Position numbers and translations under genes: made by a program. A DNA stretch of 64,000 nt from Ostreococcus lucimarinus. Its lineage: Eukaryota. Within the stretch, counting starts at the first letter, position 1. Every line of letters starts with the position of its first letter. This document shows, piece after piece, positions 1 through 64,000 of the stretch. The notes below the pieces were generated by a model, which was given only the letters and a program-made list of their open reading frames with translations, was not told where the DNA came from and made no database searches. The stretch lies in assembly GCA_000092065.1 (NCBI GenBank), contig CP000581.1. One strand, 5' to 3'.

Positions 1-631
1 GTTCCTGCGCACGTCGCTGCATGTTTTGGACTTGATCCGTAATCAACGACGGCATGAACATGTTCACCAAAAATGTCGCCGTGAGACCAAAGTACAACAA
101 GTTCCAAAAGATCCCGCTCGTGAAGAGCCAGATCCAAAACATGAAATTCGCGAACTGACCGACCGGGGTGTTTCGCACCTTGGCGTATTGATCCATCGCC
201 TTCGGCACGTTCGTCTTAAACCACTTCGTGACGCCCATCTTATCATCTGCACTCTTCACCTTTCGGCGCGCGTCCTCGAGCATGGACTTCGCCTTGTTCC
301 CGGTACCGTACTTTGCGTTCACTCGATTCGCCTTCTCTCGAACGCTCGACCAAATCGAGTTCAAGCTCATCCGTTCCTTGATCGCATCGATCGATTCCTT
401 AAAGAACCGTCGCGCGTTCGTAAACGCCATCGAATCCGCCGTCTTCTCTTTCGCAGATTTCGTCTCACGCGTCGATCCGGAATCCTTCGCGTCGTCCGCC
501 GTCGCCCGCGTCGACCCCGCGCCGTTCGCCTTCATCGCCGCGTACTTCACCTCTAAATCCGCCCGCTCGAAGCAATCGGACACGTCCACGCCCGCGTCCA
601 CGAGCGCGCGTTTCATCTCCGCCGCGCGCAT
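1..631 (-). CDS. Partial CDS (3' end lies beyond window start): uncharacterised membrane protein with hydrophobic C-terminal segment (…KWFKTNVPKAMDQYAKVRNTPVGQFANFMFWIWLFTSGIFWNLLYFGLTATFLVNMF…)
   Basis: Unlisted minus-strand frame with non-GC-biased amino-acid composition (F, W, M, N, K rich) running off position 1. Putative ATG is the revcomp of CAT at 629-631, anchored to ORF 228..854 residue M135. No homolog recognised. Confidence 0.45.
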   Translation of the reverse strand, partial: MRAAEMKRALVDAGVDVSDCFERADLEVKYAAMKANGAGSTRATADDAKDSGSTRETKSAKEKTADSMAFTNARRFFKESIDAIKERMSLNSIWSSVREKANRVNAKYGTGNKAKSMLEDARRKVKSADDKMGVTKWFKTNVPKAMDQYAKVRNTPVGQFANFMFWIWLFTSGIFWNLLYFGLTATFLVNMFMPSLITDQVQNMQRRAQE

Positions 632-956
632 GCGCGGCGCGCCGCTCTCGTCGTTCACCGTCGCGCGAATCCTTCGCGACGCATCGCCTTCGCGACGTCT
701 CGATCGCGTCACCGACGCGCGTTCGACCGCCGCGCGCGCGCGCGCGACGACGCGCGCGCGCGCGCGTCGATCCACGCGCGCCGTCGCGCGCGACGACGCC
801 GTCGCGCGCGTCGCGAGCGCCGTCGACATCGCGCGTTCGAGCGTCGATGAATGATGACGAATCTCTCTCGCGCGCGTCTCGACGGCATCGCTCGACGCGC
901 GCTCGACCGCGCGCCGCGACGCCTCGCTCGAACCGCGCGAACGCCTCGCGCGCGCG

Positions 957-2015
957 ATGTCGGACGACGAACCGCTCGACGCGGACGCGCGCACGGCGTG
1001 GCTTCGCTCGAAGGGCGTCGTCATCGAAACGCGCGAGGACCGCGAAGCCGCGCGCGCGGCGGCGCGGCGCGGCGACGGCGCGGCGATCGAGCGCGACGGG
1101 CCGACGCGGAGTTTTACGTACGTGAAGATCCCGTGCGACGACGACGAGGCGCTCGAGGAGCGGACGCTGACGATCGGGGAGGGGCAACCCGGGGACGCGC
1201 TGCCGGCGGCGCTGCGGACGGCGTTCGCGGGCGGCGGCGAGGTGGACGCGGAGAAAGCGAAAGCGGAGGCGGTGCGAGCGCTCGGTGCGCGAGGGATGGG
1301 GATATCGAGCGAGGCGATCGCGCGGGAGACCGCGGGTGGGTCGACGGAGACGTTCGCGTTGGTGCGGCCGAGCGAGGCGAACGGGTGGCGCGGCGTGTAC
1401 CTGTACCTGGACGAGGTCGGAATGTTGAAGGGATTGCCGATCAATCGAAGAGCGGGACGATTGGCGCAGGAGTGCGGATTCGATGGGGTGAACTTCCACG
1501 GCGATATGTTCATCGGTCGCGTGCAAACGAAGCCCGAGCCCATGCGAAGCGTTGATTTTCCTTTGAGCGATTTGGACTCGAGCGCGCAGTGGATGCGCAT
1601 GGCGACGATGGAAAACGTTGAATATAGCAAAGGATTGAAAGAGTTAGAGGCGGCGATGGGTAAAAACGGTGGATTGGAGAAGATTAACATGACTGGCGAC
1701 GCGTCCGACGTGGCGTCGACCGGAAACGGCATGCCGAGCGGTAAGGGAGTAAACTACCGCTGGTCGCAAACCGAAGACGAAGTCGAAGTCTCCGTCGACG
1801 TCGCCCCGGGCACGGTTTCTAAATCCGTCCGCGTCCTATTCAAACCCTCTCAATTCATCGTCAAAGTTAACGACGAGGTGGTGTGCGACTTGAGCGGTCT
1901 TCACGCCCCGATTCGTCCCGACGAGTGCACGTGGACGATGGGCGTCGACGAGGTCTGCGTCTCGCTCGCCAAGCGCGACGACGAGCGTTCCTGGCGCGCC
2001 CTCGTCGGCGCGTGA
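957..2015 (+). CDS. Conserved hypothetical protein with C-terminal CS (CHORD-SGT1/p23-like) domain
   Basis: ORF 957..2015 (352 aa). The C-terminal ~90 aa (YRWSQTEDEVEVSVDV…FIVKVNDEVVCDLSGLHAPIRPDECTWTM…) matches the CS/HSP20-like beta-sandwich pattern. Confidence 0.6.
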   Translation: MSDDEPLDADARTAWLRSKGVVIETREDREAARAAARRGDGAAIERDGPTRSFTYVKIPCDDDEALEERTLTIGEGQPGDALPAALRTAFAGGGEVDAEKAKAEAVRALGARGMGISSEAIARETAGGSTETFALVRPSEANGWRGVYLYLDEVGMLKGLPINRRAGRLAQECGFDGVNFHGDMFIGRVQTKPEPMRSVDFPLSDLDSSAQWMRMATMENVEYSKGLKELEAAMGKNGGLEKINMTGDASDVASTGNGMPSGKGVNYRWSQTEDEVEVSVDVAPGTVSKSVRVLFKPSQFIVKVNDEVVCDLSGLHAPIRPDECTWTMGVDEVCVSLAKRDDERSWRALVGA

Positions 2016-2070
2016 TCGTCGATCCCGCCGCGCGCGCGCGCTGAATCATTTTTTAACATCATTCGCTCCG

Positions 2071-2103
<33 letters not shown>

Positions 2104-2223
2104 TCTCGTCTTTTCCCGTCTCGCGCTCGCCTCGCCGTCGCGACAGTTGCCCGCGCCCGCGTCGTTCAGATCTGATGATTTCTCCATCGGCGTCACTCAC
2201 GCGCGCGCGTTCGCCCTCGCACC

Positions 2224-4911
<2,688 letters not shown>

Positions 4912-5115
4912 GGGTAGCTCAATTTTTGCGACGAACACAAACAAACACTCCGAACTTTAGTGATACATTCAATTTTTAATGAACGCAAGAAGATGACGAC
5001 GACTCCCACTCCCACTCCAATTATGTTTACATTTTCAAAAGCTAGGTCTACACCGCATCGGCGCTCGCGAGACAACGCTCGCGCGTCCGCGTCGGAAATC
5101 TTCTTTCCGAACCGC

Positions 5116-6196
5116 TTACTCCTTGGATTCAAGAGAACTCGCACCCGAGATAATCTCGATCAACTCGGTCGTAATCGCGGCTTGACGCGTACGGTTGTAA
5201 AGCAAAGTGAGCTTTTGAAGCATGTCACTCGCATTCTTACTCGAGTTCTCCATCGATTGCATGCGCGAGCCCAACTCAGACGTGTTGTTCTCCAACATGG
5301 CGTTGTACAACAACGCGCCCATCTTGAACTCGGAGAGATCGAGGAGGAACTCCGATCGGTCGGGTCCTTCGATTTCATAAGAATCAAACTCATTCACACC
5401 CTCTTCCGCCGCCTTCTCGAGCTCTTCGCTGGACAAGACAGTCGCAACCGTAGGCTTGAAGGAAATCGCAGAGGCGAAGCGGTTGAACACCAGCTGTGTC
5501 TTCGGCGCGTTTTGCGCCATAATCTCGTCAGCGATCGCGGAAGCGGTTCCAAAAGTTAACGGCTGCTTCGTCGTGTCCACAACGACGTTGTTGATTCGAT
5601 CCGGGTAAAGCCTGTTGAGCTGCGCTCGCGCCTTGTCGCCGACGACGTTGATTCTCGCCCCCGGACTCATCGCGTTCAAAACGGTCGAGTACTTAACCAC
5701 GGCGGTGTTAATACCACCACACAAACCCTTATCGGACGAGATCGGCACGACGAGCGTGCTGTCCGTTTCAGTCCCCGGGGTATCCCCGAGCAAACGCACG
5801 AACGGATTCACGAGCGCGCGCGACTTCTCGCACTTCGTTTGCGCCCCCTTGAGGCGAGACGCGGCGACCATCTTCATCGCCTTCGTAATCTTTTGAATAT
5901 TCCCGACCGATCGCATTCGAATCGCCACCGCTTGCAAAGAGACGGTCCTCACGTTCGCCGGCACCCTACGTTCGTTTCGCGCATCCGCGCACCACCGTCA
6001 GTCGTCGTCCTTCGCGCCGACCTCCAGGTCCCAGACCCCGATCGCGCCGACTTCAAAGGTCCGTCCCTCGTCGCGTCCCGATCGCGTTTTCGCGCGTCCG
6101 CGCCCATCATCGCGCGCGCACATATATCCCCCGCCATCTCGCGTTCGCTCGCGCGCATCGCGTCGCTCGCGCGCACCCTTCGCTCGCGTTGACCAT
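5116..6196 (-). CDS. ATP3: Mitochondrial F1 ATP synthase gamma subunit, 2 exons
   Basis: Exon 2 (5116..5965) encodes a canonical gamma subunit (…NIQKITKAMKMVAASRLKGAQ…DKGLCGGIN…LLYNRTRQAAIT…). The proposed 20-nt exon 1 (6177..6196: ATG GTC AAC GCG AGC GAA GG) has a GTGCGC donor, an ACTGAC branch box (A at 5998) and a TAG acceptor at 5966-5968, all phase-consistent. The presequence would be unusually short, so exon 1 is lower confidence (~0.5). Confidence 0.8.
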
Positions 6197-6711
6197 CGTC
6201 CCCGCGCGCGGCGCCGTCGTCGATTTCGGCGTCATCATCGTCCCTCGCGCGCCCTCGCGCATGGCGCATCGCACCGCGAGCGCGGCGTTTCGACGCATCG
6301 CATTCGTGGACATCGTGCGCGCGATCGTTCGCGCGCGGCGTGCGGTCGTGCGCGCGACTGTGCGGCGTCGCGCGCGCGCGCGAACGATCGCGACGCGCTG
6401 GGTTTACGTCGCGCGCGGTTCGTCGCGCGGTACACGGGGCTCGAGGTGCGCCGAATACGGGGCGCGACACATCACGACGCGCGCGCGTCCGGTTCGCGCG
6501 CGACGCGGCCTCGCGCGCGCGCGACGCGCGACGCGCGACGCGCGATCGTCGGTTCGCGCGCGCCGGCCTCGCGCGGCGCGCGCGCGCTCGAGGACGTCGG
6601 ACGCGGGGCGCGCGCGCGGTGCGGGGCGCGGATTGACTGATTGGACGCGATCGAACGCGGTCGCGCGAGCGACGCGCGCGCGAACGAACGCGAGGGCGCG
6701 CGCGCGAGACC
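6197..6711. promoter_or_regulatory. CpG/(CG)n-rich divergent intergenic island between ATP synthase gamma (-) and DDT/WHIM gene (+)
   Basis: ~515 bp of >75% GC with long CGCGCG runs and no credible coding frame (only Arg/Ala-rich artefact ORFs). Lies between two divergent ATGs. Confidence 0.3.
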
Positions 6712-9579
6712 ATGGTGCACGCGAACGCGCGAGGGGCGATGCACGAGGCGGTCGTGCGCGCGGTGCACGGGTTCAAGGGAGGGATGGCGGCGGCGGCGGC
6801 GGCGGGGCGAGACGCGGCGGCGCGCGCGGCGAAGGGGCTCGCGCGCGATGAGGACGTGATGAGCGTGAAAGAGGTCGTGGCTTACTTGAATATGGTGATG
6901 TTTCCGAGGCAGAGCGAGGAGGATGTGTTTTGCGCGCGTCCGGGGTTTGTGATGATGTACGATTTGACGCCGTTGAAGCGCGCGGCGCCGACGACGAAGA
7001 AGCCGCCGGCGAGCAAGTTTGAGGGAGATAATGGTCGCGTGAAAGTTGATCGAGGGCCTTCGGCATCCGCGAGTGGGGCGTCGACGGACGGTGGGGATCG
7101 GAGTGCGGCGCCGGCGCCGTCTGGGGCGGTGACGGCGCCGCGCGCCACGGCGACGAGCGGCGCCACGATTTCGCCGCACATGGAAAAGCTCGAGTTGGCG
7201 CTTCAGGAGACGATGGATAGCGCTTTGCTCGCAGAAGAAGCGCAGTCAAAACTAGAAGCACTGTTGGCGAAAGAACAGAAGTTACAGAGCGAGTTGGCCG
7301 CGACAAAGGTTCCACAGGTAAAGCTCGACTTTTCTGACATGCCGAGCTTCGAACTGGACGCTGAGGCGAGGGAATACAAGGGAGATCCCGACGACAGACG
7401 AGAAATTTTAGCGCATAGGAAGCGAATTGAGAAGGAAAGCGACCGTTTGGCGGTCGCCAAAGAAAAATGGATCGCGGGTAGAAGGAAGGAGGCGAAGCAG
7501 GCGGCGAAAGTACAAGCGAATGCGACGAGGAACGTGAAGCTGAGTGCTCTCAGAGGAGAAATCGCGCAGGCGAAAAAGGCAGTGCAGCAAACATTTTCCG
7601 TGGCGACTTCTCACGCGAAAAAGTTAGAGCGCCTTCGTTCGAGAGCAACTGCAGCACAGCAGCATGAAGCCGAGCTGGCGAGCAGAAAGAGAGAAGCTGA
7701 AGCCTACCGTGCGCAGCAGCAGCAGGAACGAGCGGCGAAAAAGTCAAAGATTCAGCTCGAACGCGAAGCTCAGAAGTTACAAGACGCCGAACGCAAACTC
7801 AAAGAGGCGGAGCAGCGAGCCAAAGTGAGAGCAGAGGCGGCTCGCTACCCTATGGATGATAACGAGCTCGTCGCATACGACGCGGCGCAAGCGAAAGAAC
7901 AAAATCGCGACCCTTGGCCCGCCGTCGCGAACGGGACGGCGTGGAAGCCATCCGCGGTAGATGTCTCGCAGATGCAAATTTGCGAATTCTTTAGCACATT
8001 TGGACGTATTCTAAAACCGAGCGTGGACGAATTCGGGGTAGAGTACCTGAACACTATTCTGGATGATTCCGACTTGACAAAACTTTCGAAGTTGTACGTA
8101 TCCTTGCTTCGAGTGGCCGTGACGACGACGACGTACGGAATCGAGGCCCTCGTGAAGACGTGGTCGGACGCTTTGGAGTTTAGTGGTACTTTCCCTGAAA
8201 TCATGAAGCAATTTGCCAAGGAAAAGAGCCGGGTTGGACAGATCGATGCCGTTACGCTGAGTACGATTAACGCGCTCACAGAGAAGCGAATAGGCATGTT
8301 CACGCCTGAGGAGCACACGCGCGTGCTCGATTGGTTGTGTGGTGAATGTTTTGAGGCGCCGGAAGTCAACAAAGAAGTCAATCGACGCGTAAAGGCGCTT
8401 GAAGATTTGTCGAAGGAAAAAGAGAGTGATAAGGCGATCGAAAATGCATTCGAGAAAGAGTACAAGAAACTTGCGCCACAATTACGCGATGCGAACGCGC
8501 TCGTCAAAAATGCATCCGACGAGCTCATCCAAAAAGTTCAGGCTCACGAAGCTTTGATAACTCTACCGCAGTCTGACGTCGAAGTGCCAACCGAGTTGCA
8601 ATCTGATGTTCGCGCATTCCTTGAGGCGCGATCGCTTCTCAAAGAGACGGAGGCGAAAAAGAATGAAATAGCGGCCCAGGCTGCTAAACGTCGTCGACAG
8701 TTTCAAGAAGAACGCATTCGATCGAATTGTTTGGGTCAAGACCGCAACGGCACGAAGTATTACTGGAATCTATCGTATAGCTCGGGCGCATTGCTTGCTA
8801 TCCATGTCGATGGTACCTGGTCAAAACTTACTACAGAGCAGCAGCTACGTGAATGGAGCAAATCCTTGAACACAAAAGGTATTCGTGAGCATCGACTACA
8901 CAAGAACGTAGCTGAGATTCGCGCCGAACTCGTCGCCGCGTTTAGGCAGGCTGAATTGGAAGCCATGAACGCCTTCCCAAAGTCGAGTCAGCGAACGAAA
9001 GTTGAGAGATGGAACGAAATCGCTGCGCGAGAGACACTTTCGATGGAAGGTGCGAAGAGGATCATCCAACTGTTAATGGCTGATGTGGTAAATTGCGAGG
9101 TATCCGCGCCCGACGGCACCATGTCTGGATGGAGAATCTGGGGCAGAGAGTTGGAGAAAACCACAGAGCTTACTGAGATGATACGATACTTGATGCAAAT
9201 CGAGGAGGCAATGGTCGAAATGTGCGATCTCCCTAGAGACGTTACCGCGAAGGATGCGAACGGTTCGGCGATCAACGCATCGAACGAGCGTCTCATGGCG
9301 AGCCACGAGTGGTGGGAGCTTATCATTCCGTCGGATGAGAAGAAGGCGGGAAAACGGCTGTGGCGCACAAATCAAGAGCGCGCCATCTGGCAAGAGGCCA
9401 TGTCCACATCTGACACGTATGCACGCATTGCTTACGGCGCCGCAATGCTGGAATCGTATTCTAGACCACTTTTTGAATTTCTCGAGAACATCAAGAAGAG
9501 AGCGAAACGCGAATCCAGTCGATTCGCCGATTACACATCATACGACGATGGCTATGATTCTTACGGACAACGCACGTAA
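6712..9579 (+). CDS. DDT/WHIM-domain chromatin protein (ISWI-complex accessory subunit-like, BAZ/RLT-type)
   Basis: 955-aa ORF with a long coiled-coil. The DDT-like segment (…QICEFFSTFGRILKPS…LNTILDD…) and a WSD/WHIM2 motif (LGQDRNGTKYYWNLS) are characteristic of BAZ/ACF1/RLT proteins. Confidence 0.7.
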   Translation: MVHANARGAMHEAVVRAVHGFKGGMAAAAAAGRDAAARAAKGLARDEDVMSVKEVVAYLNMVMFPRQSEEDVFCARPGFVMMYDLTPLKRAAPTTKKPPASKFEGDNGRVKVDRGPSASASGASTDGGDRSAAPAPSGAVTAPRATATSGATISPHMEKLELALQETMDSALLAEEAQSKLEALLAKEQKLQSELAATKVPQVKLDFSDMPSFELDAEAREYKGDPDDRREILAHRKRIEKESDRLAVAKEKWIAGRRKEAKQAAKVQANATRNVKLSALRGEIAQAKKAVQQTFSVATSHAKKLERLRSRATAAQQHEAELASRKREAEAYRAQQQQERAAKKSKIQLEREAQKLQDAERKLKEAEQRAKVRAEAARYPMDDNELVAYDAAQAKEQNRDPWPAVANGTAWKPSAVDVSQMQICEFFSTFGRILKPSVDEFGVEYLNTILDDSDLTKLSKLYVSLLRVAVTTTTYGIEALVKTWSDALEFSGTFPEIMKQFAKEKSRVGQIDAVTLSTINALTEKRIGMFTPEEHTRVLDWLCGECFEAPEVNKEVNRRVKALEDLSKEKESDKAIENAFEKEYKKLAPQLRDANALVKNASDELIQKVQAHEALITLPQSDVEVPTELQSDVRAFLEARSLLKETEAKKNEIAAQAAKRRRQFQEERIRSNCLGQDRNGTKYYWNLSYSSGALLAIHVDGTWSKLTTEQQLREWSKSLNTKGIREHRLHKNVAEIRAELVAAFRQAELEAMNAFPKSSQRTKVERWNEIAARETLSMEGAKRIIQLLMADVVNCEVSAPDGTMSGWRIWGRELEKTTELTEMIRYLMQIEEAMVEMCDLPRDVTAKDANGSAINASNERLMASHEWWELIIPSDEKKAGKRLWRTNQERAIWQEAMSTSDTYARIAYGAAMLESYSRPLFEFLENIKKRAKRESSRFADYTSYDDGYDSYGQRT

Positions 9580-9656
9580 TGATGGTATTATATTAGAAAT
9601 AGAATGGGAATAGAACGAACTGTAAAGATACGGCGAGAAATTCAGTTACAACAGTT

Positions 9657-11920
9657 CTAAGCCACTGTGAGATGCGACTTGAACTCCGACATCGTGAGCG
9701 CGGCCGCGTTGAGCGCCTCGACGCGCTTGCGCGTCTGCTGGCGCATCGCAGCTATTTCAGGATCCTCAGCGAGTAGGTTCCGCATGATACCAGGCTGATA
9801 CAACTTGCCGATCAAGTGCTGTCTCAATCCTCGACTGATAGAGTTCACCAAGAAGTGCATCACAGCCTTGGGCACCATGTCCGCGAGGATGCCACGAGAG
9901 ATGCTAAAGTAGCTCTCGAGCAACGTCCGCGTCACCATAACTTGTAAAAACTCTTCCGGAGTCTCGCATTGGTGCGCGTTGAGCTTTTTCGGCGGAGATT
10001 GAAGCTTGACCGTACCGTTTTCGATGCTATAATGTCGCTTTGATGGGCTCAACATGCCACTAATCCACTGTCCGGTCTTTTCCATCGTCGTAGGTTTCGC
10101 GCCGACGTTTTCCTTGTCGGCGCCCTTCTTCTTGTTCTTGTCCTTTCCGGGAACGTCTGGCGCCTCTTCGTCTTCCTCTTCTTCGCCGGCGCGTCTCTTC
10201 AAAGCCTTTTGCGCGAGAATCAACGCATCTGGTCCACCGATAAAATCTGGGTGAGATGTGTTGATGTGCGCCAACTGGCACTCCACGAGATTTACGATCA
10301 TGTCCAGCGCAGGTCGCAAGCCTTGTCTCAAATACTCCTTGCACGATTGCTCCAACGCTTGTCCGAGACGCGGGTACACGCTGGTCACATCCTTCGTCAA
10401 GTTTGCCAATGCCATGCTGCACAGTTCGTCGTGAACCAATGACGCACACTGCTTGCATGGTTCCAACATCTTCTCGATGCACTGTCTCGCGAGTTGTTCA
10501 AACGGTTCCTCCGGGACGAGGAGTACGGCCTTCGTGCCGGCAGTGTTCTGAATCTTGGTACGAATGTGCTCATCCGTCATGGATGCCGTAGGGTTGAGTT
10601 CAAGTAAACCCTTTACGAAAATCTCTTGCAAAACGTAGTGAATGCGCGCACCACCCTCTAACACGTCGATGCTCAGCTTTGCGCTACGCCCCTCGACGGC
10701 GGCTTGTAAGCCGGCGGCGTACTTTTCGAGTTTCGCAAGCACGAGAGCTGCGCGTTCCGATTCACTTTCGGGCGCGTCTGGTCCAAGCAGTTCTAACTCC
10801 TTTTCAGCCTCCGATCTTTCGCGCATGATGCGAACTTGTAAATCCGGCAACAAAGCGGCGATGTGGTCGGCCAGCAAGCTGCTTACGTTTTTACTCAACG
10901 AATGAACGCCACAGTTTTTGATGACCTCCTTGTATTCGGGCTTTGACGCGAAGAACTCGGCCTCCAGCTTTCGAGCGTGGTGAATCGTGCGACGCTCCGC
11001 GATGTCTGCCTGACATCGGTTCACGACACCGACGTATCCCAAACGCAAAGGTACGACTTCGCCTTTCAAATACTTGACGGCGTTCGTGCCTCGGTCCATG
11101 ATGTCGAGCTTGGTGATGACGCCGAGCGTTCGCTTACCCTCCGGATCCACTTGCTTCGACAGCGTCAACGCATCACTGTTCGCGAGATCCGAGTTCGCGG
11201 GCGTCACCGCCAAAATCAAGCACGTTTCCTTCTTGATGTAGCTCAAAATCATGTTGCGAATCTGCGTCTCAATGTCCTCCGGCTGGTCGCCCACGGCGAC
11301 GCGCGTAATTCCAGGAAGATCGACCAACGTCATCGTCAGCACGTTCGGCGAGCAAATCTTCAGCCGGATTTGCTTGTTACTCACGCCTTTGTTGTTTCCC
11401 GTCGTTCTGTCAGTCTCAGCCTGAATCTCCTCTCGAATTTCCTCAAAATCCGTGTACGTTCGCCCGGGCTGGTGCAAAAACTCGCCCCATTCCTCTGGTT
11501 CGCCGCGAACCGCCGGCGTGTGCACGAGCTGCAGCAAAAGCGGTCGTCGCGTGCAAATATCCGGTCCACGCGGCAAGAAATCTCGTCCAACCTGCGCGCG
11601 TATCATCGTCATCACCATCGTCAGTCATCCTTTTCCGCGGCGCGTCCGTTCGTATCTTCCCCCCGCGCGCGCGTTCGCATCTTCCGTCACCCTCGCCCCG
11701 CGTCGCGCGTCGCACGCACCAGCGCCTCCAACACGCTCGATTTCCCACTCGACTGCGAGCCGACGACGGCGATGCAGGGCAAATCGACCAGTTTCGAGCC
11801 GCGAACGCCCGCGCTCGCGAAGATGTCTTGTAAACGGTTGACGAGCGGGACGAGACCGGCGCCGAGCGTGTGCTCGCGCGCGCCGCTCGAGCGCATCGAC
11901 GCGCGCGCGTTGAGCGACAT
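9657..11920 (-). CDS. Dynamin-related protein (Dnm1/DRP3-like GTPase), 2 exons
   Basis: Exons 11720..11920 and 9657..11591. Exon 1 encodes the G1 P-loop (…[16 protein letters not shown]) and exon 2 continues VGRDFLPRG…[10 protein letters not shown]… with a GED at the C-terminus. The 128-nt intron has a GTGCGT donor and ACTGAC box (A at 11621). Confidence 0.9.
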
Positions 11921-12139
11921 AATGCGTTCGTTCGTGCGTGACTCGCGTTCGCGACGACTGGGGTCGATCGCGGTCGACGAGCGTCGCGATGTCGCGAAGG
12001 ATTGGGACAGGTGTCGAACTAGGGGTAAGAACTGAACGCGACACGTGGCGCGTTCGCGAAGCGCGACGCTTCGGACGCGCGCGCGCGAATCGAGGGATGC
12101 CGCTGGGATGAATACAATGCGGGTATAATGAATGATGAA

Positions 12140-13780
12140 TCACGTCAGGACGATGGCGAGACGCTGCCCGTCGATCGGGGCGAACGCGGCGAGAGGTTCG
12201 AAGTCGGGCTCGAGGGAGACGCGCGAGGCGTCCGGAGCGACGAGGAAGATCTCGGCTTGGGAGACGTCGAACTTGAACAGCTTGGCGCAGAATAGCTTGA
12301 GCTTTGCGATCGCCGTGGTCTTGGGGAGCTTTTTAGTCATCGTTTGGCCGGTGGATTCGAGGCAAAGGACGAGGTCGACGGAGGCGCTCGCGAGCGTGCC
12401 CGAGCCGGGCGCGCGCGCGGCGTGTGTGACCAAATCACCATGCTTCGCCACAAGCGCGTCGACTCGAGGATTCTCCTCAGTCACGCGTACCCGGGCGCTG
12501 TCGCCCTCGATTGATACTTCCTTGAGCTGTTGAAGCACGCGACGCAAATATCGAATCTCGGAGTCTTTGCGCTCGGCGGTGGAAACCGTGGACCCGTTCA
12601 GCGCGACGAGCTTGTCCACGCGGGCGATTATTTCGTGCCGCGATGACGACGCGCTCGCGAACGGGTTGCCGCTCAGTCGCACGTCCTCGAGCTTGGGGAA
12701 CGCATTCAGCGCGTCGACGGATGACCACGCGCTCAGCGCGTTGTCGCCGAGGAGCAACGTCTTGAGCGCCGAAAACGCGCGCGACGGTCGGATTTCCGCC
12801 AGCGCATTCTGCGACGCGTGCAGTTTCTCAAGCCAAGGTAACTGTCGTCCAAGCTCTTCGATCTCACTCCAGTCGCTCAGGGCGTTCCCATCGACGCTCA
12901 GCTTTCGCAACTTTGGAAAGACGTTCGCGCCGTCGTCGATGTCCATCGCGAACGAAGAAATATTATTTCCGTTCAAGTGCAGTTCCTCGATTTCGGGCAT
13001 CAACGAGCTCAACGCTCGCACATCCCGCCACTTTACCATCGAATCATTCAACACGAGCACTTTCAACTTCTCGAAACGCGCGCACATCGACGACGCCTTC
13101 GTCCAGTCGCCGAGCCGAATCCCGCTCAAATCCAACGCCTCCAACGTCGGGAACTCTTCCCCTATCCTCGCGACGTCCTCCACGGACGTCAACAGACTCC
13201 CCGCTAAACCTAACACTCGCAGCGCCCCCGCGCACGCGCTCGCCTCGCCTCTCGCCCCCATCGTCTCCACTCTCGCGTGATCGACGTACGCGCGCGTCAT
13301 CGATTTCAACCGTCTCGCCGTCGCCGCCGCGTCCATCGTCGCCTCTTCCTCCGTCTCGCACAGCTCCACGCGCATCACTCGCCCCCTCGCCGTCCGTATG
13401 CACATATCGTCCCCTCCACCGTTCCCATCGCCGCCGCGTTCGCCGTCATCCGCGCTCGCGTCGTCTCGCGCGTACCGTCCTCGAAGCGCCTCCGCGAACG
13501 TCCTTCCTCGCGCGATCTTGTGCGCGCGCACCATCGACGCGCGCCGCGCGCCCCTTCCGTCGTCCGCACCGCCCGCGCCCGCGTCCTCGTCGCGCGCCTC
13601 GCACGAAAAGTACCGCACGCCGTCGACGACGCCGTCGTGCCGCCCGCGGTCGTCGTCGTCAAACTCGACGCCGATCCACGTCCCCGCGCGTTCGCCCACC
13701 GCGCCGACGTACCGCACGACGCCGCGCGCGCCGTCCTCGCCGAGTTCCACGCGCGCGCCCACGCGCGGGATCGACGCCAT
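12140..13780 (-). CDS. TBCE: Tubulin-folding cofactor E (TBCE): CAP-Gly + LRR + ubiquitin-like domain
   Basis: Begins MASIPRVGARVELGEDGARGVVRYVGAV…TWIGVEFDD (CAP-Gly), followed by leucine-rich repeats (LDLSGIRLGDW…LHLNGNNISS…) and a C-terminal Ubl. Start ATG 13780 is residue 276 of ORF 12140..14605; the upstream ORF extension is Arg-rich GC artefact. Confidence 0.8.
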   Translation of the reverse strand: MASIPRVGARVELGEDGARGVVRYVGAVGERAGTWIGVEFDDDDRGRHDGVVDGVRYFSCEARDEDAGAGGADDGRGARRASMVRAHKIARGRTFAEALRGRYARDDASADDGERGGDGNGGGDDMCIRTARGRVMRVELCETEEEATMDAAATARRLKSMTRAYVDHARVETMGARGEASACAGALRVLGLAGSLLTSVEDVARIGEEFPTLEALDLSGIRLGDWTKASSMCARFEKLKVLVLNDSMVKWRDVRALSSLMPEIEELHLNGNNISSFAMDIDDGANVFPKLRKLSVDGNALSDWSEIEELGRQLPWLEKLHASQNALAEIRPSRAFSALKTLLLGDNALSAWSSVDALNAFPKLEDVRLSGNPFASASSSRHEIIARVDKLVALNGSTVSTAERKDSEIRYLRRVLQQLKEVSIEGDSARVRVTEENPRVDALVAKHGDLVTHAARAPGSGTLASASVDLVLCLESTGQTMTKKLPKTTAIAKLKLFCAKLFKFDVSQAEIFLVAPDASRVSLEPDFEPLAAFAPIDGQRLAIVLT

Positions 13781-14254
13781 GCGGGCGTCGCGCTGTGCCG
13801 TCGCGTTGACCGACGCGACGCGTCGATGCGATCGATCGATCGATTCAATCACAAAACGAGCGACGCCGCGCCGTCGCGCGCGCGCGACGCGTCGACGCGT
13901 CGACGCGTCGGTCGGCGCGATCACGCCGCGCGCGACGCGAGCGCGTCGACGCGCGCGGCCGCGTCGCGGAGCGCGTCGTCGAGCGCGCGCGCGGCGTCGA
14001 GCGCGCACTCGCACTCGAACGCGCGCGGCGAATCGTCGCGCGCGGAATCCTCGCGCGCGAGCTCCACGCGCAGGACGCCCGCGACGTCGTCGCGCGCGTC
14101 GACCGCGTCGCCGTCGTCGCGCGCGCGGCGCGCGAGGACGTGCTCGACGCGCGTCGTCGCGCGCGCGAGCGCGGGCGTCGCGGACATTCGCGCGTCGCGC
14201 ACTGACGACGCGACGCGACAGCGCGACGCGACGCGGCGACGCCGAGCGCGCGCG

Positions 14255-15382
14255 ATGCGGGTCGTGGTGTTCGGCTCGGGGTCGTTCGGCACCGCGATGG
14301 CGAGCGTCGTGGCGAGGAACGCGCGCGAGGTGGTCATCGTGACGCGACGCGAGGACGTCGCGCGCGGGATAAACGACGCGCGCGCGAATCCGAGCCATCT
14401 GAGCGCGTTCGAGCTCGCGGCGAACGTCACGGCGACGACGGACGCGGACGAGGCGCTGCGAGGGGCGGACGCGATCGTGCACGCGATACCGATGCAGGGG
14501 ACGGAGGAATTCTTGATTGGCGTGCGGGACGCGGTGCGGGCGAGCGGCGCGCTCTTCGTGAACACGAGCAAGGGACTGCGCTCGGACACGCTTGAACTCA
14601 TGCACGAGGTGCTGGAGCGAGTGCTAGGGAGGGAACATCCGTGCGCGTTCTTCGGAGGACCGACGTTCGCGACGCAGTTGATGGACGGGACGCCGAGCGG
14701 CGGCGTCATGGCGGCGAAGGATTTGGCGCTCGCGAAACGCGCGGCGGCGTTGTTTTCGGGACCGAAGATGCGGGTGTATCCGAGCACGGACGTCGTGGGC
14801 GTGGAGATAGGCGGTGCGTTGAAGAATGTGATCGCGATCTTAGCGGGAGGGCTGGAGGGGATGGGGTTGGGGGTGAACGCGCAGACGTTGTTGGTGACGC
14901 GCGGATGCCGAGAGATGACGCGCCTGGGCGTCGCGATGGGGGCGAAGGAACACACGATGGCGGGGCTTTCGGGGATCGGTGACTTGATGCTGACGTGCTT
15001 GGGCGATGCGTCGCGCAATAAAGCCGTGGGAATCGCGTTCGGGCGAGGGAAGAAGATTCAAGATATTCTCAACGAACGCGCGCAGTCGCTTCAAGGCGTC
15101 GCCGAGGGCGTCGCCACGGCGCCCGCGGCGGAGCGCCTGGCTGAAAAGCTCGGTGTTTCGGCGCCCATGATGTCCACGTGCGCGCAGTGTCTACGCGGCG
15201 AACTCGACGCGAAGGGTGCGTTGGAGCAGTGCATGTCGCTGCCCATCAAGGAGGATGCACCGCTCGAGGAGAGAAAAAGCCTGTCGGAAAAGGCACGGCC
15301 GTTCGCGTCGCACGTCGTCGCCGCGCTCGCGGGCGCGCTGACGGCGACGGTTATGGGCGCAGGCAGGCGGCGCCGATCGTGA
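14255..15382 (+). CDS. NAD(P)+-dependent glycerol-3-phosphate dehydrogenase, GpsA/plastidial type
   Basis: MRVVVFGSGSFGTAMA… Rossmann N-terminus and GGALKNVIAILAGG / TLLVTRGCREM motifs typical of GpsA-family G3PDH. An in-frame upstream ATG at 13826 would add a 143-aa Ser/Ala/Arg-rich extension (possible transit peptide) that I cannot verify. Confidence 0.85.
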   Translation: MRVVVFGSGSFGTAMASVVARNAREVVIVTRREDVARGINDARANPSHLSAFELAANVTATTDADEALRGADAIVHAIPMQGTEEFLIGVRDAVRASGALFVNTSKGLRSDTLELMHEVLERVLGREHPCAFFGGPTFATQLMDGTPSGGVMAAKDLALAKRAAALFSGPKMRVYPSTDVVGVEIGGALKNVIAILAGGLEGMGLGVNAQTLLVTRGCREMTRLGVAMGAKEHTMAGLSGIGDLMLTCLGDASRNKAVGIAFGRGKKIQDILNERAQSLQGVAEGVATAPAAERLAEKLGVSAPMMSTCAQCLRGELDAKGALEQCMSLPIKEDAPLEERKSLSEKARPFASHVVAALAGALTATVMGAGRRRRS

Positions 15383-15437
15383 GTTACGAATTGCGAGTTG
15401 TGTATCAAGTATCATTGCTATCCCCTATCAACTAATT

Positions 15438-16487
15438 TCATTTGTCCTCGAGCGTTTTCATCGAAAAGATCTTCGTGAGCACCTCGTGAGCGTCGTCGAC
15501 GACGCGCAACGTAGTCTCCGTGCCGAGACCGCCGTCGCTCGCAAAATCTAAGAGATATTCGCACACGCGTGCGACATCGGCTCGATTCTCTGGAACCATG
15601 GTCTTGAGCGTACGAAGGTGACTCGACACGCGAGACATTGACTCGGTCATCGCGCGGGTATCTTTTTGATAATTCTTCAGCTCGGCGATGACAGCCTCGT
15701 CATCTGCATCTTTGATCGCGTCTGCGGCGGCGTACGTGTTCAACTTCATCACACGCACGGAGCATGCGACCGAAAGGCGCAATATAAGCGCTCTCAAGGC
15801 CATGCAACGGAAGCTAAAGTCGGCATTCCGTCCCATTTCAGTCGCGTAGCACGTCGAGCAAACCTTTTCGACAAACAAGGCGAAATCGACGTCGCCGCGA
15901 TAGTTCATCTTCTTCTTTTCCTGATCGCTTGTTCGCGCCGCCGCCTCAACGAAACTTATCACGCTCTCGGCGTACGTCTTCATCATGCGCAGCTTTGTCG
16001 CGGGATCATTCTTCTCCTTTCTCGCCGCCCACAAACCGTCCGCAAACTTTTTCAACGCCTTCGCATCTGCGTGCGGATTTCCATTGCCACCCATCCCACT
16101 TTCGATCCCACCCCCAACGCGTTCGCACGCGACCATGTTTTCGTTCTGGTCGCTACTTTTCGTCGCGCTCGGCGTCGGTGCGCCATCTCGCGTCACCGCG
16201 TCGTCCCGTTCCGACGTCTCCGGCGTCGTCTTCTTCGCCACTCGCCCTCGTCCCCACGACCCGTACGAGCTCGCGCTCGGCGTGCTCGCGCCGTGCGCTC
16301 CCGGCGGCGTGGATTGATTCTCTCGCTCGTCGTCGTCGTCGTTGCCGACGTCATCGCCGCAGCACAGCTCGCCCTCTTCCATCGGGCGTCGTCGCTTTTG
16401 AATTTTGAATCCACGAGATTTTAAATCCATCGCGCGCGCGTCCGCGTCGAGCGGCGTCGCGAGCTCGACGAGCGCTGCGGACGACAT
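15438..16487 (-). CDS. Hypothetical helical protein (no family recognised)
   Basis: Start ATG 16487 is residue 169 of ORF 15438..16991. The upstream part of the ORF would overlap the neighbouring gene, so it is rejected. Acidic N-terminal region followed by a C-terminal all-helical domain. Confidence 0.45.
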   Translation of the reverse strand: MSSAALVELATPLDADARAMDLKSRGFKIQKRRRPMEEGELCCGDDVGNDDDDERENQSTPPGAHGASTPSASSYGSWGRGRVAKKTTPETSERDDAVTRDGAPTPSATKSSDQNENMVACERVGGGIESGMGGNGNPHADAKALKKFADGLWAARKEKNDPATKLRMMKTYAESVISFVEAAARTSDQEKKKMNYRGDVDFALFVEKVCSTCYATEMGRNADFSFRCMALRALILRLSVACSVRVMKLNTYAAADAIKDADDEAVIAELKNYQKDTRAMTESMSRVSSHLRTLKTMVPENRADVARVCEYLLDFASDGGLGTETTLRVVDDAHEVLTKIFSMKTLEDK

Positions 16488-16617
16488 GTTATTTCGTACG
16501 CGCGATCTGTTCGCGGTCGCGGCGCGCGCGTGCGTCGGGCGCGCGCGGGTGTGGCGAGGCCCGTGGCGTCGAGCGCGACTGTAACTGTCTGCGGCGCTAA
16601 ACTCAAATACGCTATAG

Positions 16618-17430
16618 TCAAATCCCGCCGCTAAGCGCGCGCATGGAGCCGTGGAGCTCATCGATGAACGCCAGCCACGATCGACACTTGTCGACGTCGG
16701 TTTCATCGCGCAGAGCGCCGCGAGCCTGCGCGAGTTTTTCTTCCAGGGCGCGAAGCGTCCTGAGCGACGACTCCTCGATTTCGTCGTCCACGCGCGATTG
16801 CCTACCGACGCGACTCTTTCCGTCGCGCGCGGCCGCCGTACCCGGAGGTGGTTTTGGCGCCGAAACCGTCGCCCCCATCGCGCGCGTCGCGCTCTCGCCC
16901 TTTCGAACGAACATTTCGTGGCGAACGCAAAACGATTCGCCCGCCCGGTTCCGCACGAGCGGCGCCGAGCACGACGACACCGGGCACACATCGTTCGTCA
17001 GCGTCCAACCCATGAGCATTTTCTCCGCGACGCGTCCCGACACGTCCACGACGCCGTCGCGCAGGACCAAGCCGTCGATCCCGCCGTCGATGCGCGTCGC
17101 GTCCTCGCGCGCCGACGGCGACCTCGCGTCGTCCGCGTCGCCGTCCTCCTCCTCCGACGTCCCGACCTCGCGCGCGCGCGCGCCGTCGCGATCACGCGCG
17201 TCCTCGTCCTCGTCGCTCTCCGCCTCCCACGCGTCCACCGCGCCGCTCCGCGCGCCGTGCTCGACGTCGTCGAGTCGCACCGACGCGTCGCCACCGGCGC
17301 AGTAAAACGTCGCGTCCGTCGCGCGCTCGCGCATCAGCGGCGTCCCGCACCGGGCCACCGGGCAGCGCTCTGCCGTGAGCGTCCATCCGCGCAGCAGTCG
17401 CGCGGCGATGCGCGCGGAGGCGTCGCTCAT
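16618..17430 (-). CDS. Protein with two SSSCA1/p27-like zinc-ribbon repeats
   Basis: Two copies of (A/E)(R/K)(L/M)L(R/M)GWTLT(A/N)(E/D)(R/V)CPV…C…PL(M/V)R.R, resembling the Sjogren/scleroderma autoantigen-1 zinc ribbon. Confidence 0.6.
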   Translation of the reverse strand: MSDASARIAARLLRGWTLTAERCPVARCGTPLMRERATDATFYCAGGDASVRLDDVEHGARSGAVDAWEAESDEDEDARDRDGARAREVGTSEEEDGDADDARSPSAREDATRIDGGIDGLVLRDGVVDVSGRVAEKMLMGWTLTNDVCPVSSCSAPLVRNRAGESFCVRHEMFVRKGESATRAMGATVSAPKPPPGTAAARDGKSRVGRQSRVDDEIEESSLRTLRALEEKLAQARGALRDETDVDKCRSWLAFIDELHGSMRALSGGI

Positions 17431-17471
17431 CCGCGACTCGAACTGCCGTCGCCGTCACTCGCGCGCGCGAG

Positions 17472-18910
17472 ATGCGACCGTCGTTGTGGCTCGTCGCGCT
17501 CGGCGCGAGCGCGCTCGGCGCGCCGCGAAGGGAGTACGATCACCAGGTGCGCGAGCGACGCGCACGACGCGCTCGAGCGACGCGCGCGCGCGCGCGCGCG
17601 GCGCGGATTCAAAAGTGAGCACCTCTCGGTGTCTCTCGGAACTGACGACGACGCGCGCGCAGAACGACACGTACGCGCCGCGGTTCCGCGAGTTCGTCGC
17701 GGCGGCGGACGCGCGCGTCGGATTGACGCCGTTCTTTTCGCCGGACACGAGCGCGGACGCGAGCGCGTCGCTCGTGCGCGAGGCGAGGGAAAGCGTGGAC
17801 GTCTTCGCGCCCGCGGTGGAATCGTGGAGCGGGTGCGGCGCGACGAAATCGGGGTGCGCGGGATGCGCGCCGGACCGCGTTCGCGCGAACGAAGCGTTCG
17901 TGTTGTTTCGAGAGCTGCTGAACGCGGCGCATCGAGGCGTGCGGGTGCGGTTGTTGACGAATCGGTTCGATAGCGTTCGAGAGTGTGCGGGCGCGGTTTC
18001 CGTGCTGAGCTACTTCGCGGAGAATTTCGACGTGCGCACGTACACCAGTACGACGTTCATGCACGCGAAGGCGATGATCGTCGATAATAACGTCACCGCG
18101 ATAAGCTCGGTAAACTGGTCGAAGTCGAGTTACTTGGAAAACAGAGAAGCCGGCGTCGTCGCGAGAAGTAAGAGCGTCGCGGAATTCGCGGGCGAGGTGT
18201 TTGAATACGACTGGAGCGTAGCCGAAGTTTGGCGAATGCCGGCAAACGATGGAATCAGCGAGGATGAGATTCAACGAATGAAATCGAGCGAGTGGCTCGA
18301 GCCTTTTCCGATACCATCGAGAAACATCTCCGCGCCGCATTACTCGCCGAAGAAACTGCGTGAGACGTGGTGTAAGGGCGCCGCGGTCAAGGTGAGTGTG
18401 AGCCCAGACGCAGGCGCGGCGACCATGCTCGAGGCGATGAACGCAAGTGCGACGCTGGACATTTACACATACCAAATTACGGACGATTTCTTCGCGTCAA
18501 GGCTATTGAAACTGGCTGATGCCGGCGTAATCGTGCGAATCGTGTTGTCGCGCGCCATCTTTTCCGACGTCGATAGAAAGCTATCCGCAAGTCTCGTCGA
18601 CAAGATGCGCGAGAATGAAAAAATCGTATTTCGCTCATCGCCGCGATATTATCGTTACGCACATTTGAAGATTATGATCGTGGATCGTGGACGCGAGGGT
18701 GAACGCGTCGTCTTGGCGACGGGAAATTTGTCGCCAAGCGATTTGCCGCTCCCAGTCCGTCCATTTCTCCCGTTGCACAAGGGCGGTGCATCCATCAACC
18801 GTGACTTCGAGATCGTGATGCACGACGCAAATATTGTGGAACAGTTTCAAAACTTATTCGACGGAGATATGGCGTACACCTCGCCGTATCGCCGACCGTC
18901 GAAGTTCTGA
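17472..18910 (+). CDS. Secreted/endomembrane phospholipase-D-superfamily protein (PLD3/4-like, two HKD motifs), 2 exons
   Basis: Exon 1 (17472..17546) encodes a signal peptide (MRPSLWLVALGASALGAPRREYDHQ) in a frame not listed in the ORF track. GTGCGC donor; ACTGAC box (A at 17645); acceptor CAG ends at 17662. Exon 2 (17663..18910) contains HAKAMIVDNNVTAISSVNWS and HLKIMIVDRG…ATGNLS HKD motifs. Confidence 0.8.
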
Positions 18911-19019
18911 GGAGAAAGTTTTAGTACGGTTTTAGTACGCCTAAACACGTAGTAACAATCAATGCTGCGGTTGTAGCTATGCGCAGCGACTATAGAAATG
19001 GTAAAATACAGCAACGACA

Positions 19020-19655
19020 TTATGACGACTTGACCGCACGCTTCTCCCTCTCCTCCATCTTATGCATCACTTTGCGCGTAGCAATCAACCCGATAATCAA
19101 CCCACACCCGACGACGAGCAACCCTCGGCTCCCTCTGCTAACCTTGCCTTCGACAATTCCAGCCCCCAAAGCGCTCTTCACGGACGACACCGTGTTCGAC
19201 TTTGCCGCTCTCCTCGCCGCGAGTAACTCTTCCAGCGTCTGATGCGCCTCAGCGTCGAACGCCCGTCCCGACGCACGCCGCTGCGTCCCGCTCGCCGCCG
19301 CGTTGATTTCATTCCACTCCCTCGCCGGTGCTACCCCGGACGACTTCATCGCGCTTCGCTCACGCCACGCTCGCGCGGCATCTAACCTCGCGCGCATCCC
19401 GGGGCCGTAGACTTCGTCTTGAGGATCCGCCTCGGCGCCGCGACGTTTCAAAAGTGCTTCATAGGCAGCCTTGAGGGCGTGAAACTCTTCCTCCGTCGTG
19501 GTGCCGTCGCTCGTGTCGGGATGAAGCACGCGCGCGCGCGCGCGAAACGCCTTTTTTATTTCATCCACGGCTGCGCCTTTGGCGACGCCGAGGACGACGT
19601 GGGGGTCGTCCGCCTTCGGCATAGCGCTCCGGGCAGTGACGCGCGGGAGCGACAT
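19020..19655 (-). CDS. DnaJ (J-domain) protein with C-terminal transmembrane anchor
   Basis: HPD tripeptide in the J-domain (…ARARVLHPDTSDG…) and a C-terminal hydrophobic segment (LLVVGCGLIIGLIATRKV). Confidence 0.8.
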   Translation of the reverse strand: MSLPRVTARSAMPKADDPHVVLGVAKGAAVDEIKKAFRARARVLHPDTSDGTTTEEEFHALKAAYEALLKRRGAEADPQDEVYGPGMRARLDAARAWRERSAMKSSGVAPAREWNEINAAASGTQRRASGRAFDAEAHQTLEELLAARRAAKSNTVSSVKSALGAGIVEGKVSRGSRGLLVVGCGLIIGLIATRKVMHKMEEREKRAVKSS

Positions 19656-19794
19656 CGGGCATCTTCCGAATCATTCGCGTCGATCCTGACGACGTTGAAG
19701 AGGACGAGTTGCTAACGAGTATAATCCAAAGTGTCTAATCCTAATCCTAGTCGCGCGCGCTGAGTCGCGCGCGATGTCGCCTTAAACGAACTCT

Positions 19795-20730
19795 CTACAG
19801 AGCGCTCATACCGAAACGCTCGCGCAAATATTCGGCGACGACGAACGTCACCACTGTTTGCGGTCCGAGTCGCATGTAATTCGCGCTGAAGCCCCTAAAT
19901 AATCCAAACGGGCCGTACCGAGCGAGAACGTCGACGAGCGTGCCTCTGACCGTCGGCGCGTTCGCGCCGCCGCTTGCCGCAGCGTTCGCGACGTACAGCC
20001 GCGTCTTCAGCATATCCACTGGATTCGTCGTCGCCGTCGTCACCACCCCCGTCAACATCGCCACCGCGAAGTGCAATCGCCACTTCGCGCCGTCGGCGTC
20101 GACGAGCCCGAGGTCGACGACGCGACGTTTCACCTCCCCGTACGTCGCCACCTGCGTCGCCGTGAGCACCGCGGACCTCATCATCGCCAACCCGCTCCCG
20201 CGCCAAAGCCCACCCACGCCGCCCTCGCGCACGACCGCTCGCAAGTGTCCCACCAACGTCGTCGACGCCCCCGCCTCGGTCTGCATGCGCGTCTTGAGCA
20301 ATTCCGTTGGATTCAGCGCCGCCGCCGCGAACGCTCCGCTCGCCGCCCCCGCGAGCAGTCTCGTCGCCACCCTCGGCGCGCCCTCGCGCTCGCGCTCCAC
20401 CGCGGGCGCCACCACTCGCAGCATCGGATCGTACAGCCCCAATCGGCACCCCCCGTACAGCGCCGCGCGCGTCAGCGCCGGCGAAATCCCTCGCCAAAAC
20501 GTCCCCAGTCCCTCCCTTCGCCCGACGTCGAGCGCCGTCCCCACGAGCGCGCCCGCGCGCCTTCGCGCGCTCGTCTGCATGCGCACCTTGATCACGTCCA
20601 GCGGGTTCGTCACCGTCGTCGCGCACATCACCGCGACGCCGCTGACGGCGACGTTCGCGGCGACGCCCGGCTCGACGCCATCGCGAGGCCGCATTGTGAC
20701 GCGTCGCGTCGCGCCGCCGCGCGCCGCCAT
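19795..20730 (-). CDS. Mitochondrial carrier family protein (UCP/dicarboxylate-carrier-like)
   Basis: Three Mitochondrial-carrier signature repeats: PLDVIKVRMQ, PTELLKTRMQ, PVDMLKTRL. Start ATG 20730 is residue 225 of ORF 19795..21402. Confidence 0.85.
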   Translation of the reverse strand: MAARGGATRRVTMRPRDGVEPGVAANVAVSGVAVMCATTVTNPLDVIKVRMQTSARRRAGALVGTALDVGRREGLGTFWRGISPALTRAALYGGCRLGLYDPMLRVVAPAVEREREGAPRVATRLLAGAASGAFAAAALNPTELLKTRMQTEAGASTTLVGHLRAVVREGGVGGLWRGSGLAMMRSAVLTATQVATYGEVKRRVVDLGLVDADGAKWRLHFAVAMLTGVVTTATTNPVDMLKTRLYVANAAASGGANAPTVRGTLVDVLARYGPFGLFRGFSANYMRLGPQTVVTFVVAEYLRERFGMSAL

Positions 20731-23353
20731 GTCGGACCTGTTCGCCAGGCTCAGCGCGCAGAAACCGCGCGAGCGCGCGCGTCGCGCGTCCGGCGCGCTC
20801 TCGCGATCGACGCGCGAAGCGGCGCGCGACGGCGGCGACGCGACGGTTGATGTCGAAGCGACGCCGTCGGCGTCGACGCGAAAGCGCGCGCTCGGACCGT
20901 CGGTGTCCATCGTCGGCGACGCGCCGTCGGACGAGGTGGTGTCGAAAGCGGTGCCGGTGCCGCGAACGGCGTCGACGGGGCGACCGCCGCTGCGAGCGGT
21001 GGGCGTGAACGGACGGACGAGCGCGGGGACGACGCGCGAGGGGAACAAACGCGGCGACGCGAGGAGCGAGAGCGAGAGCGACGGGGAGACGAGCGGTGAT
21101 TTGATGTTCGACGCGGAGAGAAGCCGAACGTCGTCGATGTCCGCGGGATCGACGCGCGAGGAGGAGGATCGAGCGACGGAACCGCTGCCGAGGAAGACGA
21201 ACGCGAGGCGGACGACGCGAACGCCGGTGACGACGGCGCGGTTCGACGAACAGTTGAAGCTCGCGGAGGCGACGAAACGGTGCCTGAGGGAGACGATGGT
21301 TTCTATTCGTGCGAATGGTCTCGATCCAGCGCGCGTGTTCGCGTCGTTGGCGAAACAGACGCCGGGAGGTGGTGGTTCGTTCGAGGCGTTGGCGCGCGCC
21401 ATCGACGCGCTGTCGCCGACAAAGCCGACGAAGGGGAAGCGCTTGAGCTTTTCTACGGCGGAGACGCAGACGCCGGTGACAGTGATGCGAGACGCGGCCT
21501 GTGATGTGAGCGAAGATGCCAGTTTTGATTCGGCGGGCGAAAGTTTCGAGGCGACGGCGGAAGAAGAGGAAGTTGTCGAAGAGGAAGGGACTTTTCCGAC
21601 GTGCGATTGCGGCGCGGCGGACTGTACTTTGGTGAAAATGCACGCGCGCGGCGGGCCTTTCGCGCTCTTAGATCACACTCGAACGGTTTCGTCGATCGAG
21701 TCCGAATCCATCGCGGAGACGGATGACGAAAACGACGCCGACGACGAATCGGTGGCTGGAACGGAGGTCGACGACTTGGACGATTTAGACGACGCCATGG
21801 ACGCGCTCGATTTGAACACTCGAAAGGATGACCTCGACGAAGATCAGACGGCTTTGACTGAGTCAGAAGTCGTTGAAGATGAAACGATCGAACCCATCGT
21901 GAAGTTCGGGACGCATATACGATTCGACGATTCGATCGTCGTCGATTCACCTCAAGTTGCCGGTGGTCGCGACGAAGTTGAAGCTTTGAAAGGTGAGCCG
22001 GAGTTGCCTACCGCGAAGATCGAAAATCACGTTCGATTCGAAGATTCAACTGCTTCAGATTCACCTGCCGTCGCTAGCGTTCGTCGTCCACGAGCGCGCG
22101 AGAGACGGCGCAAGGTTATTCTTGACAGCGACGCCGAGGACGAGAGCGAGTCGGACGAAGTCACGCTCAACGACGACGACAATGATGACGATGAAGCATC
22201 GGAAGAAGATCAGGACGCACCCGTGGTGAATACGCGACCACGCCGCATCGCAGCGCGGAAGCCACTCGTGCCTCGCAACGCTTTCGTGGACGATGATTTA
22301 TCCGGAAGTGAAGATTTTGATGACATCGATGACGAACTTCACTCTAGCGACGATGATTTCATCGACGACGACGACGACTCGTACGCGGATGATGATGCGG
22401 TGGAATACGACAGTGACGAAGAAAACGTGACACCAGTGCCGCGAAAGCCATCAAGTAAGATTGACGTGGCTAAGGAAATGAACGATAAGCTCGTCATCGA
22501 CGAGTACAGCCCGTCGAATCTGCACACGCCGACGCCACCAAAGGAGCTCTCGCCGACGTCTGCAGTGAAAGCGTTCAGACCACCACCTTCGCACAGTAAG
22601 GCTCTTCAGTCTGCGATTAAGAGCGTGACCAAGAATGGTGTTCAAAAGTTGAACTTTAATCGAGACAAGGACGCCATCACCGCTGCGCTATTCGCAGAGT
22701 TCAACGAAAAGGTGTTCGATGCCGAGCTTCCGTCGGACTTTGAAGTGACGTGGAACAAGAAGCTGCTGACCACGGCGGGCCTGACACATTACAAACGTTC
22801 AACGAAATCTGGTGAGACAACGTACAGCGCGCGCATCGAACTATCCAACAAGGTGCTGGACACAGTTGAAAAACTCGAATCCACGTTGCTCCACGAGATG
22901 TGTCACGCCTCCGCTTGGCTCGTCGACAAGACCGCGAAACCACCTCACGGGCCGGTGTTTAAGAAGTGGGCTAGTCAAGCGATGAAAGTTTATCCCGAGA
23001 CGAACGTCAGTACGTGCCACGCGTACACGATCCATCAGCCGTACAAATGGCGTTGCACCAGAGACTGGTGTCAACAAGAGTACGGCCGTCACAGCAAGTC
23101 AATCGATATCACGAAAAAGGCGTGTGGTGCGTGCGGGGGGAAGTTGGAGTACCTTGGCAAGTTCAAGAAGAATGGGGACGAAGTAGCCGCTCGAGCACCG
23201 ACGGCTTTTTCGTTGTTCGTGAAGGAGCACTTCAAATCCACCAAGAACGCTCTCGGCGCTTCGACTCCGCACAAAGACGTCATGAAACATTTATCACAGC
23301 GATGGAAAAATGAAACGGGCAAAGACGAAGTGATTGAACTCACCGACGAATGA
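20729..23353 (+). CDS. GCNA/ACRC-like protein: acidic disordered region + SprT-type zinc metalloprotease + zinc ribbon + HMG box
   Basis: Start ATG 20729 is residue 264 of ORF 19940..23353; the upstream part of that ORF is antisense to the carrier gene. HEMCH zinc-binding motif in a SprT-like domain (LESTLLHEMCHASAWLVD), a CGACGGK zinc ribbon, and a C-terminal HMG box (APTAFSLFVKEHF…HKDVMKHLSQRWK). Long D/E-rich IDR in between. Confidence 0.75.
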   Translation: MSDLFARLSAQKPRERARRASGALSRSTREAARDGGDATVDVEATPSASTRKRALGPSVSIVGDAPSDEVVSKAVPVPRTASTGRPPLRAVGVNGRTSAGTTREGNKRGDARSESESDGETSGDLMFDAERSRTSSMSAGSTREEEDRATEPLPRKTNARRTTRTPVTTARFDEQLKLAEATKRCLRETMVSIRANGLDPARVFASLAKQTPGGGGSFEALARAIDALSPTKPTKGKRLSFSTAETQTPVTVMRDAACDVSEDASFDSAGESFEATAEEEEVVEEEGTFPTCDCGAADCTLVKMHARGGPFALLDHTRTVSSIESESIAETDDENDADDESVAGTEVDDLDDLDDAMDALDLNTRKDDLDEDQTALTESEVVEDETIEPIVKFGTHIRFDDSIVVDSPQVAGGRDEVEALKGEPELPTAKIENHVRFEDSTASDSPAVASVRRPRARERRRKVILDSDAEDESESDEVTLNDDDNDDDEASEEDQDAPVVNTRPRRIAARKPLVPRNAFVDDDLSGSEDFDDIDDELHSSDDDFIDDDDDSYADDDAVEYDSDEENVTPVPRKPSSKIDVAKEMNDKLVIDEYSPSNLHTPTPPKELSPTSAVKAFRPPPSHSKALQSAIKSVTKNGVQKLNFNRDKDAITAALFAEFNEKVFDAELPSDFEVTWNKKLLTTAGLTHYKRSTKSGETTYSARIELSNKVLDTVEKLESTLLHEMCHASAWLVDKTAKPPHGPVFKKWASQAMKVYPETNVSTCHAYTIHQPYKWRCTRDWCQQEYGRHSKSIDITKKACGACGGKLEYLGKFKKNGDEVAARAPTAFSLFVKEHFKSTKNALGASTPHKDVMKHLSQRWKNETGKDEVIELTDE

Positions 23354-23597
23354 TGACATGATGACTCAGAAATTCGCTCGCGAGCACAGAGCGCGCGACA
23401 GGTGTCCGTTCGTTGTAGAACACGAGCGTAGAGGGTCGGCGCGGAATGATAGCGTGAATAGCATTCGATAAACATTGAAACAAAGATTGATAATCAAGCA
23501 TCCAGGTCCTCGTAACACGTAAGGTACCACATCGGAGCATCGGATGCAACATGAATGAATGGCGTCTAGTGGAGCGCTCTAATAAAAGAATCTATGA

Positions 23598-24191
23598 TCA
23601 CATCGCCGGAACTTGGAAGTCTGACGCGTTCGGCGGCACGGCGCGACGAGTGACGGTTTGGATAACTTGACGAAGCATTTGGTTCTCTCTTTCCAGAGTC
23701 GTCACGCGGTTTTCCAACTCGTGCAATCGGTTCGCCTTTTGCGCCTCCGTTTGTTCCAAAGACGCGAGATACGCCTTTTTCCGTTCTCGCGCTTGCTGCG
23801 CCGACACGCGGTTTCGCAACAAACGCTTGAGCCGTTTTCTCTCCTTCTCATCCGTGATCGTGTTCAATCGTTCCTCGTCCGCCTTCACGCTCAGCGCCGT
23901 GTTCCCGTGCGGAATGTGCATCGAGTTTCGTCCGACGTACCCCATCCCGAACCCACCCTGATTCGCCGCCGCCCGTCCCCCTCGCGCCGTCGGCTTGCTC
24001 ACCGCCCCGCTCGGCGGCGTCCCGCTCCCTCGCGCCCCCGCCCCCGCGCGCTTCGCCCGTCCGCTCCCGCCGCTCCCCGCCGTCATTCCGGTCGACGTGC
24101 TCGCGCTCGACGTCTGATTCACCGCCTGAAACGTCTGAAACGTCGACGTGAACGCGCTCCGCTCCGTGCTTCGCGCGCCCACCAGTGGCAT
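23598..24191 (-). CDS. HY5: bZIP transcription factor, HY5-type
   Basis: Basic region [24 protein letters not shown] followed by a leucine zipper. This is near-identical to the plant HY5/HYH basic region. Confidence 0.8.
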
Positions 24192-24594
24192 TTACGTGCG
24201 CGTCCCGCGCGCGTCGTCGCGTCGTCGTCGCGTCCGCCGTCGCGCGTCCGTCTTTGCGCGCGTCGAGGCGAGCGCGCGTTCGCGTCTTTGCGCGCGTCGA
24301 GGCGCGCGTGCGGGCGCGCGTCGGTCGGCGCCGCGCGTCGTCGTGTGCGCGCGTCGCGCCGAGGGCGTGACGTCATCGCGCGTCGACGTCGCGAGATCGA
24401 GATCGAGATCGCGACCGGGATGGGAGACGGGACACCTCCGGGGTCCGCGAAACAGTGTTTAGATTACAGGCTATGAAGGACGCGACGCGCGCGAACGAGC
24501 GAGGACGCGCCGGAGACGCGATGGTCGGCGGGTCCTCGCGCGCGCGCGCGCGAGGACGTCGAGGGCGGGAACTAGAGTGGGACGCGCGAGACGC

Positions 24595-25284
24595 CTAGTA
24601 GGCGGCGACGCCGTAGATTGGGCCTCGAATGCGTCGAGCGAGCTGCAAATCCTTGGGCATGATGGTCACGCGCTTGGCGTGAATCGCGCAAAGGTTGCAG
24701 TCCTCGAAAAGATGCACCAAAAAGTCCTCCGTGGCCTCCTGTAACGCTAACAAACTCTCCGCCGTGTAACGCAACGGTTCGGGCGAGAGCTCGTTTGAAA
24801 TCTCTCGAACCTGCGAGTCGAGGGGAAAGCGAGGTTCGTCAGTGTCTGAGAGCGCGTCGGTCGAGCGCGGCGAGACGACGTTCGAATCGTTTACACCGTC
24901 TCGCGCGATGAAACGCACCAATCGCGCGAACGGCATCTTCCGAATCAACAAATCCGTCGTCTTCTGAAACCTCCTAATCTCCTTTAGCGCCAACGTCCCC
25001 GGGCGATAACGCCGCTTCTTCTTGTCTAACTCTGCGCGCGAGGGAAAACGCGCATCACGCACCGCAGTCAGTCTTACGAACACTTCGCGCGCGCGCGCGC
25101 GCCGTCGGGACGCGCCGCGCGCGGCGACGAGGCGAACGAGCGCCGTCGCGGACCCTTCGGACTCCAACAGCCATTGAAATTTCAAAAATCTCAATTCATC
25201 CTTTCCCACGCGTGCGCCTTCTCAACGCCCCCACGCGCGCGCGCGTCGACCCCGAACGTCACATACCTTGTCGCTCCGCGCCAT
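24595..25284 (-). CDS. Histone H3-fold variant (CenH3/CENP-A-like candidate), modelled with 3 exons
   Basis: Exons 25267..25284 (MARSDK), 24919..25029 ([37 protein letters not shown]) and 24595..24810 ([26 protein letters not shown]…[31 protein letters not shown]). Intron 2 (24811..24918) is 108 nt, GTGCGT…CAG with ACTGAC box (A at 24839). Intron 1 (25030..25266) has a GTATGT donor and ACTGAC box (A at 25068). The histone fold is certain; the N-terminal model is uncertain (0.4). Confidence 0.7.
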
Positions 25285-25627
25285 CCGCGCCCGATAATCG
25301 CCGCTGCGGCGCCTGCGTCGCGCAAAGTCACATAAATCGTCAGCGCGTTTCAAGTTTGAAAATCGCATTCGCCACCGCGCCTCGCCGCGCCCCTCTCCGC
25401 GCGTCCGCGTCGCCGCGCACCGCCGCGGAGGTTTCAAGCGTCACCCGCGCGCCTTCGCTCGCGTCGCTCGCGCACCTTGAACCGTTTCCCGTGGAGTCGT
25501 CGCGCCATATCGGCGCGAGTCGTCGAGTGCGGCGCCGCAGACGCGCGCGCGCGACGCCTCGATCGCGCCGCACGCCCCGCACGCGCGCGAGAATCGGTGA
25601 ACGGGACGAAGGAAGACATCGCGCGCC

Positions 25628-26855
25628 ATGGCGAACGCCACGGATCCGCTGGCGAAGACCGTGCGCGGGATGGACCCGCAGGTGCGTCGCGCGCGGCGGC
25701 GCGGATTCGCTCGAAACGACGCGCGAAACGCGCGAAACGCGCGTTCGCGAGGCGACCAGAGACGCGAGACTGACGATGCGATTCGCGCGCTCGTTTTCGT
25801 CGACGCAGAATATCATGGAGCGCATCACGCGCGATAAGGTGTACGCGATGACGTACTGGAAGGAGAAGTGTTTCGCGGTGAGCGCCGAGGCGCTCGTGGA
25901 CTTGGCGGTGGATTTACGCGCGGTGGGGGGAATATACGGCGGGAACAATCGAGCGACGGAGTTTCTGTGTCTCACGCTGAAGCTGTTGCAGATTCAGCCC
26001 GAAAAAGAGATCATATTGGAGTTCATAAAGAACGAAGACCACAAGTACGTGCGGTTGCTCGGGGCGTTTTATCTGCGCTTGGTCGGAAAGCCGACGGATG
26101 TATACCAGTATCTCGAGCCTTTATTGAACGATTACAGGAAGGTTCGGTATCGCAGCCGAGATGGCAAGTACGTGCTGACGCACGTGGACGAGTTTGTGAA
26201 CAACTTGTTGACGAAAGATATGTTTTGCGACGTCGCGTTGCCGCGGGTGCCGCATCGACAGGCGCTCGAAGCCGCGGGATCGCTCGAACCGCGCGTGAGC
26301 GCGTTAGAAACCGACGTGAAAGATTTAGAAGAGCAGTTGGAGAATGCGGTGGAGGAGGCGATCGGGCGCGAGATGCGGATGGACGTCGACGGGGACGACG
26401 ACGAGTTGGACACGACGGCGACACGAGACGCCGCCGGTAAGCGCCCACGTGAGGAGGATGAAGAGGGCGAGCTAGCGAACGCCTCCACGCCAGCGGCCAA
26501 AGTGAACCGGCGGCAACCAGTCGATCTTCACGATGAAGGAAACGCGCGCCATCGTTCGAGGTCGCCGCAGCGTCGCGGCGGCGGTGGCGACTACGGCGAG
26601 CGTCGCGGCGGCGGCGTGAGAGGGTTGTCGCGAGATCGCGGCGGAAATCGCGGTGATCGCGGCGAACATGCGCGCCCAGGCGATCATCGCGCTGATTACT
26701 TTCGCGAGTCTGAAAAAAAGGAAAAGAAAGAGAAGAAAGAGAAGAAGGAAAAGAAGGAAAAGAAGGAAAAGAAACCCGCCGCCGAGGTCGACCCAGAAAT
26801 CGCGGAGGCGAACGCCATTCGCGCCAAGCTCGGGTTAAAGCCCGTGCGAGGTTGA
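25628..26855 (+). CDS. PRP38: Pre-mRNA splicing factor PRP38, 2 exons
   Basis: Exon 1 25628..25681 (MANATDPLAKTVRGMDPQ) and exon 2 25809..26855 (NIMERITRDKVYAMTYWKEKCF…LCLTLKLLQIQPEKEIILEFIKNEDHKYVRLLGAFYLRL…). These match the PRP38 N-terminal domain. The C-terminus is a charged (EKK)n / RS-like tail. 127-nt intron, GTGCGT donor, ACTGAC box (A at 25773). Confidence 0.9.
26712..26775 (+). repeat. Purine-rich (GAAAAG/GAGAAG)n coding repeat giving the (EKK)n tail of PRP38
   Basis: gaaaaaaaggaaaagaaagagaagaaagagaagaaggaaaagaagg… encoding ESEKKEKKEKKEKKEKKEKK. Confidence 0.7.
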
Positions 26856-27083
26856 AAAACGTGCCAGCGTAGAGCAATAGCCGAGCAGACGTAGCGCGCG
26901 AGTTGTAATGATGTAAATCAGACCGATTCATTTTTATTTAAAAGCGTCAAAATTGTCCCGCGACGTCGGGCTTGCGCTCGCTTCGTCCGGTCTCCGCCTT
27001 CGCGAAGACGCCGGCGAAATGAGCAATATAGTGGTAGAGTGCGATGAAAATAGTATAATTCAAGTTTCGTTACGTTGTCCGTC

Positions 27084-28089
<1,006 letters not shown>

Positions 28090-28725
28090 ATGACGACGAC
28101 GGCGGCGATGCCGACGGCGGCGACGGCGATGAAGGCGCGCGCGTGCGGCTCGCGACGGGCGATCGCGGGTAAGGGCGTCGTCGCGACGACGCGGATCGCG
28201 ACGCCGGCGCGCCGTGGGGGGGTGGCGACGTACGCGGGCAAGGGTAAAGCGGGCGGACGACGCGGAGGGCCGGCGTCGCAGATGCAGCAGCAGGTGGAGC
28301 AGTTCATGCCGCCGATCGATCCGGATAACGAACAATTCGTGATCCACGTGCGCTCGAAGCGAGGGATTAAGGCTTGGTACCCTTTGAACGTGGTCACGGG
28401 CGGGAGCGCGGCGAACACGTTGGTGAAGGGGTTGGACAACGACATGTCCAAGGAGATGGCGCAGAAGTCGCTCTCGCAAAACATCGGCAAGGCCATCTAT
28501 AAGGATATGGCGGCGATCGATAAGGTTGCGCGATCGATGCCGATGTTGAAGCAAGCGAAGGAGATCGAATACGGTTTCAGCGTGCTCGACAAGGAGAACC
28601 CGCGGTCGATGTTCAGCCCGGCGAACGACAAGGTCTGGCTCATCCCGAGCGAAGAGGAGTGCGAGACGCCGGCTGACAAGTTCCAAGAAATGGGCGACAA
28701 CATGAAGAAGATGTTCGGTCAATAG
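28090..28725 (+). CDS. Conserved hypothetical protein with organelle-targeting-like N-terminus
   Basis: Start ATG 28090 is residue 94 of ORF 27811..28725. N-terminus MTTTAAMPTAATAMKARA… resembles a transit peptide. The mature part (…FVIHVRSKRGIKAWYPLNVVTGGSAANTLVKGLDNDMSKEMAQKSL…) has non-random composition. No family recognised. Confidence 0.5.
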   Translation: MTTTAAMPTAATAMKARACGSRRAIAGKGVVATTRIATPARRGGVATYAGKGKAGGRRGGPASQMQQQVEQFMPPIDPDNEQFVIHVRSKRGIKAWYPLNVVTGGSAANTLVKGLDNDMSKEMAQKSLSQNIGKAIYKDMAAIDKVARSMPMLKQAKEIEYGFSVLDKENPRSMFSPANDKVWLIPSEEECETPADKFQEMGDNMKKMFGQ

Positions 28726-28797
28726 ATGCCTCAAATTTGTTCATTCATACACACACAATCAATATCATATCATACGTTACGACACATTTCGTCGCGC

Positions 28798-30792
28798 TCA
28801 CGCGGCGCCCGCGTTGAACTCAAAACGAGGTCCGGGGACGAGCGTAATCTCGCCGAACGGTTCGCTTGCGTCTTGATACGCGGTGAGGTAGTCGGCAGCG
28901 ACGAGAACGAGGGTTTGGTAGAATAATCGCGCAGCTTTTGCCCGAGACAAGTGGTTGCGAACGCACAGATCCGTCACGCTCACGCTCTCCATTTCCGTAT
29001 CCGGTTTCTCAGCGGTGAAGACGGCGCGCGAGAGGAACTGCAACAGATTCAGGGACGCTTTGCCGATTTCGCGTGGCGTCGCGTGCGCGAACGTACCTTG
29101 GTCGTCCGTTTCGAGAAGTGAGGGCTGTTGAGACGGCGTCGTGGTCGTCGTTCGGCGGCGGTGCGATCCAGCTCGTGGTTGTTCGCCGAAATCGATTTCG
29201 CTTCCGAGGATGTGGTCGTAGTTATCCGGAATGGCGAGATCTTCATCGGGGTCTTCGGGAATGAACATGTCAGCAAGTTTCGAACCACTGTCCAAACCCA
29301 AACCAGAGCTGCGCCCTGACTTGTGAAAAGTGGAGGGAGTGATTTTTTCGCGGTTGAAAAATCCAGTCGTAAATCCAGAGCCGGGCGTGGACTTTTTTGC
29401 AGAAAGCACGGCGCGCATCTTTTCTGTCGACCGCACGTTTCCGTGTTCGTCATACATCACATCATGATAGTGATCACGTTCTTCATCACTTTCATACATG
29501 ACTGGTTCTTCACCGATGAATTGCTCAAACGCGAATCGCGCGTTCGGGTTGACGACGAAGAGTTCGAGCGCCGATCGCGCGCAGATCGAAGGATTCACCT
29601 TGAACGCTTCAGAGTGGAAGAAGAAGTCACGCTCTGCTTCTTTGCCTTCGATGACCGCCTCAGCAGTGTCCTCGTCTGGGCGTTGCTGAACGATGTCCCG
29701 CGTGCTGGAGAGCCACGCACGAAAGACATCCGACCCAAGATGAGTCTGGTTATCAAACACGAACACGCGAGTGCGAGCCATCGCGGCCGTACGACGTTTC
29801 TTCGCCTTGGGTTCAGGAAGCGCCATCATTCGCTCAGCTTCGGCTTCGCGCTCGCGCATGCGCTTCAACTGAGTTCCGATGGGTTCTTGTTCAAGTGGTT
29901 CCTCATCCTCCACGGCGAGCGGGAGCGCTTCTTCGAGCGTATCGTCGGCGCGCGCAATTTGATAGTCCATGTATTCTTCATCTTCTTCCTGTATGCTGAT
30001 CCGTCGACCATCGTCGCCGCGCATCGCAAACTCGTACTCGTATTGCTCGTCCATGCGCGCTTGATCTTCGTCCACGGGCATTTGTAACTCGAGAAGGTTG
30101 ATTCTGTCGTCGTCTCGCACGGTGAAGCGATCGCCCGCCGCGCCGCCCGCCACGTCGAACGCGTCCTCCAATTGCTCGCTCGCGACCATGTGAAACGCCT
30201 GCGAGTCGTACGCCTGCGACACATGCATGTGCTCAAATTCAGGTCGCGCCAATATATCACCATCGTACGCCATCGTCATGGTCGCGCGCGCGTCTCTTCC
30301 TCCCTCTGGTTTCTCGGGAAGAAGATTACGATCCTGGCGTTGCGCCCGCGACAACGCATTCAATCGCGACAACGTCTTCATGCAATCTTCATACAAGAAT
30401 CGCACCTTGCGCGCATACACCGCAACAACCCCTCGCATGAGCAACGCGGCCAATCGCAGCGCCTACGAACCGAACGTCTCGCCGCGCGCGCGCCGCGCGC
30501 GGGGGAACCGCCGTCGGTCAGTCTCGGACGCGAGAAACCGCGCTTCACTAAACCTACCAACGGCGTCGGCGGATTGATGATCGTCTCGCACGAATCGCGA
30601 ATAGAGATCGTGTTCGTCTTATTCCTCGTCATTCTGTCCGCCTTCTCCGGCTGATTCGCCAAAATCTGCGCGCGCGCCACCGCGTCGTCGTCAGTCTGCG
30701 CGCTCGCGCGCGCGCCGACGTTTAAACTTTGGACGCACCCAAATCTGCCCCATCGCGCCTTTCGCGCACAGGAGCTCGCTGGAGTAGAACAT
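28798..30792 (-). CDS. Rad21/Rec8-like kleisin (cohesin alpha-kleisin subunit), 3 exons
   Basis: Exons 30739..30792 (MFYSSELLCAKGAMGQIW), 30558..30665 (ILANQPEKADRMTRNKTNTISIRDSCETIINPPTPL) and 28798..30462 (ALRLAALLMRGVVAVYARKVRFLYEDC…). Together these reconstruct the conserved kleisin N-terminal domain. The C-terminal winged helix (SRAKAARLFYQTLVLVAADYLTAYQDASEPFGEITL) matches Rad21/Rec8 C-terminal domains. Introns are 73 and 95 nt (GTGCGT and GTAGGT donors), each with an ACTGAC box. Confidence 0.8.
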
Positions 30793-30974
30793 TATGCGCT
30801 ACGCGTTCGATCTCGCGTCGTCTCGCGTCGTCGCGCGCGTCGCGCGATCGACCGTCGTCGTTTGAAGTTTCGCCGCCTCGACCGTCTCGGAGGCGCTGAT
30901 CTGTGAGACAGCGCACAACACGGATTTCGAGCGTCGCGCGCGGCGCGCGAGCGCCGCCGCACAGCGCGACGACG

Positions 30975-31508
30975 ATGGCGAGCGCCATGGATGCGTTCCA
31001 GGGAATGCAAAGGAAACTTCAAGAGGAATCTCGCACGTACGAGAGTCTGGCGCAAGGTGCGTCGACGAAGACGCGACGCGCGCGTCGTGATTACGATTTC
31101 GATTGACTTGGGTCAACGAAACGAACGGCGATCGAGCGAGACCGTCGCGAAGACTGACGAGGGAAGACGCGCGCGCGCTGTGTGATAGAGATGAACGCGA
31201 ACGTGATCGCGCGTCAGCAAGCGCAGCAACAGCTGAGCGAGAACGAGATGGTGCTCAAGGAGCTGGAGTTGTTGGAGGACGAGGCGAAGGTGTACAAGCT
31301 CGTCGGGCCGGTGTTGATGAAGCAGGACCTCGTCGAGGCGCGAGGGAACGTGGAGAAGCGATTGGATTACATCAGGGCGGAGAATGAACGGTTAGAAAAG
31401 GCGGCGAAGGCGATGCAGAAGAAGCAAACGGAAAAACAAGAGGGAATTATCGCGCTGCAACAGCAGATGATGAAACTCGCCAATCCGAGCGGCGGCGAGA
31501 GCGCGTGA
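30975..31508 (+). CDS. PFDN6: Prefoldin subunit 6 (beta-type), 2 exons
   Basis: Exons 30975..31056 and 31189..31508. The spliced product (…IARQQAQQQLSENEMVLKELELLEDEAKVYKLVGPVLMKQDLVEARGNVEKRLDYIRAE…) aligns with prefoldin-6. 132-nt intron with GTGCGT donor and ACTGAC box (A ~31157). Confidence 0.8.
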
Positions 31509-31595
31509 GAAGAGAGATTGTCGTGCGGCATCGTATAAACAATAGAGCTATAGCTAATGATGAAAGAATAGGTAATCAATCATGTCCTAAATGTC

Positions 31596-33317
31596 TCAAC
31601 GCGAGCGGTGCTGAGATCGACCCTTCAGTAGTCGAAGACTCTGGCGCGCCTTGGCGACGCGCTCGCTGTATTCGCGCTTGCGAACAGTTTCTTCGTGCGT
31701 AGTCCGAATGAACTCTATGCGCTTGCGCTCGAGCAGCATGCGTTGCTGCTCTGCAGAGTTCGACACTTCGCGTAAAGTTTTCTCCCGGGCGGTCTGCGCG
31801 GCGAAAATCGGAACCATTTCTTCTTTGTACGCCTCGAACTCGGCGATCGACTTGGAGGCTCGAACGACAAAGTCTTCGTCCTTCACGCTCAACAACTTCA
31901 TGGGAAACGGATCCGGCGCGAGATCGAACTGCTCGAGAAATGTGTGCCTCGGGCGAATGCGTTGATCCAACGAAAGGGAAAAGTACGCGGGATACTTGAC
32001 GCACGTATCCTTGGAGCCGCCGAGCTCGTTCGTCAAGTACTTGAACTTTGGCCTAAGCGAGTCCTCGACCGAAAGCGAAAAGAACTGCGAAAGGCGCGTC
32101 ACTGTCAACGCAGTTTCGCTATCGTTCATGCCAATCTCGCCGAGAAATCGAAGCTTCTCTTCAAGATTTTCGAAAGAGTAGTGAAGCATCTGCGGGTGCC
32201 GCGTGATCATCTTCACCACGTTGTCCTTGCTTATACCGAGGTCACGCAAAAACTCCACGCGTGGCTGAATCTGGTTTTCAATAGAAAACGTCAACACTGC
32301 GGGCGACCGCTGGATCAACAGGGGGATATCCTCCGCCAAAATTCCAACCTCTTGCTTGAGATACTGCACGCGAGGCATCAATCCCTTTTGCACGCTGAGG
32401 TGTAAAATGCTTGGTTGCTTACCGAGCACGTCGGCCAACTTTTCCTGGGGAACACCGATTTTGGTGAGGTATCTACAGCGCGGAATAGAGTGTCGATTTC
32501 TCTGAAGCAAAATACGTGGATCCTTGTTCACGATCTGCCGTAAGTTTTTCTTCTCCAATCCGAGTTCGCTTTGCAAGTACTCCACGCGAGTAATCACTCG
32601 CGGCACCGGTCGATTGAGAAGCTCGGCGCAATTCACCACTACTTTTTCTAAATCCGCCGTCTTGAGACCGAGGGAGATGAGGTAACTCACCATCGGGCGC
32701 CACTGAGGCTCGAGAGCGAGCTTCTTGCTGAGCTTGCTGAACTGCGCGTCGCTCAGCGTCTCGTACTCTTGATGTTCCATCGTCTTCCAATCGACAAAAC
32801 TCTGCCAATCGCTCTTCTTCGCCGTCTTTCTCGCCGTTTTCTTCGCCGCGACCGCGTTCGCCGTCGTCGCCACGGGCGCCGGCTTCTTCGCCATCAACGG
32901 CTTCCCCAACGCCTGCCGACTACGCAATCGCAGCATCGTCGCCTCGATCAACGCGCGCGCCTCCTCCGCCGCCGCGTCTTTCGTCTCATCGCACTCTTCG
33001 TCCTCACCGAACGTCCCGATCGCACCGTCATCAAAAACCGCGGGCATCATCGCCGGCGGCGCCTCGCGTCCTCGCGCCGCGTTTCTCTTCGCGCGCGCCG
33101 CCGCCCTCGCCGCGGCGTCCTCGCCTTCGCTCGATTCCGAATCCTCCCCCGTCAGCGCTCGCGAAACCACCCCTCGCGCCTCACCGACGCCCATCGCGCG
33201 ACGCATCGACGACTCGTTCGTCCTCGTCGACGCTCGCGCGCCCGAGTTCGTCCTCGCGCGCGCGCCGCGCGCCGCCACCGCGCTCGAAATCATCCGCGGC
33301 GTCGCGAATCGCGCCAT
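31596..33317 (-). CDS. mTERF-domain protein (organellar transcription termination factor family)
   Basis: Start ATG 33317 is residue 167 of ORF 31596..33815. Contains multiple ~30-aa mTERF repeats (…LISLGLKTADLEKVVVNCAELL…YLTKIGVPQEKLADVLGKQPSIL…FLRDLGISKDNVVKMITRHPQML…). The N-terminal region is transit-peptide-like. Confidence 0.8.
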   Translation of the reverse strand: MARFATPRMISSAVAARGARARTNSGARASTRTNESSMRRAMGVGEARGVVSRALTGEDSESSEGEDAAARAAARAKRNAARGREAPPAMMPAVFDDGAIGTFGEDEECDETKDAAAEEARALIEATMLRLRSRQALGKPLMAKKPAPVATTANAVAAKKTARKTAKKSDWQSFVDWKTMEHQEYETLSDAQFSKLSKKLALEPQWRPMVSYLISLGLKTADLEKVVVNCAELLNRPVPRVITRVEYLQSELGLEKKNLRQIVNKDPRILLQRNRHSIPRCRYLTKIGVPQEKLADVLGKQPSILHLSVQKGLMPRVQYLKQEVGILAEDIPLLIQRSPAVLTFSIENQIQPRVEFLRDLGISKDNVVKMITRHPQMLHYSFENLEEKLRFLGEIGMNDSETALTVTRLSQFFSLSVEDSLRPKFKYLTNELGGSKDTCVKYPAYFSLSLDQRIRPRHTFLEQFDLAPDPFPMKLLSVKDEDFVVRASKSIAEFEAYKEEMVPIFAAQTAREKTLREVSNSAEQQRMLLERKRIEFIRTTHEETVRKREYSERVAKARQSLRLLKGRSQHRSR

Positions 33318-33813
33318 CCTTATCGCCGACTCGCGCGTTTCTCGCGCCTCCGCGCGACGCGCGCGCGCGGTCGCCGCGTCGCCGCGTTCGCGTCGCTCGC
33401 TCGCGCGCCTCGTGCGCGCGCGCGTCGACGCGCGCGACTGTGACGTCGCGATTCGACGCCGATTCGCCGACGTCGGCGGGGACCCCACCCCTCGCGCGCG
33501 CGCGCGCGGCATTCGCGCGCGCACGCGCGAGCCGCTCGACGCGACACGCGCGCGGTCGACGAGGGACGCGCGTTCGCGACGCGCGCGCGCGGAGCCGCGC
33601 GACGAGGCGCGCGCGACGAGGCGCCGCGCGCGCGCGCGCGGCGACGGCGGGGCGCGGCGGCTGCGGCTCGAACGCGCGCGAGGGAACTCGCGCGACGCGC
33701 GCGCCGAGCGACGGCGCGCGACGTGAGCGCGCGGTCGCGAGCGCGTCGCGAGCGCGTCGCGAGCGCGAACGGGCGGTGAACGCCGGTCGCGCGCGCGCGG
33801 ACGGGAGGGCGTC
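33318..33813. promoter_or_regulatory. CpG/(CG)n-rich divergent intergenic island between mTERF (-) and NUMOD3-like gene (+)
   Basis: 496 bp dominated by GCGCGC/CGACGCG repeats between divergent start codons. Confidence 0.3.
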
Positions 33814-35313
33814 ATGGCGACGGCCGCGCTCGGGGGTTTAGGGCGACTTCGCGCGGACGCGCGCGCGAAGACGACGCGCGCGAAGACGCGACGACGCGCG
33901 AACGCGCGGGGATCGCGGGCGAAGCTCGGTGCGCTGCAAACGCCGGTCGAGGGCGCGGATGGGGGCGCGAGCGCGGGAGAGGGGGGGTTGGAGGCGCGCG
34001 CGACGCCGACGCGAGGGAGGGACGCGGCGCGCGCCGCGAGCGCGCGGTCTTTGACGCGCGCGTCGGTCGTGGCGATGCGATCGGACGGTGCGCGAGGTTC
34101 AAATGGATCGGGTGGTGCGTTGAAGGAGATTTCGTGGACGCACTGCGTGGAGAATTTGGGTAAAGGCGATCCGGGAGTCGAGCACGACTACAAGAGGGTC
34201 GTCTTCGTGACGCCCGACGACGGTTTCATCATGGGCGCGCGCAAGACGCTGTACCACTTGAACGGCTGTCCTTGTCCGACGTGTAACGTCTTCAGATGTC
34301 GCGTGCGAAACGGCGTCGATATTAGCGGTGAGCCGATCAAGGTTGTGGTTATTAGCGAGAAGGAGTTTGAAACCTTGAAAGCCGTGGGTACGGTGAAGGA
34401 CATGGCCAAGGTGGAACAGTTGCGACGCCGTCGAATCGGTACCGCGAACACTGGTAAGGTGCCCTGGAATAAAGGCGGCAAGCATAGCAAGGAAACGATC
34501 GAAAAAATTCGCGCGACGACGCTCATGCACATGGCGAATCCCGCGTACAGAGAGCGCCTAAAGGCGTCGTACAACGGATCCAACGCTCGTCATTCCGAGT
34601 ACACGCGAGCGAAGATCAAGAGGGCGTCGGTGGAAAGAGCGCGGGCGCGAAAGCTAGAGACAGCTGGCTTGGAGTCCAAACAGGTCTGGGGCCTGAAGAG
34701 AGGTATGAACGGCGCGGCTTCAGCGGGGATATTCGTTCGCCGAAACTCCGCGGTGATGACGGTGACCTTTGGAGTCAACGGCACCGCCGACATCGCACGG
34801 CTTCGACAACGTCAAAAGGATGAAGAAAAGGTACGCCTAAAGACGCAACGCGAGTTGAAGAAGCAGCTCGTCGCCACGCTCGTCTTGAAGCGTCGAGCGA
34901 TGCGGAAAGTGAAGCCAAAGGTGGCCAACAAGCGAACGCGCGAGCACCGCGCGAAGATCTCTAAAGCCATCGCCGACAAGTGGCGCGATCCAGAGTACAG
35001 CGCGAAAATGCGCAAAAAACGCAAAAATTCCGCGGCTAGCGCCGCTTCTCAACAGCATCCGAGCGTCGATCCGGCGAAGAAGAAACTTCTCGCCGAAATC
35101 AAAGCGATGTATCTCAAGGCTGACGCCGCGGTGAAAACGTTGCGCGCTCGCGCCGACAACGGCCTCACCGTCGATCCAGCGATGCTCGCGCAAGCCACTC
35201 AAACGCGCAAGCAAACGCGCACGATGCTCGAGACCGTGCGAAAGAACATAGAACAGGAGTTCCAAGCTCGAGACGCCGCCGCCGCGGCGAAAAAGACGGC
35301 GCGCCCTCGGTGA
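33814..35313 (+). CDS. Conserved hypothetical protein with CPCPTC zinc motif and two NUMOD3-like DNA-binding motifs
   Basis: Motifs GKVPWNKGGKHSKETIEKIRAT and NKRTREHRAKISKAIADKW resemble NUMOD3 (nuclease-associated modular DNA-binding) repeats. Basic, coiled C-terminal half. The family assignment is tentative. Confidence 0.55.
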   Translation: MATAALGGLGRLRADARAKTTRAKTRRRANARGSRAKLGALQTPVEGADGGASAGEGGLEARATPTRGRDAARAASARSLTRASVVAMRSDGARGSNGSGGALKEISWTHCVENLGKGDPGVEHDYKRVVFVTPDDGFIMGARKTLYHLNGCPCPTCNVFRCRVRNGVDISGEPIKVVVISEKEFETLKAVGTVKDMAKVEQLRRRRIGTANTGKVPWNKGGKHSKETIEKIRATTLMHMANPAYRERLKASYNGSNARHSEYTRAKIKRASVERARARKLETAGLESKQVWGLKRGMNGAASAGIFVRRNSAVMTVTFGVNGTADIARLRQRQKDEEKVRLKTQRELKKQLVATLVLKRRAMRKVKPKVANKRTREHRAKISKAIADKWRDPEYSAKMRKKRKNSAASAASQQHPSVDPAKKKLLAEIKAMYLKADAAVKTLRARADNGLTVDPAMLAQATQTRKQTRTMLETVRKNIEQEFQARDAAAAAKKTARPR

Positions 35314-35710
35314 TTTCGGCGCGTCGCGCGCCCACACCATCGCCTCACCGCGCGCGCGCGTCATCCTATGATTTTAATACCCACCCATCGGATCATCGAT
35401 CGCGCGTCCCTCCCTCCGCGCGCGCGCGCGTTCGCGCGCGCGTCTCCCTAAAAACTTTCATCCCCCCACCTTCGCCCACAATACGACCACCGCGCGGCGC
35501 CCGACACCCGATCGCACATCTCGGTCGGTCGCCGCGCGCGAGGGCAAACTGATTTCGATCGTTTCGCGCGCGCGTCCGGCGTCACACGCGCGCGCCCGCT
35601 CGCCCGCGACGCCTCGCGCGCCGATCGTCGCGCCGATCGTCGCGCGATCGCGCTCTCCGCGCGCGCGCGGCGTCCCGGCGCGCCGACGCGAGCGCTCTCG
35701 CGCGCGCGCG

Positions 35711-35728
35711 CATTTAATTAAAATCGAA
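35711..35728 (+). promoter_or_regulatory. Isolated AT-rich TTTAATTAAAA element ~25 bp upstream of the proposed Sin3 ATG
   Basis: catttaattaaaatcgaa sits inside a >75% GC region. TATA-like candidate. Position from my reading of the sequence, ±2. Confidence 0.2.
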
Positions 35729-35753
35729 CCCGCGCGCGGCGCGCGGTCAAGGG

Positions 35754-38700
35754 ATGAAGCGCTCGCGCGACGACGGCCCGGGCGCCGGCGCGGCGATCAA
35801 GCGGTGCGAACGCGACGCGACGCGACGACGATGCGATCGCGCGTCGACGCGTCGGCGCGACGCGCGCGCGCGCGACGCGACGACGACGCGCGACGCGGGA
35901 TTCGCGACGAGATCGGCGCCGAGTTTTCGTGCCGCCTTCGACGGGACGACGGGCGACCGACCGACGACCGAGGGCGTCGCGCGCGACGCGAGGACGACGA
36001 CGACGCGCGCGGCGATGAGTGCGCGATGACTGACGACGCGCGCGCGATCGCGGACGGACGACAGGCCGGGAGCGGGGGGCGCGAGCGGTGAACCTCTGAG
36101 CGAAAAGGCGCGCAAGCAGGAGGCGTTGAGTTACTTGAGGGAGCTCAAGGAGCGATTGCGCGATAAGAGACACACGTACGATGAGTTTTTGGAGATCATG
36201 AAGGAGTTTAAGGCGAATAGGCTGGACACGGAGGGGGTGATCAAGCGCGTGAAGCGAATTTTTCGCGGACACACGGATTTAATCCTCGGATTCAATCAAT
36301 TTCTGCCTCGAGGACACGAGATTACGGTCGCGGACATCGAGCGAGACGACGAGGAGGCGATGGATCACGGCGTCAGAGCGAAGCCGCAAGTCGAATTCGT
36401 GCACGCGATATCGTACGTGAACAAGATCAAGTCGAGATTTTCGAACGACGAGCGCGTGTATAAGAACTTCCTGGAGATTTTGAACATGTACAGGAAGAAC
36501 GTGAAGACGATTTCGCAGGTTTACGAGGAAGTGGCGCAGTTGTTCAAACATCATCACGACCTTTTGGACGAGTTTACGTACTTTTTGCCCGATTCTACGC
36601 AACCGGCGGCTGGTAAGAAGGGACGCGGTGTGCGCGGCGTGCGTGGTAGAAAAGGGTTGCCGCCGGAAACTCCGGAAGAGGCTGAGGCGAGACGCGCGGC
36701 GGCGGCGCTGGCAAAGGAGCTCGCATTTTTCGAAAAAGTAAAGGCGAGACTTCGCAACCGCGACGCATACAACGAGTTCATCAAGATCCTGAACATCTTC
36801 AACATGGGTATCATCACCAAGATGGAGATGTCGACGCTCGCATACGACATTCTCGGCAAGTTCCCCGAGCTTCAGTCTGGATTTAGTGATTTTGTCGCTC
36901 GGTGCGAGGCGCTCGATTTCGACCCATCTATGGCAAAACGACCGCCAGAGAAGCTGTCGCCGAAGGATTTGCAACTCATGAAGGTGGTGGCCGAGCGCGA
37001 GAAATTCGTCTCCAAACCCATTTCGGAGTTGGATCTCTCCATGAGCGAGCGCTGTGGCCCGTCGTACCGATTGTTGCCCAAGAACTTCCCGCCAGCCCCG
37101 TGTACGACGAGGACGCAGCTGTGCAAGGATGTTCTCAACGACAACTGGGTGGCGGTGACTTCGGGTTCGGAGGATTACTCTTTCAAGGCGATGCGTAAGA
37201 ACCAGTACGAGGAGGCGTTGTTCCGCTGTGAAGATGATCGATTCGAGATCGACATGGTTCTCGAAACGACCAAGTCTTGCATCGAAAAGTTGCAAAAGTT
37301 TGAGGAAGAAATCAACGCGATGCCCGAGGAGGCTCGCGGAGCCGCGGTCATGCCCGAAGGATACTTGGGCGCCGTGTGTGAGCGCGCCATCCTGCGCATC
37401 TACGGTGATCGTGGGGATGAAATCGGATACCTGGTCAAGACTGCGCCGCAAGCGACGATCCCAATCGTCTTGAAGCGTTTGCACCAAAAGCAGGAAGAGT
37501 GGGTCGAGCTGAAGAACGAGATGATGCCGATTTGGTCCGACGTGTACACGAAGAATTACGCCAAGTCTCTCGATCATCAATCCTTCTACTTCAAGCAAAT
37601 GGACAAAAAGGCGCTCTCTATGAAGGGTATGGCCCAGGAAGTCAAGGAGTTGAACGACAAGAAGAAGACGTCCGACGAAGTCATCGGCAAGGGGATGCCT
37701 CCGGTGGACGAGTCTCCTGATCTCACTCTTGATTACTCTGACGCCCGGGTGCACGACGACGTGTACGCCGTTATCAAGTTTAGTACCAACGAAATGCTCA
37801 ACTCGGAGCAAGGCGAGCGCGTTTTGACGCTTTATCGAAACTTTGTCGAGTCCTTCTTTAACGTAAACCGAGAAAATCCGGATGATTTCAAGGATTCCTC
37901 CGCCGAGGCGGCGGCGAACTTTGTTCGGGGTACCGAGAAAGAGGACGTCAAGAAACTCAACGAGAATAAGAAGTCCGAATCAGACGAAGAGGAAGAAGAC
38001 GAGGACGATAAAATGCGAGTTTCGAGTGCGCGGAAAGCACCGAAAGTTGAGCCAAAAGAGGAAGCAGAGGAACAAGAGGATGACGAAGACGACGAAGAGG
38101 AAAAAGAGTTTGCACTCTGCAAACCCGTCAGTGGGATCGTCGATGCCGCCGAAGCGTCGGCCGCAGTTGCGCTTAAGAACATGAAGAGGACTGTGTTCTA
38201 CGCCAACGATCAGATTTACCACATGTTCCGTCTTCATTCGCATTTGTTTGAGCGCATGTCGACTGCGCGAGAGAGCGCTGCGGCCATGGCCAAGGCAAGC
38301 AAGCCCGCGCGCAAGCAAGCTGATGTCCACACCGAGTTCCTTCGACTACTCTTCCACTTGTTGAACGGCACAACGGAGTCTGGTAAATTCGAGGACGACT
38401 GTCGCACGCTGTTGGGAGCGAAATCGTACCTCCTGTTCACCTTAGACAAGCTCATCTATAAAGTCATCAAACAAGTGCAACTTGTTATTCAGGAGGAGCC
38501 GAGCAGTAAACTTTTGCACCTCCACGACTATGAATTGGCTCGTGAAGCGTCGTTCAACGAAGGTATCTACCGCGCAAATGCGTGTGTTCTACTGCAAGAC
38601 GAAGCATGCTATCGCTTAGCGTCATCCGAAGATGGCAAGACAATGTTTGTTAGACTCGTAGAAGTGGGACCGGAACGGCCCGACTTGCCGATGGGAACGA

Positions 38701-39116
38701 TGGACGCGCGCTTTGCGACGCATTTACAGACCTTCTTGACCACTCCGGCCACCGATGATATTCCAGAGTCTGCGGAGCTTGATGATGACGACGATGAACA
38801 CACCGCCGTATTCCTGAGCCGATCGAAGGAGAAGGCTGGCTTTAGCGACTTGGACGCGGCGATGGAAAATGCCATCGTGACGAATTCATTAGAATGCAAA
38901 GTCAGCTGTAGCACGAGCAAGGTGTCGTATGTACTTGACACCGAAGATGTATTACGCCGTGCGAAGAAGAAGGCGAAGACGAACGGCAAAGCTTCGGCGA
39001 AGCGCAAATCATTGCTCGAAAAGAATGAAAAGGCTCGCCTCGCGAAATTCCACGCGTGGGTGGAAGAAAAGGCCAAAGAGGCTGAAGATGCGATGGATAC
39101 CGACGAAAAAGTTTAA
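35754..39116 (+). CDS. SIN3: Sin3-family transcriptional co-repressor (PAH1-3, HDAC-interaction domain, Sin3 C-terminal domain), 2 exons
   Basis: Three PAH repeats (e.g. …YDEFLEIMKEFKANRLDTEGVIKRVKRIFRGHTDLILGFNQFLP…) and a HID (…ELDLSMSERCGPSYRLLPKNFP…). Proposed exon 1 35754..35803 (MKRSRDDGPGAGAAIKR). GTGCGA donor; ACTGAC box (A at 36033); acceptor CAG ends at 36064. Exon 2 36065..39116. The 5' exon model is ~0.5. Confidence 0.85.
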
Positions 39117-39205
39117 GCACGCGCAGCGGCAACACCAGCCGTACGATTTGGAATTCGACTCTTAGTTCTCTTGTTAACACAGAAAGTACAACAACAAACG
39201 TTCGT

Positions 39206-40339
39206 CTACTTTATCGTCTTCGTAAAACTTGGCGCGCAGAACCGACGCGACATCCCTTCATGCCTCAGAGCTTCTAAATCTTCCTCGCTTTTCTCCAACT
39301 TTTGGATCAAAATCTCATTTTGCCATTTTGAACTCTTCAATTGGCTCTGTATGTCGTGTAGGGCTTTCTCGCTATACTGGAGGTGTTTGCATTTGCGCTC
39401 GGAATGAAGAAGTTTTTTTCTATATTCCTCGCATTTGTGTTCGGCTTGCGTCAGCGGGACCACAAGCGCTGCGTTTTTCTTACGAATCTCGTTTAACTCT
39501 AGGGCTTGCTTGTGTAATCTCTCTTCTTTCGCATTCAGACGTTGGTCAAGTCGATTAATCTCAACGACGTGCGTGTCTGTCAGCGAGTTGAAGTACTCTT
39601 TGAGTTCGTCGTACGCCTTTGTGTGCGTTTCGACGAGCTCATCAATGTAGGTTGAATATCTCGCCTCAGTGTCAGCGAGCTGCTTTTCGACGCGACACTT
39701 GAAGGAATTCATGGCGTCAAACGATTCTCGCTCGACTTTGTTCACGTGCTCCGAGGCACTCTGCTCAAACTGCTTTCGCGCTGCGCCTAAATTCGCATCG
39801 TGCTCTAATTTTAGTCTTCGGCGACGATCTTCGTGCTCGCGACGAATCTCGCGAATTTTCGCCTCCATCGCCGCAAGTTCTTGAGATTTGATTTGCAGTC
39901 GATCTCGACAGTCCTCCCGCAGTTGTGCTTCTGCCTGGTCGTACTGTGCGCGAACCTTTGATTCCGCCTCCAAACGCTCGTGTTTGACTTGCTTGAGCTT
40001 ATGAGTCTGTAGACGCAGCTCCATCTCGTGCTGTTCGCCGGCCACCTCCAGCTCGCGCTGAGCATCACGTAAGTCGACTTTAGTAGACTCGAGCTCTGCT
40101 TTGGTGATTTCCCAAAATGAATCGATCTTGTCGCGCTCGAGCTGCATATAGTTTCTGTGCTCGTTGGCCTTGACCGCTTCGCGCTCCACAGCTTGGATCT
40201 TCGCTAAGAGTTCTGCGCGAGTCTCTTGAATCGGACCCTCGCCCGACAGACCATCCGCTGCATCGGCTTTCGGTCTCGCCTTCTTATCCGTCTTACTGCC
40301 TGTCTTCTTCTTTGGCGGCGTAACCTGTTCCTTCGGCAT
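39206..40339 (-). CDS. DRC4: GAS8/DRC4-like nexin-dynein regulatory complex subunit (axonemal)
   Basis: Start ATG 40339 is residue 38 of ORF 39206..40450. MPKEQVTPPKKK…NEHRNYMQLERDKIDSFWEITKAELE… matches the conserved GAS8/PF2 N-terminal block. The rest is coiled-coil. The ORF ends about 100 aa short of the GAS8 C-terminus. Confidence 0.7.
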   Translation of the reverse strand: MPKEQVTPPKKKTGSKTDKKARPKADAADGLSGEGPIQETRAELLAKIQAVEREAVKANEHRNYMQLERDKIDSFWEITKAELESTKVDLRDAQRELEVAGEQHEMELRLQTHKLKQVKHERLEAESKVRAQYDQAEAQLREDCRDRLQIKSQELAAMEAKIREIRREHEDRRRRLKLEHDANLGAARKQFEQSASEHVNKVERESFDAMNSFKCRVEKQLADTEARYSTYIDELVETHTKAYDELKEYFNSLTDTHVVEINRLDQRLNAKEERLHKQALELNEIRKKNAALVVPLTQAEHKCEEYRKKLLHSERKCKHLQYSEKALHDIQSQLKSSKWQNEILIQKLEKSEEDLEALRHEGMSRRFCAPSFTKTIK

Positions 40340-40477
40340 ATTGCTCGCAAGTCGCGAAGTGCAGTACGTTTGATGCAAAAAATAGATTACAATCCTGCGA
40401 GTTCCTTCCACACTGCGCGCACGTGGAGTGATTGAATTTTGAATGTTCACGAACGTGAGCGCGCCAACCGGCTGATT

Positions 40478-41530
40478 TTACGAAGACTTCTCTTGAACGT
40501 CGAGCAAATCAATCAACAGCTCGAACGTCGCGCCCGGAGGAATTTCACCTTCCCCGACGTCCTCGAAACCGACATCCGGAGGGACGATTATTTTGCGTCG
40601 ACCACCCACCTGCATTCCCGCGAGTGCCTCCGGTACGTAAATAATCGGCGGCGGTTTGGGGCCACTGCCGCCGGTAAAGAGTCCTCCGCCACCGTCGACT
40701 TGAATTTCACGCTTCGGCGTCGCTACAGCGGTAACCTCTCGCGTCAACTTGAAGGTTTCGATCGGGGCGTCCGGACCGTTGCGCGAGCCGCCTTTCTTCA
40801 CCTTCAACTCGAGCTCGGTCCCGACGTCGCCGACGAGCAACGCTCCGATATCTTGAATCGGCTTGTCCACGAGGTCGCCGACGCCGTCGATTGAGATTAT
40901 GACGTCGTTCGGTTTGATTCCCGCGCGATCCGCTGGACCGTTGAACACGCACTTCACCACATAAAGCTCTCTCAAATCGGGATCGATCCTCACCTCGATC
41001 CCGACGCCGATGATGTTCTTTCTCTTCGCCGCCTTTGTGAACTCGTTCGGCAGCGTCCCGTACTTGAACTGAAACGGCTCGCTAATCGTGCGATTCCCCC
41101 CCAGCGTGCGCGCCTCGCGCGTGGACGACACCGTCAAACCTCTGTATTTACACTCAAAGTGCAGCGTCGTCAGCGCGCCCGCTTCGACGGGTTTTCCCTT
41201 CCCTTCGACGACGTCGACGTACTTCACCCCGTCCCTCGCCTCGCCTCGAAACTCAAATCCCGCCGTCTTCGAGTACGCGTCCTCGCTCACCGGCCCGCGT
41301 TTCTTCAGTTCCTTCTGAAATCCGATCGCGCGCGCGTCGTCCGCGCGCGTCAGCGCGCCGAGCGCGATGGCCGCGAGGACGGCGTCGCGCCTGCCGAGAG
41401 CGACGTCATCGGACGACGTCGCGCACGATTTCACGCCGACGCGGGCGCGACGCGACGCGCGAGACGCGGGACGCGAGGTGACGACGCGCGTCGCGCGCGC
41501 GGCGTTCGCGTGAGTGACGGCGTGCGACAT
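40478..41530 (-). CDS. FKBP-type peptidyl-prolyl isomerase with internal PDZ-like insertion, predicted thylakoid-lumen (twin-arginine) targeting
   Basis: Start ATG 41530 is residue 146 of ORF 40478..41965. N-terminus has an RR motif + hydrophobic stretch + AxA (…LGRRDAVLAAIALGALTRADDARA). The FKBP fold is split: the N-half (GVKYVDVVEGKGKPVEAGALTTLHFECK…PFQFKYG) and C-half (…ALAGMQVGGRRKIIVPPDVGF…GEIPPGATFELLIDLLDV) flank a ~125-aa insert. The insert carries a PDZ-like fold (IIGVGIEV…VFNGPADRAGIKPNDVIISIDGV). Confidence 0.8.
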   Translation of the reverse strand: MSHAVTHANAARATRVVTSRPASRASRRARVGVKSCATSSDDVALGRRDAVLAAIALGALTRADDARAIGFQKELKKRGPVSEDAYSKTAGFEFRGEARDGVKYVDVVEGKGKPVEAGALTTLHFECKYRGLTVSSTREARTLGGNRTISEPFQFKYGTLPNEFTKAAKRKNIIGVGIEVRIDPDLRELYVVKCVFNGPADRAGIKPNDVIISIDGVGDLVDKPIQDIGALLVGDVGTELELKVKKGGSRNGPDAPIETFKLTREVTAVATPKREIQVDGGGGLFTGGSGPKPPPIIYVPEALAGMQVGGRRKIIVPPDVGFEDVGEGEIPPGATFELLIDLLDVQEKSS

Positions 41531-41607
41531 CGAGACGAGTCGAGCGTGATTGTGCGGCGCGAGGTTACAACAACCGGCGTCGGGCGTCGACGGCGGGCGA
41601 GGTCGAA

Positions 41608-42635
41608 CTAAAATACATCTCTCGGGTCCACGTCTAAAGTTCTCTTGAGCAAAACGACGACGCATAAAGCCACGAGCGCGGTGGACGCCGAACCGAGCAT
41701 GACGAACGTCTTTCTCGGACCCGCCCCGACGTCTTCTAGATTTTTGCGCCCGTCGTCCGGCGGCTTGGAAAATTTCTTTCCAGAGGTAAACAAGGGAGCG
41801 AGCCCGGCGTAGCCCATCGCCGCGCCGGCCAGAAAGCCCCATAGGTGTCCCACGGAGTTCACGACGTGCGTGCCATCCTCTGTGGGGACACTCGCGAGGT
41901 ATTGAAAACCAACCGAGAAGAACCCGCAATAGAGCAATCGCACGGTGAAGCCGCGAAGGTTCCACTCGTTCTCGACGTTCAGCGCCGAGTAAAGTAACAA
42001 CGCACCGAAAACACCCATCAGACCGTCACTTGAGGTTACGTGCAAAGTCGTCGGGTCGAACGCCATCGAGCCGATGCCCCCCATCGCCGCGCTCAACGCG
42101 TACACCGCCAGAAACGGCCTGGTGCCGAGCAAGGCTTCGGCTTCGGCTCCAATCGTCACCAACCCGACGTTGACGAGCGCGAAATGCAACAACCCAAAGT
42201 CCACGAAACACGCCGTGAATGTTCGCATCCACTGACTCCCGTACACCACGGCGTTATCGAACAACGCCAAACGAATGAACAAATCTCCGCCGTTGGACGT
42301 CCCGCTCCGCAGCAGCGCCAAATCCGTCGCGAACGCCGCGCAGTGCGCGAACGCGATGAAGTACGCCACTGTCGGTTCGACCGTCGGCACGTTATACATC
42401 GTCGACAACGGGCTCCAATACGGTTTCCACGACGCGTCCGTGACGCCCTCGGGCGTCGCTCGCCGTCTCGACGCCTCCGCCGCGTTCGCGTCCCGCGCCT
42501 TCGCCTTCGCCTTCGCCTTCGCCTTCGCCTTCGCCTTCGCCTCGGTCGCCTCGCGCGCCTCGGTCGCCGTCGTCGACGCGTCGTCGCCGTTCCTATCGCC
42601 CGCGCGATCGACGAGCACGGACGCCAGCGCGTCGA

Positions 42636-42679
<44 letters not shown>

Positions 42680-42864
42680 TTTGCGTCGTCGTCGACTGCT
42701 CCCTCATCCAGATGCGTCGAAACGGTCTCCCCGACGCCCTCGCTCGCGTCCGCGTCCGCGCCCGCGCGCGTCGTCGCGCGCGCGACGCGCCCACCGCGTC
42801 GCGCGCGCGCGTCGACGCGTCGCGTCTGCGCGCAGACGCGCGCGCGAAGCGACCGCGACGTCAT
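41608..42864 (-). CDS. Rhomboid-family intramembrane protein with low-complexity N-terminal region
   Basis: Start ATG 42864 is residue 88 of ORF 41608..43125. Six+ TM helices with the rhomboid His motif (GHLWGFLAGAAMGY). The GxSG box is degenerate (TSSDG). N-terminal region contains Thr14 and (AK)7 runs encoded by (CGT)14 and (GCCTTC)n microsatellites. Confidence 0.7.
42499..42540. repeat. (GCCTTC)7 hexanucleotide repeat (encodes (AK)7 on minus strand)
   Basis: gccttcgccttc… run within the rhomboid N-terminal region. Coordinates ±6. Confidence 0.7.
42637..42678. repeat. (CGT)14 trinucleotide microsatellite (encodes Thr14 in the minus-strand rhomboid gene)
   Basis: Perfect triplet run. Coordinates computed from residues T150-T163 of ORF 41608..43125. 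Confidence 0.8.
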
Positions 42865-43048
42865 CAGAGCGCGACGCGCAGTGACGCCGACCGACGCGAT
42901 GTCGCGCGACGCCGACGCCGACGCCGACGCCGACGGCGACGCGACGCGCGATAAGCGCGCGCGCGAGGACGTCGCGGACGCGGGCGCGGACGACGCGAAG
43001 CGCGCGCGCGCGGACGCGAGCGCGGGCGGCGCCGCCGCGGATGAAAAC

Positions 43049-43051
<3 letters not shown>

Positions 43052-43090
<39 letters not shown>
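43052..43090. repeat. (ACG)13 trinucleotide microsatellite in the rhomboid/TRM2 shared upstream region
   Basis: acgacgacg… run between the rhomboid ATG (42864, -) and TRM2 ATG (43130, +). Read as T-run in the spurious upstream part of the TRM2 ORF. Confidence 0.75.
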
Positions 43091-43091
<1 letters not shown>

Positions 43092-43129
43092 GCGCGGTCG
43101 CGCTCGCGGGCGCGAGCGGCGGCACGGCG

Positions 43130-45091
43130 ATGGTTCAGGGCGTCCCCGAACAGTGGGACGACGGCGCGTTCGCGGCGTGGTTGACCGAGCTCGGGTGCCG
43201 GCGCGTGAGCAGCAAGAAGCGGCGGCGGTGGACGTACGGCTTCGTGACGTTCGGCGAGGTCGGCGATCGAATCGAGGCGACGACGGCGATGGAGAGGGTC
43301 GAGTTTCGTGGGCGGTGCGTGCGCGTGAAGCAGGCGAAGGCGAAGGGGAAGACGGGAGTGGCGTCGACGGACGGGTCGACGGACGCGTCGGCGCTCATCG
43401 AACGCGCGAACGCGAACGCGAGACGGGACATACGCGACGTCATCACGCCGCTGTGGAACGTGAGTTACGGCGAACAGTTGGCTAGGAAGAAAGAGATCGT
43501 CGCGGAAGCGATGCGGAACATCACGAGAGGGGTGCGGAACGCGAGTAATAAGGCGAGGAAGAGCGGGCGTCGCGCCGACGTGGGGTGGATGCGCGCGGCG
43601 TTGGGAAACGATAAACTTTGTTGCGAGCTGGGAGGCATCGTGCGGTCGCCGGTGCTGGATGGGTATAGAAACAAGAGTGAATTTACCATAGGGCCGAGCG
43701 CGAACGGCGAGATCACGTGCGGTTTTAACGTCGGGTCGTTTCGCGACGGCGTCACCGCCGTGGCGCCGCCCACGGGATGCCGAAACATCAGCGATACGGC
43801 GAAGTATCTGGGCGACGCCACGCAAACGTACCTTCGCGCGCGGGCCGCGGACGGTAAAGGGCTGCCCGTGTACGATAAGCGAAAGGCGACAGGGTTTTGG
43901 AGACTATTCTTGTGTCGCGAAGCCGGCACCGCGCCGGCGAGCGAACACGGTTGGAAGCACTGGTTGCGAACGGGCGCCGGTCCTCCGAAACCGTCTGCGG
44001 GCACGGACGGGGAAATTAAAGACCCCGACGCGACGGATCGGGTAGCGTTCACGTACCCTGACGAGGAGTTCTCGTTACCCTCGCCATCGGGCGAACATAG
44101 CGATAAGCACGAAGTTTTAGTCATGTTTCAAGTGTGCACGCGAGGCTACACCGACGAGCAAGTGAAAGAGGAATGCGATGGCGTTCTCGCCGCGGTCGAA
44201 GAAGCCGTCGCGAAGAGCGCGAAGCCAATCAATTTAAAGACGTGTCTGGTGCAGTTCTGGGACGGTGTATCGAACGTCGCGCCGGACGACGCGGAGATTA
44301 AAAATTTGAGGACGAACGCGCCGAGCGAGAAGTCCGCAGACATCATTCACGAACACATGTGCGGTCTCCAGTTTTCGCTTTCCGCGACGGCGTTTTTCCA
44401 AGTCAACACGGTCGCCGCCGAAGCTTTGTATCGACTCGCCGGTGAGTGGGCGAGTCCTGGTGGGCAAAGCTTGCTGTTGGACGTGTGCTGCGGCACGGGG
44501 ACGATCGGTTTGACGCTCGCGCGCGCCGTCAAAAAAGTTGTCGGTGTCGACATCGTGGAAGAATCCATCAGAGATGCGTTCACGAATGCGAAACTCAACG
44601 GAGTCGATAATACCGACTGGCTCGCGGGCAAGGCGGAGCACGTTCTTCCGAAAGTGTTGAACGACTACAAGACGTTGATCAGGCCCGATGGCCGCGCTCC
44701 AAAACCGTTCACCGCCGTATCTGTGCTCGACGACCCGGACTTGAGCGCGGATGAAGAAACAGAAGCGATCGTCGAAGCGAAAGAAACCACCAACGCGGAG
44801 CTCGTGGGCGCGAATCACGAGTTCGATGACGTCGTCGCAATCGTTGATCCCCCGCGTGCGGGGTTGCATAGACACGTATTGTCGGCGTTGCGGCGAGAAA
44901 ACCGTTTGAAACGTCTCGTGTACGTCTCGTGCAACGCGAACACGATGGCGACTAACGTTATTGATCTATGCGTGCCGCAAGGCGCCGATGGTAACGGCGG
45001 CGGCGTCCCATTCACGCCCGTGAAGGCGCTCGCTCTCGATTTATTTCCGCACACCGCACACGTCGAGGCCGTCCTCTTGCTCGAGCGATGA
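43130..45091 (+). CDS. TRM2: tRNA (uracil54-C5)-methyltransferase TRM2/TRMT2A-like (N-terminal RRM + TrmA-family SAM MTase)
   Basis: Start ATG 43130 is residue 286 of ORF 42275..45091. RRM-like N-terminus (…YGFVTFGEVGDRIEATTAME…); SAM-binding LLLDVCCGTGTIGLTLA; C-terminal catalytic block (…VYVSCNANTMATN…DLFPHTAHVEAVLLLER). Confidence 0.85.
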   Translation: MVQGVPEQWDDGAFAAWLTELGCRRVSSKKRRRWTYGFVTFGEVGDRIEATTAMERVEFRGRCVRVKQAKAKGKTGVASTDGSTDASALIERANANARRDIRDVITPLWNVSYGEQLARKKEIVAEAMRNITRGVRNASNKARKSGRRADVGWMRAALGNDKLCCELGGIVRSPVLDGYRNKSEFTIGPSANGEITCGFNVGSFRDGVTAVAPPTGCRNISDTAKYLGDATQTYLRARAADGKGLPVYDKRKATGFWRLFLCREAGTAPASEHGWKHWLRTGAGPPKPSAGTDGEIKDPDATDRVAFTYPDEEFSLPSPSGEHSDKHEVLVMFQVCTRGYTDEQVKEECDGVLAAVEEAVAKSAKPINLKTCLVQFWDGVSNVAPDDAEIKNLRTNAPSEKSADIIHEHMCGLQFSLSATAFFQVNTVAAEALYRLAGEWASPGGQSLLLDVCCGTGTIGLTLARAVKKVVGVDIVEESIRDAFTNAKLNGVDNTDWLAGKAEHVLPKVLNDYKTLIRPDGRAPKPFTAVSVLDDPDLSADEETEAIVEAKETTNAELVGANHEFDDVVAIVDPPRAGLHRHVLSALRRENRLKRLVYVSCNANTMATNVIDLCVPQGADGNGGGVPFTPVKALALDLFPHTAHVEAVLLLER

Positions 45092-45163
45092 ACATCGTCG
45101 AAACGACGGCGATGACGCCACGACACTAACACTTAGTATTAGAACTAATTTCACTCTAATCAT

Positions 45164-45697
45164 CTAATCCACCACTCGACGAAAGAACCGATCGACCACG
45201 ACGTCCGGCTCGCCGTTCGGTCGCTTGAGCACGTTTCGCTCTCGCAGCATCCCGCTCCCGCTCGGATCCATCCCGCGAATCTGCTCCGTCGCCCACCCCT
45301 CGCCGCGCTCGAACAATCGACACACGATCACCAGCGCGCCCTCTCGCGCGTCTCCCGACAGATAAAACCGCTTCCGCCCTCCCCGCGTCGTTCGCAGCGT
45401 CTCCGCGCCGTCGAATCGCGCGCGCGTCTCGTTCCTCGAGCTCAGCGCCGTCGCGTCCACGATCGCGAATCCGCGTCCGTCGTCGTCGCACTTCACCGTC
45501 ACCGTCGTCGGCAGGTTATCCGCGATCGGCGTCGCGATTCGCGGCGCGCCGAGCGCGCGCAGGAACGGGCCGAGCGATTCGCTTCGCGCGACGTCGAGCT
45601 TCCACGCGCCCTCGAGCGTCGCGTCGCACCGCTTCGCGTCGAGCGCGCGCGCGAGCGCGCCGAGCGTCGTTCGCACCGCGTCTTCGTACGCGCTCAT
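45164..45697 (-). CDS. Hypothetical protein
   Basis: Start ATG 45697 is residue 21 of ORF 45164..45757. Non-repetitive composition but no family recognised. Confidence 0.4.
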   Translation of the reverse strand: MSAYEDAVRTTLGALARALDAKRCDATLEGAWKLDVARSESLGPFLRALGAPRIATPIADNLPTTVTVKCDDDGRGFAIVDATALSSRNETRARFDGAETLRTTRGGRKRFYLSGDAREGALVIVCRLFERGEGWATEQIRGMDPSGSGMLRERNVLKRPNGEPDVVVDRFFRRVVD

Positions 45698-45774
45698 GGC
45701 GCGCGTCGCGCTCCGCGGCGCCGTGAGCGCCGTCGCGCCGTCGCGCCGTCGCGACACCGCGACGCGCGACGACC

Positions 45775-46806
45775 ATGTTCCGCGCCGCGCTCGCGCGCTC
45801 GACGCGCGCGCTCGCGGCGACGCGCGCGACCGCGGCGTCGTCGCTCGCGCCGCCCGTCGTCGCGCGCGCGCGCGTCGCCGCGACGGCGGCGCCGACGCCG
45901 ACGTTCCGCGCCGTCGCCATCGCGCGCGCGTTCGCGACGCGCGCGGGCGAGGGCATGCGCGCGTACAAGCCCACGAGCCCTGGACAGCGCGGGCGCATCA
46001 CGACCTCGCGCGAGGGCCTGCACCGAGGACGCCCGCACAAGGCGCTCGCGGTCGGGCTGCGGAAGACGGGCGGGAGGAACGCGCGAGGGCGGATCACGGT
46101 GTGGCACCGGGGCGGCGGCGCGAAGCGACTGTACCGAATGATTGATTTTAAACGCGATCTCACGGGCGCGCGAGGGGTGATACGAAGGCTGGAGTACGAC
46201 CCGAATCGCACGGCGCGAATCGCGCTGGTGGACTACGAGGGAGGACTGGGGACGAGGTACGTGCTGGCGCCGCACGGCGCGCGCGCCGGGGACGAGTTGG
46301 AGAGCGGAGCGGAGAGCGATATAAAGATCGGAAACGCGCTGCCGTTGAAGAATATACCGCTGCAGACGACGATACATAATATTGAGCTCGTGCCGGGACG
46401 AGGGGGGCAGATGTGTCGATCGGCGGGATCGGCGGCGACGCTCGTGAAGAAGGGCGACGACGGGTACTGCGTCGTCAGGCTTCCGAGCGGCGAGCAGCGT
46501 TTAGTTTTGGAGGGATGCATGGCGACGATCGGGATGCTGTCCAATCGTGGGCATCAAAATCGTAATATCGGTAAAGCCGGCGCCAATCGTTGGCGTGGGA
46601 TCAGGCCGACGACGCGAGGCGTCGCCATGAACCCGATCGACCACCCGCACGGCGGCGGCGAGGGTCGCACGTCGGGCGGTCGTCCCAGCGTCACGCCTTG
46701 GGGCGTCCACACCAAGGGTAAGCGCACGCGCAATAACAAGCGCACCGACCGATTTAGGGTGAGCAGGCGACCGAGGAATCGCAAGAAGTACAACGACAAC
46801 CGGTAG
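45775..46806 (+). CDS. RPL2: Organellar ribosomal protein uL2 (nuclear-encoded, with N-terminal transit-like extension)
   Basis: Conserved uL2 core (…GRNARGRITVWHRGGGAKRLYRMIDF…MNPIDHPHGGGEGRTSGGRPSVTPWG…) preceded by an Ala/Arg/Thr-rich presequence. Confidence 0.9.
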   Translation: MFRAALARSTRALAATRATAASSLAPPVVARARVAATAAPTPTFRAVAIARAFATRAGEGMRAYKPTSPGQRGRITTSREGLHRGRPHKALAVGLRKTGGRNARGRITVWHRGGGAKRLYRMIDFKRDLTGARGVIRRLEYDPNRTARIALVDYEGGLGTRYVLAPHGARAGDELESGAESDIKIGNALPLKNIPLQTTIHNIELVPGRGGQMCRSAGSAATLVKKGDDGYCVVRLPSGEQRLVLEGCMATIGMLSNRGHQNRNIGKAGANRWRGIRPTTRGVAMNPIDHPHGGGEGRTSGGRPSVTPWGVHTKGKRTRNNKRTDRFRVSRRPRNRKKYNDNR

Positions 46807-46898
46807 GCTTTTCATTATTTCGTCGCCGTCCCGAGAGACTGTAGTCCTTTGTAGTAGCGAGTAGACTTCACCATTCAACGACGCGCGCGCGCGCGCGA

Positions 46899-47972
46899 AT
46901 GCGCGACGACGTCGAGGCGGTCGCGCGCGCGACGCCCCGCGCGTCCACCGGCGATGCGAGCGCTTCTTTTTCGGTGTCGACCGTCGCAAAGTCGTTAGGG
47001 GACAGGGACGTCGTCACGCCGTTCGACGCGCGACGCGCGACGATGCGGGCGCGCGGACACGCGCTGACGTTTGAAAACGTCACGGCACTCATGCGGTCGT
47101 GCGCCGTGGCGGACGAGGAAAGCGCGAGCGGGGCGCAGCGCGGGGTCAGAGTGCGCGAATACTTGCGCGCGCTCGAGCGGGCGACGACGCCGGGACGGAA
47201 CGGTGGCGCGGACGCGCGAGAACGCGCGAGGGAAGCGAGCGACGATAGGGACCCGCTGCGCGAACTCGCGAGAGAGTTGCTGCCGGAATGGCGTCATCAG
47301 GGAGAATCTCCGGGGCCGAAATTAAAGATGCGCGACGGAAACGGAAGGAGAGTTGACGCGACGCGCGAGCTCGAGGAGACGATCGCGAGGATGTCGAACG
47401 AGGCGAGGGAAGCTGAAGCGGTGAAGGATGAAGCGTTGCGAATGAAATCTGCGAGTTTGGCGGCGATGACGACGGAGAACGAGATGTTGCGATCGTCGCT
47501 CGCTTCTGCGCGAGTGGCGAGCGAGGAAATGGAGCGTCGATTGTACGAAACCGAGGCGAAGGAGGTGGAGGCGCGTGAGACGCTACGCGAATGCATGGCG
47601 ACTTTGCATGAAGAGCAAATGGCTCGAGAAAAACTCAGGGAAGAGCTCACCAAGGTGAGCGAAGAACTGCATCGCGCACGCGCGGCGGCAGAAGAAGCGC
47701 TGTCAACGGAAATGAATTTAGAATTGCGTATAAGATCGCTCAGAAACGGCGATTTACTTGCAGCGCTTCGAGAGCGCGTCATAGAGACCCAAAACGAGTT
47801 GAAACTGGAAGTGAAGTCACACGATTTGGCTAGGCGGCGGTTCGCGCGCGAGTTGATGAAGAAGGAGGCGTTCGTGTGCCGAATCCGCGACAAAGCTCGT
47901 GCGCTCGGAATGTGTTTGGAGCTTTTGGAGGATCGCGATAGTTTAGCGTCCGACTCTGAGACGGATGATTAG
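46899..47972 (+). CDS. Hypothetical coiled-coil protein
   Basis: 357-aa ORF. C-terminal two-thirds is heptad-rich (…EAEAVKDEALRMKSASLAAMTTENEMLRSSLASARVASEEMERRLYETEAKE…). Confidence 0.5.
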   Translation: MRDDVEAVARATPRASTGDASASFSVSTVAKSLGDRDVVTPFDARRATMRARGHALTFENVTALMRSCAVADEESASGAQRGVRVREYLRALERATTPGRNGGADARERAREASDDRDPLRELARELLPEWRHQGESPGPKLKMRDGNGRRVDATRELEETIARMSNEAREAEAVKDEALRMKSASLAAMTTENEMLRSSLASARVASEEMERRLYETEAKEVEARETLRECMATLHEEQMAREKLREELTKVSEELHRARAAAEEALSTEMNLELRIRSLRNGDLLAALRERVIETQNELKLEVKSHDLARRRFARELMKKEAFVCRIRDKARALGMCLELLEDRDSLASDSETDD

Positions 47973-48032
47973 CGAGCTTAGCGAGCTGTGTATCAAAAAA
48001 TTACTATTCCGCACGCGATTGGATTTGATACT

Positions 48033-48902
48033 CTACACGTCCAAAACTTTGAACGTCGACACGAGGTGCTCCAAAAGCGCCGCCGCTTCCGGTCCCTTGT
48101 CTTCGGGCATTTGACATGTCATGGTGATGATGTCTTTTCGCCCCAACTTGCGCGCGCTCCCGACCGGCCCAGGTCCTAACGCGAGCACTCCCCAAAAATG
48201 CAGCGGCAACATGCTCTCCGTCGAGTACTCAAAATAATAATACCTCCCGTCGTCGCTCATCCTCGAACTCAGCACCTTGCTCACCGCTTGCCCTCGATTT
48301 GTCTCGCCCTCGCCTTCCAACGGCGCGTACTTCCGCGCTACATCCTCGGCGTACGCTCGCGGATTCGCGTACTCGGGTTCGTCCAGTTCGTCGACGCGCA
48401 GCGACTTCGTCTTCTTCCCGTACGGTCGCACCTGCACCTTGAACCGTCGCCCGCCGTACTCGCTCACGGGATGTATCTCGATCTCCGCGATTCCATTCGG
48501 TAAATCTTTCACCCAACCCTTGGGCGACAAGAACGCGTAGCCGTTATCCAGGTCGACGTACGGTTCGAGCTCGACGTCGTCTAACGTCGTCGGCGCCAGC
48601 GCGAGCGCCTCCCGCGCGCCCGCCGTAATCTCATCCTCCGCGCGCGATGCACCGACGCCCGACGCCGCCGCGCCGACGAACACCGTCGCCGCGAGCGCGC
48701 GCCGTCGCGTCGTCGCGCGCGCGCCGCGCGCGCCGTCGCCGTCGCCGGTCCCGACCTCGACCTCGACTTCGCCGTCGTTCGCGCGTCGCGTCGCGCGCGC
48801 GCCGCGCGCCGCGCGACGCGCGTCGCGACCGGTCGCCCGCGCGTCCGCGCGCGCCGCCGCGCGCGCCGCGCGCGCGAACGCCGCGGTCGTCGTCGTCGCC
48901 AT
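48033..48902 (-). CDS. PsbP-domain protein (PPD/PsbP-like), predicted thylakoid lumen
   Basis: Start ATG 48902 is residue 101 of ORF 48033..49202. Bipartite presequence with a twin-arginine signal (TRRRALAATVFVGAAASGVGASRA). PsbP-fold core (…LEPYVDLDNGYAFLSPKGW…FKVQVRPYGKK…). Confidence 0.8.
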   Translation of the reverse strand: MATTTTAAFARAARAAARADARATGRDARRAARGARATRRANDGEVEVEVGTGDGDGARGARATTRRRALAATVFVGAAASGVGASRAEDEITAGAREALALAPTTLDDVELEPYVDLDNGYAFLSPKGWVKDLPNGIAEIEIHPVSEYGGRRFKVQVRPYGKKTKSLRVDELDEPEYANPRAYAEDVARKYAPLEGEGETNRGQAVSKVLSSRMSDDGRYYYFEYSTESMLPLHFWGVLALGPGPVGSARKLGRKDIITMTCQMPEDKGPEAAALLEHLVSTFKVLDV

Positions 48903-49110
48903 CGCGCGCGAAGTGACGCCAGACGCAGTCGCGCGGGACGGACTCGGACCGACGCGCGACGCCGCGCGCGCGCGGTCGACATGGTGCGGCGCGACGACGA
49001 CGACGCGATCGACGCGCGCGACGACGACGGCGCGCGCGCGCGCGAACGATGCGCGACGACGACGCGAGCGCTCGACGAATGATTGAGAACGCGATTGTGA
49101 ACGCCGCGAC

Positions 49111-49111
<1 letters not shown>

Positions 49112-49141
<30 letters not shown>
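49112..49141. repeat. (GAC)10 trinucleotide microsatellite upstream of PsbP-like and PHF5A genes
   Basis: gacgacgac… run in the 271-bp divergent spacer (48903..49173). Confidence 0.75.
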
Positions 49142-49143
<2 letters not shown>

Positions 49144-49173
49144 ACGCAGTCGAAACACCACCCCGATTTGATC

Positions 49174-49614
49174 ATGTGCAGGAAGATGCCCGGAATATCC
49201 ATCGGACGGTTGTGCGAGAAGTGTGCGTGCGAGCGAGGCGACGCGAGAGGGGAAGGGGCGCCGCGGCGAGACGGCGGGCGCGGTTAGGGCGCCGAGCGAC
49301 GGACGCGAACGAAGACGACTGACGATGATGATTGGAAAATTGAACGAATAGGCGATGGGAAGTGCGTGATTTGTGATTCACACGTGCGCCCGGCGACGCT
49401 GGTGCGGGTGTGCGATGAGTGTAACTACGGGACGAATCAAGGGCGGTGCGTGATTTGCGGCGCAGTCGGCGTGAGCGACGCGTACTATTGCAAGGGGTGC
49501 ACACTCATGGAGAAGGATAGGGATGGATGCCCGAAGATTATCAATCTCGGGGCGGCGCGTACGGACTTGTTTTACGAGCGGAAGAAGTACGGGTTTAAAC
49601 CGCGCGATGGGTGA
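49174..49614 (+). CDS. PHF5A: PHF5A/Rds3 (SF3b complex zinc-knot protein), 2 exons
   Basis: Exon 1 49174..49222 ([17 protein letters not shown], ending in phase 1) and exon 2 49352..49614 ([26 protein letters not shown]…[12 protein letters not shown]…[10 protein letters not shown]). These reproduce the full PHF5A cysteine pattern. 129-nt intron, GTGCGT donor, ACTGAC box (A ~49322). Confidence 0.9.
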
Positions 49615-49653
49615 ATGTAGACAGACGTTTAATATGAGTGTATCGAGTTGTAG

Positions 49654-52600
49654 CTACTGGCGCGTCGAACGTCGCATTCGGACTCGCAAACCTCCGCTCG
49701 CGGCAACTGGCTGTTGCGCTGAAATGATGCGCGGATACGGAGTCATGCGTGTGATGATCTCGTCGGCGTCCACATCGCGTTCATCGGTGGGCAAATTATC
49801 AAGTAAATCGTCCTCAAGCTCCTCGGCACACTTCGCGAATGCGCTTTCTTCGCCGTGGAATATTTGGGCGTTGATACGAATGAGCTCGATATCGGAACGA
49901 AATCCACCAATCTGCCGATAGTACGCACTTTTTAATCGTTGCATGACGAGCTTCAAGCTCATGGGCGCTGGGACGACAGAGCAATAATTCGTCATTGCGC
50001 CGTCTGCTCGAGCGAAGCGTTCGTTCGGGCCGATGGCTTCGACGAAAGCCGCAAATCTCGAGTTTCGAATGATTCTCTGCACTCGAGCGACCAAATCTTT
50101 CGTCACGCTTGCACTGAGCGATGGATAGTTCTCATCGACGTTCGCAAATTTGGCCTTTTGCGGCCCACGCGATGTTGAGGCGTCTGAAAACGACTTCGCG
50201 TGCTCCTTTTTCATCGCCTCGTCGTTGTACAGCTCCCAAAAGCTATGATTCATGAACTTATCGTCTTCATTCTGCACGTTCAAATACTGCACGCATAGCG
50301 TGTTCCACGGTGACCCAGTCCATTTGCCTTCATTGCTTTGTGCGTCGTGAACCATCCCGTACCACGGCGACATGTCGCCGAGACCAGTGTCGTCCCACAG
50401 GGCCGCGCAATAGTCGCCTCGTTTCCACGAATGTTGCTCTGCCGTTTGATAACGTGAAATCGGAACAAGAAAGTCTGGTGTATCACTTTTCTGGAGTTCG
50501 ACAAGGAACTCTTTTCCGTAATCACCACAAGCAGGATCAATGAGCTTCAACTCGAGCAAACAGCGCGTTTCGTAAGCGCCGTCGTCGGATATCATGTAAC
50601 GCAATGACGAAACGGTACAAGGCTCGACGAACCGCATCGATGTAAGCGTTTGCCACGGTGCCTCATCGCGCCAGTTCTTTCCCGTCGCTTGCATGCGCTC
50701 GTAGTGGCCTTGGGCTACGTACACCAACTCATCTCCCAGTTGCGGAACGTACATGCCGACAATAACTTCCTCAGCGCACAGCCAAGAGTACGCATCTAAC
50801 AGACGGATATCGTGGCGAGACGTCACTGACTTTTTTACTCGTTTCGCAGGTCTCTTACCTTCCTCTTCCTCGGAAACGTCGTCGCTCTTGACCTCGTCAG
50901 GATCGATCCCGAGTTCTTCGAGCTCCCGGCGGCGTCTGCGAGTGATTCTCGCCGGCGCGTCTTCTTCTTCATCACTCGTCGATTCGTACGCATCTACGCC
51001 TAAACGCTGTGGTTTGCGATGCTCTCGAGCACTTCTGCGAGTCGCGCGATCTTCTGAGTCATCTGATTCTTCTGACTCATCCGAGTCGAAACGGCGCGCG
51101 CGCCGCCGCCGACGCGAGCGCACAGCGCGATTTCGGCTGCGTGCTGAGCGTGCGCGACGTTCTGCATCGGTATCGTAGTCGGACTCGTCTTCATCATCAG
51201 GTTCTTCAAAGTCGGCGTCACTTATGTTGTCTTCATTCACTCCATCGTTCTCGTCGTCGGACATTCTATACATGATCTCTTGCATCGGCATCGTTTCGTC
51301 TTGAGCAGTCCACGGACCTTGCACGTCTGTCGGCGCTAGTTCGGCTAAAGTCGGGGCTTGCACGACGACATCCGGCATCCCCGAATCCGCTGATGGCAAG
51401 CACGCTGCAACCTGCCCCGATTGAAACGCCGACTGGTAAGGGTCGGGATACGGATCACCCATGGCGTCGCAAAGCAAGTTTCTCGGGTACGCTTCGTGAA
51501 GGAGCGCACCGGTGGCGAGCTCTATCAAATGCCCGCCCTCGCTTCGACCGAGCGCGTCATCACCCACGAACTCCGTCTGCAAGAACTGCTCGTACTTCGC
51601 ACGAAGTAGTCGCACGCTATCGCCAGTGCCGAAGACGGAGAACTGACCGGATAAATCAGAACAGATGATGGATGTGCCGTCTGGATGCCAATTGCCGTCG
51701 ACGAGTTTGGTGTGGTACTGAGATCCATCAAAGACACGAAGCGCGACGCCTTCAACAATATCCCATATCACGGCTTTACCATCGTAACTCGCACTCATCA
51801 CCAATCGAGGATCTAATGGATTGGATTGAATAACGTACGTTGCGGCGGTGTGTTCGCGCATCGCGTGTCGCAACTCACCAGACGCGACGTCCCAGACGCG
51901 AATACTTTGATCTCCCATGGAAGCTATGACGCGCGTGTCATCGGTCGACCACACGGCGATATGCATGTTTGGTACTTTTGGCGCGCGCCTCGAGTACTGC
52001 TGTGAGGTAATAGCGCCGATGCGTTGCTGTTCCCGCAACGCAGCGGCGTCTTCCGGCGTCGTCAACGTCGATCGAAGCACCCAAGACAAGCGAGCGCGCC
52101 CAGGGAGAGACGCGCTCGAACTCGGCACCCATATCCTCGCCTGCCCGTCCTTGGACGCGGATAACAGCATGTCACCCGAGTGTGAGAAGTGCACCGACAC
52201 CACATCGTTCAAATGCGATCCAGATAAGGAAATCTTCTTCACCGCATTCTCCGTAGGAGAACAGTCTCCAGACGAGCGCAACTGTTCTAAATCAAGCTTC
52301 CACATAAACACCTTGCACATACTCGTACCGACGGCAAACGTATCACCGACGTCGTTGAACGCACCACAGACTATTTGACACGCCTCGCCGTCGCGCTCTG
52401 CGCTCGCCTCATCCGCGATTGCGTTGAGTTGCGCGCCGCGAGTGCGCATGCCCGGAGACGTTGCTTCATTCGCCATCGCTGCCAGAGGCATGACACCATG
52501 TTCTACCACTCTACCGCCGGTGATTGCCCCTCCGTTCACGTTCAAATCTATCACCATTGGTTTCACGTCGTTCGAACTTCGTCGAGCGCTCCATAAACGA

Positions 52601-53499
52601 ACTGTGCCGTCGTCTGCCGTACTCAACAACACGTGCGGCACCGATGGACAAAAGTGCAACTCGGTAATCGAACGCGTGTGGCCAAGAAGCACGGCGATGG
52701 GCGCGCCACTTTCCAAGTCCCAGGTCCGAATACTTGTATCCGTCGACGACGAAGCCACGATTTCCTCTCGCGAATCGATCGCTACGTACGTAATCTCCCC
52801 GACGTGCCCTCGACACGCCGCGCGAAGCAAACCGTTGTACGCGCACCAAATTTTTACCAACCGATCGTCCCCACCCGTCACCAACCGTCTTCCGCTCGCG
52901 CTCAGCACCGCGCAATACGCTGCATCTCTGTGCGCGCGAAGCGTGCGAAGACAATTCATATTCTTCGCGACAGTCTTCGTCTCTGCCAAAGCCTCCACCC
53001 GACAACCGCCCGTCGCCGCCGTCTCGCGCATCAAAGTCCTGACTAACGCCCCTCGCAAACGCTTTTGCCCCTCGGCGCGCGCGCACACCGAACCACTACC
53101 ACCTTCATCTCTAAAATCGACTCGTCCGTGCGTCGCTCCTCGCGCGCGCGCCACCGCGCGCTCTAATGCGTCCTCCGGCACATTCGCGAACGCGCCGCGC
53201 GCCAAATCCTCGAAACTCGCATCGTGCGCCTCACCGAACACGTCCAGCCTGCGCGGGAACGCCCCGCTCGCGCGTGCGGTGCGTTCGAAATCACTCGCGA
53301 CGCTCGCGAACGCGCGTCCGCGCCTGCGCAAGTAGCGCGCGACGATGAACGTTTCCAATTCGGCATTGACCGATGTCGCGCCGTCGTCGTCGCTCGCACG
53401 CGCCGACGCACCGCTCGCGCCGCGCGCGGCGTCAGACGACGACGGCGCGTCCTGCGCTTCGTCCTGGCGCGCGCCGCGCGCGCGAACGCGAGACGCCAT
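49654..53499 (-). CDS. WD40-repeat + bromodomain protein (BRWD/PHIP-like)
   Basis: Start ATG 53499 is residue 10 of ORF 49654..53526. N-terminal LisH-like segment, ~8 WD repeats (…LLGHTRSITELHF…SASKDGQARIWV…), acidic/basic low-complexity linker, C-terminal bromodomain (…FAAFVEAIGPNERFARADGAMTNYCSVVPAPMSLKLVMQRLKSAYY…). Confidence 0.8.
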   Translation of the reverse strand: MASRVRARGARQDEAQDAPSSSDAARGASGASARASDDDGATSVNAELETFIVARYLRRRGRAFASVASDFERTARASGAFPRRLDVFGEAHDASFEDLARGAFANVPEDALERAVARARGATHGRVDFRDEGGSGSVCARAEGQKRLRGALVRTLMRETAATGGCRVEALAETKTVAKNMNCLRTLRAHRDAAYCAVLSASGRRLVTGGDDRLVKIWCAYNGLLRAACRGHVGEITYVAIDSREEIVASSSTDTSIRTWDLESGAPIAVLLGHTRSITELHFCPSVPHVLLSTADDGTVRLWSARRSSNDVKPMVIDLNVNGGAITGGRVVEHGVMPLAAMANEATSPGMRTRGAQLNAIADEASAERDGEACQIVCGAFNDVGDTFAVGTSMCKVFMWKLDLEQLRSSGDCSPTENAVKKISLSGSHLNDVVSVHFSHSGDMLLSASKDGQARIWVPSSSASLPGRARLSWVLRSTLTTPEDAAALREQQRIGAITSQQYSRRAPKVPNMHIAVWSTDDTRVIASMGDQSIRVWDVASGELRHAMREHTAATYVIQSNPLDPRLVMSASYDGKAVIWDIVEGVALRVFDGSQYHTKLVDGNWHPDGTSIICSDLSGQFSVFGTGDSVRLLRAKYEQFLQTEFVGDDALGRSEGGHLIELATGALLHEAYPRNLLCDAMGDPYPDPYQSAFQSGQVAACLPSADSGMPDVVVQAPTLAELAPTDVQGPWTAQDETMPMQEIMYRMSDDENDGVNEDNISDADFEEPDDEDESDYDTDAERRARSARSRNRAVRSRRRRRARRFDSDESEESDDSEDRATRRSAREHRKPQRLGVDAYESTSDEEEDAPARITRRRRRELEELGIDPDEVKSDDVSEEEEGKRPAKRVKKSVTSRHDIRLLDAYSWLCAEEVIVGMYVPQLGDELVYVAQGHYERMQATGKNWRDEAPWQTLTSMRFVEPCTVSSLRYMISDDGAYETRCLLELKLIDPACGDYGKEFLVELQKSDTPDFLVPISRYQTAEQHSWKRGDYCAALWDDTGLGDMSPWYGMVHDAQSNEGKWTGSPWNTLCVQYLNVQNEDDKFMNHSFWELYNDEAMKKEHAKSFSDASTSRGPQKAKFANVDENYPSLSASVTKDLVARVQRIIRNSRFAAFVEAIGPNERFARADGAMTNYCSVVPAPMSLKLVMQRLKSAYYRQIGGFRSDIELIRINAQIFHGEESAFAKCAEELEDDLLDNLPTDERDVDADEIITRMTPYPRIISAQQPVAASGGLRVRMRRSTRQ

Positions 53500-53561
53500 C
53501 GCGCGGCGCGCAATGCGGACGCCCACGTCTCGTCACATCGCGTCGCGCGCGTTCGAGCGCG

Positions 53562-53849
53562 ATGTCGCCCGCGCCGAGCGTGCTGAAGAAGGAAGAGGAG
53601 GCGCTGATCACGCTCATGAAGGAGCGCGCGCTCGTGCGATGCAAGACGGCGCAGCGGACGTACTACGAGTGCGTGAAGGGGCGAACGCTGAGCGTCGCGT
53701 GGGCGTGCCGCGAGCAAGCGCGAGCGATGAGCGCGTGCCTGAGCGAACACACGAGCGATGCGACGCTGGAGACGATGAAGGCGCGATGGACCGAGGCTGG
53801 GAAGCCGTCGATCGCGGATCGGGGGAAGATACCCAAGTGTTTCGATTGA
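53562..53849 (+). CDS. Twin Cx9C protein, Cmc1-like (COX assembly mitochondrial protein family)
   Basis: Start ATG 53562 is residue 64 of ORF 53373..53849. Two Cx9C motifs (CKTAQRTYYEC, CREQARAMSAC). Confidence 0.6.
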   Translation: MSPAPSVLKKEEEALITLMKERALVRCKTAQRTYYECVKGRTLSVAWACREQARAMSACLSEHTSDATLETMKARWTEAGKPSIADRGKIPKCFD

Positions 53850-54143
53850 CGACGCCGGCGAGCGGCGGCTCGAGGCGCGCCGCCGCCGAACGACGCCGAG
53901 AAACGCATCGCGCGACGACGATCGGGCGAAGCGAGTGTACACTACGTGGATTGTAATTTAAATGAGCGCTCTCACCGAAACGCGCGACGCGAAGGCGCGA
54001 AGGCGCGTCGCGTCGCGTTCACGCGAAGTCGCGGACGCCGCTAGCGCGTTCTGGATAAAGCACTTCGGTGTCGTCGCCGCACTGTTTCGCGCGCGCGTCC
54101 CGAGCGTCGCCCCGAGCGAGACGAGTCGTTCGCGTCGCGCATC

Positions 54144-55244
54144 ATGCAAGCTCTCAGCGCAGCGCACGCGCGAACCGCGCCCGCGCGCGCGGCGTCTGCG
54201 CCGTCGCGCCGCATGACGTCGACGAAAGTCTCCGCCGCGAAAACGCACCGTGTGCGCGCCAGCGCGGCGCCGGCGGAGCGCACGATGGAGGAACGCATGG
54301 AAGGACGATCGACGTACGCGCCGGAGAGCTACACGGCGATGTGCATGGACGCGTACGCGAGCGTGAGAGATTGCCTGAACGAAGGTAAGACTCTGATCGA
54401 AGTCGAGTTCCCGGCGATTCCCGGCGAAGACGCGGATTACAAGGCGGCGTCGGACGTGTACATCGATGCGAACGTACAGTACGCGCTGGTCGTGGCGCAG
54501 AAACTGAACGCGGAGATGGGGAAGAATGTCGACGTGTTGGTGCCGGACGGGATCGAATACCGACGAGCGAAGAAGATTTTCGAAAACGCGTTGGGTTTGT
54601 CGAGCGCGGGCGTGCGGTTGAACGTACTTGATGGACGTAAGAGCAGTATGTTTGGATCGGCGTTCGGTGATATGCTTGGAGGTAAAGGTTTGCGCACGCG
54701 TAAGGAGGAAGAAAGGGATAATGATTTCGACTCGGCGGATGTTTTCATCGTCGTCAACTTGAGTACGATTGAACTCGAGAGCTTGGAGAAGTTTGCCGAC
54801 GAGACGGCGAATGGCAGACCGCTCATTGGGTTGAACTTGCAGTTAGACACGCTCCGGGCCGATCTTGGGTTGTTTTCGTTCCCGGAAAAGGCGCTTCACT
54901 ACCGATTTCTGTCCCGGTTCACGCCGGCGTTTTACTTGCGCACGCGCAACTATTCGCGCACCATTAATGTGTCGCCGTTCGTCATCAACTATTCCGGTGC
55001 GATTTTCCGCGAATACCCGGCGCCGTGGCAAGTGATGATCAAGCAAAACAATGGTGTGTTGGCGTGCGTGGCGGAGAACGAGGACAGATTTACGCTCGCG
55101 GAGGCAAAGGAGGAAATGCTCATCGCGCTTGGCATCAACGATCCCGACGACAGCCCGATGAAGAAGCTTCGCAGCGGTTATAAGACGTCGACGTGGTGGG
55201 AAGAAGAGTGCGACGACGAAGATTCTGACGCTTGGCGCACGTAA
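54144..55244 (+). CDS. DUF1995-like plastid-targeted conserved protein
   Basis: 366-aa ORF with a transit-peptide-like N-terminus (MQALSAAHARTAPARAASAPSRRMTSTKVSAAKTHRVRASAAPAER). Conserved blocks (…LIEVEFPAIPGEDADYKAA…FIVVNLSTIELESL…) are compatible with the green-lineage DUF1995 family. Family assignment is from memory and moderate confidence. Confidence 0.55.
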   Translation: MQALSAAHARTAPARAASAPSRRMTSTKVSAAKTHRVRASAAPAERTMEERMEGRSTYAPESYTAMCMDAYASVRDCLNEGKTLIEVEFPAIPGEDADYKAASDVYIDANVQYALVVAQKLNAEMGKNVDVLVPDGIEYRRAKKIFENALGLSSAGVRLNVLDGRKSSMFGSAFGDMLGGKGLRTRKEEERDNDFDSADVFIVVNLSTIELESLEKFADETANGRPLIGLNLQLDTLRADLGLFSFPEKALHYRFLSRFTPAFYLRTRNYSRTINVSPFVINYSGAIFREYPAPWQVMIKQNNGVLACVAENEDRFTLAEAKEEMLIALGINDPDDSPMKKLRSGYKTSTWWEEECDDEDSDAWRT

Positions 55245-55278
55245 TCGAATCAATTGTAATCTCCCCTATATTACACCT

Positions 55279-56164
55279 TCAATCTCGCTTGCCCGCCCGC
55301 ATGGGCGTCAAATCACCCGACGACGCGCTCGTTTGGAGCAGCCTCGTCGTTCCAGCGTCGTCTCCACCGCCACCACCGATCGCTGGATTAGTGGTGTTTC
55401 GAAATCCAAGCGACGATACCTGCCCCATTTCCGCCATTCCGGACGCGGAGGACGTCCGAGGTATCCTCGGATCGGACGCCCCCGGTCCTCGTATCGTCGG
55501 CGGAGCCGTCTTGAACAACGCGTTGAACCCCGCCGTGCACACGCCCGCGAAAACGACGAACCCGAACAATCCCATAACTAACAACAACGCCACCCCCAAC
55601 ACGTGCCCCGGCGTCAGCGCGCTCGAGTTTTCTCCGCCCCCCGTCGTCACGTCGTACTTCGCCTCCGTCACCTCGCCGACGCCGCCGTCCTTCGTCGCCG
55701 CCGCCTTCACCGTCCACGTCCCGATCCTGCGTCGCGAACCGCGATCACCGTTCACGCGTCAGTCGTTCGTTCTCCGCGTCTCACCGTCGCCGTCCGCGCC
55801 GTCGCCGTCGTCTCTCGTCGCGTCTCGAACACCAAAAACTCAAACGCGCGCGTCCAATCCTTCGCCGCCTCGCCTCGCCTCGCCTCGCCTCGCGCACGCA
55901 CGGCAGCGTCACCTTCCCCTCGTACGTCTTCGTGTCCTCTTCCCCGATCGCCGGCGTCGCGCCGTTCAGCGTGTACACGATCGTCGTCGCCGCGCCGTCC
56001 GTCGTTCGCATCGCGACGCGCAGCGTTCGCGTCGCGCGCGTCCCGCTCGGCGGATCGAACGCGACGCTCGCGCGCGCGCCCGCGGCGAGCGCGAGCGCGA
56101 CGACGCACGCGACGCCCGCGCGCGCCGTCGTCGACGCGCGTCGACGCGCGCGTCGCGCGTCCAT
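55279..56164 (-). CDS. Type I membrane protein: signal peptide + Ig-like (chitobiase C-terminal-like) domain + single TM + cytosolic tail, 2 exons
   Basis: Exon 1 55902..56164 (MDARRARRRASTTARAGVACVVALALAAGARA | SVAFDPPSGTRATRTLRVAMRTTDGAATTIVYTLNGATPAIGEEDTKTYEGKVTLP). Exon 2 55279..55726 (…TM LGVALLLVMGLFGFVVFAGVC…). 175-nt intron, GTGCGT donor, ACTGAC box (A ~55759). Supersedes the antisense ORF 55232..56491. Confidence 0.55.
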
Positions 56165-56226
56165 CGCTCGCGGTCGCGCGTCGCGCTGTGCCGCACTGTC
56201 CCGCGCGTCGCGCGCGTCGCGCCGCG

Positions 56227-56505
56227 ATGCCGACGCGGTCGCGCGCGTACGTCGGGGACGTCGCGTGCGTGGCGTCGTTCGGCGCGCGCGGGACGCTGCT
56301 CGCGGGCGCGGGGGCGTCGATTCATCGATTCGCGCTCGGGACGGATGGCGCGCGCGGATGCGGCGCGAGCGGCGCGCGACGCGTCGCGAGCGCGGCGGTG
56401 TTCGAGGCGCAGGGCGTGCGCGTGCACGGCGTGCGAGATTTACGAGACGGGGAGACGTGCGCGGTGTGGGGCGAGCGCAGGGTGCGAGTGATGCGGCTGC
56501 GGGAC

Positions 56506-56539
<34 letters not shown>

Positions 56540-59500
56540 GCTGGACGGCGGAGACGCCGTTCGCGCCGTTCGCGGCGTGGGTGCACGACGTGCGCGGAAT
56601 CGCGGATGACGACGGCGCGCGCGGGCGCGCGATGGCGATCGGATTCAGCGATAACGCGGTGGAGCTGTGGAGGCGAGACGCGGAGGGCGACGGTTGGACG
56701 CGCGCGGAACGCGTGGAATGCGAGTCGAGATGTTTGCTTTATACGCTCGCGCTGAGCGCGAGCGAGACGTGGGCGGGGATGACTGTGGCGGCAGGAACGA
56801 TATTTAACGACGTGCAGCTGTGGTGCGTGCGCGATGGGGCGGTTCGCGTGAAATGCGTCGGGCACGAAGGATCGTTGATGCGCGTGCGATTCGGCGAAGA
56901 CGGAGACGTCGTGTACTCGTCTTCGGACGACAGAACGGCGCGTGTGTGGGACGTGCCCGAGAACGCGATGGATTCAAACACGTGCGTTTCCGTTCGCCCG
57001 AGCGCGGTGCTGGCTGGTCACGTCGCGCGCGTATGGGATTGCGTGCGCATCGACGGCGAACGGCCCGTGTACGCCACGGCGGGGGAGGATTGTACGGTGC
57101 GCGTGTGGGATGCAAATAACGCTCGTGGTACGGAGACCCTCGAGCAAGGCGTCACGCGAAGACCGCAGTGCGAGCTCGCTGTACTTCGAGGCCATCGTGG
57201 ACGTGGTATATGGCGCGTGTGTAAACTAAAAGCGTTCAACGGCGACGTCGTGCTCGCGAGCGCCGGCGCCGACGGCAGCGTAAAGATTTGGAACATGAGC
57301 GATTGGACTAGCGCAAGCGCGGGACAGAAAGACAGCATGGCGCTACACGAAAGCGTGACGCCGTGTCCCGACGGTAAGCTTACCTCGGACGATGCCGCAG
57401 ACTCGACGGACATCGAAATGCACGAGGAACCCGCTGAGAGCGCTTCGTCGAAAAAGCGCAAAAAGAAGAGCAAACGCCGCAAGAGCTTGTTCGGCCCGAA
57501 CGACGAGTACATTCGCGCCGTTCGCATCGCTCGATACGGTGTGATATACGTAGCAACGAACTGCGGAATCTTGTATCGCGTAACGATATCATCGAAAGGC
57601 GCCGCGTGGGTGTGGGAGCGCGTATGCGAGAGCGCGTCGCCACTCATGTCGATGAGCGTCGAACGGACGGATGATTCGGACGTCGTCGCCGTTTCTGATT
57701 TGGAAGGGATCATAAAAATTGCTCACATTTCGTGTCACACGGGCTCGTGCACGAATTTGATTTCCTTCAGAGCGTCCGAAACTCGTGTTTTGATGGATGT
57801 GTTCTTGAAGAACGGGTACGTGTTCGCGTCCATCGTAGGCGGCGTCATCAAGTGTTGGCGGCGCGACGAAGTCGAACAGTGCGTGTTCACTTTGCGCAAC
57901 CCGTACAAACATCGAATATTGGCGCTTGACTATTCCGAAGAATTGCAAATAGTCGCCGTCGGCGATCAAAAAGGAAATTTGTGTGTTTTCGACGCGAATA
58001 CGAAAGCTGATGATCTCGTCGTGCTGGCGAAGAAGTGGTCGGCGCACGAAAAGGCGTCTTCCATTAACGCGTGCGAAATCCATCCTGGTCCAGTGTTCAT
58101 GACAGGCGGACGAGACTCGAACGCGTGCTGTTGGAGTGTTTCCGGAGATGGTGAACTCGTGTTGGATACGAAATGGACTGCACCGTCGAAAGCGAGTGTG
58201 CTCTTTTTATCCGCCACCGCAAACGGCGATTTCTCGCGCGCGGCTGGATTTCGCGAGACGGACTTTGTCGCGTATTCCGTAAGCGATCAACGTCAGATGA
58301 TTCGCATACCTTGTCACGCACAAAATGTACCGCACGACGTTTTTATGGGTGACGGCGATCGCATCATCTTCGTGCATCGATACAAAACGTCGCTTCACAT
58401 CTCGATGCGGTGGTCCGAGCAAGACGTCGTCGAGGACAAATCCGGTGCGCTTTGGTCTCATGGGTAAGTATTTCCCGACTCTTTTTTCTCGCAGCGATCC
58501 AGTGATCATAACGTATGTAGTAATGTGAGGCGGCGCATCGAGCGTCCTACCGGCTCGTCGCGTTCGTCGCGGACATTGCCCCTAGCTCACTAGATGACGG
58601 CGGTGTAGCGACGACGAGCGACGAGTGACAATCATGAACGCAGAAGGCAATTATGAGGATCGAATTCACATTTTTCGCTTTAAAAGATCTATGTACGAGA
58701 CAAAGACTGACGAAATGCACACCCGCATGTAGACGTGAGATACACACGATACGCTTCGTTCCACCTCCAGGTAGCGCAGAGAACGCGCCGCTCGGTGTCG
58801 TTTCCGGCGCTGAAGACGGAACAATCATGCGGTTGCTTTACGATGCAACGCGACGAGATGGCGCACGTGTGTACTCTCCGAGCGATATTTGCAAGCATCC
58901 AGGAGGGCGAACGGTCAAATCGTTGAGTATTTACAAAGAGAATGACCACTCGTACGTGTTATGCGCCGGAGGCGCGAAAGAAGTCTTGCTCGCCTTTCGT
59001 CTGACGTGGTCGCGCGACAAGACGGGTGCGTGGGACTTCAAGTCCGCCGCGCTCGTCATACCAAAACCGGAAGATAAGCCAGGCACGCGAGCTTGGACCA
59101 AAGGGTGCGGGTACGTCGAACCGAGGGCGGAAAGTGACCAGCGAATCATGGACGTGGCCACGTACGCGCGCGACGGGGAAATGCGCGTACTTTACTCGAC
59201 GAGTCTCGGTGCCGTGACCATCGTCGCCATGAGCGAGATAAATCGAGCATGGCGTATGATTTCGTCATTGAAACATCATTCGTGTCCAGCGCTCGCCGTG
59301 GACGTGCTTGAACGCTCAAGGGTTTGGGCGTGCAGCGGTGGCACCGACGGTGGCATCGCCGTGTGGCTTCTCGACGATGCCGAAGTTGCCGCTCCCGTGT
59401 GCGTGATAGAACGCGCGCATCAGTCCGGCGTCAACGCCCTATGTATATCACATACGTCGGATGAAAACGTCTTTATCATCGTCAGCGGTGGAGACGACCA

Positions 59501-59819
59501 AACTTTGCGCGTGCAAGAGTTTCGCGTCGACGACGCGTCGGCATCGCCGAGTCGCCTCGCCGAATTCAAGTTTTCGCACAGCTCCGCGATGCGAAGCGTC
59601 TGGTCCGACGGCTCGCGTATCATTTCGACAAGCGTCGATCAACGAGTGAAAATATGGGACATCGCATCGCTCGACGCGCGGTTGGAAATTGTTCCTCGCG
59701 AAGGCGTCGTGACGCAAACGCCCGAACCAGAAGCCATCGACGTGCATCGCGCGCGAGACGGCGCGCTCACGCTCGCCGTCGCCGGACGCGGGTTCGAGTT
59801 GTACGACATCAAAACATAG
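56227..59819 (+). CDS. WDR6-like multi-WD40 protein (tRNA 2'-O-methylation cofactor family), 2 exons
   Basis: Exon 1 56227..58463 and exon 2 58733..59819 joined across a 269-nt intron. GTAAGT donor at 58464; ACTGAC box (A at 58710); acceptor TAG ends at 58732. Start ATG is residue 209 of ORF 55603..58467. More than 12 WD repeats span both ORFs. Confidence 0.7.
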
Positions 59820-59908
59820 CTCAATAGAATAGCACGGTAGTCATGCTTTAGATAGGAGGAGAGGCACACTCGCGATAAAATTATTTCTCGTCGTCCATCA
59901 CAACAACC

Positions 59909-60395
59909 TTACGCCGACTTGGACGACGTGTACGCCGAAATCTTCGCGATCGCGTGCAGCATCGTCACGAACCCGATGAAGCACACCGACATCCCAAGCA
60001 CCACCACGGGCGTGATCTTCAACCCCGGGCTCTCATCCGTGTAGAATCGCAACAGACTCCCCGAACCTTGCGGCGGTCGTCTGACGTTCCCCTCCCCCGA
60101 GTTCCCCGCGTTCGCGCGTCGTCGCACCGAACCTACCGCCGCTCGACATCGCGTCGTCAGTCATCACGCCGGACGCGTTCGCCATCGCGCGCGACGCGCC
60201 GCGCGCGTCCACCGCGCGCCTCGCGTCGCCCGCAAAGTTGATTCACATTCACGATTCCGCATCCGAGATCGTTCGCTCGTTCCTCGCGCGTCGCCGCGCG
60301 CGCTCGCGCGCGCGCGTCGCGGCATCGCTCGACCGCGTCGTCGCGCCGTCGTCGACGCCGCGCGCGTCGAGTCGTCGCCGTCGCGCACCTGACAT
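59909..60395 (-). CDS. SEC61B: Sec61 beta subunit (translocon), 2 exons with 7-nt first exon
   Basis: Exon 1 60389..60395 (ATG TCA G) and exon 2 59909..60132 (…GSGSLLRFYTDESPGLKITPVVVLGMSVCFIGFVTMLHAIAK…). 256-nt intron with GTGCGC donor; ACTGAC box (A at 60157); acceptor TAG at 60133-60135. All three are anchored to neighbouring ORF-track frames. Product is 76 aa. Confidence 0.7.
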
Positions 60396-60445
60396 CGTCG
60401 AACGTCGAGCCGTCGATCAGTGCCGGGCGCGCGCCACACGACGAC

Positions 60446-61500
60446 ATGCCGCGCTCGCGGCGCGCGGCGCTCGCGCTCGCGCTCTGCGCGCTCGCCGCGC
60501 GGTGCGCGACGACGCGCGCGTTCGTCCTCAACCTTCGTCGGGAATCGACGGAGTGTCTGTACGCGGTGCGGGCGCGATGATCGATGCGAAGCGACGCGCA
60601 GAGTTTCGCGTCGCGTTCCAAACGACTGACGACGACGACGACGACGCCGACGACGCGCAGACGCTGCGCGCGGACGATACCGTGAATTGCGATGCGATGG
60701 ACGTCGTCGTGCACGCGCGGTTCGTCCTGCGCGAAGGGACGGACGTGGAGGGGACGCTGCGGGACGCGCGCGGCGCGGAGGCGGCGCGCTGGACGTTCGA
60801 CGAGCGACGAAGCGACGGCGACGCGGACGACAGAGGACGGGCGAAAGAGATCGAGGTGAAGACGCGTGGATGCGGGGATTATGAGGTGTGCTTTCATCAC
60901 GCGCGCGGGAAGTCGAAGGAGGCGAGGATAGAGGTTGATTATTTTCAGGCGTTGCGCGAACCGTCGGCGAACGGCGACGACGTCGAGGCGAGGATAGAGG
61001 ACGAATCGGAGAAGGCGAAACGTGAACGCGCGAAACGATCGACGAGCGAGGGACTCCGGACGGATGGCGTGTTGAGCGTGTCGAGCAAGGCGTCGGGGTT
61101 GAACAATTGGGTGCAGCAGTTACGAGAAGAGATGAATTATTTACGCGTGAGAGCCGAGCGACACAAAAAAACGGTGGAATCGAACGCGCGACGCATGGTT
61201 CGCACGACTTTCATAGAAGTCTGCGTCCTCATCGGCGTCACCGGGGTACAGGTGATGACGGTGAAACGATTTTTCGACGTTCAGACGCGCTCGCACGAGC
61301 GTTTCCGTACACAATTCGGCGGCGCGTCGTCCGCGTTCGCCGGCGGTTTCGAAGCCGCCTCGCGCCACGTCGCCGGTCCGATGGCGGATGCGTTCTCATC
61401 CGGCGCTAACGCCGCGCAGCGCGGCGTCGCGGGTCTCTTAAAATCAATCGGCCGCTCTTCCGCGCCATCGCGCGCGAGGCACGATTACCACCTAGGATAG
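60446..61500 (+). CDS. p24/emp24 (TMED) cargo receptor: signal peptide + GOLD domain + coiled-coil + TM, 2 exons
   Basis: Exon 1 60446..60565 (MPRSRRAALALALCALAARCATTRA|FVLNLRRESTECLYA) is in a frame not listed in the ORF track. GTGCGG donor; ACTGAC box (A at 60629); acceptor CAG ends at 60660. Exon 2 60661..61500 (…GCGDYEVCFHHARGKSKEARIEVDYF…TM…VKRFF). The unusually long post-TM tail (~75 aa) is unresolved. Confidence 0.7.
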
Positions 61501-61778
61501 TCGGTCGATTCGTCGCTCGCCGTCGACTGAAATTCAAAAAGTGCCCAGTCGTCGCCCAGTCATCCATCTCGTCGCGTCCGTCCCGCACTCGCGCGCGCGC
61601 CTCGCCGCGAACCGCGTCCCGGTCGCCGCGCGCGTCGAGCCGCGTCATCTCGCTCACCACGCGCGTCGCGCGCGCGCGCCGCGCGCTCCCGACGTTCCGT
61701 CGCGCGTTTTCAATCCTCACCGGCGTCGACCTCCCCGCGCCGCGATCGCGCGCACCGCCGTCGTTCGGCGCGCCCGCG

Positions 61779-63296
61779 ATGACGGAGACGTCGTGTAAGG
61801 GCGACCACGGGCACGAGTACGACGTCGTCGTCATCGGCGGTGGCTCCGGCGGGCTCGCCGCGGCGAAAGAAGCGGCGAAACACGGCGCGAAAACGATGTG
61901 TCTGGACTTCGTCAAGCCGAGCCCGGCGGGGACGACGTGGGGACTCGGCGGGACGTGCGTGAACGTCGGATGCATCCCGAAGAAGCTCATGCATCAAGCG
62001 GGGATCCTGGGAGAGTCGTTCAGCGATGCGCGGGAGTACGGGTGGAAACTCGCGAGCGAAGGACACGATTGGGGGAAGATGGTGGAACAGATTCAAAACC
62101 ACATCGGGTCGCTGAATTTCGGGTATCGCACGACGCTGCGAGAGAAGAACGTGACGTACGTGAACGCGTACGGACGGTTTAAGGATAAGAATACGATCAT
62201 CGCGACGAAAAAGAATGGACAAGAACAGGTGATCACGACGGATAAAGTGGTCGTCGCGGTGGGAGGACGACCGTCGTATCCCGACGCGCCGGGGGCGAAG
62301 GAATGTTGCATCACGAGCGACGATATTTTTTCCAAGCCCGAGGCGCCGGGGAAGACGCTGTGCGTGGGCGCGTCGTACATCTCGCTCGAAACCGCTGGGT
62401 TCTTGACCGCGCTTGGGTTTGACACGGCGGTGGCGATTCGATCGATTCCGCTGCGTGGATTTGATCAAGAAGTCGCGGAGAAGATTGTCAAGTACATGGG
62501 CGAGCACGGCACGCGCTTCTTACGCGATTCGCAACCGACGGTGTTCGAAAAGCAAGAGGATGGCAAGATCAAAGTAACGTTTGAAAACACCATGTTCGGA
62601 AACACGTTTGAGGAAACTTTCGACACCGTCGTGTGCGCCGTCGGAAGAGACGCGGTTACGGAAGGCTTGGACCTTCCCGCGGCTGGCGTCGAGTTCAACC
62701 CGAAGAACGGTAAAATCGCGTGCGTAGACGAGCAAACCAACGTGGATAACATTTACGCCATCGGCGACGTGCTCGACACGCGCCAAGAGCTCACGCCCGT
62801 AGCCATCAAGGCGGGTGTGCGGCTGATGCGACGCGTCTTCGCGGATACTCCGTACAAGGAAAAGATGAACTACGACCTCGTGCCCACGACTGTCTTCACT
62901 CCGCTCGAGTACGGCACGATTGGCATGAGCGAAGAGCTCGCGGTGGAGACGTACGGCGCGGATAATGTCGAGTGCTACGTGTCTTACTTCAAGCCTTTGG
63001 AGTGGACGTTGAACCACGAGGAGCACAAAGGCGTGCCCGTTCGCGGCGACAACGCGTGCTACGTCAAGCTCATCACCAATTTGGCTGACGACGAGCGCGT
63101 TGTTGGTTTCCATTACTTGGGACCGAATGCCGGGGAGGTGACGCAAGGCTACGCCGTAGCGATGAAGATGGGCGCGACGAAGAAAGACTTCGATGAGACG
63201 GTCGGCATTCACCCGACGGTTTCCGAAGAGTTTACGATTCTCGAAATCACGAAGCGCAGTGGCATCGACCCCACAAAGAAAGGCTGCTGAGGATAA
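61779..63296 (+). CDS. TXNRD: High-Mr (animal-type) thioredoxin reductase selenoprotein; UGA at 63288-63290 read as selenocysteine
   Basis: FAD/NADPH disulfide oxidoreductase with CVNVGC redox-active site and dimerisation domain. The ORF track stops at TGA 63290, but the context …AAA GGC TGC TGA GGA TAA (63294-63296) gives the hallmark C-terminal Gly-Cys-Sec-Gly-stop of Sec-containing TrxR. Confidence 0.88.
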
Positions 63297-63689
63297 GTCA
63301 GCCACCGTGCGCGTGGAGTAGAGTGGAAACTGGGGCGCATTTTGCCCATTCGGCTCTTTCCATACGGTGGCTCGCTTTCGCTATGAAACACGAAAGCTCT
63401 CTCTGCGCAATTCGATCAATGAGGAAACCAGAAACAGTGACGATGAACGTCGTAAACACACTCAATGTGTCGACGTCATTTGATGAAGCTGGTTTCATTC
63501 TCGAATGTTCATGCGAACACGATTTCTCGCGCAAATCTATTTTGCGCGACGAGCGAAAGATCGCTTCGCGAACGCGAGAACCATGATTGAGATGCGTTAG
63601 GGATCAACAGCAACGATCATTGCATACTTTGTATTACAGACGTTTACAGACCTACGTCACACGCGCGCACCCCCAGCCTCGACACTAAT

Positions 63690-64000
63690 TTACCCCAATA
63701 CCATGCGAGCGACGCGAGTCTTCCACTCCGCGGGCGGCGAATACACTAGGGGAGGATCGGTGATCAAACCAAACCCCAAAAACCCAAGCCCGCGCGTCTT
63801 TTGTAACACAGGCTTTTCGCGTTGGAAACAATCGACAGAGTATCTGCCGTGGTATCTGCCGAAACCACTTTCGCCGACGCCACCGAAGGGTAATCCATCG
63901 TGAGCGCAGTGCGTCAACGTGCCGTTGACGGTGACCCCGCCGGCGTGTGTGTTATCAATTAATATACGCGTCTTCGACGCTGTTCGAGAGAACACGTACA
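63690..64000 (-). CDS. Partial CDS (5' end beyond window): aldehyde dehydrogenase, C-terminal exon
   Basis: …NTHAGGVTVNGTLTHCAHDGLPFGGVGESGFGRYHGRYSVDCF… matches the ALDH C-terminal region (ALDH3-like). Confidence 0.7.
   Translation of the reverse strand, partial: YVFSRTASKTRILIDNTHAGGVTVNGTLTHCAHDGLPFGGVGESGFGRYHGRYSVDCFQREKPVLQKTRGLGFLGFGLITDPPLVYSPPAEWKTRVARMVLG

What the first reader, a model, noticed from the sequence alone, without database searches (positions are those of the whole stretch)
20728..20731. Divergent gene pair whose start codons overlap in a single palindromic CATG
The minus-strand mitochondrial-carrier gene starts at the revcomp of CAT 20728-20730 and the plus-strand GCNA-like SprT/HMG gene at ATG 20729-20731. 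Both are the first in-frame ATG of otherwise well-supported proteins and both sit in good Kozak-like context (ccgACATGGcg on minus, gccgccATGtcg on plus). If both are genuine, each mRNA 5' UTR must lie antisense inside the partner's coding region, so the two genes share one extremely compact bidirectional initiation region. Alternatively one protein starts at a downstream Met (MRPRDG… for the carrier, 12 codons in).
Basis: seen in the sequence. Interest (0 to 1): 0.55.

Follow-up and report, generated by a model that had tools for sequence, protein, structure and literature searches.

The report
Back-to-back genes almost sharing start codons
Two neighbouring genes of the tiny marine alga Ostreococcus lucimarinus point away from each other with almost no DNA between them, but the apparent sharing of one CATG as both start codons is most likely a coincidence, because one gene very probably starts 12 codons further in.

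Summary
The CATG at 20728-20731 is real. Both of its ATGs are in frame with real genes: a 3-repeat mitochondrial carrier on the minus strand and an SprT-like protease on the plus strand. The window is Ostreococcus lucimarinus chromosome 1 or a near-identical strain.

The SprT start at 20729 is well supported, because orthologues in related lineages begin at the same MS(x)DLFAKLSAQKPR.

The carrier most probably starts at the downstream Met (ATG at 20694-20692, 299 aa):
- A 1-bp insertion between the two ATGs occurs in 5 of 30 same-species contigs. It puts the CATG-ATG out of frame and leaves the carrier intact.
- Frame-breaking indels otherwise lie outside confidently coding sequence.
- The downstream ATG is the antisense of a motif (CA[TG]TG...CGAC) conserved upstream of SprT in most related lineages, so the 34 bp between the starts is SprT upstream DNA.
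- An in-frame antisense ATG is expected about one time in three. It also occurs in a relative with a 76-bp non-coding spacer, and at a second pair in this window (33813).

What remains is a 34-bp head-to-head spacer, the shortest found for this pair together with one distant group (others 74-202 bp). This is an extreme but ordinary case of Ostreococcus genome compaction. No transcript-start data were available.

The parts
20728..20731 (.). Palindromic CATG. It holds the SprT start ATG (20729-20731) and, on the other strand, an in-frame ATG (20730-20728) 12 codons upstream of the likely carrier start.
   Evidence: Sequence. Start contexts.
20729..23353 (+). SprT-like (Spartan/GCNA-type) protease gene of 874 aa: a long acidic, disordered N-terminal part, an SprT domain with HEMCH, then a zinc ribbon and an HMG box that both score below Pfam's cut-offs.
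   Evidence: Pfam. Match to the solved Spartan SprT domain 6mdw, E = 6e-7. The N-terminus MS(x)DLFAKLSAQKPR is conserved at the start of the orthologues L007, L008, L019, L020 and L023. Codon-usage signal in this frame is positive from about 20750 onward.
19795..20694 (-). Mitochondrial carrier (SLC25, UCP/dicarboxylate-carrier-like) gene, favoured model of 299 aa starting MRPRDG.
   Evidence: Pfam finds 3 repeats. This exact 299-aa product is the common gene call, and the two related 299-aa variants are indexed in 226 and 461 blocks of the collection. Only this start is available in the insertion allele. The start Met of the L011/L032 lineages aligns here.
20695..20730 (-). Twelve optional codons (MAARGGATRRVT) that would extend the carrier to the CATG. 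They are probably not translated.
   Evidence: They are in frame in 25 of 30 contigs and out of frame in 5 of 30. There is no other variation in this stretch. The stretch is too short for a codon-usage test.
20695..20728 (.). The 34-bp spacer between the two likely start codons. It is probably the SprT 5' leader and core promoter.
   Evidence: An alignment anchored on the SprT ATG across lineages. Spacers in relatives are 74, 76, 80, 185-186 and 202 bp, and 34 bp in the L030/L036 group.
20692..20703 (+). Conserved element CATTGTGACGCG upstream of SprT. Its CAT is the antisense of the carrier's Met-13 ATG.
   Evidence: The same element, CA[TG]TG(T)G[AC](C)CGAC, lies roughly 12-30 nt upstream of the SprT ATG in L007, L008, L020, L011, L012, L032 and L033 (about 25-37 nt in the window). 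L030/L036 carry only ccattcgag/ccattggag at the same distance, and L025 shows no such element.
20724..20725 (.). Site of a segregating 1-bp insertion (C on the carrier strand, CATGGCG[C]GCG). It frameshifts the 12-codon extension.
   Evidence: Present in L016, L017, L095, L099 and L104. It is linked to G at 20593. In this allele the CATG-ATG opens a 278-codon out-of-frame ORF.

Best explanation
This is a conserved head-to-head gene pair of Ostreococcus lucimarinus: a mitochondrial carrier on the minus strand and an SprT-like protease on the plus strand.

Shown:
- The spacer between the two genes is about 34 bp in this species.
- SprT translation starts at ATG 20729.
- The 12 codons between the downstream ATG and the CATG tolerate a frameshift in nature.
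- The 34-bp spacer carries the element CATTGTGACGCG, which is conserved upstream of SprT in most related lineages. The carrier's ATG is the antisense of its first three bases.

Inferred:
- The carrier starts at the downstream ATG (20694-20692, MRPRDG, 299 aa), not at the CATG.
- The carrier mRNA begins inside or at the edge of the 34-bp spacer, giving a leader of at most about 34 nt.
- The spacer serves as the SprT leader and core promoter.
- The remaining promoter elements of both genes lie inside the partner's GC-rich coding DNA.
- The antisense ATG of the CATG is in frame by chance and is normally not in the carrier mRNA.
For: 1. SprT start. Orthologues in related lineages begin MS(T/I)DLFAKLSAQKPR at the same codon, while the upstream sequence differs.

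2. Frameshift allele.
- A 1-bp insertion between the CATG and the Met-13 ATG occurs in 5 of 30 same-species contigs, from several samples and assemblers.
- It is in complete linkage with a SNP 132 nt away.
- In this allele an in-frame stop lies upstream of Met-13.
- The rest of the carrier is 99% identical.
- The CATG-ATG would instead open a 278-codon junk ORF.

3. Other indels. In the short-read haplotypes, every other indel whose length is not a multiple of 3 lies outside confidently coding sequence. Multiples of 3 lie in coding DNA.

4. Homology of the spacer. The 34 bp aligns with the SprT-proximal element conserved in L007, L008, L020, L011, L012, L032 and L033.

5. Position of the start Met. 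The start Met of the L011/L032 lineages aligns with Met-13. An N-terminal length of 18-25 residues before helix 1 is typical of the family.

6. Coincidence shown directly.
- In relatives L020/L024 the CATG-ATG is also in frame and open over a 76-bp spacer.
- Sister lineages have 74- and 80-bp spacers, so that spacer is non-coding.
- At the second CATG pair (33813), the mTERF frame has no codon-usage signal for about 140 codons next to the CATG.

7. Context. Overlapping UTRs and abundant bidirectional pairs are described for O. tauri (PMC4378021, PMC4035068).
Against: - No transcript-start or ribosome data were available.
- The CATG-ATG has a strong context (G at -3, G at +4). It would be the first AUG of any carrier mRNA that starts between 20731 and about 20907.
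- The in-frame state is the majority allele, in 25 of 30 contigs.
- The 12 codons align without gaps with the 12-codon N-terminal extension MASARDAARDAR of the closest relatives. Their similarity to those codons scores above most background windows. However, other GC-rich coding windows score equally well.
- Two of the five insertion contigs come from a long-read project that is noisy at another locus. They carry no other indel in 1.7 kb here.
Confidence: 0.65

Rival explanations
1. Both starts are genuine in the majority allele. The ancestral spacer was deleted completely, so the carrier's own start codon was fused to the antisense of the SprT start codon. Each mRNA leader then runs antisense through the partner's coding region. 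The carrier is made as a 311-aa protein, and Met-13 is only a back-up start.
For: - The closest relatives (L007, L008, L020) start exactly 12 codons upstream of the (S/M)RP.DGV motif and have no Met at position 13.
- The similarity of the 33 nt to their codons 2-13 scores 11-14, against a background mean of about 2.
- The Kozak context is strong, and this would be the first AUG for any transcript start up to 180 nt upstream.
- One IMG gene call gives 874 aa plus 311 aa, overlapping by 2 nt.
- Overlapping UTRs are common in Ostreococcus (PMC4378021).
Against: - The frameshift allele in 5 of 30 contigs leaves an otherwise intact carrier. On this model it would be a near-null allele.
- The 33 nt matches other GC-rich windows equally well.
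- Both ends of the 33 nt align at least as well with the SprT-proximal spacer of relatives, including the rare heptamer CACAATG shared with L011.
- Met-13 would be an unexplained lineage-specific gain.
Confidence: 0.25
2. Both AUGs are used. Transcript starts are heterogeneous or scanning is leaky, so a mixture of 311-aa and 299-aa carrier is made. The insertion allele then acts as a natural regulatory variant, because its upstream AUG opens an overlapping ORF that lowers carrier output.
For: - Both ATGs have good contexts: G at -3 and G at +4 for the first, A at -3 for the second.
- The allele sits on two haplotype backgrounds, which fits an old polymorphism that has been maintained.
Against: There is no direct evidence. 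This is the least parsimonious reading, and a 278-codon overlapping ORF would be expected to be costly.
Confidence: 0.1

Closest known systems
Bidirectional (head-to-head) gene pairs with a shared promoter region, as catalogued in human and plants and in Ostreococcus tauri (2288 pairs counted in PMC4035068; PMC1487180)
   Same: The two genes are divergent, the starts are very close, and the arrangement is conserved across related lineages.
   Different: The spacer here is only 34 bp between start codons. That is far less than the 100-1000 bp usually considered, so promoter elements must lie in coding DNA. Co-regulation was not tested.
Head-to-head overlapping protein-coding genes whose 5' ends overlap, such as human INO80E/HIRIP3 (PMC11890862; survey in PMC8076222)
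   Same: If either transcript starts more than 34 nt upstream of its AUG, the two mRNAs overlap antisense at their 5' ends.
   Different: In the known cases the overlap was mapped from transcripts and involves UTRs or first exons of intron-containing genes. Here the overlap is only inferred, and an overlap of coding sequences is probably not real.
[quoted passage not shown]
   Same: Same genus-level biology: about 1.4 kb per gene, minimal intergenic DNA, and neighbouring transcripts that run into each other.
   Different: Those reports are genome-wide and mostly concern 3' or tandem overlaps. This is one specific divergent pair, for which the evolutionary shrinkage of the spacer (about 200, then about 75, then 34 bp) can be followed.
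Start/stop codon overlaps of bacterial operons (ATGA, TAATG), recalled from general knowledge
   Same: Codons of two genes share nucleotides.
   Different: Those overlaps are on the same strand and serve translational coupling on one mRNA. A divergent CATG cannot couple translation, because the two codons are on different RNAs.

Membership tests
Bidirectional head-to-head gene pair | Two genes on opposite strands, transcribed away from each other, with 5' ends less than 1 kb apart | tested here: met
   The carrier is on the minus strand and SprT on the plus strand. Their start codons are 34 bp apart, or overlap by 2 nt.
Bidirectional head-to-head gene pair | The arrangement is conserved in related species | tested here: met
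   The same gene order (bZIP, SprT, carrier, DnaJ, PLD, p27) is found in lineages where the carrier is 52-63% identical.
Bidirectional head-to-head gene pair | A shared promoter and co-expression | not testable with these tools
   No expression or transcript-start data were available. Only a conserved element upstream of SprT was found.
Head-to-head overlapping protein-coding genes | The mature transcripts overlap at their 5' ends | not testable with these tools
   Overlap is inferred to be likely from the 34-bp spacing. No transcript data were found in the literature searches.
Head-to-head overlapping protein-coding genes | The coding sequences themselves overlap (shared CATG) | tested here: inconclusive
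   The overlap is in frame in 25 of 30 contigs, but a frameshift allele is tolerated in 5 of 30. The conserved upstream element argues that the stretch is non-coding.
Mitochondrial carrier family (SLC25) | Three tandem Mito_carr repeats, each with the PX[DE]XX[KR] signature | tested here: met
   Pfam PF00153 matches three stretches, E = 3.6e-54. The signatures NPLDVIKVR, NPTELLKTR and NPVDMLKTR are visible in the translation.
SprT-like / Spartan-type metalloprotease | An SprT domain with the HExxH zinc-binding motif | tested here: met
   PF10263 scores 88.8 bits against a cut-off of 25.6. HEMCH is in the translation. The solved Spartan structure 6mdw matches at E = 6e-7.
GCNA-type architecture (acidic disordered region + SprT + zinc finger + HMG box) | A C-terminal zinc ribbon and an HMG box | tested here: inconclusive
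   Zn_ribbon_SprT scores 23.6 bits (cut-off 28.1) and HMG_box 18.2 bits (cut-off 25.4), so both are below threshold. The acidic N-terminal region is visible in the translation.

The most novel reading that the evidence does not exclude
In the majority allele both proteins really initiate at the same palindromic CATG, so there is no intergenic DNA at all and each mRNA leader is obligatorily antisense to the partner's coding region. The 1-bp insertion allele would then be a natural switch. It converts the carrier's start codon into the start of a 278-codon overlapping upstream ORF and moves initiation to Met-13.
Probability: 0.25. Interest if true: 0.5.

Novelty: new member of a known kind. Interest (0 to 1): 0.25.

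Why it matters
The practical lesson concerns annotation. In GC-rich compact genomes, stop codons and ATGs are both rare near gene 5' ends. A partner gene's CATG start will therefore often look like 'the first in-frame ATG' of a divergent neighbour. Two such cases occur in this 64-kb window alone, and public gene callers give this carrier 299, 311, 500 or 535 aa.

The biological point is modest. The pair shows how far a bidirectional region can shrink: about 200 bp, then about 75 bp, then 34 bp across related lineages. Both genes and a short conserved element upstream of one of them are kept throughout. This makes the pair a convenient natural test case for asking where promoters sit when there is almost no intergenic DNA.

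Tried and rejected
- **Exact look-ups.** The 311-aa and 874-aa products are not on record. The only 311-aa cluster representative (P0001) comes from a contig that ends in a Nextera adapter 8 nt upstream of the CATG, so that call is an artefact.
- **Reference gene model.** I tried to recover the NCBI reference model of the carrier through the neighbouring DnaJ gene. The NCBI chromosome was not among the places returned.
- **Codon usage.** The log-likelihood profile locates the switch of coding strand at about 20690-20750 but cannot resolve 36 nt.
- **Homology of the 33 nt by alignment score.**
  - The relatives' N-terminal codons score 11-14.
  - The SprT-proximal spacer scores up to 10.
  - Other GC-rich coding windows score up to 14, so the test is ambiguous. 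MAFFT gave a mixed alignment.
- **Motif as a general signal.** I tested whether CA[GT]TGAC / CA[GT]TGTG[AC] marks gene starts across the window. It lies within 60 nt upstream of an ATG opening a long ORF in 6 of 18 hits, against 2 of 16 for a reversed control. That is not convincing.
- **Naming the relatives.** The clusters carry no organism names.
- **Literature.** Searches for Ostreococcus transcript-start, CAGE or long-read RNA data found nothing usable. Derelle et al. 2006 is not held in the library.
- **Insertion as an assembly error.** I rejected this because the same base is inserted in five contigs from JGI, megahit and a long-read project. The insertion is linked to a SNP, and those contigs carry no other indel in 1.7 kb.
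Full report
**1. The observation**

The tetranucleotide CATG is at 20728-20731.

- The minus-strand ATG (20730-20728) is in frame with a 311-aa product. Pfam finds three Mito_carr repeats in it (E = 3.6e-54).
- The plus-strand ATG (20729-20731) opens an 874-aa product with an SprT-like domain (E = 2.7e-25).
- That product also matches a zinc ribbon and an HMG box, but both fall below Pfam's cut-offs.
- The C-terminal part matches the solved SprT domain of Spartan (6mdw, E = 6e-7).

One statement is wrong. Neither ATG is the first in-frame ATG of its ORF, because both frames stay open through the partner gene. The minus ORF runs up to 21402, with in-frame ATGs at 20910 and 21402. The plus ORF runs back to 19940, with in-frame ATGs at 20579 and 20285.

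**2. Organism and context**

One window ORF (46899-47969) is identical to XP_001415578.1 of Ostreococcus lucimarinus CCE9901. Neighbouring ORFs fall in 90%-identity clusters that contain proteins of that strain's 1,152,508-bp chromosome. The window is therefore O. lucimarinus chromosome 1 or a near-identical strain.

The species is abundant in marine metagenomes. I collected 29 further contigs of it that span the junction.

Relatives whose carrier is 52-63% identical are presumably other Ostreococcus lineages, but they could not be named. They keep the same gene order: bZIP, SprT, carrier, DnaJ, PLD, p27.

**3. The SprT start**

In the lineages represented by L007/L019/L023, L008 and L020/L024, the SprT orthologue begins MS(T/I)DLFAKLSAQKPR. 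This matches MSDLFARLSAQKPR here, while the upstream DNA differs. The codon-usage signal in the SprT frame is positive from about 20750 onward. ATG 20729 is well supported as the SprT start.

**4. The carrier start**

Four lines of evidence favour the downstream Met at 20694.

*(a) A natural frameshift.*
- Five of 30 same-species contigs (L016, L017, L095, L099, L104) carry an extra C directly after CATGGCG.
- This is not an assembly artefact. It appears in JGI, megahit and long-read assemblies.
- It is in complete linkage with G at 20593, and it occurs on two backgrounds at 20580.
- The contigs that carry it have no other indel in 1.7 kb.
- In this allele the CATG-ATG is out of frame and an in-frame stop precedes Met-13.
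- The rest of the carrier stays 99% identical.
- The CATG-ATG would open a 278-codon junk ORF across the whole carrier gene.
- Such an allele can persist only if the carrier mRNA normally does not contain that AUG, or if the carrier is dispensable.

*(b) Other indels.* Among the short-read haplotypes, every other indel whose length is not a multiple of 3 lies outside confidently coding sequence. Multiples of 3 lie in coding DNA. The only exceptions are a 13-bp deletion (L113) and a 1-bp deletion (L109, a scaffold containing Ns). Both fall in the repeat-rich 42.5-42.9 kb region, whose coding status is itself uncertain.

*(c) A conserved element upstream of SprT.*

| Lineage | Sequence upstream of the SprT ATG |
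|---|---|
| Window | cattgtgacgcg (20692-20703) |
| L011/L012 | cattgtgcgacgc |
| L032/L033 | cagtgtgcgacgc |
| L008/L020 | cagtgaccgacgc |
| L007 | cagtgatcgacac |
| L030/L036 | ccattcgag / ccattggag (weaker resemblance) |
| L025 | no such element seen |

- The element lies roughly 12-37 nt upstream of the SprT ATG.
- The carrier's Met-13 ATG is the antisense of the CAT at the start of this element.
- The stretch right after the CATG (GGCGCGCG) also matches the relatives' spacer.
- The 34 bp is therefore best read as SprT-proximal upstream DNA, not as carrier coding sequence.

*(d) Position of the start Met elsewhere.* In the L011/L032 lineages the carrier's start Met aligns with position 13. 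Most homologues have 18-25 residues before the CAT(T/S) anchor in helix 1. Met-13 gives 23 residues and Met-1 gives 35.

**5. Evidence the other way**

- The three closest lineages (L007, L008, L020) have a 12-codon N-terminal extension (MASARDAARDAR/K).
- It aligns without gaps to MAARGGATRRVT, and those lineages lack a Met at position 13.
- The 33 nt is more similar to those codons (score 11-14) than to most nearby GC-rich windows.
- The signal is not unique, however. Other coding windows reach the same scores, and the SprT-proximal spacer scores up to 10.
- The CATG-ATG has a strong context (G at -3, G at +4).
- It is the first AUG for any transcript start up to about 180 nt upstream.
- The in-frame allele is the majority.

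I therefore keep the 'both genuine' reading at about 0.25.

**6. Chance**

- Stop codons occur at only 0.6-0.8% per codon in the 75-80% GC zones at gene 5' ends.
- 33 of the 174 CATG sites in the window open ORFs of at least 100 codons in both directions.
- The SprT start is preceded by C in the window and in five of the seven related lineages examined: L007, L008, L020, L011/L012 and L025.
- The 33 nt has no stop in any frame, so the chance that the antisense ATG is in frame is about one in three.

The data show this directly. In L020/L024 the same antisense ATG is in frame and open across a 76-bp spacer. The sister lineages have 74- and 80-bp spacers, so that spacer is non-coding.

A second pair in this window shares a CATG at 33813-33816: an mTERF gene on the minus strand and a NUMOD3 gene on the plus strand. 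There the mTERF frame loses its codon-usage signal above about 33400. Its likely start is therefore around Met-174 (33296) or Met-204.

**7. What is really there**

The real feature is a head-to-head pair whose spacer has shrunk.

| Lineage | Spacer between start codons |
|---|---|
| L011/L012 | 185-186 bp |
| L032/L033 | 202 bp |
| L007, L019, L023 | 74 bp |
| L020/L024 | 76 bp |
| L008 | 80 bp |
| L030/L036 | 34 bp (to the first in-frame carrier ATG) |
| O. lucimarinus (window) | 34 bp (35 bp in the insertion allele) |

- The blocks TCACTGG and GACTCGAG, conserved in the 74-80-bp spacers, are absent here.
- With 34 bp there is no room for a conventional nucleosome-free bidirectional promoter.
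- The SprT leader probably occupies the spacer. The carrier leader is then very short or overlaps it. Other promoter determinants must lie in the GC-rich 5' coding regions. All of this is inference.
- It fits what is described for the genus. O. tauri RNA-seq assemblies concatenate neighbouring genes 'due to overlapping UTRs' (PMC4378021), and 2288 bidirectional pairs were counted in O. tauri (PMC4035068).
- Head-to-head overlapping coding genes are also known in human (PMC11890862, PMC8076222).

**8. Verdict**

- The SprT start is right.
- The very compact bidirectional region is real, but it is an extreme instance of a known property of this genome.
- Interest is low to moderate (0.25).
- Decisive data would be 5' end mapping, initiation-site profiling, and a comparison of strains with and without the insertion allele.

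Noticed in passing
window 33813-33816 (ORFs 31596-33815 minus strand, 33814-35313 plus strand): A second divergent pair shares a CATG: an mTERF gene (739-aa ORF) and a NUMOD3 gene (499-aa ORF). Each ATG is the first start after an in-frame stop. Codon usage suggests that mTERF really starts about 170-200 codons downstream. The NCBI model of the NUMOD3 gene is only 360 aa.
   Followed up: partly
window 42862-42901; L030 3853-3892: The same 34-nt distance between divergent start codons (CAT...ATG) recurs twice. One case is the rhomboid / tRNA-methyltransferase-like pair in this window, which also has CAGTGACGCCGAC 20 nt upstream of its plus-strand ATG. The other is the SprT/carrier pair of the distant L030/L036 group. 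This could be coincidence or a minimal module.
   Followed up: partly
window 17100-17500, 20550-21000, 24000-24450, 25350-25800, 33300-33900: GC content peaks at 72-80% at gene 5' ends and falls to about 50% towards the 3' ends, with GC skew switching sign at divergent junctions. This gives a strong 5'-to-3' GC gradient within genes.
   Followed up: no
window 42496-43092: There is a cluster of length polymorphisms in short repeats (CGCCTT, CGT and CGA units), mostly multiples of 3, among same-species contigs. They lie in the low-complexity N-terminal regions of the overlapping rhomboid and methyltransferase ORFs.
   Followed up: no
L094 1-42: The contig behind the 311-aa cluster representative P0001 ends in the Nextera adapter AGATGTGTATAAGAGACAG, fused 8 nt upstream of the CATG. 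This is adapter contamination in a public assembly.
   Followed up: yes
L110, L111/L117 (also L099 and L104, from the same project as L110): Assemblies named contig_#### and one JGI long contig carry many 1-bp indels inside conserved coding regions, for example in the PRP38 and Sin3 genes. They should be down-weighted in any indel analysis.
   Followed up: yes
window 20285-20287 and 20579-20581: The only SprT-strand ATGs upstream of 20729 both sit in the repeated GTCTGCATGCG. This is the antisense of the carrier signature R-M-Q-T, and both ATGs are in frame with SprT.
   Followed up: no
window 19020-19655, 33814-35313, 45775-46806, 54144-55244: The NCBI reference models of several genes are shorter than the ORF read from its first ATG: DnaJ 200 vs 211 aa, NUMOD3 360 vs 499 aa, mitochondrial RPL2 283 vs 343 aa, DUF1995 319 vs 366 aa. 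Start-codon assignment is uncertain throughout this genome.
   Followed up: no

What the first reader, a model, noticed from the sequence alone, without database searches (positions are those of the whole stretch)
24811..24918. Stop-free, frame-preserving 108-nt intron in the loop-1 region of an H3-fold (CenH3-like) histone gene
The intron (GTGCGT donor, ACTGAC box with A at 24839, CAG acceptor) is exactly 36 codons and contains no stop. The ORF caller therefore reads it as a 36-aa insertion between alpha-1 and alpha-2. Spliced, the protein reads …[31 protein letters not shown]…, matching H3 [30 protein letters not shown] with a loop 1 only 2 aa longer. Loop 1 plus alpha-2 is the centromere-targeting domain of CenH3. 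Retention versus removal of this intron would switch between a near-canonical and a greatly extended loop 1. The gene also has a divergent N-terminus. My best model gives a very short tail ([17 protein letters not shown]…) via an 18-nt first exon (25267..25284) and a 237-nt intron. A longer tail encoded between them cannot be excluded.
Basis: partly seen in the sequence, partly recalled or inferred. Interest (0 to 1): 0.5.

Follow-up and report, generated by a model that had tools for sequence, protein, structure and literature searches.

The report
Ordinary intron in Ostreococcus centromeric histone
The 108 bases are a normal, already annotated intron in the centromeric histone H3 (CENH3) gene of the green alga Ostreococcus lucimarinus. 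Its length being a multiple of three with no stop codon is what chance predicts, and relatives do not share it.

Summary
The sequence facts are correct. Window 24811-24918 (minus strand) is a 108-nt GTGCGT...ACTGAC...CAG intron of 36 stop-free codons inside an H3-fold gene.

It is already known. A four-exon model (25508-25476, 25312-25267, 25031-24919, 24810-24595) translates exactly to XP_001415904.1 of Ostreococcus lucimarinus CCE9901, which removes this intron. The family is the chlorophyte CENH3. A Chlamydomonas schloesseri member matches the antibody peptides of the experimentally validated C. reinhardtii CENH3.1.

The intron sits at an ancient phase-0 site, equivalent to H3 L70|V71. That is inside helix alpha-1, not loop 1. 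The site is shared with Micromonas, Chlamydomonas and Chlorella, and the Micromonas introns are absent from transcript contigs.

The proposed isoform switch is not supported:
- P(3n and stop-free) is about 0.14.
- Orthologous introns are 71-334 nt and often not 3n.
- Every 3n one outside the O. lucimarinus group carries in-frame stops.
- One Ostreococcus clade has no intron here.
- Intron 3 diverges like the other two introns, with non-3n indels.

Two details of the finding are wrong. The MARSDK N-terminus is a misread; the tail is [27 protein letters not shown]. Loop 1 is 1 aa longer than in H3, not 2.

Low interest.

The parts
25476..25508 (-). Exon 1 of the CENH3 gene (ATG at 25508-25506; encodes MARRLHGKRFK)
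   Evidence: The four-exon translation is identical to P0002 / XP_001415904.1. MARRLHGKRFK is conserved in O. tauri (L001, P0121), L002, L004 and O. mediterraneus P0004.
25313..25475 (-). Intron 1, 163 nt, GTGCGC...CAG, with CTGAC 27 nt upstream of the 3' splice site. It contains the AT-rich palindrome TTTCAAACTTGAAA.
25267..25312 (-). Exon 2, 46 nt ([15 protein letters not shown] plus the first base of the E codon).
   Evidence: The frame is conserved in O. tauri ([15 protein letters not shown]) and L004.
25032..25266 (-). Intron 2, 235 nt, GTATGT...CAG, with CTGAC 36 nt upstream of the 3' splice site. It contains the AT-rich block TTTTTGAAATTTCAA.
24919..25031 (-). Exon 3, 113 nt (…[38 protein letters not shown]): end of the tail, alpha-N and the start of alpha-1
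24811..24918 (-). Intron 3, the finding itself: 108 nt, phase 0, GTGCGT donor, ACTGAC branch box (A at 24839), CAG acceptor, 36 in-frame codons without a stop
   Evidence: It is removed in the annotated protein. The orthologous intron is at the same site in O. tauri, Micromonas, C. schloesseri and Chlorella.
24595..24810 (-). Exon 4, 216 nt including the TAG stop ([71 protein letters not shown]): rest of alpha-1, loop 1, alpha-2, alpha-3 and the CENH3-type C-terminus

Best explanation
The window comes from chromosome 1 of Ostreococcus lucimarinus CCE9901. The gene at 24595-25508 (minus strand) is its single centromeric histone H3 (CENH3), with four exons and three introns, encoding the 135-aa protein XP_001415904.1. 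The 108 nt at 24811-24918 are its third intron. This is a conventional GT-AG, phase-0 spliceosomal intron with a CTGAC branch site 28 nt from the acceptor. It sits at an ancient position equivalent to H3 L70|V71, in helix alpha-1, which chlorophyte CENH3 genes share.

I infer that it is constitutively spliced, giving a contiguous histone fold. Its length being a multiple of three with no in-frame stop is an incidental, lineage-specific state with no sign of selection. The one consequence is passive. A transcript that failed to splice it would carry no premature stop, and would encode a 171-aa protein with 36 unconserved residues inserted in alpha-1.

Shown here: the coordinates, the exact match to the annotated protein, the conserved intron position, the variable intron length and frame in relatives, and the lack of coding constraint. 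Inferred: constitutive splicing in this species, and centromeric function.
For: 1. Gene model. The four-exon model translates exactly to P0002 = XP_001415904.1 / ABO94196.1, on a 1,152,508-bp contig.

2. Splice signals. All three introns have GT...CAG ends and a CTGAC 27-36 nt upstream of the acceptor.

3. Ortholog models. The O. tauri model P0121 (XP_022838268.1) is the same 135-aa architecture. Its genomic locus L001 has an 84-nt intron at the identical site, and the same neighbours: PRP38 upstream and divergent, bZIP downstream.

4. Conserved site. Micromonas commoda (132 nt), M. pusilla (120 nt), C. schloesseri (334 nt) and Chlorella vulgaris (128 nt) all have a phase-0 intron at the same L|V or L|A site.

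5. RNA evidence from relatives. The transcript-like contigs L006 (M. commoda) and L008 (M. pusilla, whose neighbouring LSM gene is also intron-free) lack the intron. MMETSP transcript proteins P0016 and P0018 have no insertion.

6. Intron-free relatives. An Ostreococcus clade on genomic contigs up to 154 kb has no intron here and encodes the same [13 protein letters not shown] junction.

7. Chance. P(3n and stop-free) is about 0.14. 3n lengths make up 8 of 14 lineages (p = 0.058), or 6 of 12 (p = 0.18) without the two that ORF continuity helped to find.

8. No coding constraint. Against L002, identity is 0.71 for intron 3, 0.83 and 0.74 for introns 1 and 2, and 0.91-0.97 for exons. Against O. 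tauri it is 0.55 for intron 3, 0.55-0.66 for the other introns and 0.79-0.88 for exons. The indels between the 108-nt and 96-nt introns are not multiples of three.

9. CENH3 identity.
- Pfam Histone E = 7e-40.
- H3 Q68, F84 and T107 are replaced by A, Y and C, and loop 1 is 1 residue longer.
- Family member P0114 carries the CrCENH3.1 peptides PARPGRKA and KAQAEAATPT..SGAAATPTRG and is 76% identical to the window protein.
- O. tauri is reported to have one CenH3 gene on chromosome 1, ostta01g03890.
Against: No RNA data from O. lucimarinus itself could be examined, so constitutive splicing in this species is inferred from the annotation and from orthologues. 3n lengths are mildly over-represented at this site (8 of 14), and both members of the O. 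lucimarinus group are stop-free. That is compatible with chance and ascertainment but does not rule out weak selection. By sequence the protein is closer to canonical H3 than to human CENP-A or Arabidopsis CENH3. Centromeric localisation in Ostreococcus has not been shown.
Confidence: 0.9

Rival explanations
1. Functional in-frame intron retention. O. lucimarinus would make two CENH3 isoforms, the 135-aa form and a 171-aa form with 36 extra residues in the alpha-1/loop-1 region. Retention would escape nonsense-mediated decay because the intron is 3n and stop-free, and would modulate centromere targeting.
For: The intron is 3n and stop-free. The close relative L002/L003 also has a 3n, stop-free intron of 96 nt. 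The first six retained residues, VRFIAR, resemble the displaced VREISN, so alpha-1 could in principle still form. 3n lengths are slightly enriched at this site (8 of 14, p = 0.058).
Against: The peptide is not conserved even between the two stop-free introns, which are frame-shifted by indels of 10, 1, 2 and 1 nt (P0005 against P0006). O. tauri, both Micromonas species and the 72-, 99- and 171-nt lineages have in-frame stops. Six lineages are not 3n. One Ostreococcus clade lacks the intron. Intron 3 diverges as fast as or faster than introns 1 and 2. Retention splits the Pfam histone match into two stretches. The 96-nt case was found only because its ORF is continuous, which is an ascertainment effect.
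Confidence: 0.04
2. The 108 nt are not an intron but a genuine coding insertion, constitutively translated as a lineage-specific loop.
For: The continuous ORF across it. Metagenome gene calls include it (P0005, P0122-P0124).
Against: It has canonical donor, branch and acceptor signals, matching the gene's other two introns. The deposited protein omits it. The identical site is a demonstrable intron in O. tauri and Micromonas, where it contains stops and is absent from transcripts. The metagenome calls also read through intron 2, so they are ORF-caller artefacts on genomic DNA. There is no protein-level conservation.
Confidence: 0.01
3. The gene is a replacement-type H3 variant (H3.3-like or another H3-like histone) rather than the centromeric histone.
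For: The best hits among solved structures are all canonical H3 or H3.3. The histone fold is unusually conserved for a CenH3, at 75-90% identity across chlorophytes. Loop 1 is only 1 residue longer than in H3.
Against: The family includes P0114, which carries the peptides used to raise the CrCENH3.1 antibodies. That protein gives punctate nuclear staining and binds centromeric ZeppL regions, and the two CENH3 paralogs are jointly essential (bioRxiv 10.1101/2025.03.28.645958). O. tauri has a separate H3.3 gene (ostta08g00200) and one CenH3 gene on chromosome 1. The tail lacks the ARTKQTARKS / K4, K9, K27, K36 context. Q68, F84 and T107 are all replaced.
Confidence: 0.05

Closest known systems
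XP_001415904.1 / ABO94196.1 (UniProt A4RRH7), 'predicted protein', Ostreococcus lucimarinus CCE9901; and XP_022838268.1 'Histone core', O. tauri
   Same: The window's four-exon translation is identical over all 135 residues to the O. lucimarinus entry. The O. tauri protein falls in the same 90%-identity cluster, with the same exon structure and gene neighbours.
   Different: Nothing differs for O. lucimarinus. The database name does not say CENH3. The O. tauri intron is 84 nt and has two in-frame stops.
Chlamydomonas reinhardtii CENH3.1 (Cre16.g661450) and CENH3.2, experimentally validated chlorophyte centromeric histones (bioRxiv 10.1101/2025.03.28.645958)
   Same: Same family. The C. schloesseri orthologue P0114 is 76% identical over 98% of the spliced window protein. 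It shares the EDCNLC motif, the (R/P)EP(F/L)R(W/Y)TAE loop-1/alpha-2 motif, the GPxxG(V/I)xx C-terminus, and a phase-0 intron at the same L|V site.
   Different: The Ostreococcus tail is shorter (about 34 aa before RYRPG) and starts MARRLHGK instead of MARTKQ. It has Y where the others have W (H3 F84). There is a single gene copy. No localisation data exist for Ostreococcus.
3n, stop-free short introns that are invisible to nonsense-mediated decay (concept from Paramecium and other eukaryotes; see PMC5014332 and PMC2911113, listed)
   Same: The intron belongs formally to this class. Its retention would create no premature stop.
   Different: In those studies the class is under-represented because it is deleterious. 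That describes a genome-wide statistical bias, not a regulatory device. Here the state is not conserved among orthologues, so nothing indicates it is used.
Exitrons and functional in-frame intron retention (plants and animals; from my own knowledge, not checked here)
   Same: Length is a multiple of three, there is no stop, and the element is flanked by coding sequence.
   Different: Exitrons have exon-like composition and coding conservation. This element evolves like the gene's other introns and is lost or frame-shifted in relatives.

Membership tests
CenH3 / CENP-A centromeric histone H3 variants | H3-type histone fold domain | tested here: met
   Pfam PF00125 Histone, E = 7.4e-40, profile positions 22-122 of 122 in one stretch for the spliced protein. 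PDB H3 hits at E about 1e-40.
CenH3 / CENP-A centromeric histone H3 variants | N-terminal tail not alignable with the canonical H3 tail (no ARTKQTARKS, no K4/K9/K27/K36 context) | tested here: met
   The tail is [32 protein letters not shown]. Only a weak KAP(R/Q) resemblance to H3 appears in the pairwise alignment. A preprint states that these lysines are not conserved in O. tauri CenH3.
CenH3 / CENP-A centromeric histone H3 variants | Loop 1 longer than in H3 | tested here: met
One residue longer ([14 protein letters not shown] against [13 protein letters not shown]).
CenH3 / CENP-A centromeric histone H3 variants | Replacement of the H3-invariant residues Q68, F84 and T107 (criterion recalled from the CenH3 literature, not re-read here) | tested here: met
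   PFARL (Q68 to A), LRY (F84 to Y; W in other chlorophytes) and EDCNLC (T107 to C), seen in the alignments.
CenH3 / CENP-A centromeric histone H3 variants | Orthology to an experimentally validated CENH3 | tested here: met
   P0114 (C. schloesseri) carries the CrCENH3.1 antibody peptide sequences. It is 76% identical to the window protein and shares the intron position.
CenH3 / CENP-A centromeric histone H3 variants | Separate canonical H3 and H3.3 genes in the same genome, with a single CenH3 | not tested
   Reported for O. tauri: two H3.1, one H3.3 and one CenH3 (ostta01g03890). There is no other H3 or H4 gene in this 64-kb window. The rest of the O. lucimarinus genome was not examined.
CenH3 / CENP-A centromeric histone H3 variants | Localisation to centromeres and essential role in segregation | not testable with these tools
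   No Ostreococcus localisation data were found.
Canonical GT-AG spliceosomal intron | GT donor, branch-site consensus (CTRAY) 20-40 nt upstream of an AG acceptor | tested here: met
   GTGCGT, ACTGAC with the branch A 28 nt from the CAG acceptor. The same layout holds in introns 1 and 2 and in most orthologous introns.
Canonical GT-AG spliceosomal intron | Removal restores an uninterrupted conserved protein, and the position is shared with orthologues | tested here: met
   Spliced product is 100% identical over 100% coverage to P0002. The same phase-0 site is used in O. tauri, Micromonas, C. schloesseri and Chlorella. Intron-free relatives encode the same junction.
Canonical GT-AG spliceosomal intron | Absent from mature mRNA | tested here: inconclusive
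   Shown for the orthologous introns of M. commoda and M. pusilla (contigs L006 and L008; MMETSP proteins P0016 and P0018). No O. lucimarinus RNA was available.
Functional in-frame retained intron / exitron | Length a multiple of three with no in-frame stop | tested here: met
   108 nt, 36 codons, no stop. The chance probability is about 0.14.
Functional in-frame retained intron / exitron | The reading frame stays open in related species | tested here: not met
   In-frame stops in the 72-, 84-, 99-, 120-, 132- and 171-nt orthologues. Non-3n lengths of 71, 73, 92, 101, 112, 119, 128 and 334 nt. The intron is absent from one Ostreococcus clade.
Functional in-frame retained intron / exitron | Coding-type sequence constraint on the retained segment | tested here: not met
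   Identity to L002 is 0.71 for intron 3 against 0.91-0.97 for exons. Identity to O. tauri is 0.55 against 0.79-0.88. Indels are not multiples of three.

The most novel reading that the evidence does not exclude
In O. lucimarinus and its closest relative, and only there, the CENH3 alpha-1 intron has drifted into a state invisible to nonsense-mediated decay. Occasional retention would then produce a stable 171-aa (or 167-aa) CENH3 carrying a disordered insertion after a rebuilt alpha-1 ([11 protein letters not shown]...). That protein would be incorporated into chromatin and would alter centromere behaviour, making this a young, lineage-specific CENH3 isoform.
Probability: 0.03. Interest if true: 0.45.

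Novelty: already known. Interest (0 to 1): 0.08.

Why it matters
It matters little. The gene, its exon-intron structure and its assignment to CenH3 are already in public databases and in the literature.

The exercise has three practical uses:
2. It shows that 3n, stop-free introns in GC-rich compact genomes are common by chance (about 1 in 7 at this length). They should not be flagged without cross-species support.
3. It documents that prokaryote-style gene callers, and one O. tauri GenBank model, deposit intron-read-through 'histone H3' proteins.

If the unlikely retained isoform were real, it would be a rare case of an alternative CenH3 protein isoform in a minimal eukaryote.

Tried and rejected
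1. A striking length pattern. The first five orthologous introns measured 84, 96, 108, 120 and 132 nt, all multiples of 12 (note). A metagenome scan added 71, 72, 73, 92, 99, 101, 112, 119 and 171 nt, and two genomes added 128 and 334 nt. The pattern dissolved. The 3n excess is 8 of 14 (p = 0.058), or 6 of 12 (p = 0.18) without the two ascertained cases.

2. AlphaFold2 models of the spliced protein (pLDDT 45, eight-sequence alignment) and of the intron-retaining ORF P0005 (pLDDT 35, single sequence). Both are too uncertain to use. I note only that the spliced model places a helix at residues 61-72, spanning the L64|V65 intron site.

3. Rfam scan of 24300-25700 on both strands. The only match is a sub-threshold miRNA hit (22.5 bits against a gathering score of 94, E = 0.35). 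There is no intron-hosted RNA and no histone 3' stem-loop.

4. Test for a repeated or mobile 'introner'. BLAST of intron 3 against the window gave only chance matches of 20 nt or less.

5. The look-up of encoding contigs for P0002 returned 'not on record'. The O. lucimarinus locus could not be re-fetched, so its identity rests on the exact protein match.

6. Search among cluster members for an mRNA-like sequence that retains intron 3 but has introns 1 and 2 spliced. All members (P0122-P0125) also read through intron 2, so they come from genomic DNA.

Full report
**What is at the coordinates**

On the minus strand, 24918..24811 is exactly 108 nt. It starts GTGCGT, contains ACTGAC at 24843-24838 (branch A at 24839, 28 nt before the 3' end) and ends CAG. 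In the frame of the flanking coding sequence it reads [36 protein letters not shown] with no stop. Each of the other two frames has one stop. The mechanical ORF list reads straight through it as a 204-aa ORF, 24595..25209.

**Whose gene it is**

The window is 60.5% G+C. The spliced exon 3 + exon 4 product is 100% identical over 100% of its length to P0002, a 135-aa 'predicted protein' of Ostreococcus lucimarinus CCE9901. Its accessions are XP_001415904.1, ABO94196.1 and UniProt A4RRH7, and it lies on a 1,152,508-bp contig.

I rebuilt the gene from the window. The exons are 25508-25476, 25312-25267, 25031-24919 and 24810-24595. The introns are 163, 235 and 108 nt. The translation is identical to P0002 residue for residue. 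All three introns have GT...CAG ends and a CTGAC 27-36 nt upstream of the acceptor. The public annotation therefore already removes this intron.

The real exon 2 is read as ...GAT GGC GCG GAG CGA CAA G|. It joins the CAG acceptor ending at 25032 to give G|AG = Glu. It is preceded by exon 1, which starts at ATG 25508 (MARRLHGKRFK). The tail is [38 protein letters not shown].

This tail is conserved in several relatives:
- The O. tauri genomic sequence (L001) and protein P0121, [32 protein letters not shown].
- The environmental Ostreococcus contigs L002 and L004.
- O. mediterraneus P0004, and in outline Micromonas (MAR(R/K)LQG(R/K)...).

**Is it CenH3?**

The spliced protein matches Pfam Histone at E = 7e-40 in one stretch. 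With the intron retained, the match breaks into two stretches.

Aligned with H3, Q68, F84 and T107 are replaced by A, Y and C. The tail lacks the canonical H3 motifs.

The best solved-structure hits are all canonical H3. Across chlorophytes the family is 75-90% identical, which is unusually conservative for a CenH3.

The link to function comes from Chlamydomonas. A 2025 preprint validates CrCENH3.1 and CrCENH3.2 by punctate nuclear staining, CUT&Tag at ZeppL centromeres and joint essentiality. It also gives the antibody peptides PARPGRKA and KAQAEAATPTKSKRPSGAAATPTRG. P0114 from C. schloesseri begins MARTKQSKPARPGRKAQAEAATPTNTKRGSGAAATPTRG. It is 76% identical to the window protein over 98% of its length.

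A 2026 preprint lists one CenH3 gene on O. tauri chromosome 1 (ostta01g03890), beside two H3.1 genes and one H3.3 gene. Earlier surveys already counted CenH3 in O. lucimarinus, and another paper notes that CenH3 had been analysed in two Ostreococcus species. The 'CenH3-like' reading is right, and it is already known.

**Where the intron sits**

L64|V65 of the protein aligns with H3 L70|V71. In the published nucleosome structure, alpha-1 spans about residues 63-77 (my own knowledge). The site is therefore inside alpha-1, about seven residues before loop 1. The low-confidence AlphaFold model also puts a helix over residues 61-72. Retention would interrupt alpha-1 rather than simply lengthen loop 1.

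**The intron is ancient and ordinary**

A phase-0 intron lies at exactly this codon boundary in each of the following:

| Species or locus | Length | In-frame stops |
|---|---|---|
| O. tauri (L001) | 84 nt | two |
| Micromonas commoda | 132 nt | one |
| M. pusilla | 120 nt | two |
| Chlamydomonas schloesseri | 334 nt | not 3n |
| Chlorella vulgaris | 128 nt | not 3n |

Chloropicon primus lacks it.

Contigs L006 and L008 carry the M. commoda and M. pusilla proteins as uninterrupted ORFs. In L008 the neighbouring LSM gene is also intron-free. They therefore look transcript-derived and show the orthologous intron being spliced. MMETSP transcript proteins agree.

**Test of the isoform-switch idea**

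Chance. With the intron's own composition, 43% of shuffles are stop-free in frame. Multiplying by 1/3 for a 3n length gives about 0.14.

Conservation of frame. A metagenome scan returned 80 loci, and I measured the gap between the PF(A/C)RL and VREISNE codons in each. Together with the genome loci, the distinct Mamiellales lineages have intron lengths of 71, 72, 73, 84, 92, 96, 99, 101, 108, 112, 119, 120, 132 and 171 nt.
- Eight of 14 are 3n (p = 0.058). Six of 12 are 3n (p = 0.18) once the focal intron and the 96-nt one, which was found through its continuous ORF, are set aside.
- Only the 108-nt intron and the 96-nt intron of a close relative are stop-free.
- An Ostreococcus clade on genomic contigs up to 154 kb (L010-L021, L062) has no intron here. 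Nor does L004, which still carries introns 1 and 2 and the upstream PRP38 start. All of these encode the same [13 protein letters not shown] junction.

Coding constraint. The 108- and 96-nt introns differ by indels of 10, 1, 2 and 1 nt, so their translations are unrelated after the first six residues. The segment-by-segment identities of the window gene are as follows:

| Compared with | Exons | Intron 1 | Intron 2 | Intron 3 |
|---|---|---|---|---|
| L002 | 0.91-0.97 | 0.83 | 0.74 | 0.71 |
| O. tauri | 0.79-0.88 | 0.66 | 0.55 | 0.55 |

Intron 3 behaves like the other introns.

Nothing supports a selected retained isoform. What remains true is only passive: an unspliced transcript here would not carry a premature stop.

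**Other checks**

- No Rfam family matches the locus.
- Intron 3 is not a repeated element in the window.
- There are no other H3 or H4 genes in the window.
- All intron-containing 'proteins' in the databases (P0005, P0006, P0122-P0125) also read through intron 2. They are ORF calls on genomic DNA, not evidence of retained mRNA.

**Verdict**

This is a correctly observed but ordinary and already annotated intron in the O. lucimarinus CENH3 gene. The isoform-switch speculation is unsupported, the structural placement is slightly off, and the N-terminal model is wrong. Novelty: already known. Interest: low.

Noticed in passing
L004; L010-L021 and L062 (Ostreococcus-type); L026, L030, L031 (Micromonas-type); compare window 24811-24918: The alpha-1 intron of CENH3 varies in presence among closely related Mamiellales. 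One Ostreococcus clade, on genomic contigs up to 154 kb, has lost it precisely while keeping introns 1 and 2. Some Micromonas-like genomic contigs also lack it. The site is otherwise shared with Chlorophyceae and Trebouxiophyceae, so these are recent precise intron losses.
   Followed up: partly
L001 3001-3447 (O. tauri RCC1115, GCA_002158475.1; protein P0009): This GenBank model is wrong. It starts at an ATG inside intron 2 (MRTCECDDARTDLVQKK...). It uses a GTCGCG pseudo-donor that leaves 30 nt of intron 3 in the CDS, giving a 10-aa insertion VRIIVLACAR. The RCC4221 model P0121 / XP_022838268.1 has the correct 135-aa structure.
   Followed up: yes
P0005, P0006, P0122-P0125 (JGI/ENA metagenome gene calls; loci L002, L003, L009): Prokaryote-style gene callers deposit 'histone H3' proteins of 153-223 aa that translate through introns 2 and 3 of Ostreococcus CENH3. 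These chimeric sequences sit in public protein collections.
   Followed up: yes
window 25348-25361 (intron 1) and 25170-25190 (intron 2); L001, L002, L004, L010, L011, L054 at equivalent places: Introns 1 and 2 are otherwise GC-rich and poorly conserved, yet each carries a short AT-rich, partly palindromic block. In the window these are TTTCAAACTTGAAA and TTTTTGAAATTTCAA. In other Ostreococcus lineages the equivalents are TTGAAATTCAAAAA, GAATTTGAAAATC and GAATTTCAAAATTTC, at about the same place. Each motif occurs only once in the 64-kb window. This may be an intronic regulatory element of CENH3; its function is unknown.
   Followed up: partly
window 25509-25627, with flanking genes at 25628 onwards (+) and 23598-24191 (-): CENH3 is transcribed divergently from a PRP38-like splicing-factor gene. 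Its exon 1 starts at ATG 25628 (MANATDPLAKTVRGMDPQ). Only 119 bp separate the two start codons, so they probably share a bidirectional promoter. A bZIP gene lies downstream (197-aa ORF 23598-24191, minus strand). The order PRP38-CENH3-bZIP is conserved in O. tauri.
   Followed up: partly
introns at the CENH3 L|V site in L001, L002, window, L007, L005: The first five orthologous introns examined measured 84, 96, 108, 120 and 132 nt, an arithmetic series in steps of 12. Wider sampling (71, 72, 73, 92, 99, 101, 112, 119, 171, 128, 334 nt) showed this was coincidence.
   Followed up: yes
window 24400-24425 (minus strand, 3' of the CENH3 stop): A short (GATCTC)n-like palindromic run, cgcgatctcgatctcgatctcgcga, lies about 170 nt downstream of the stop codon, in the region between CENH3 and the bZIP gene. 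It was not examined further.
   Followed up: no
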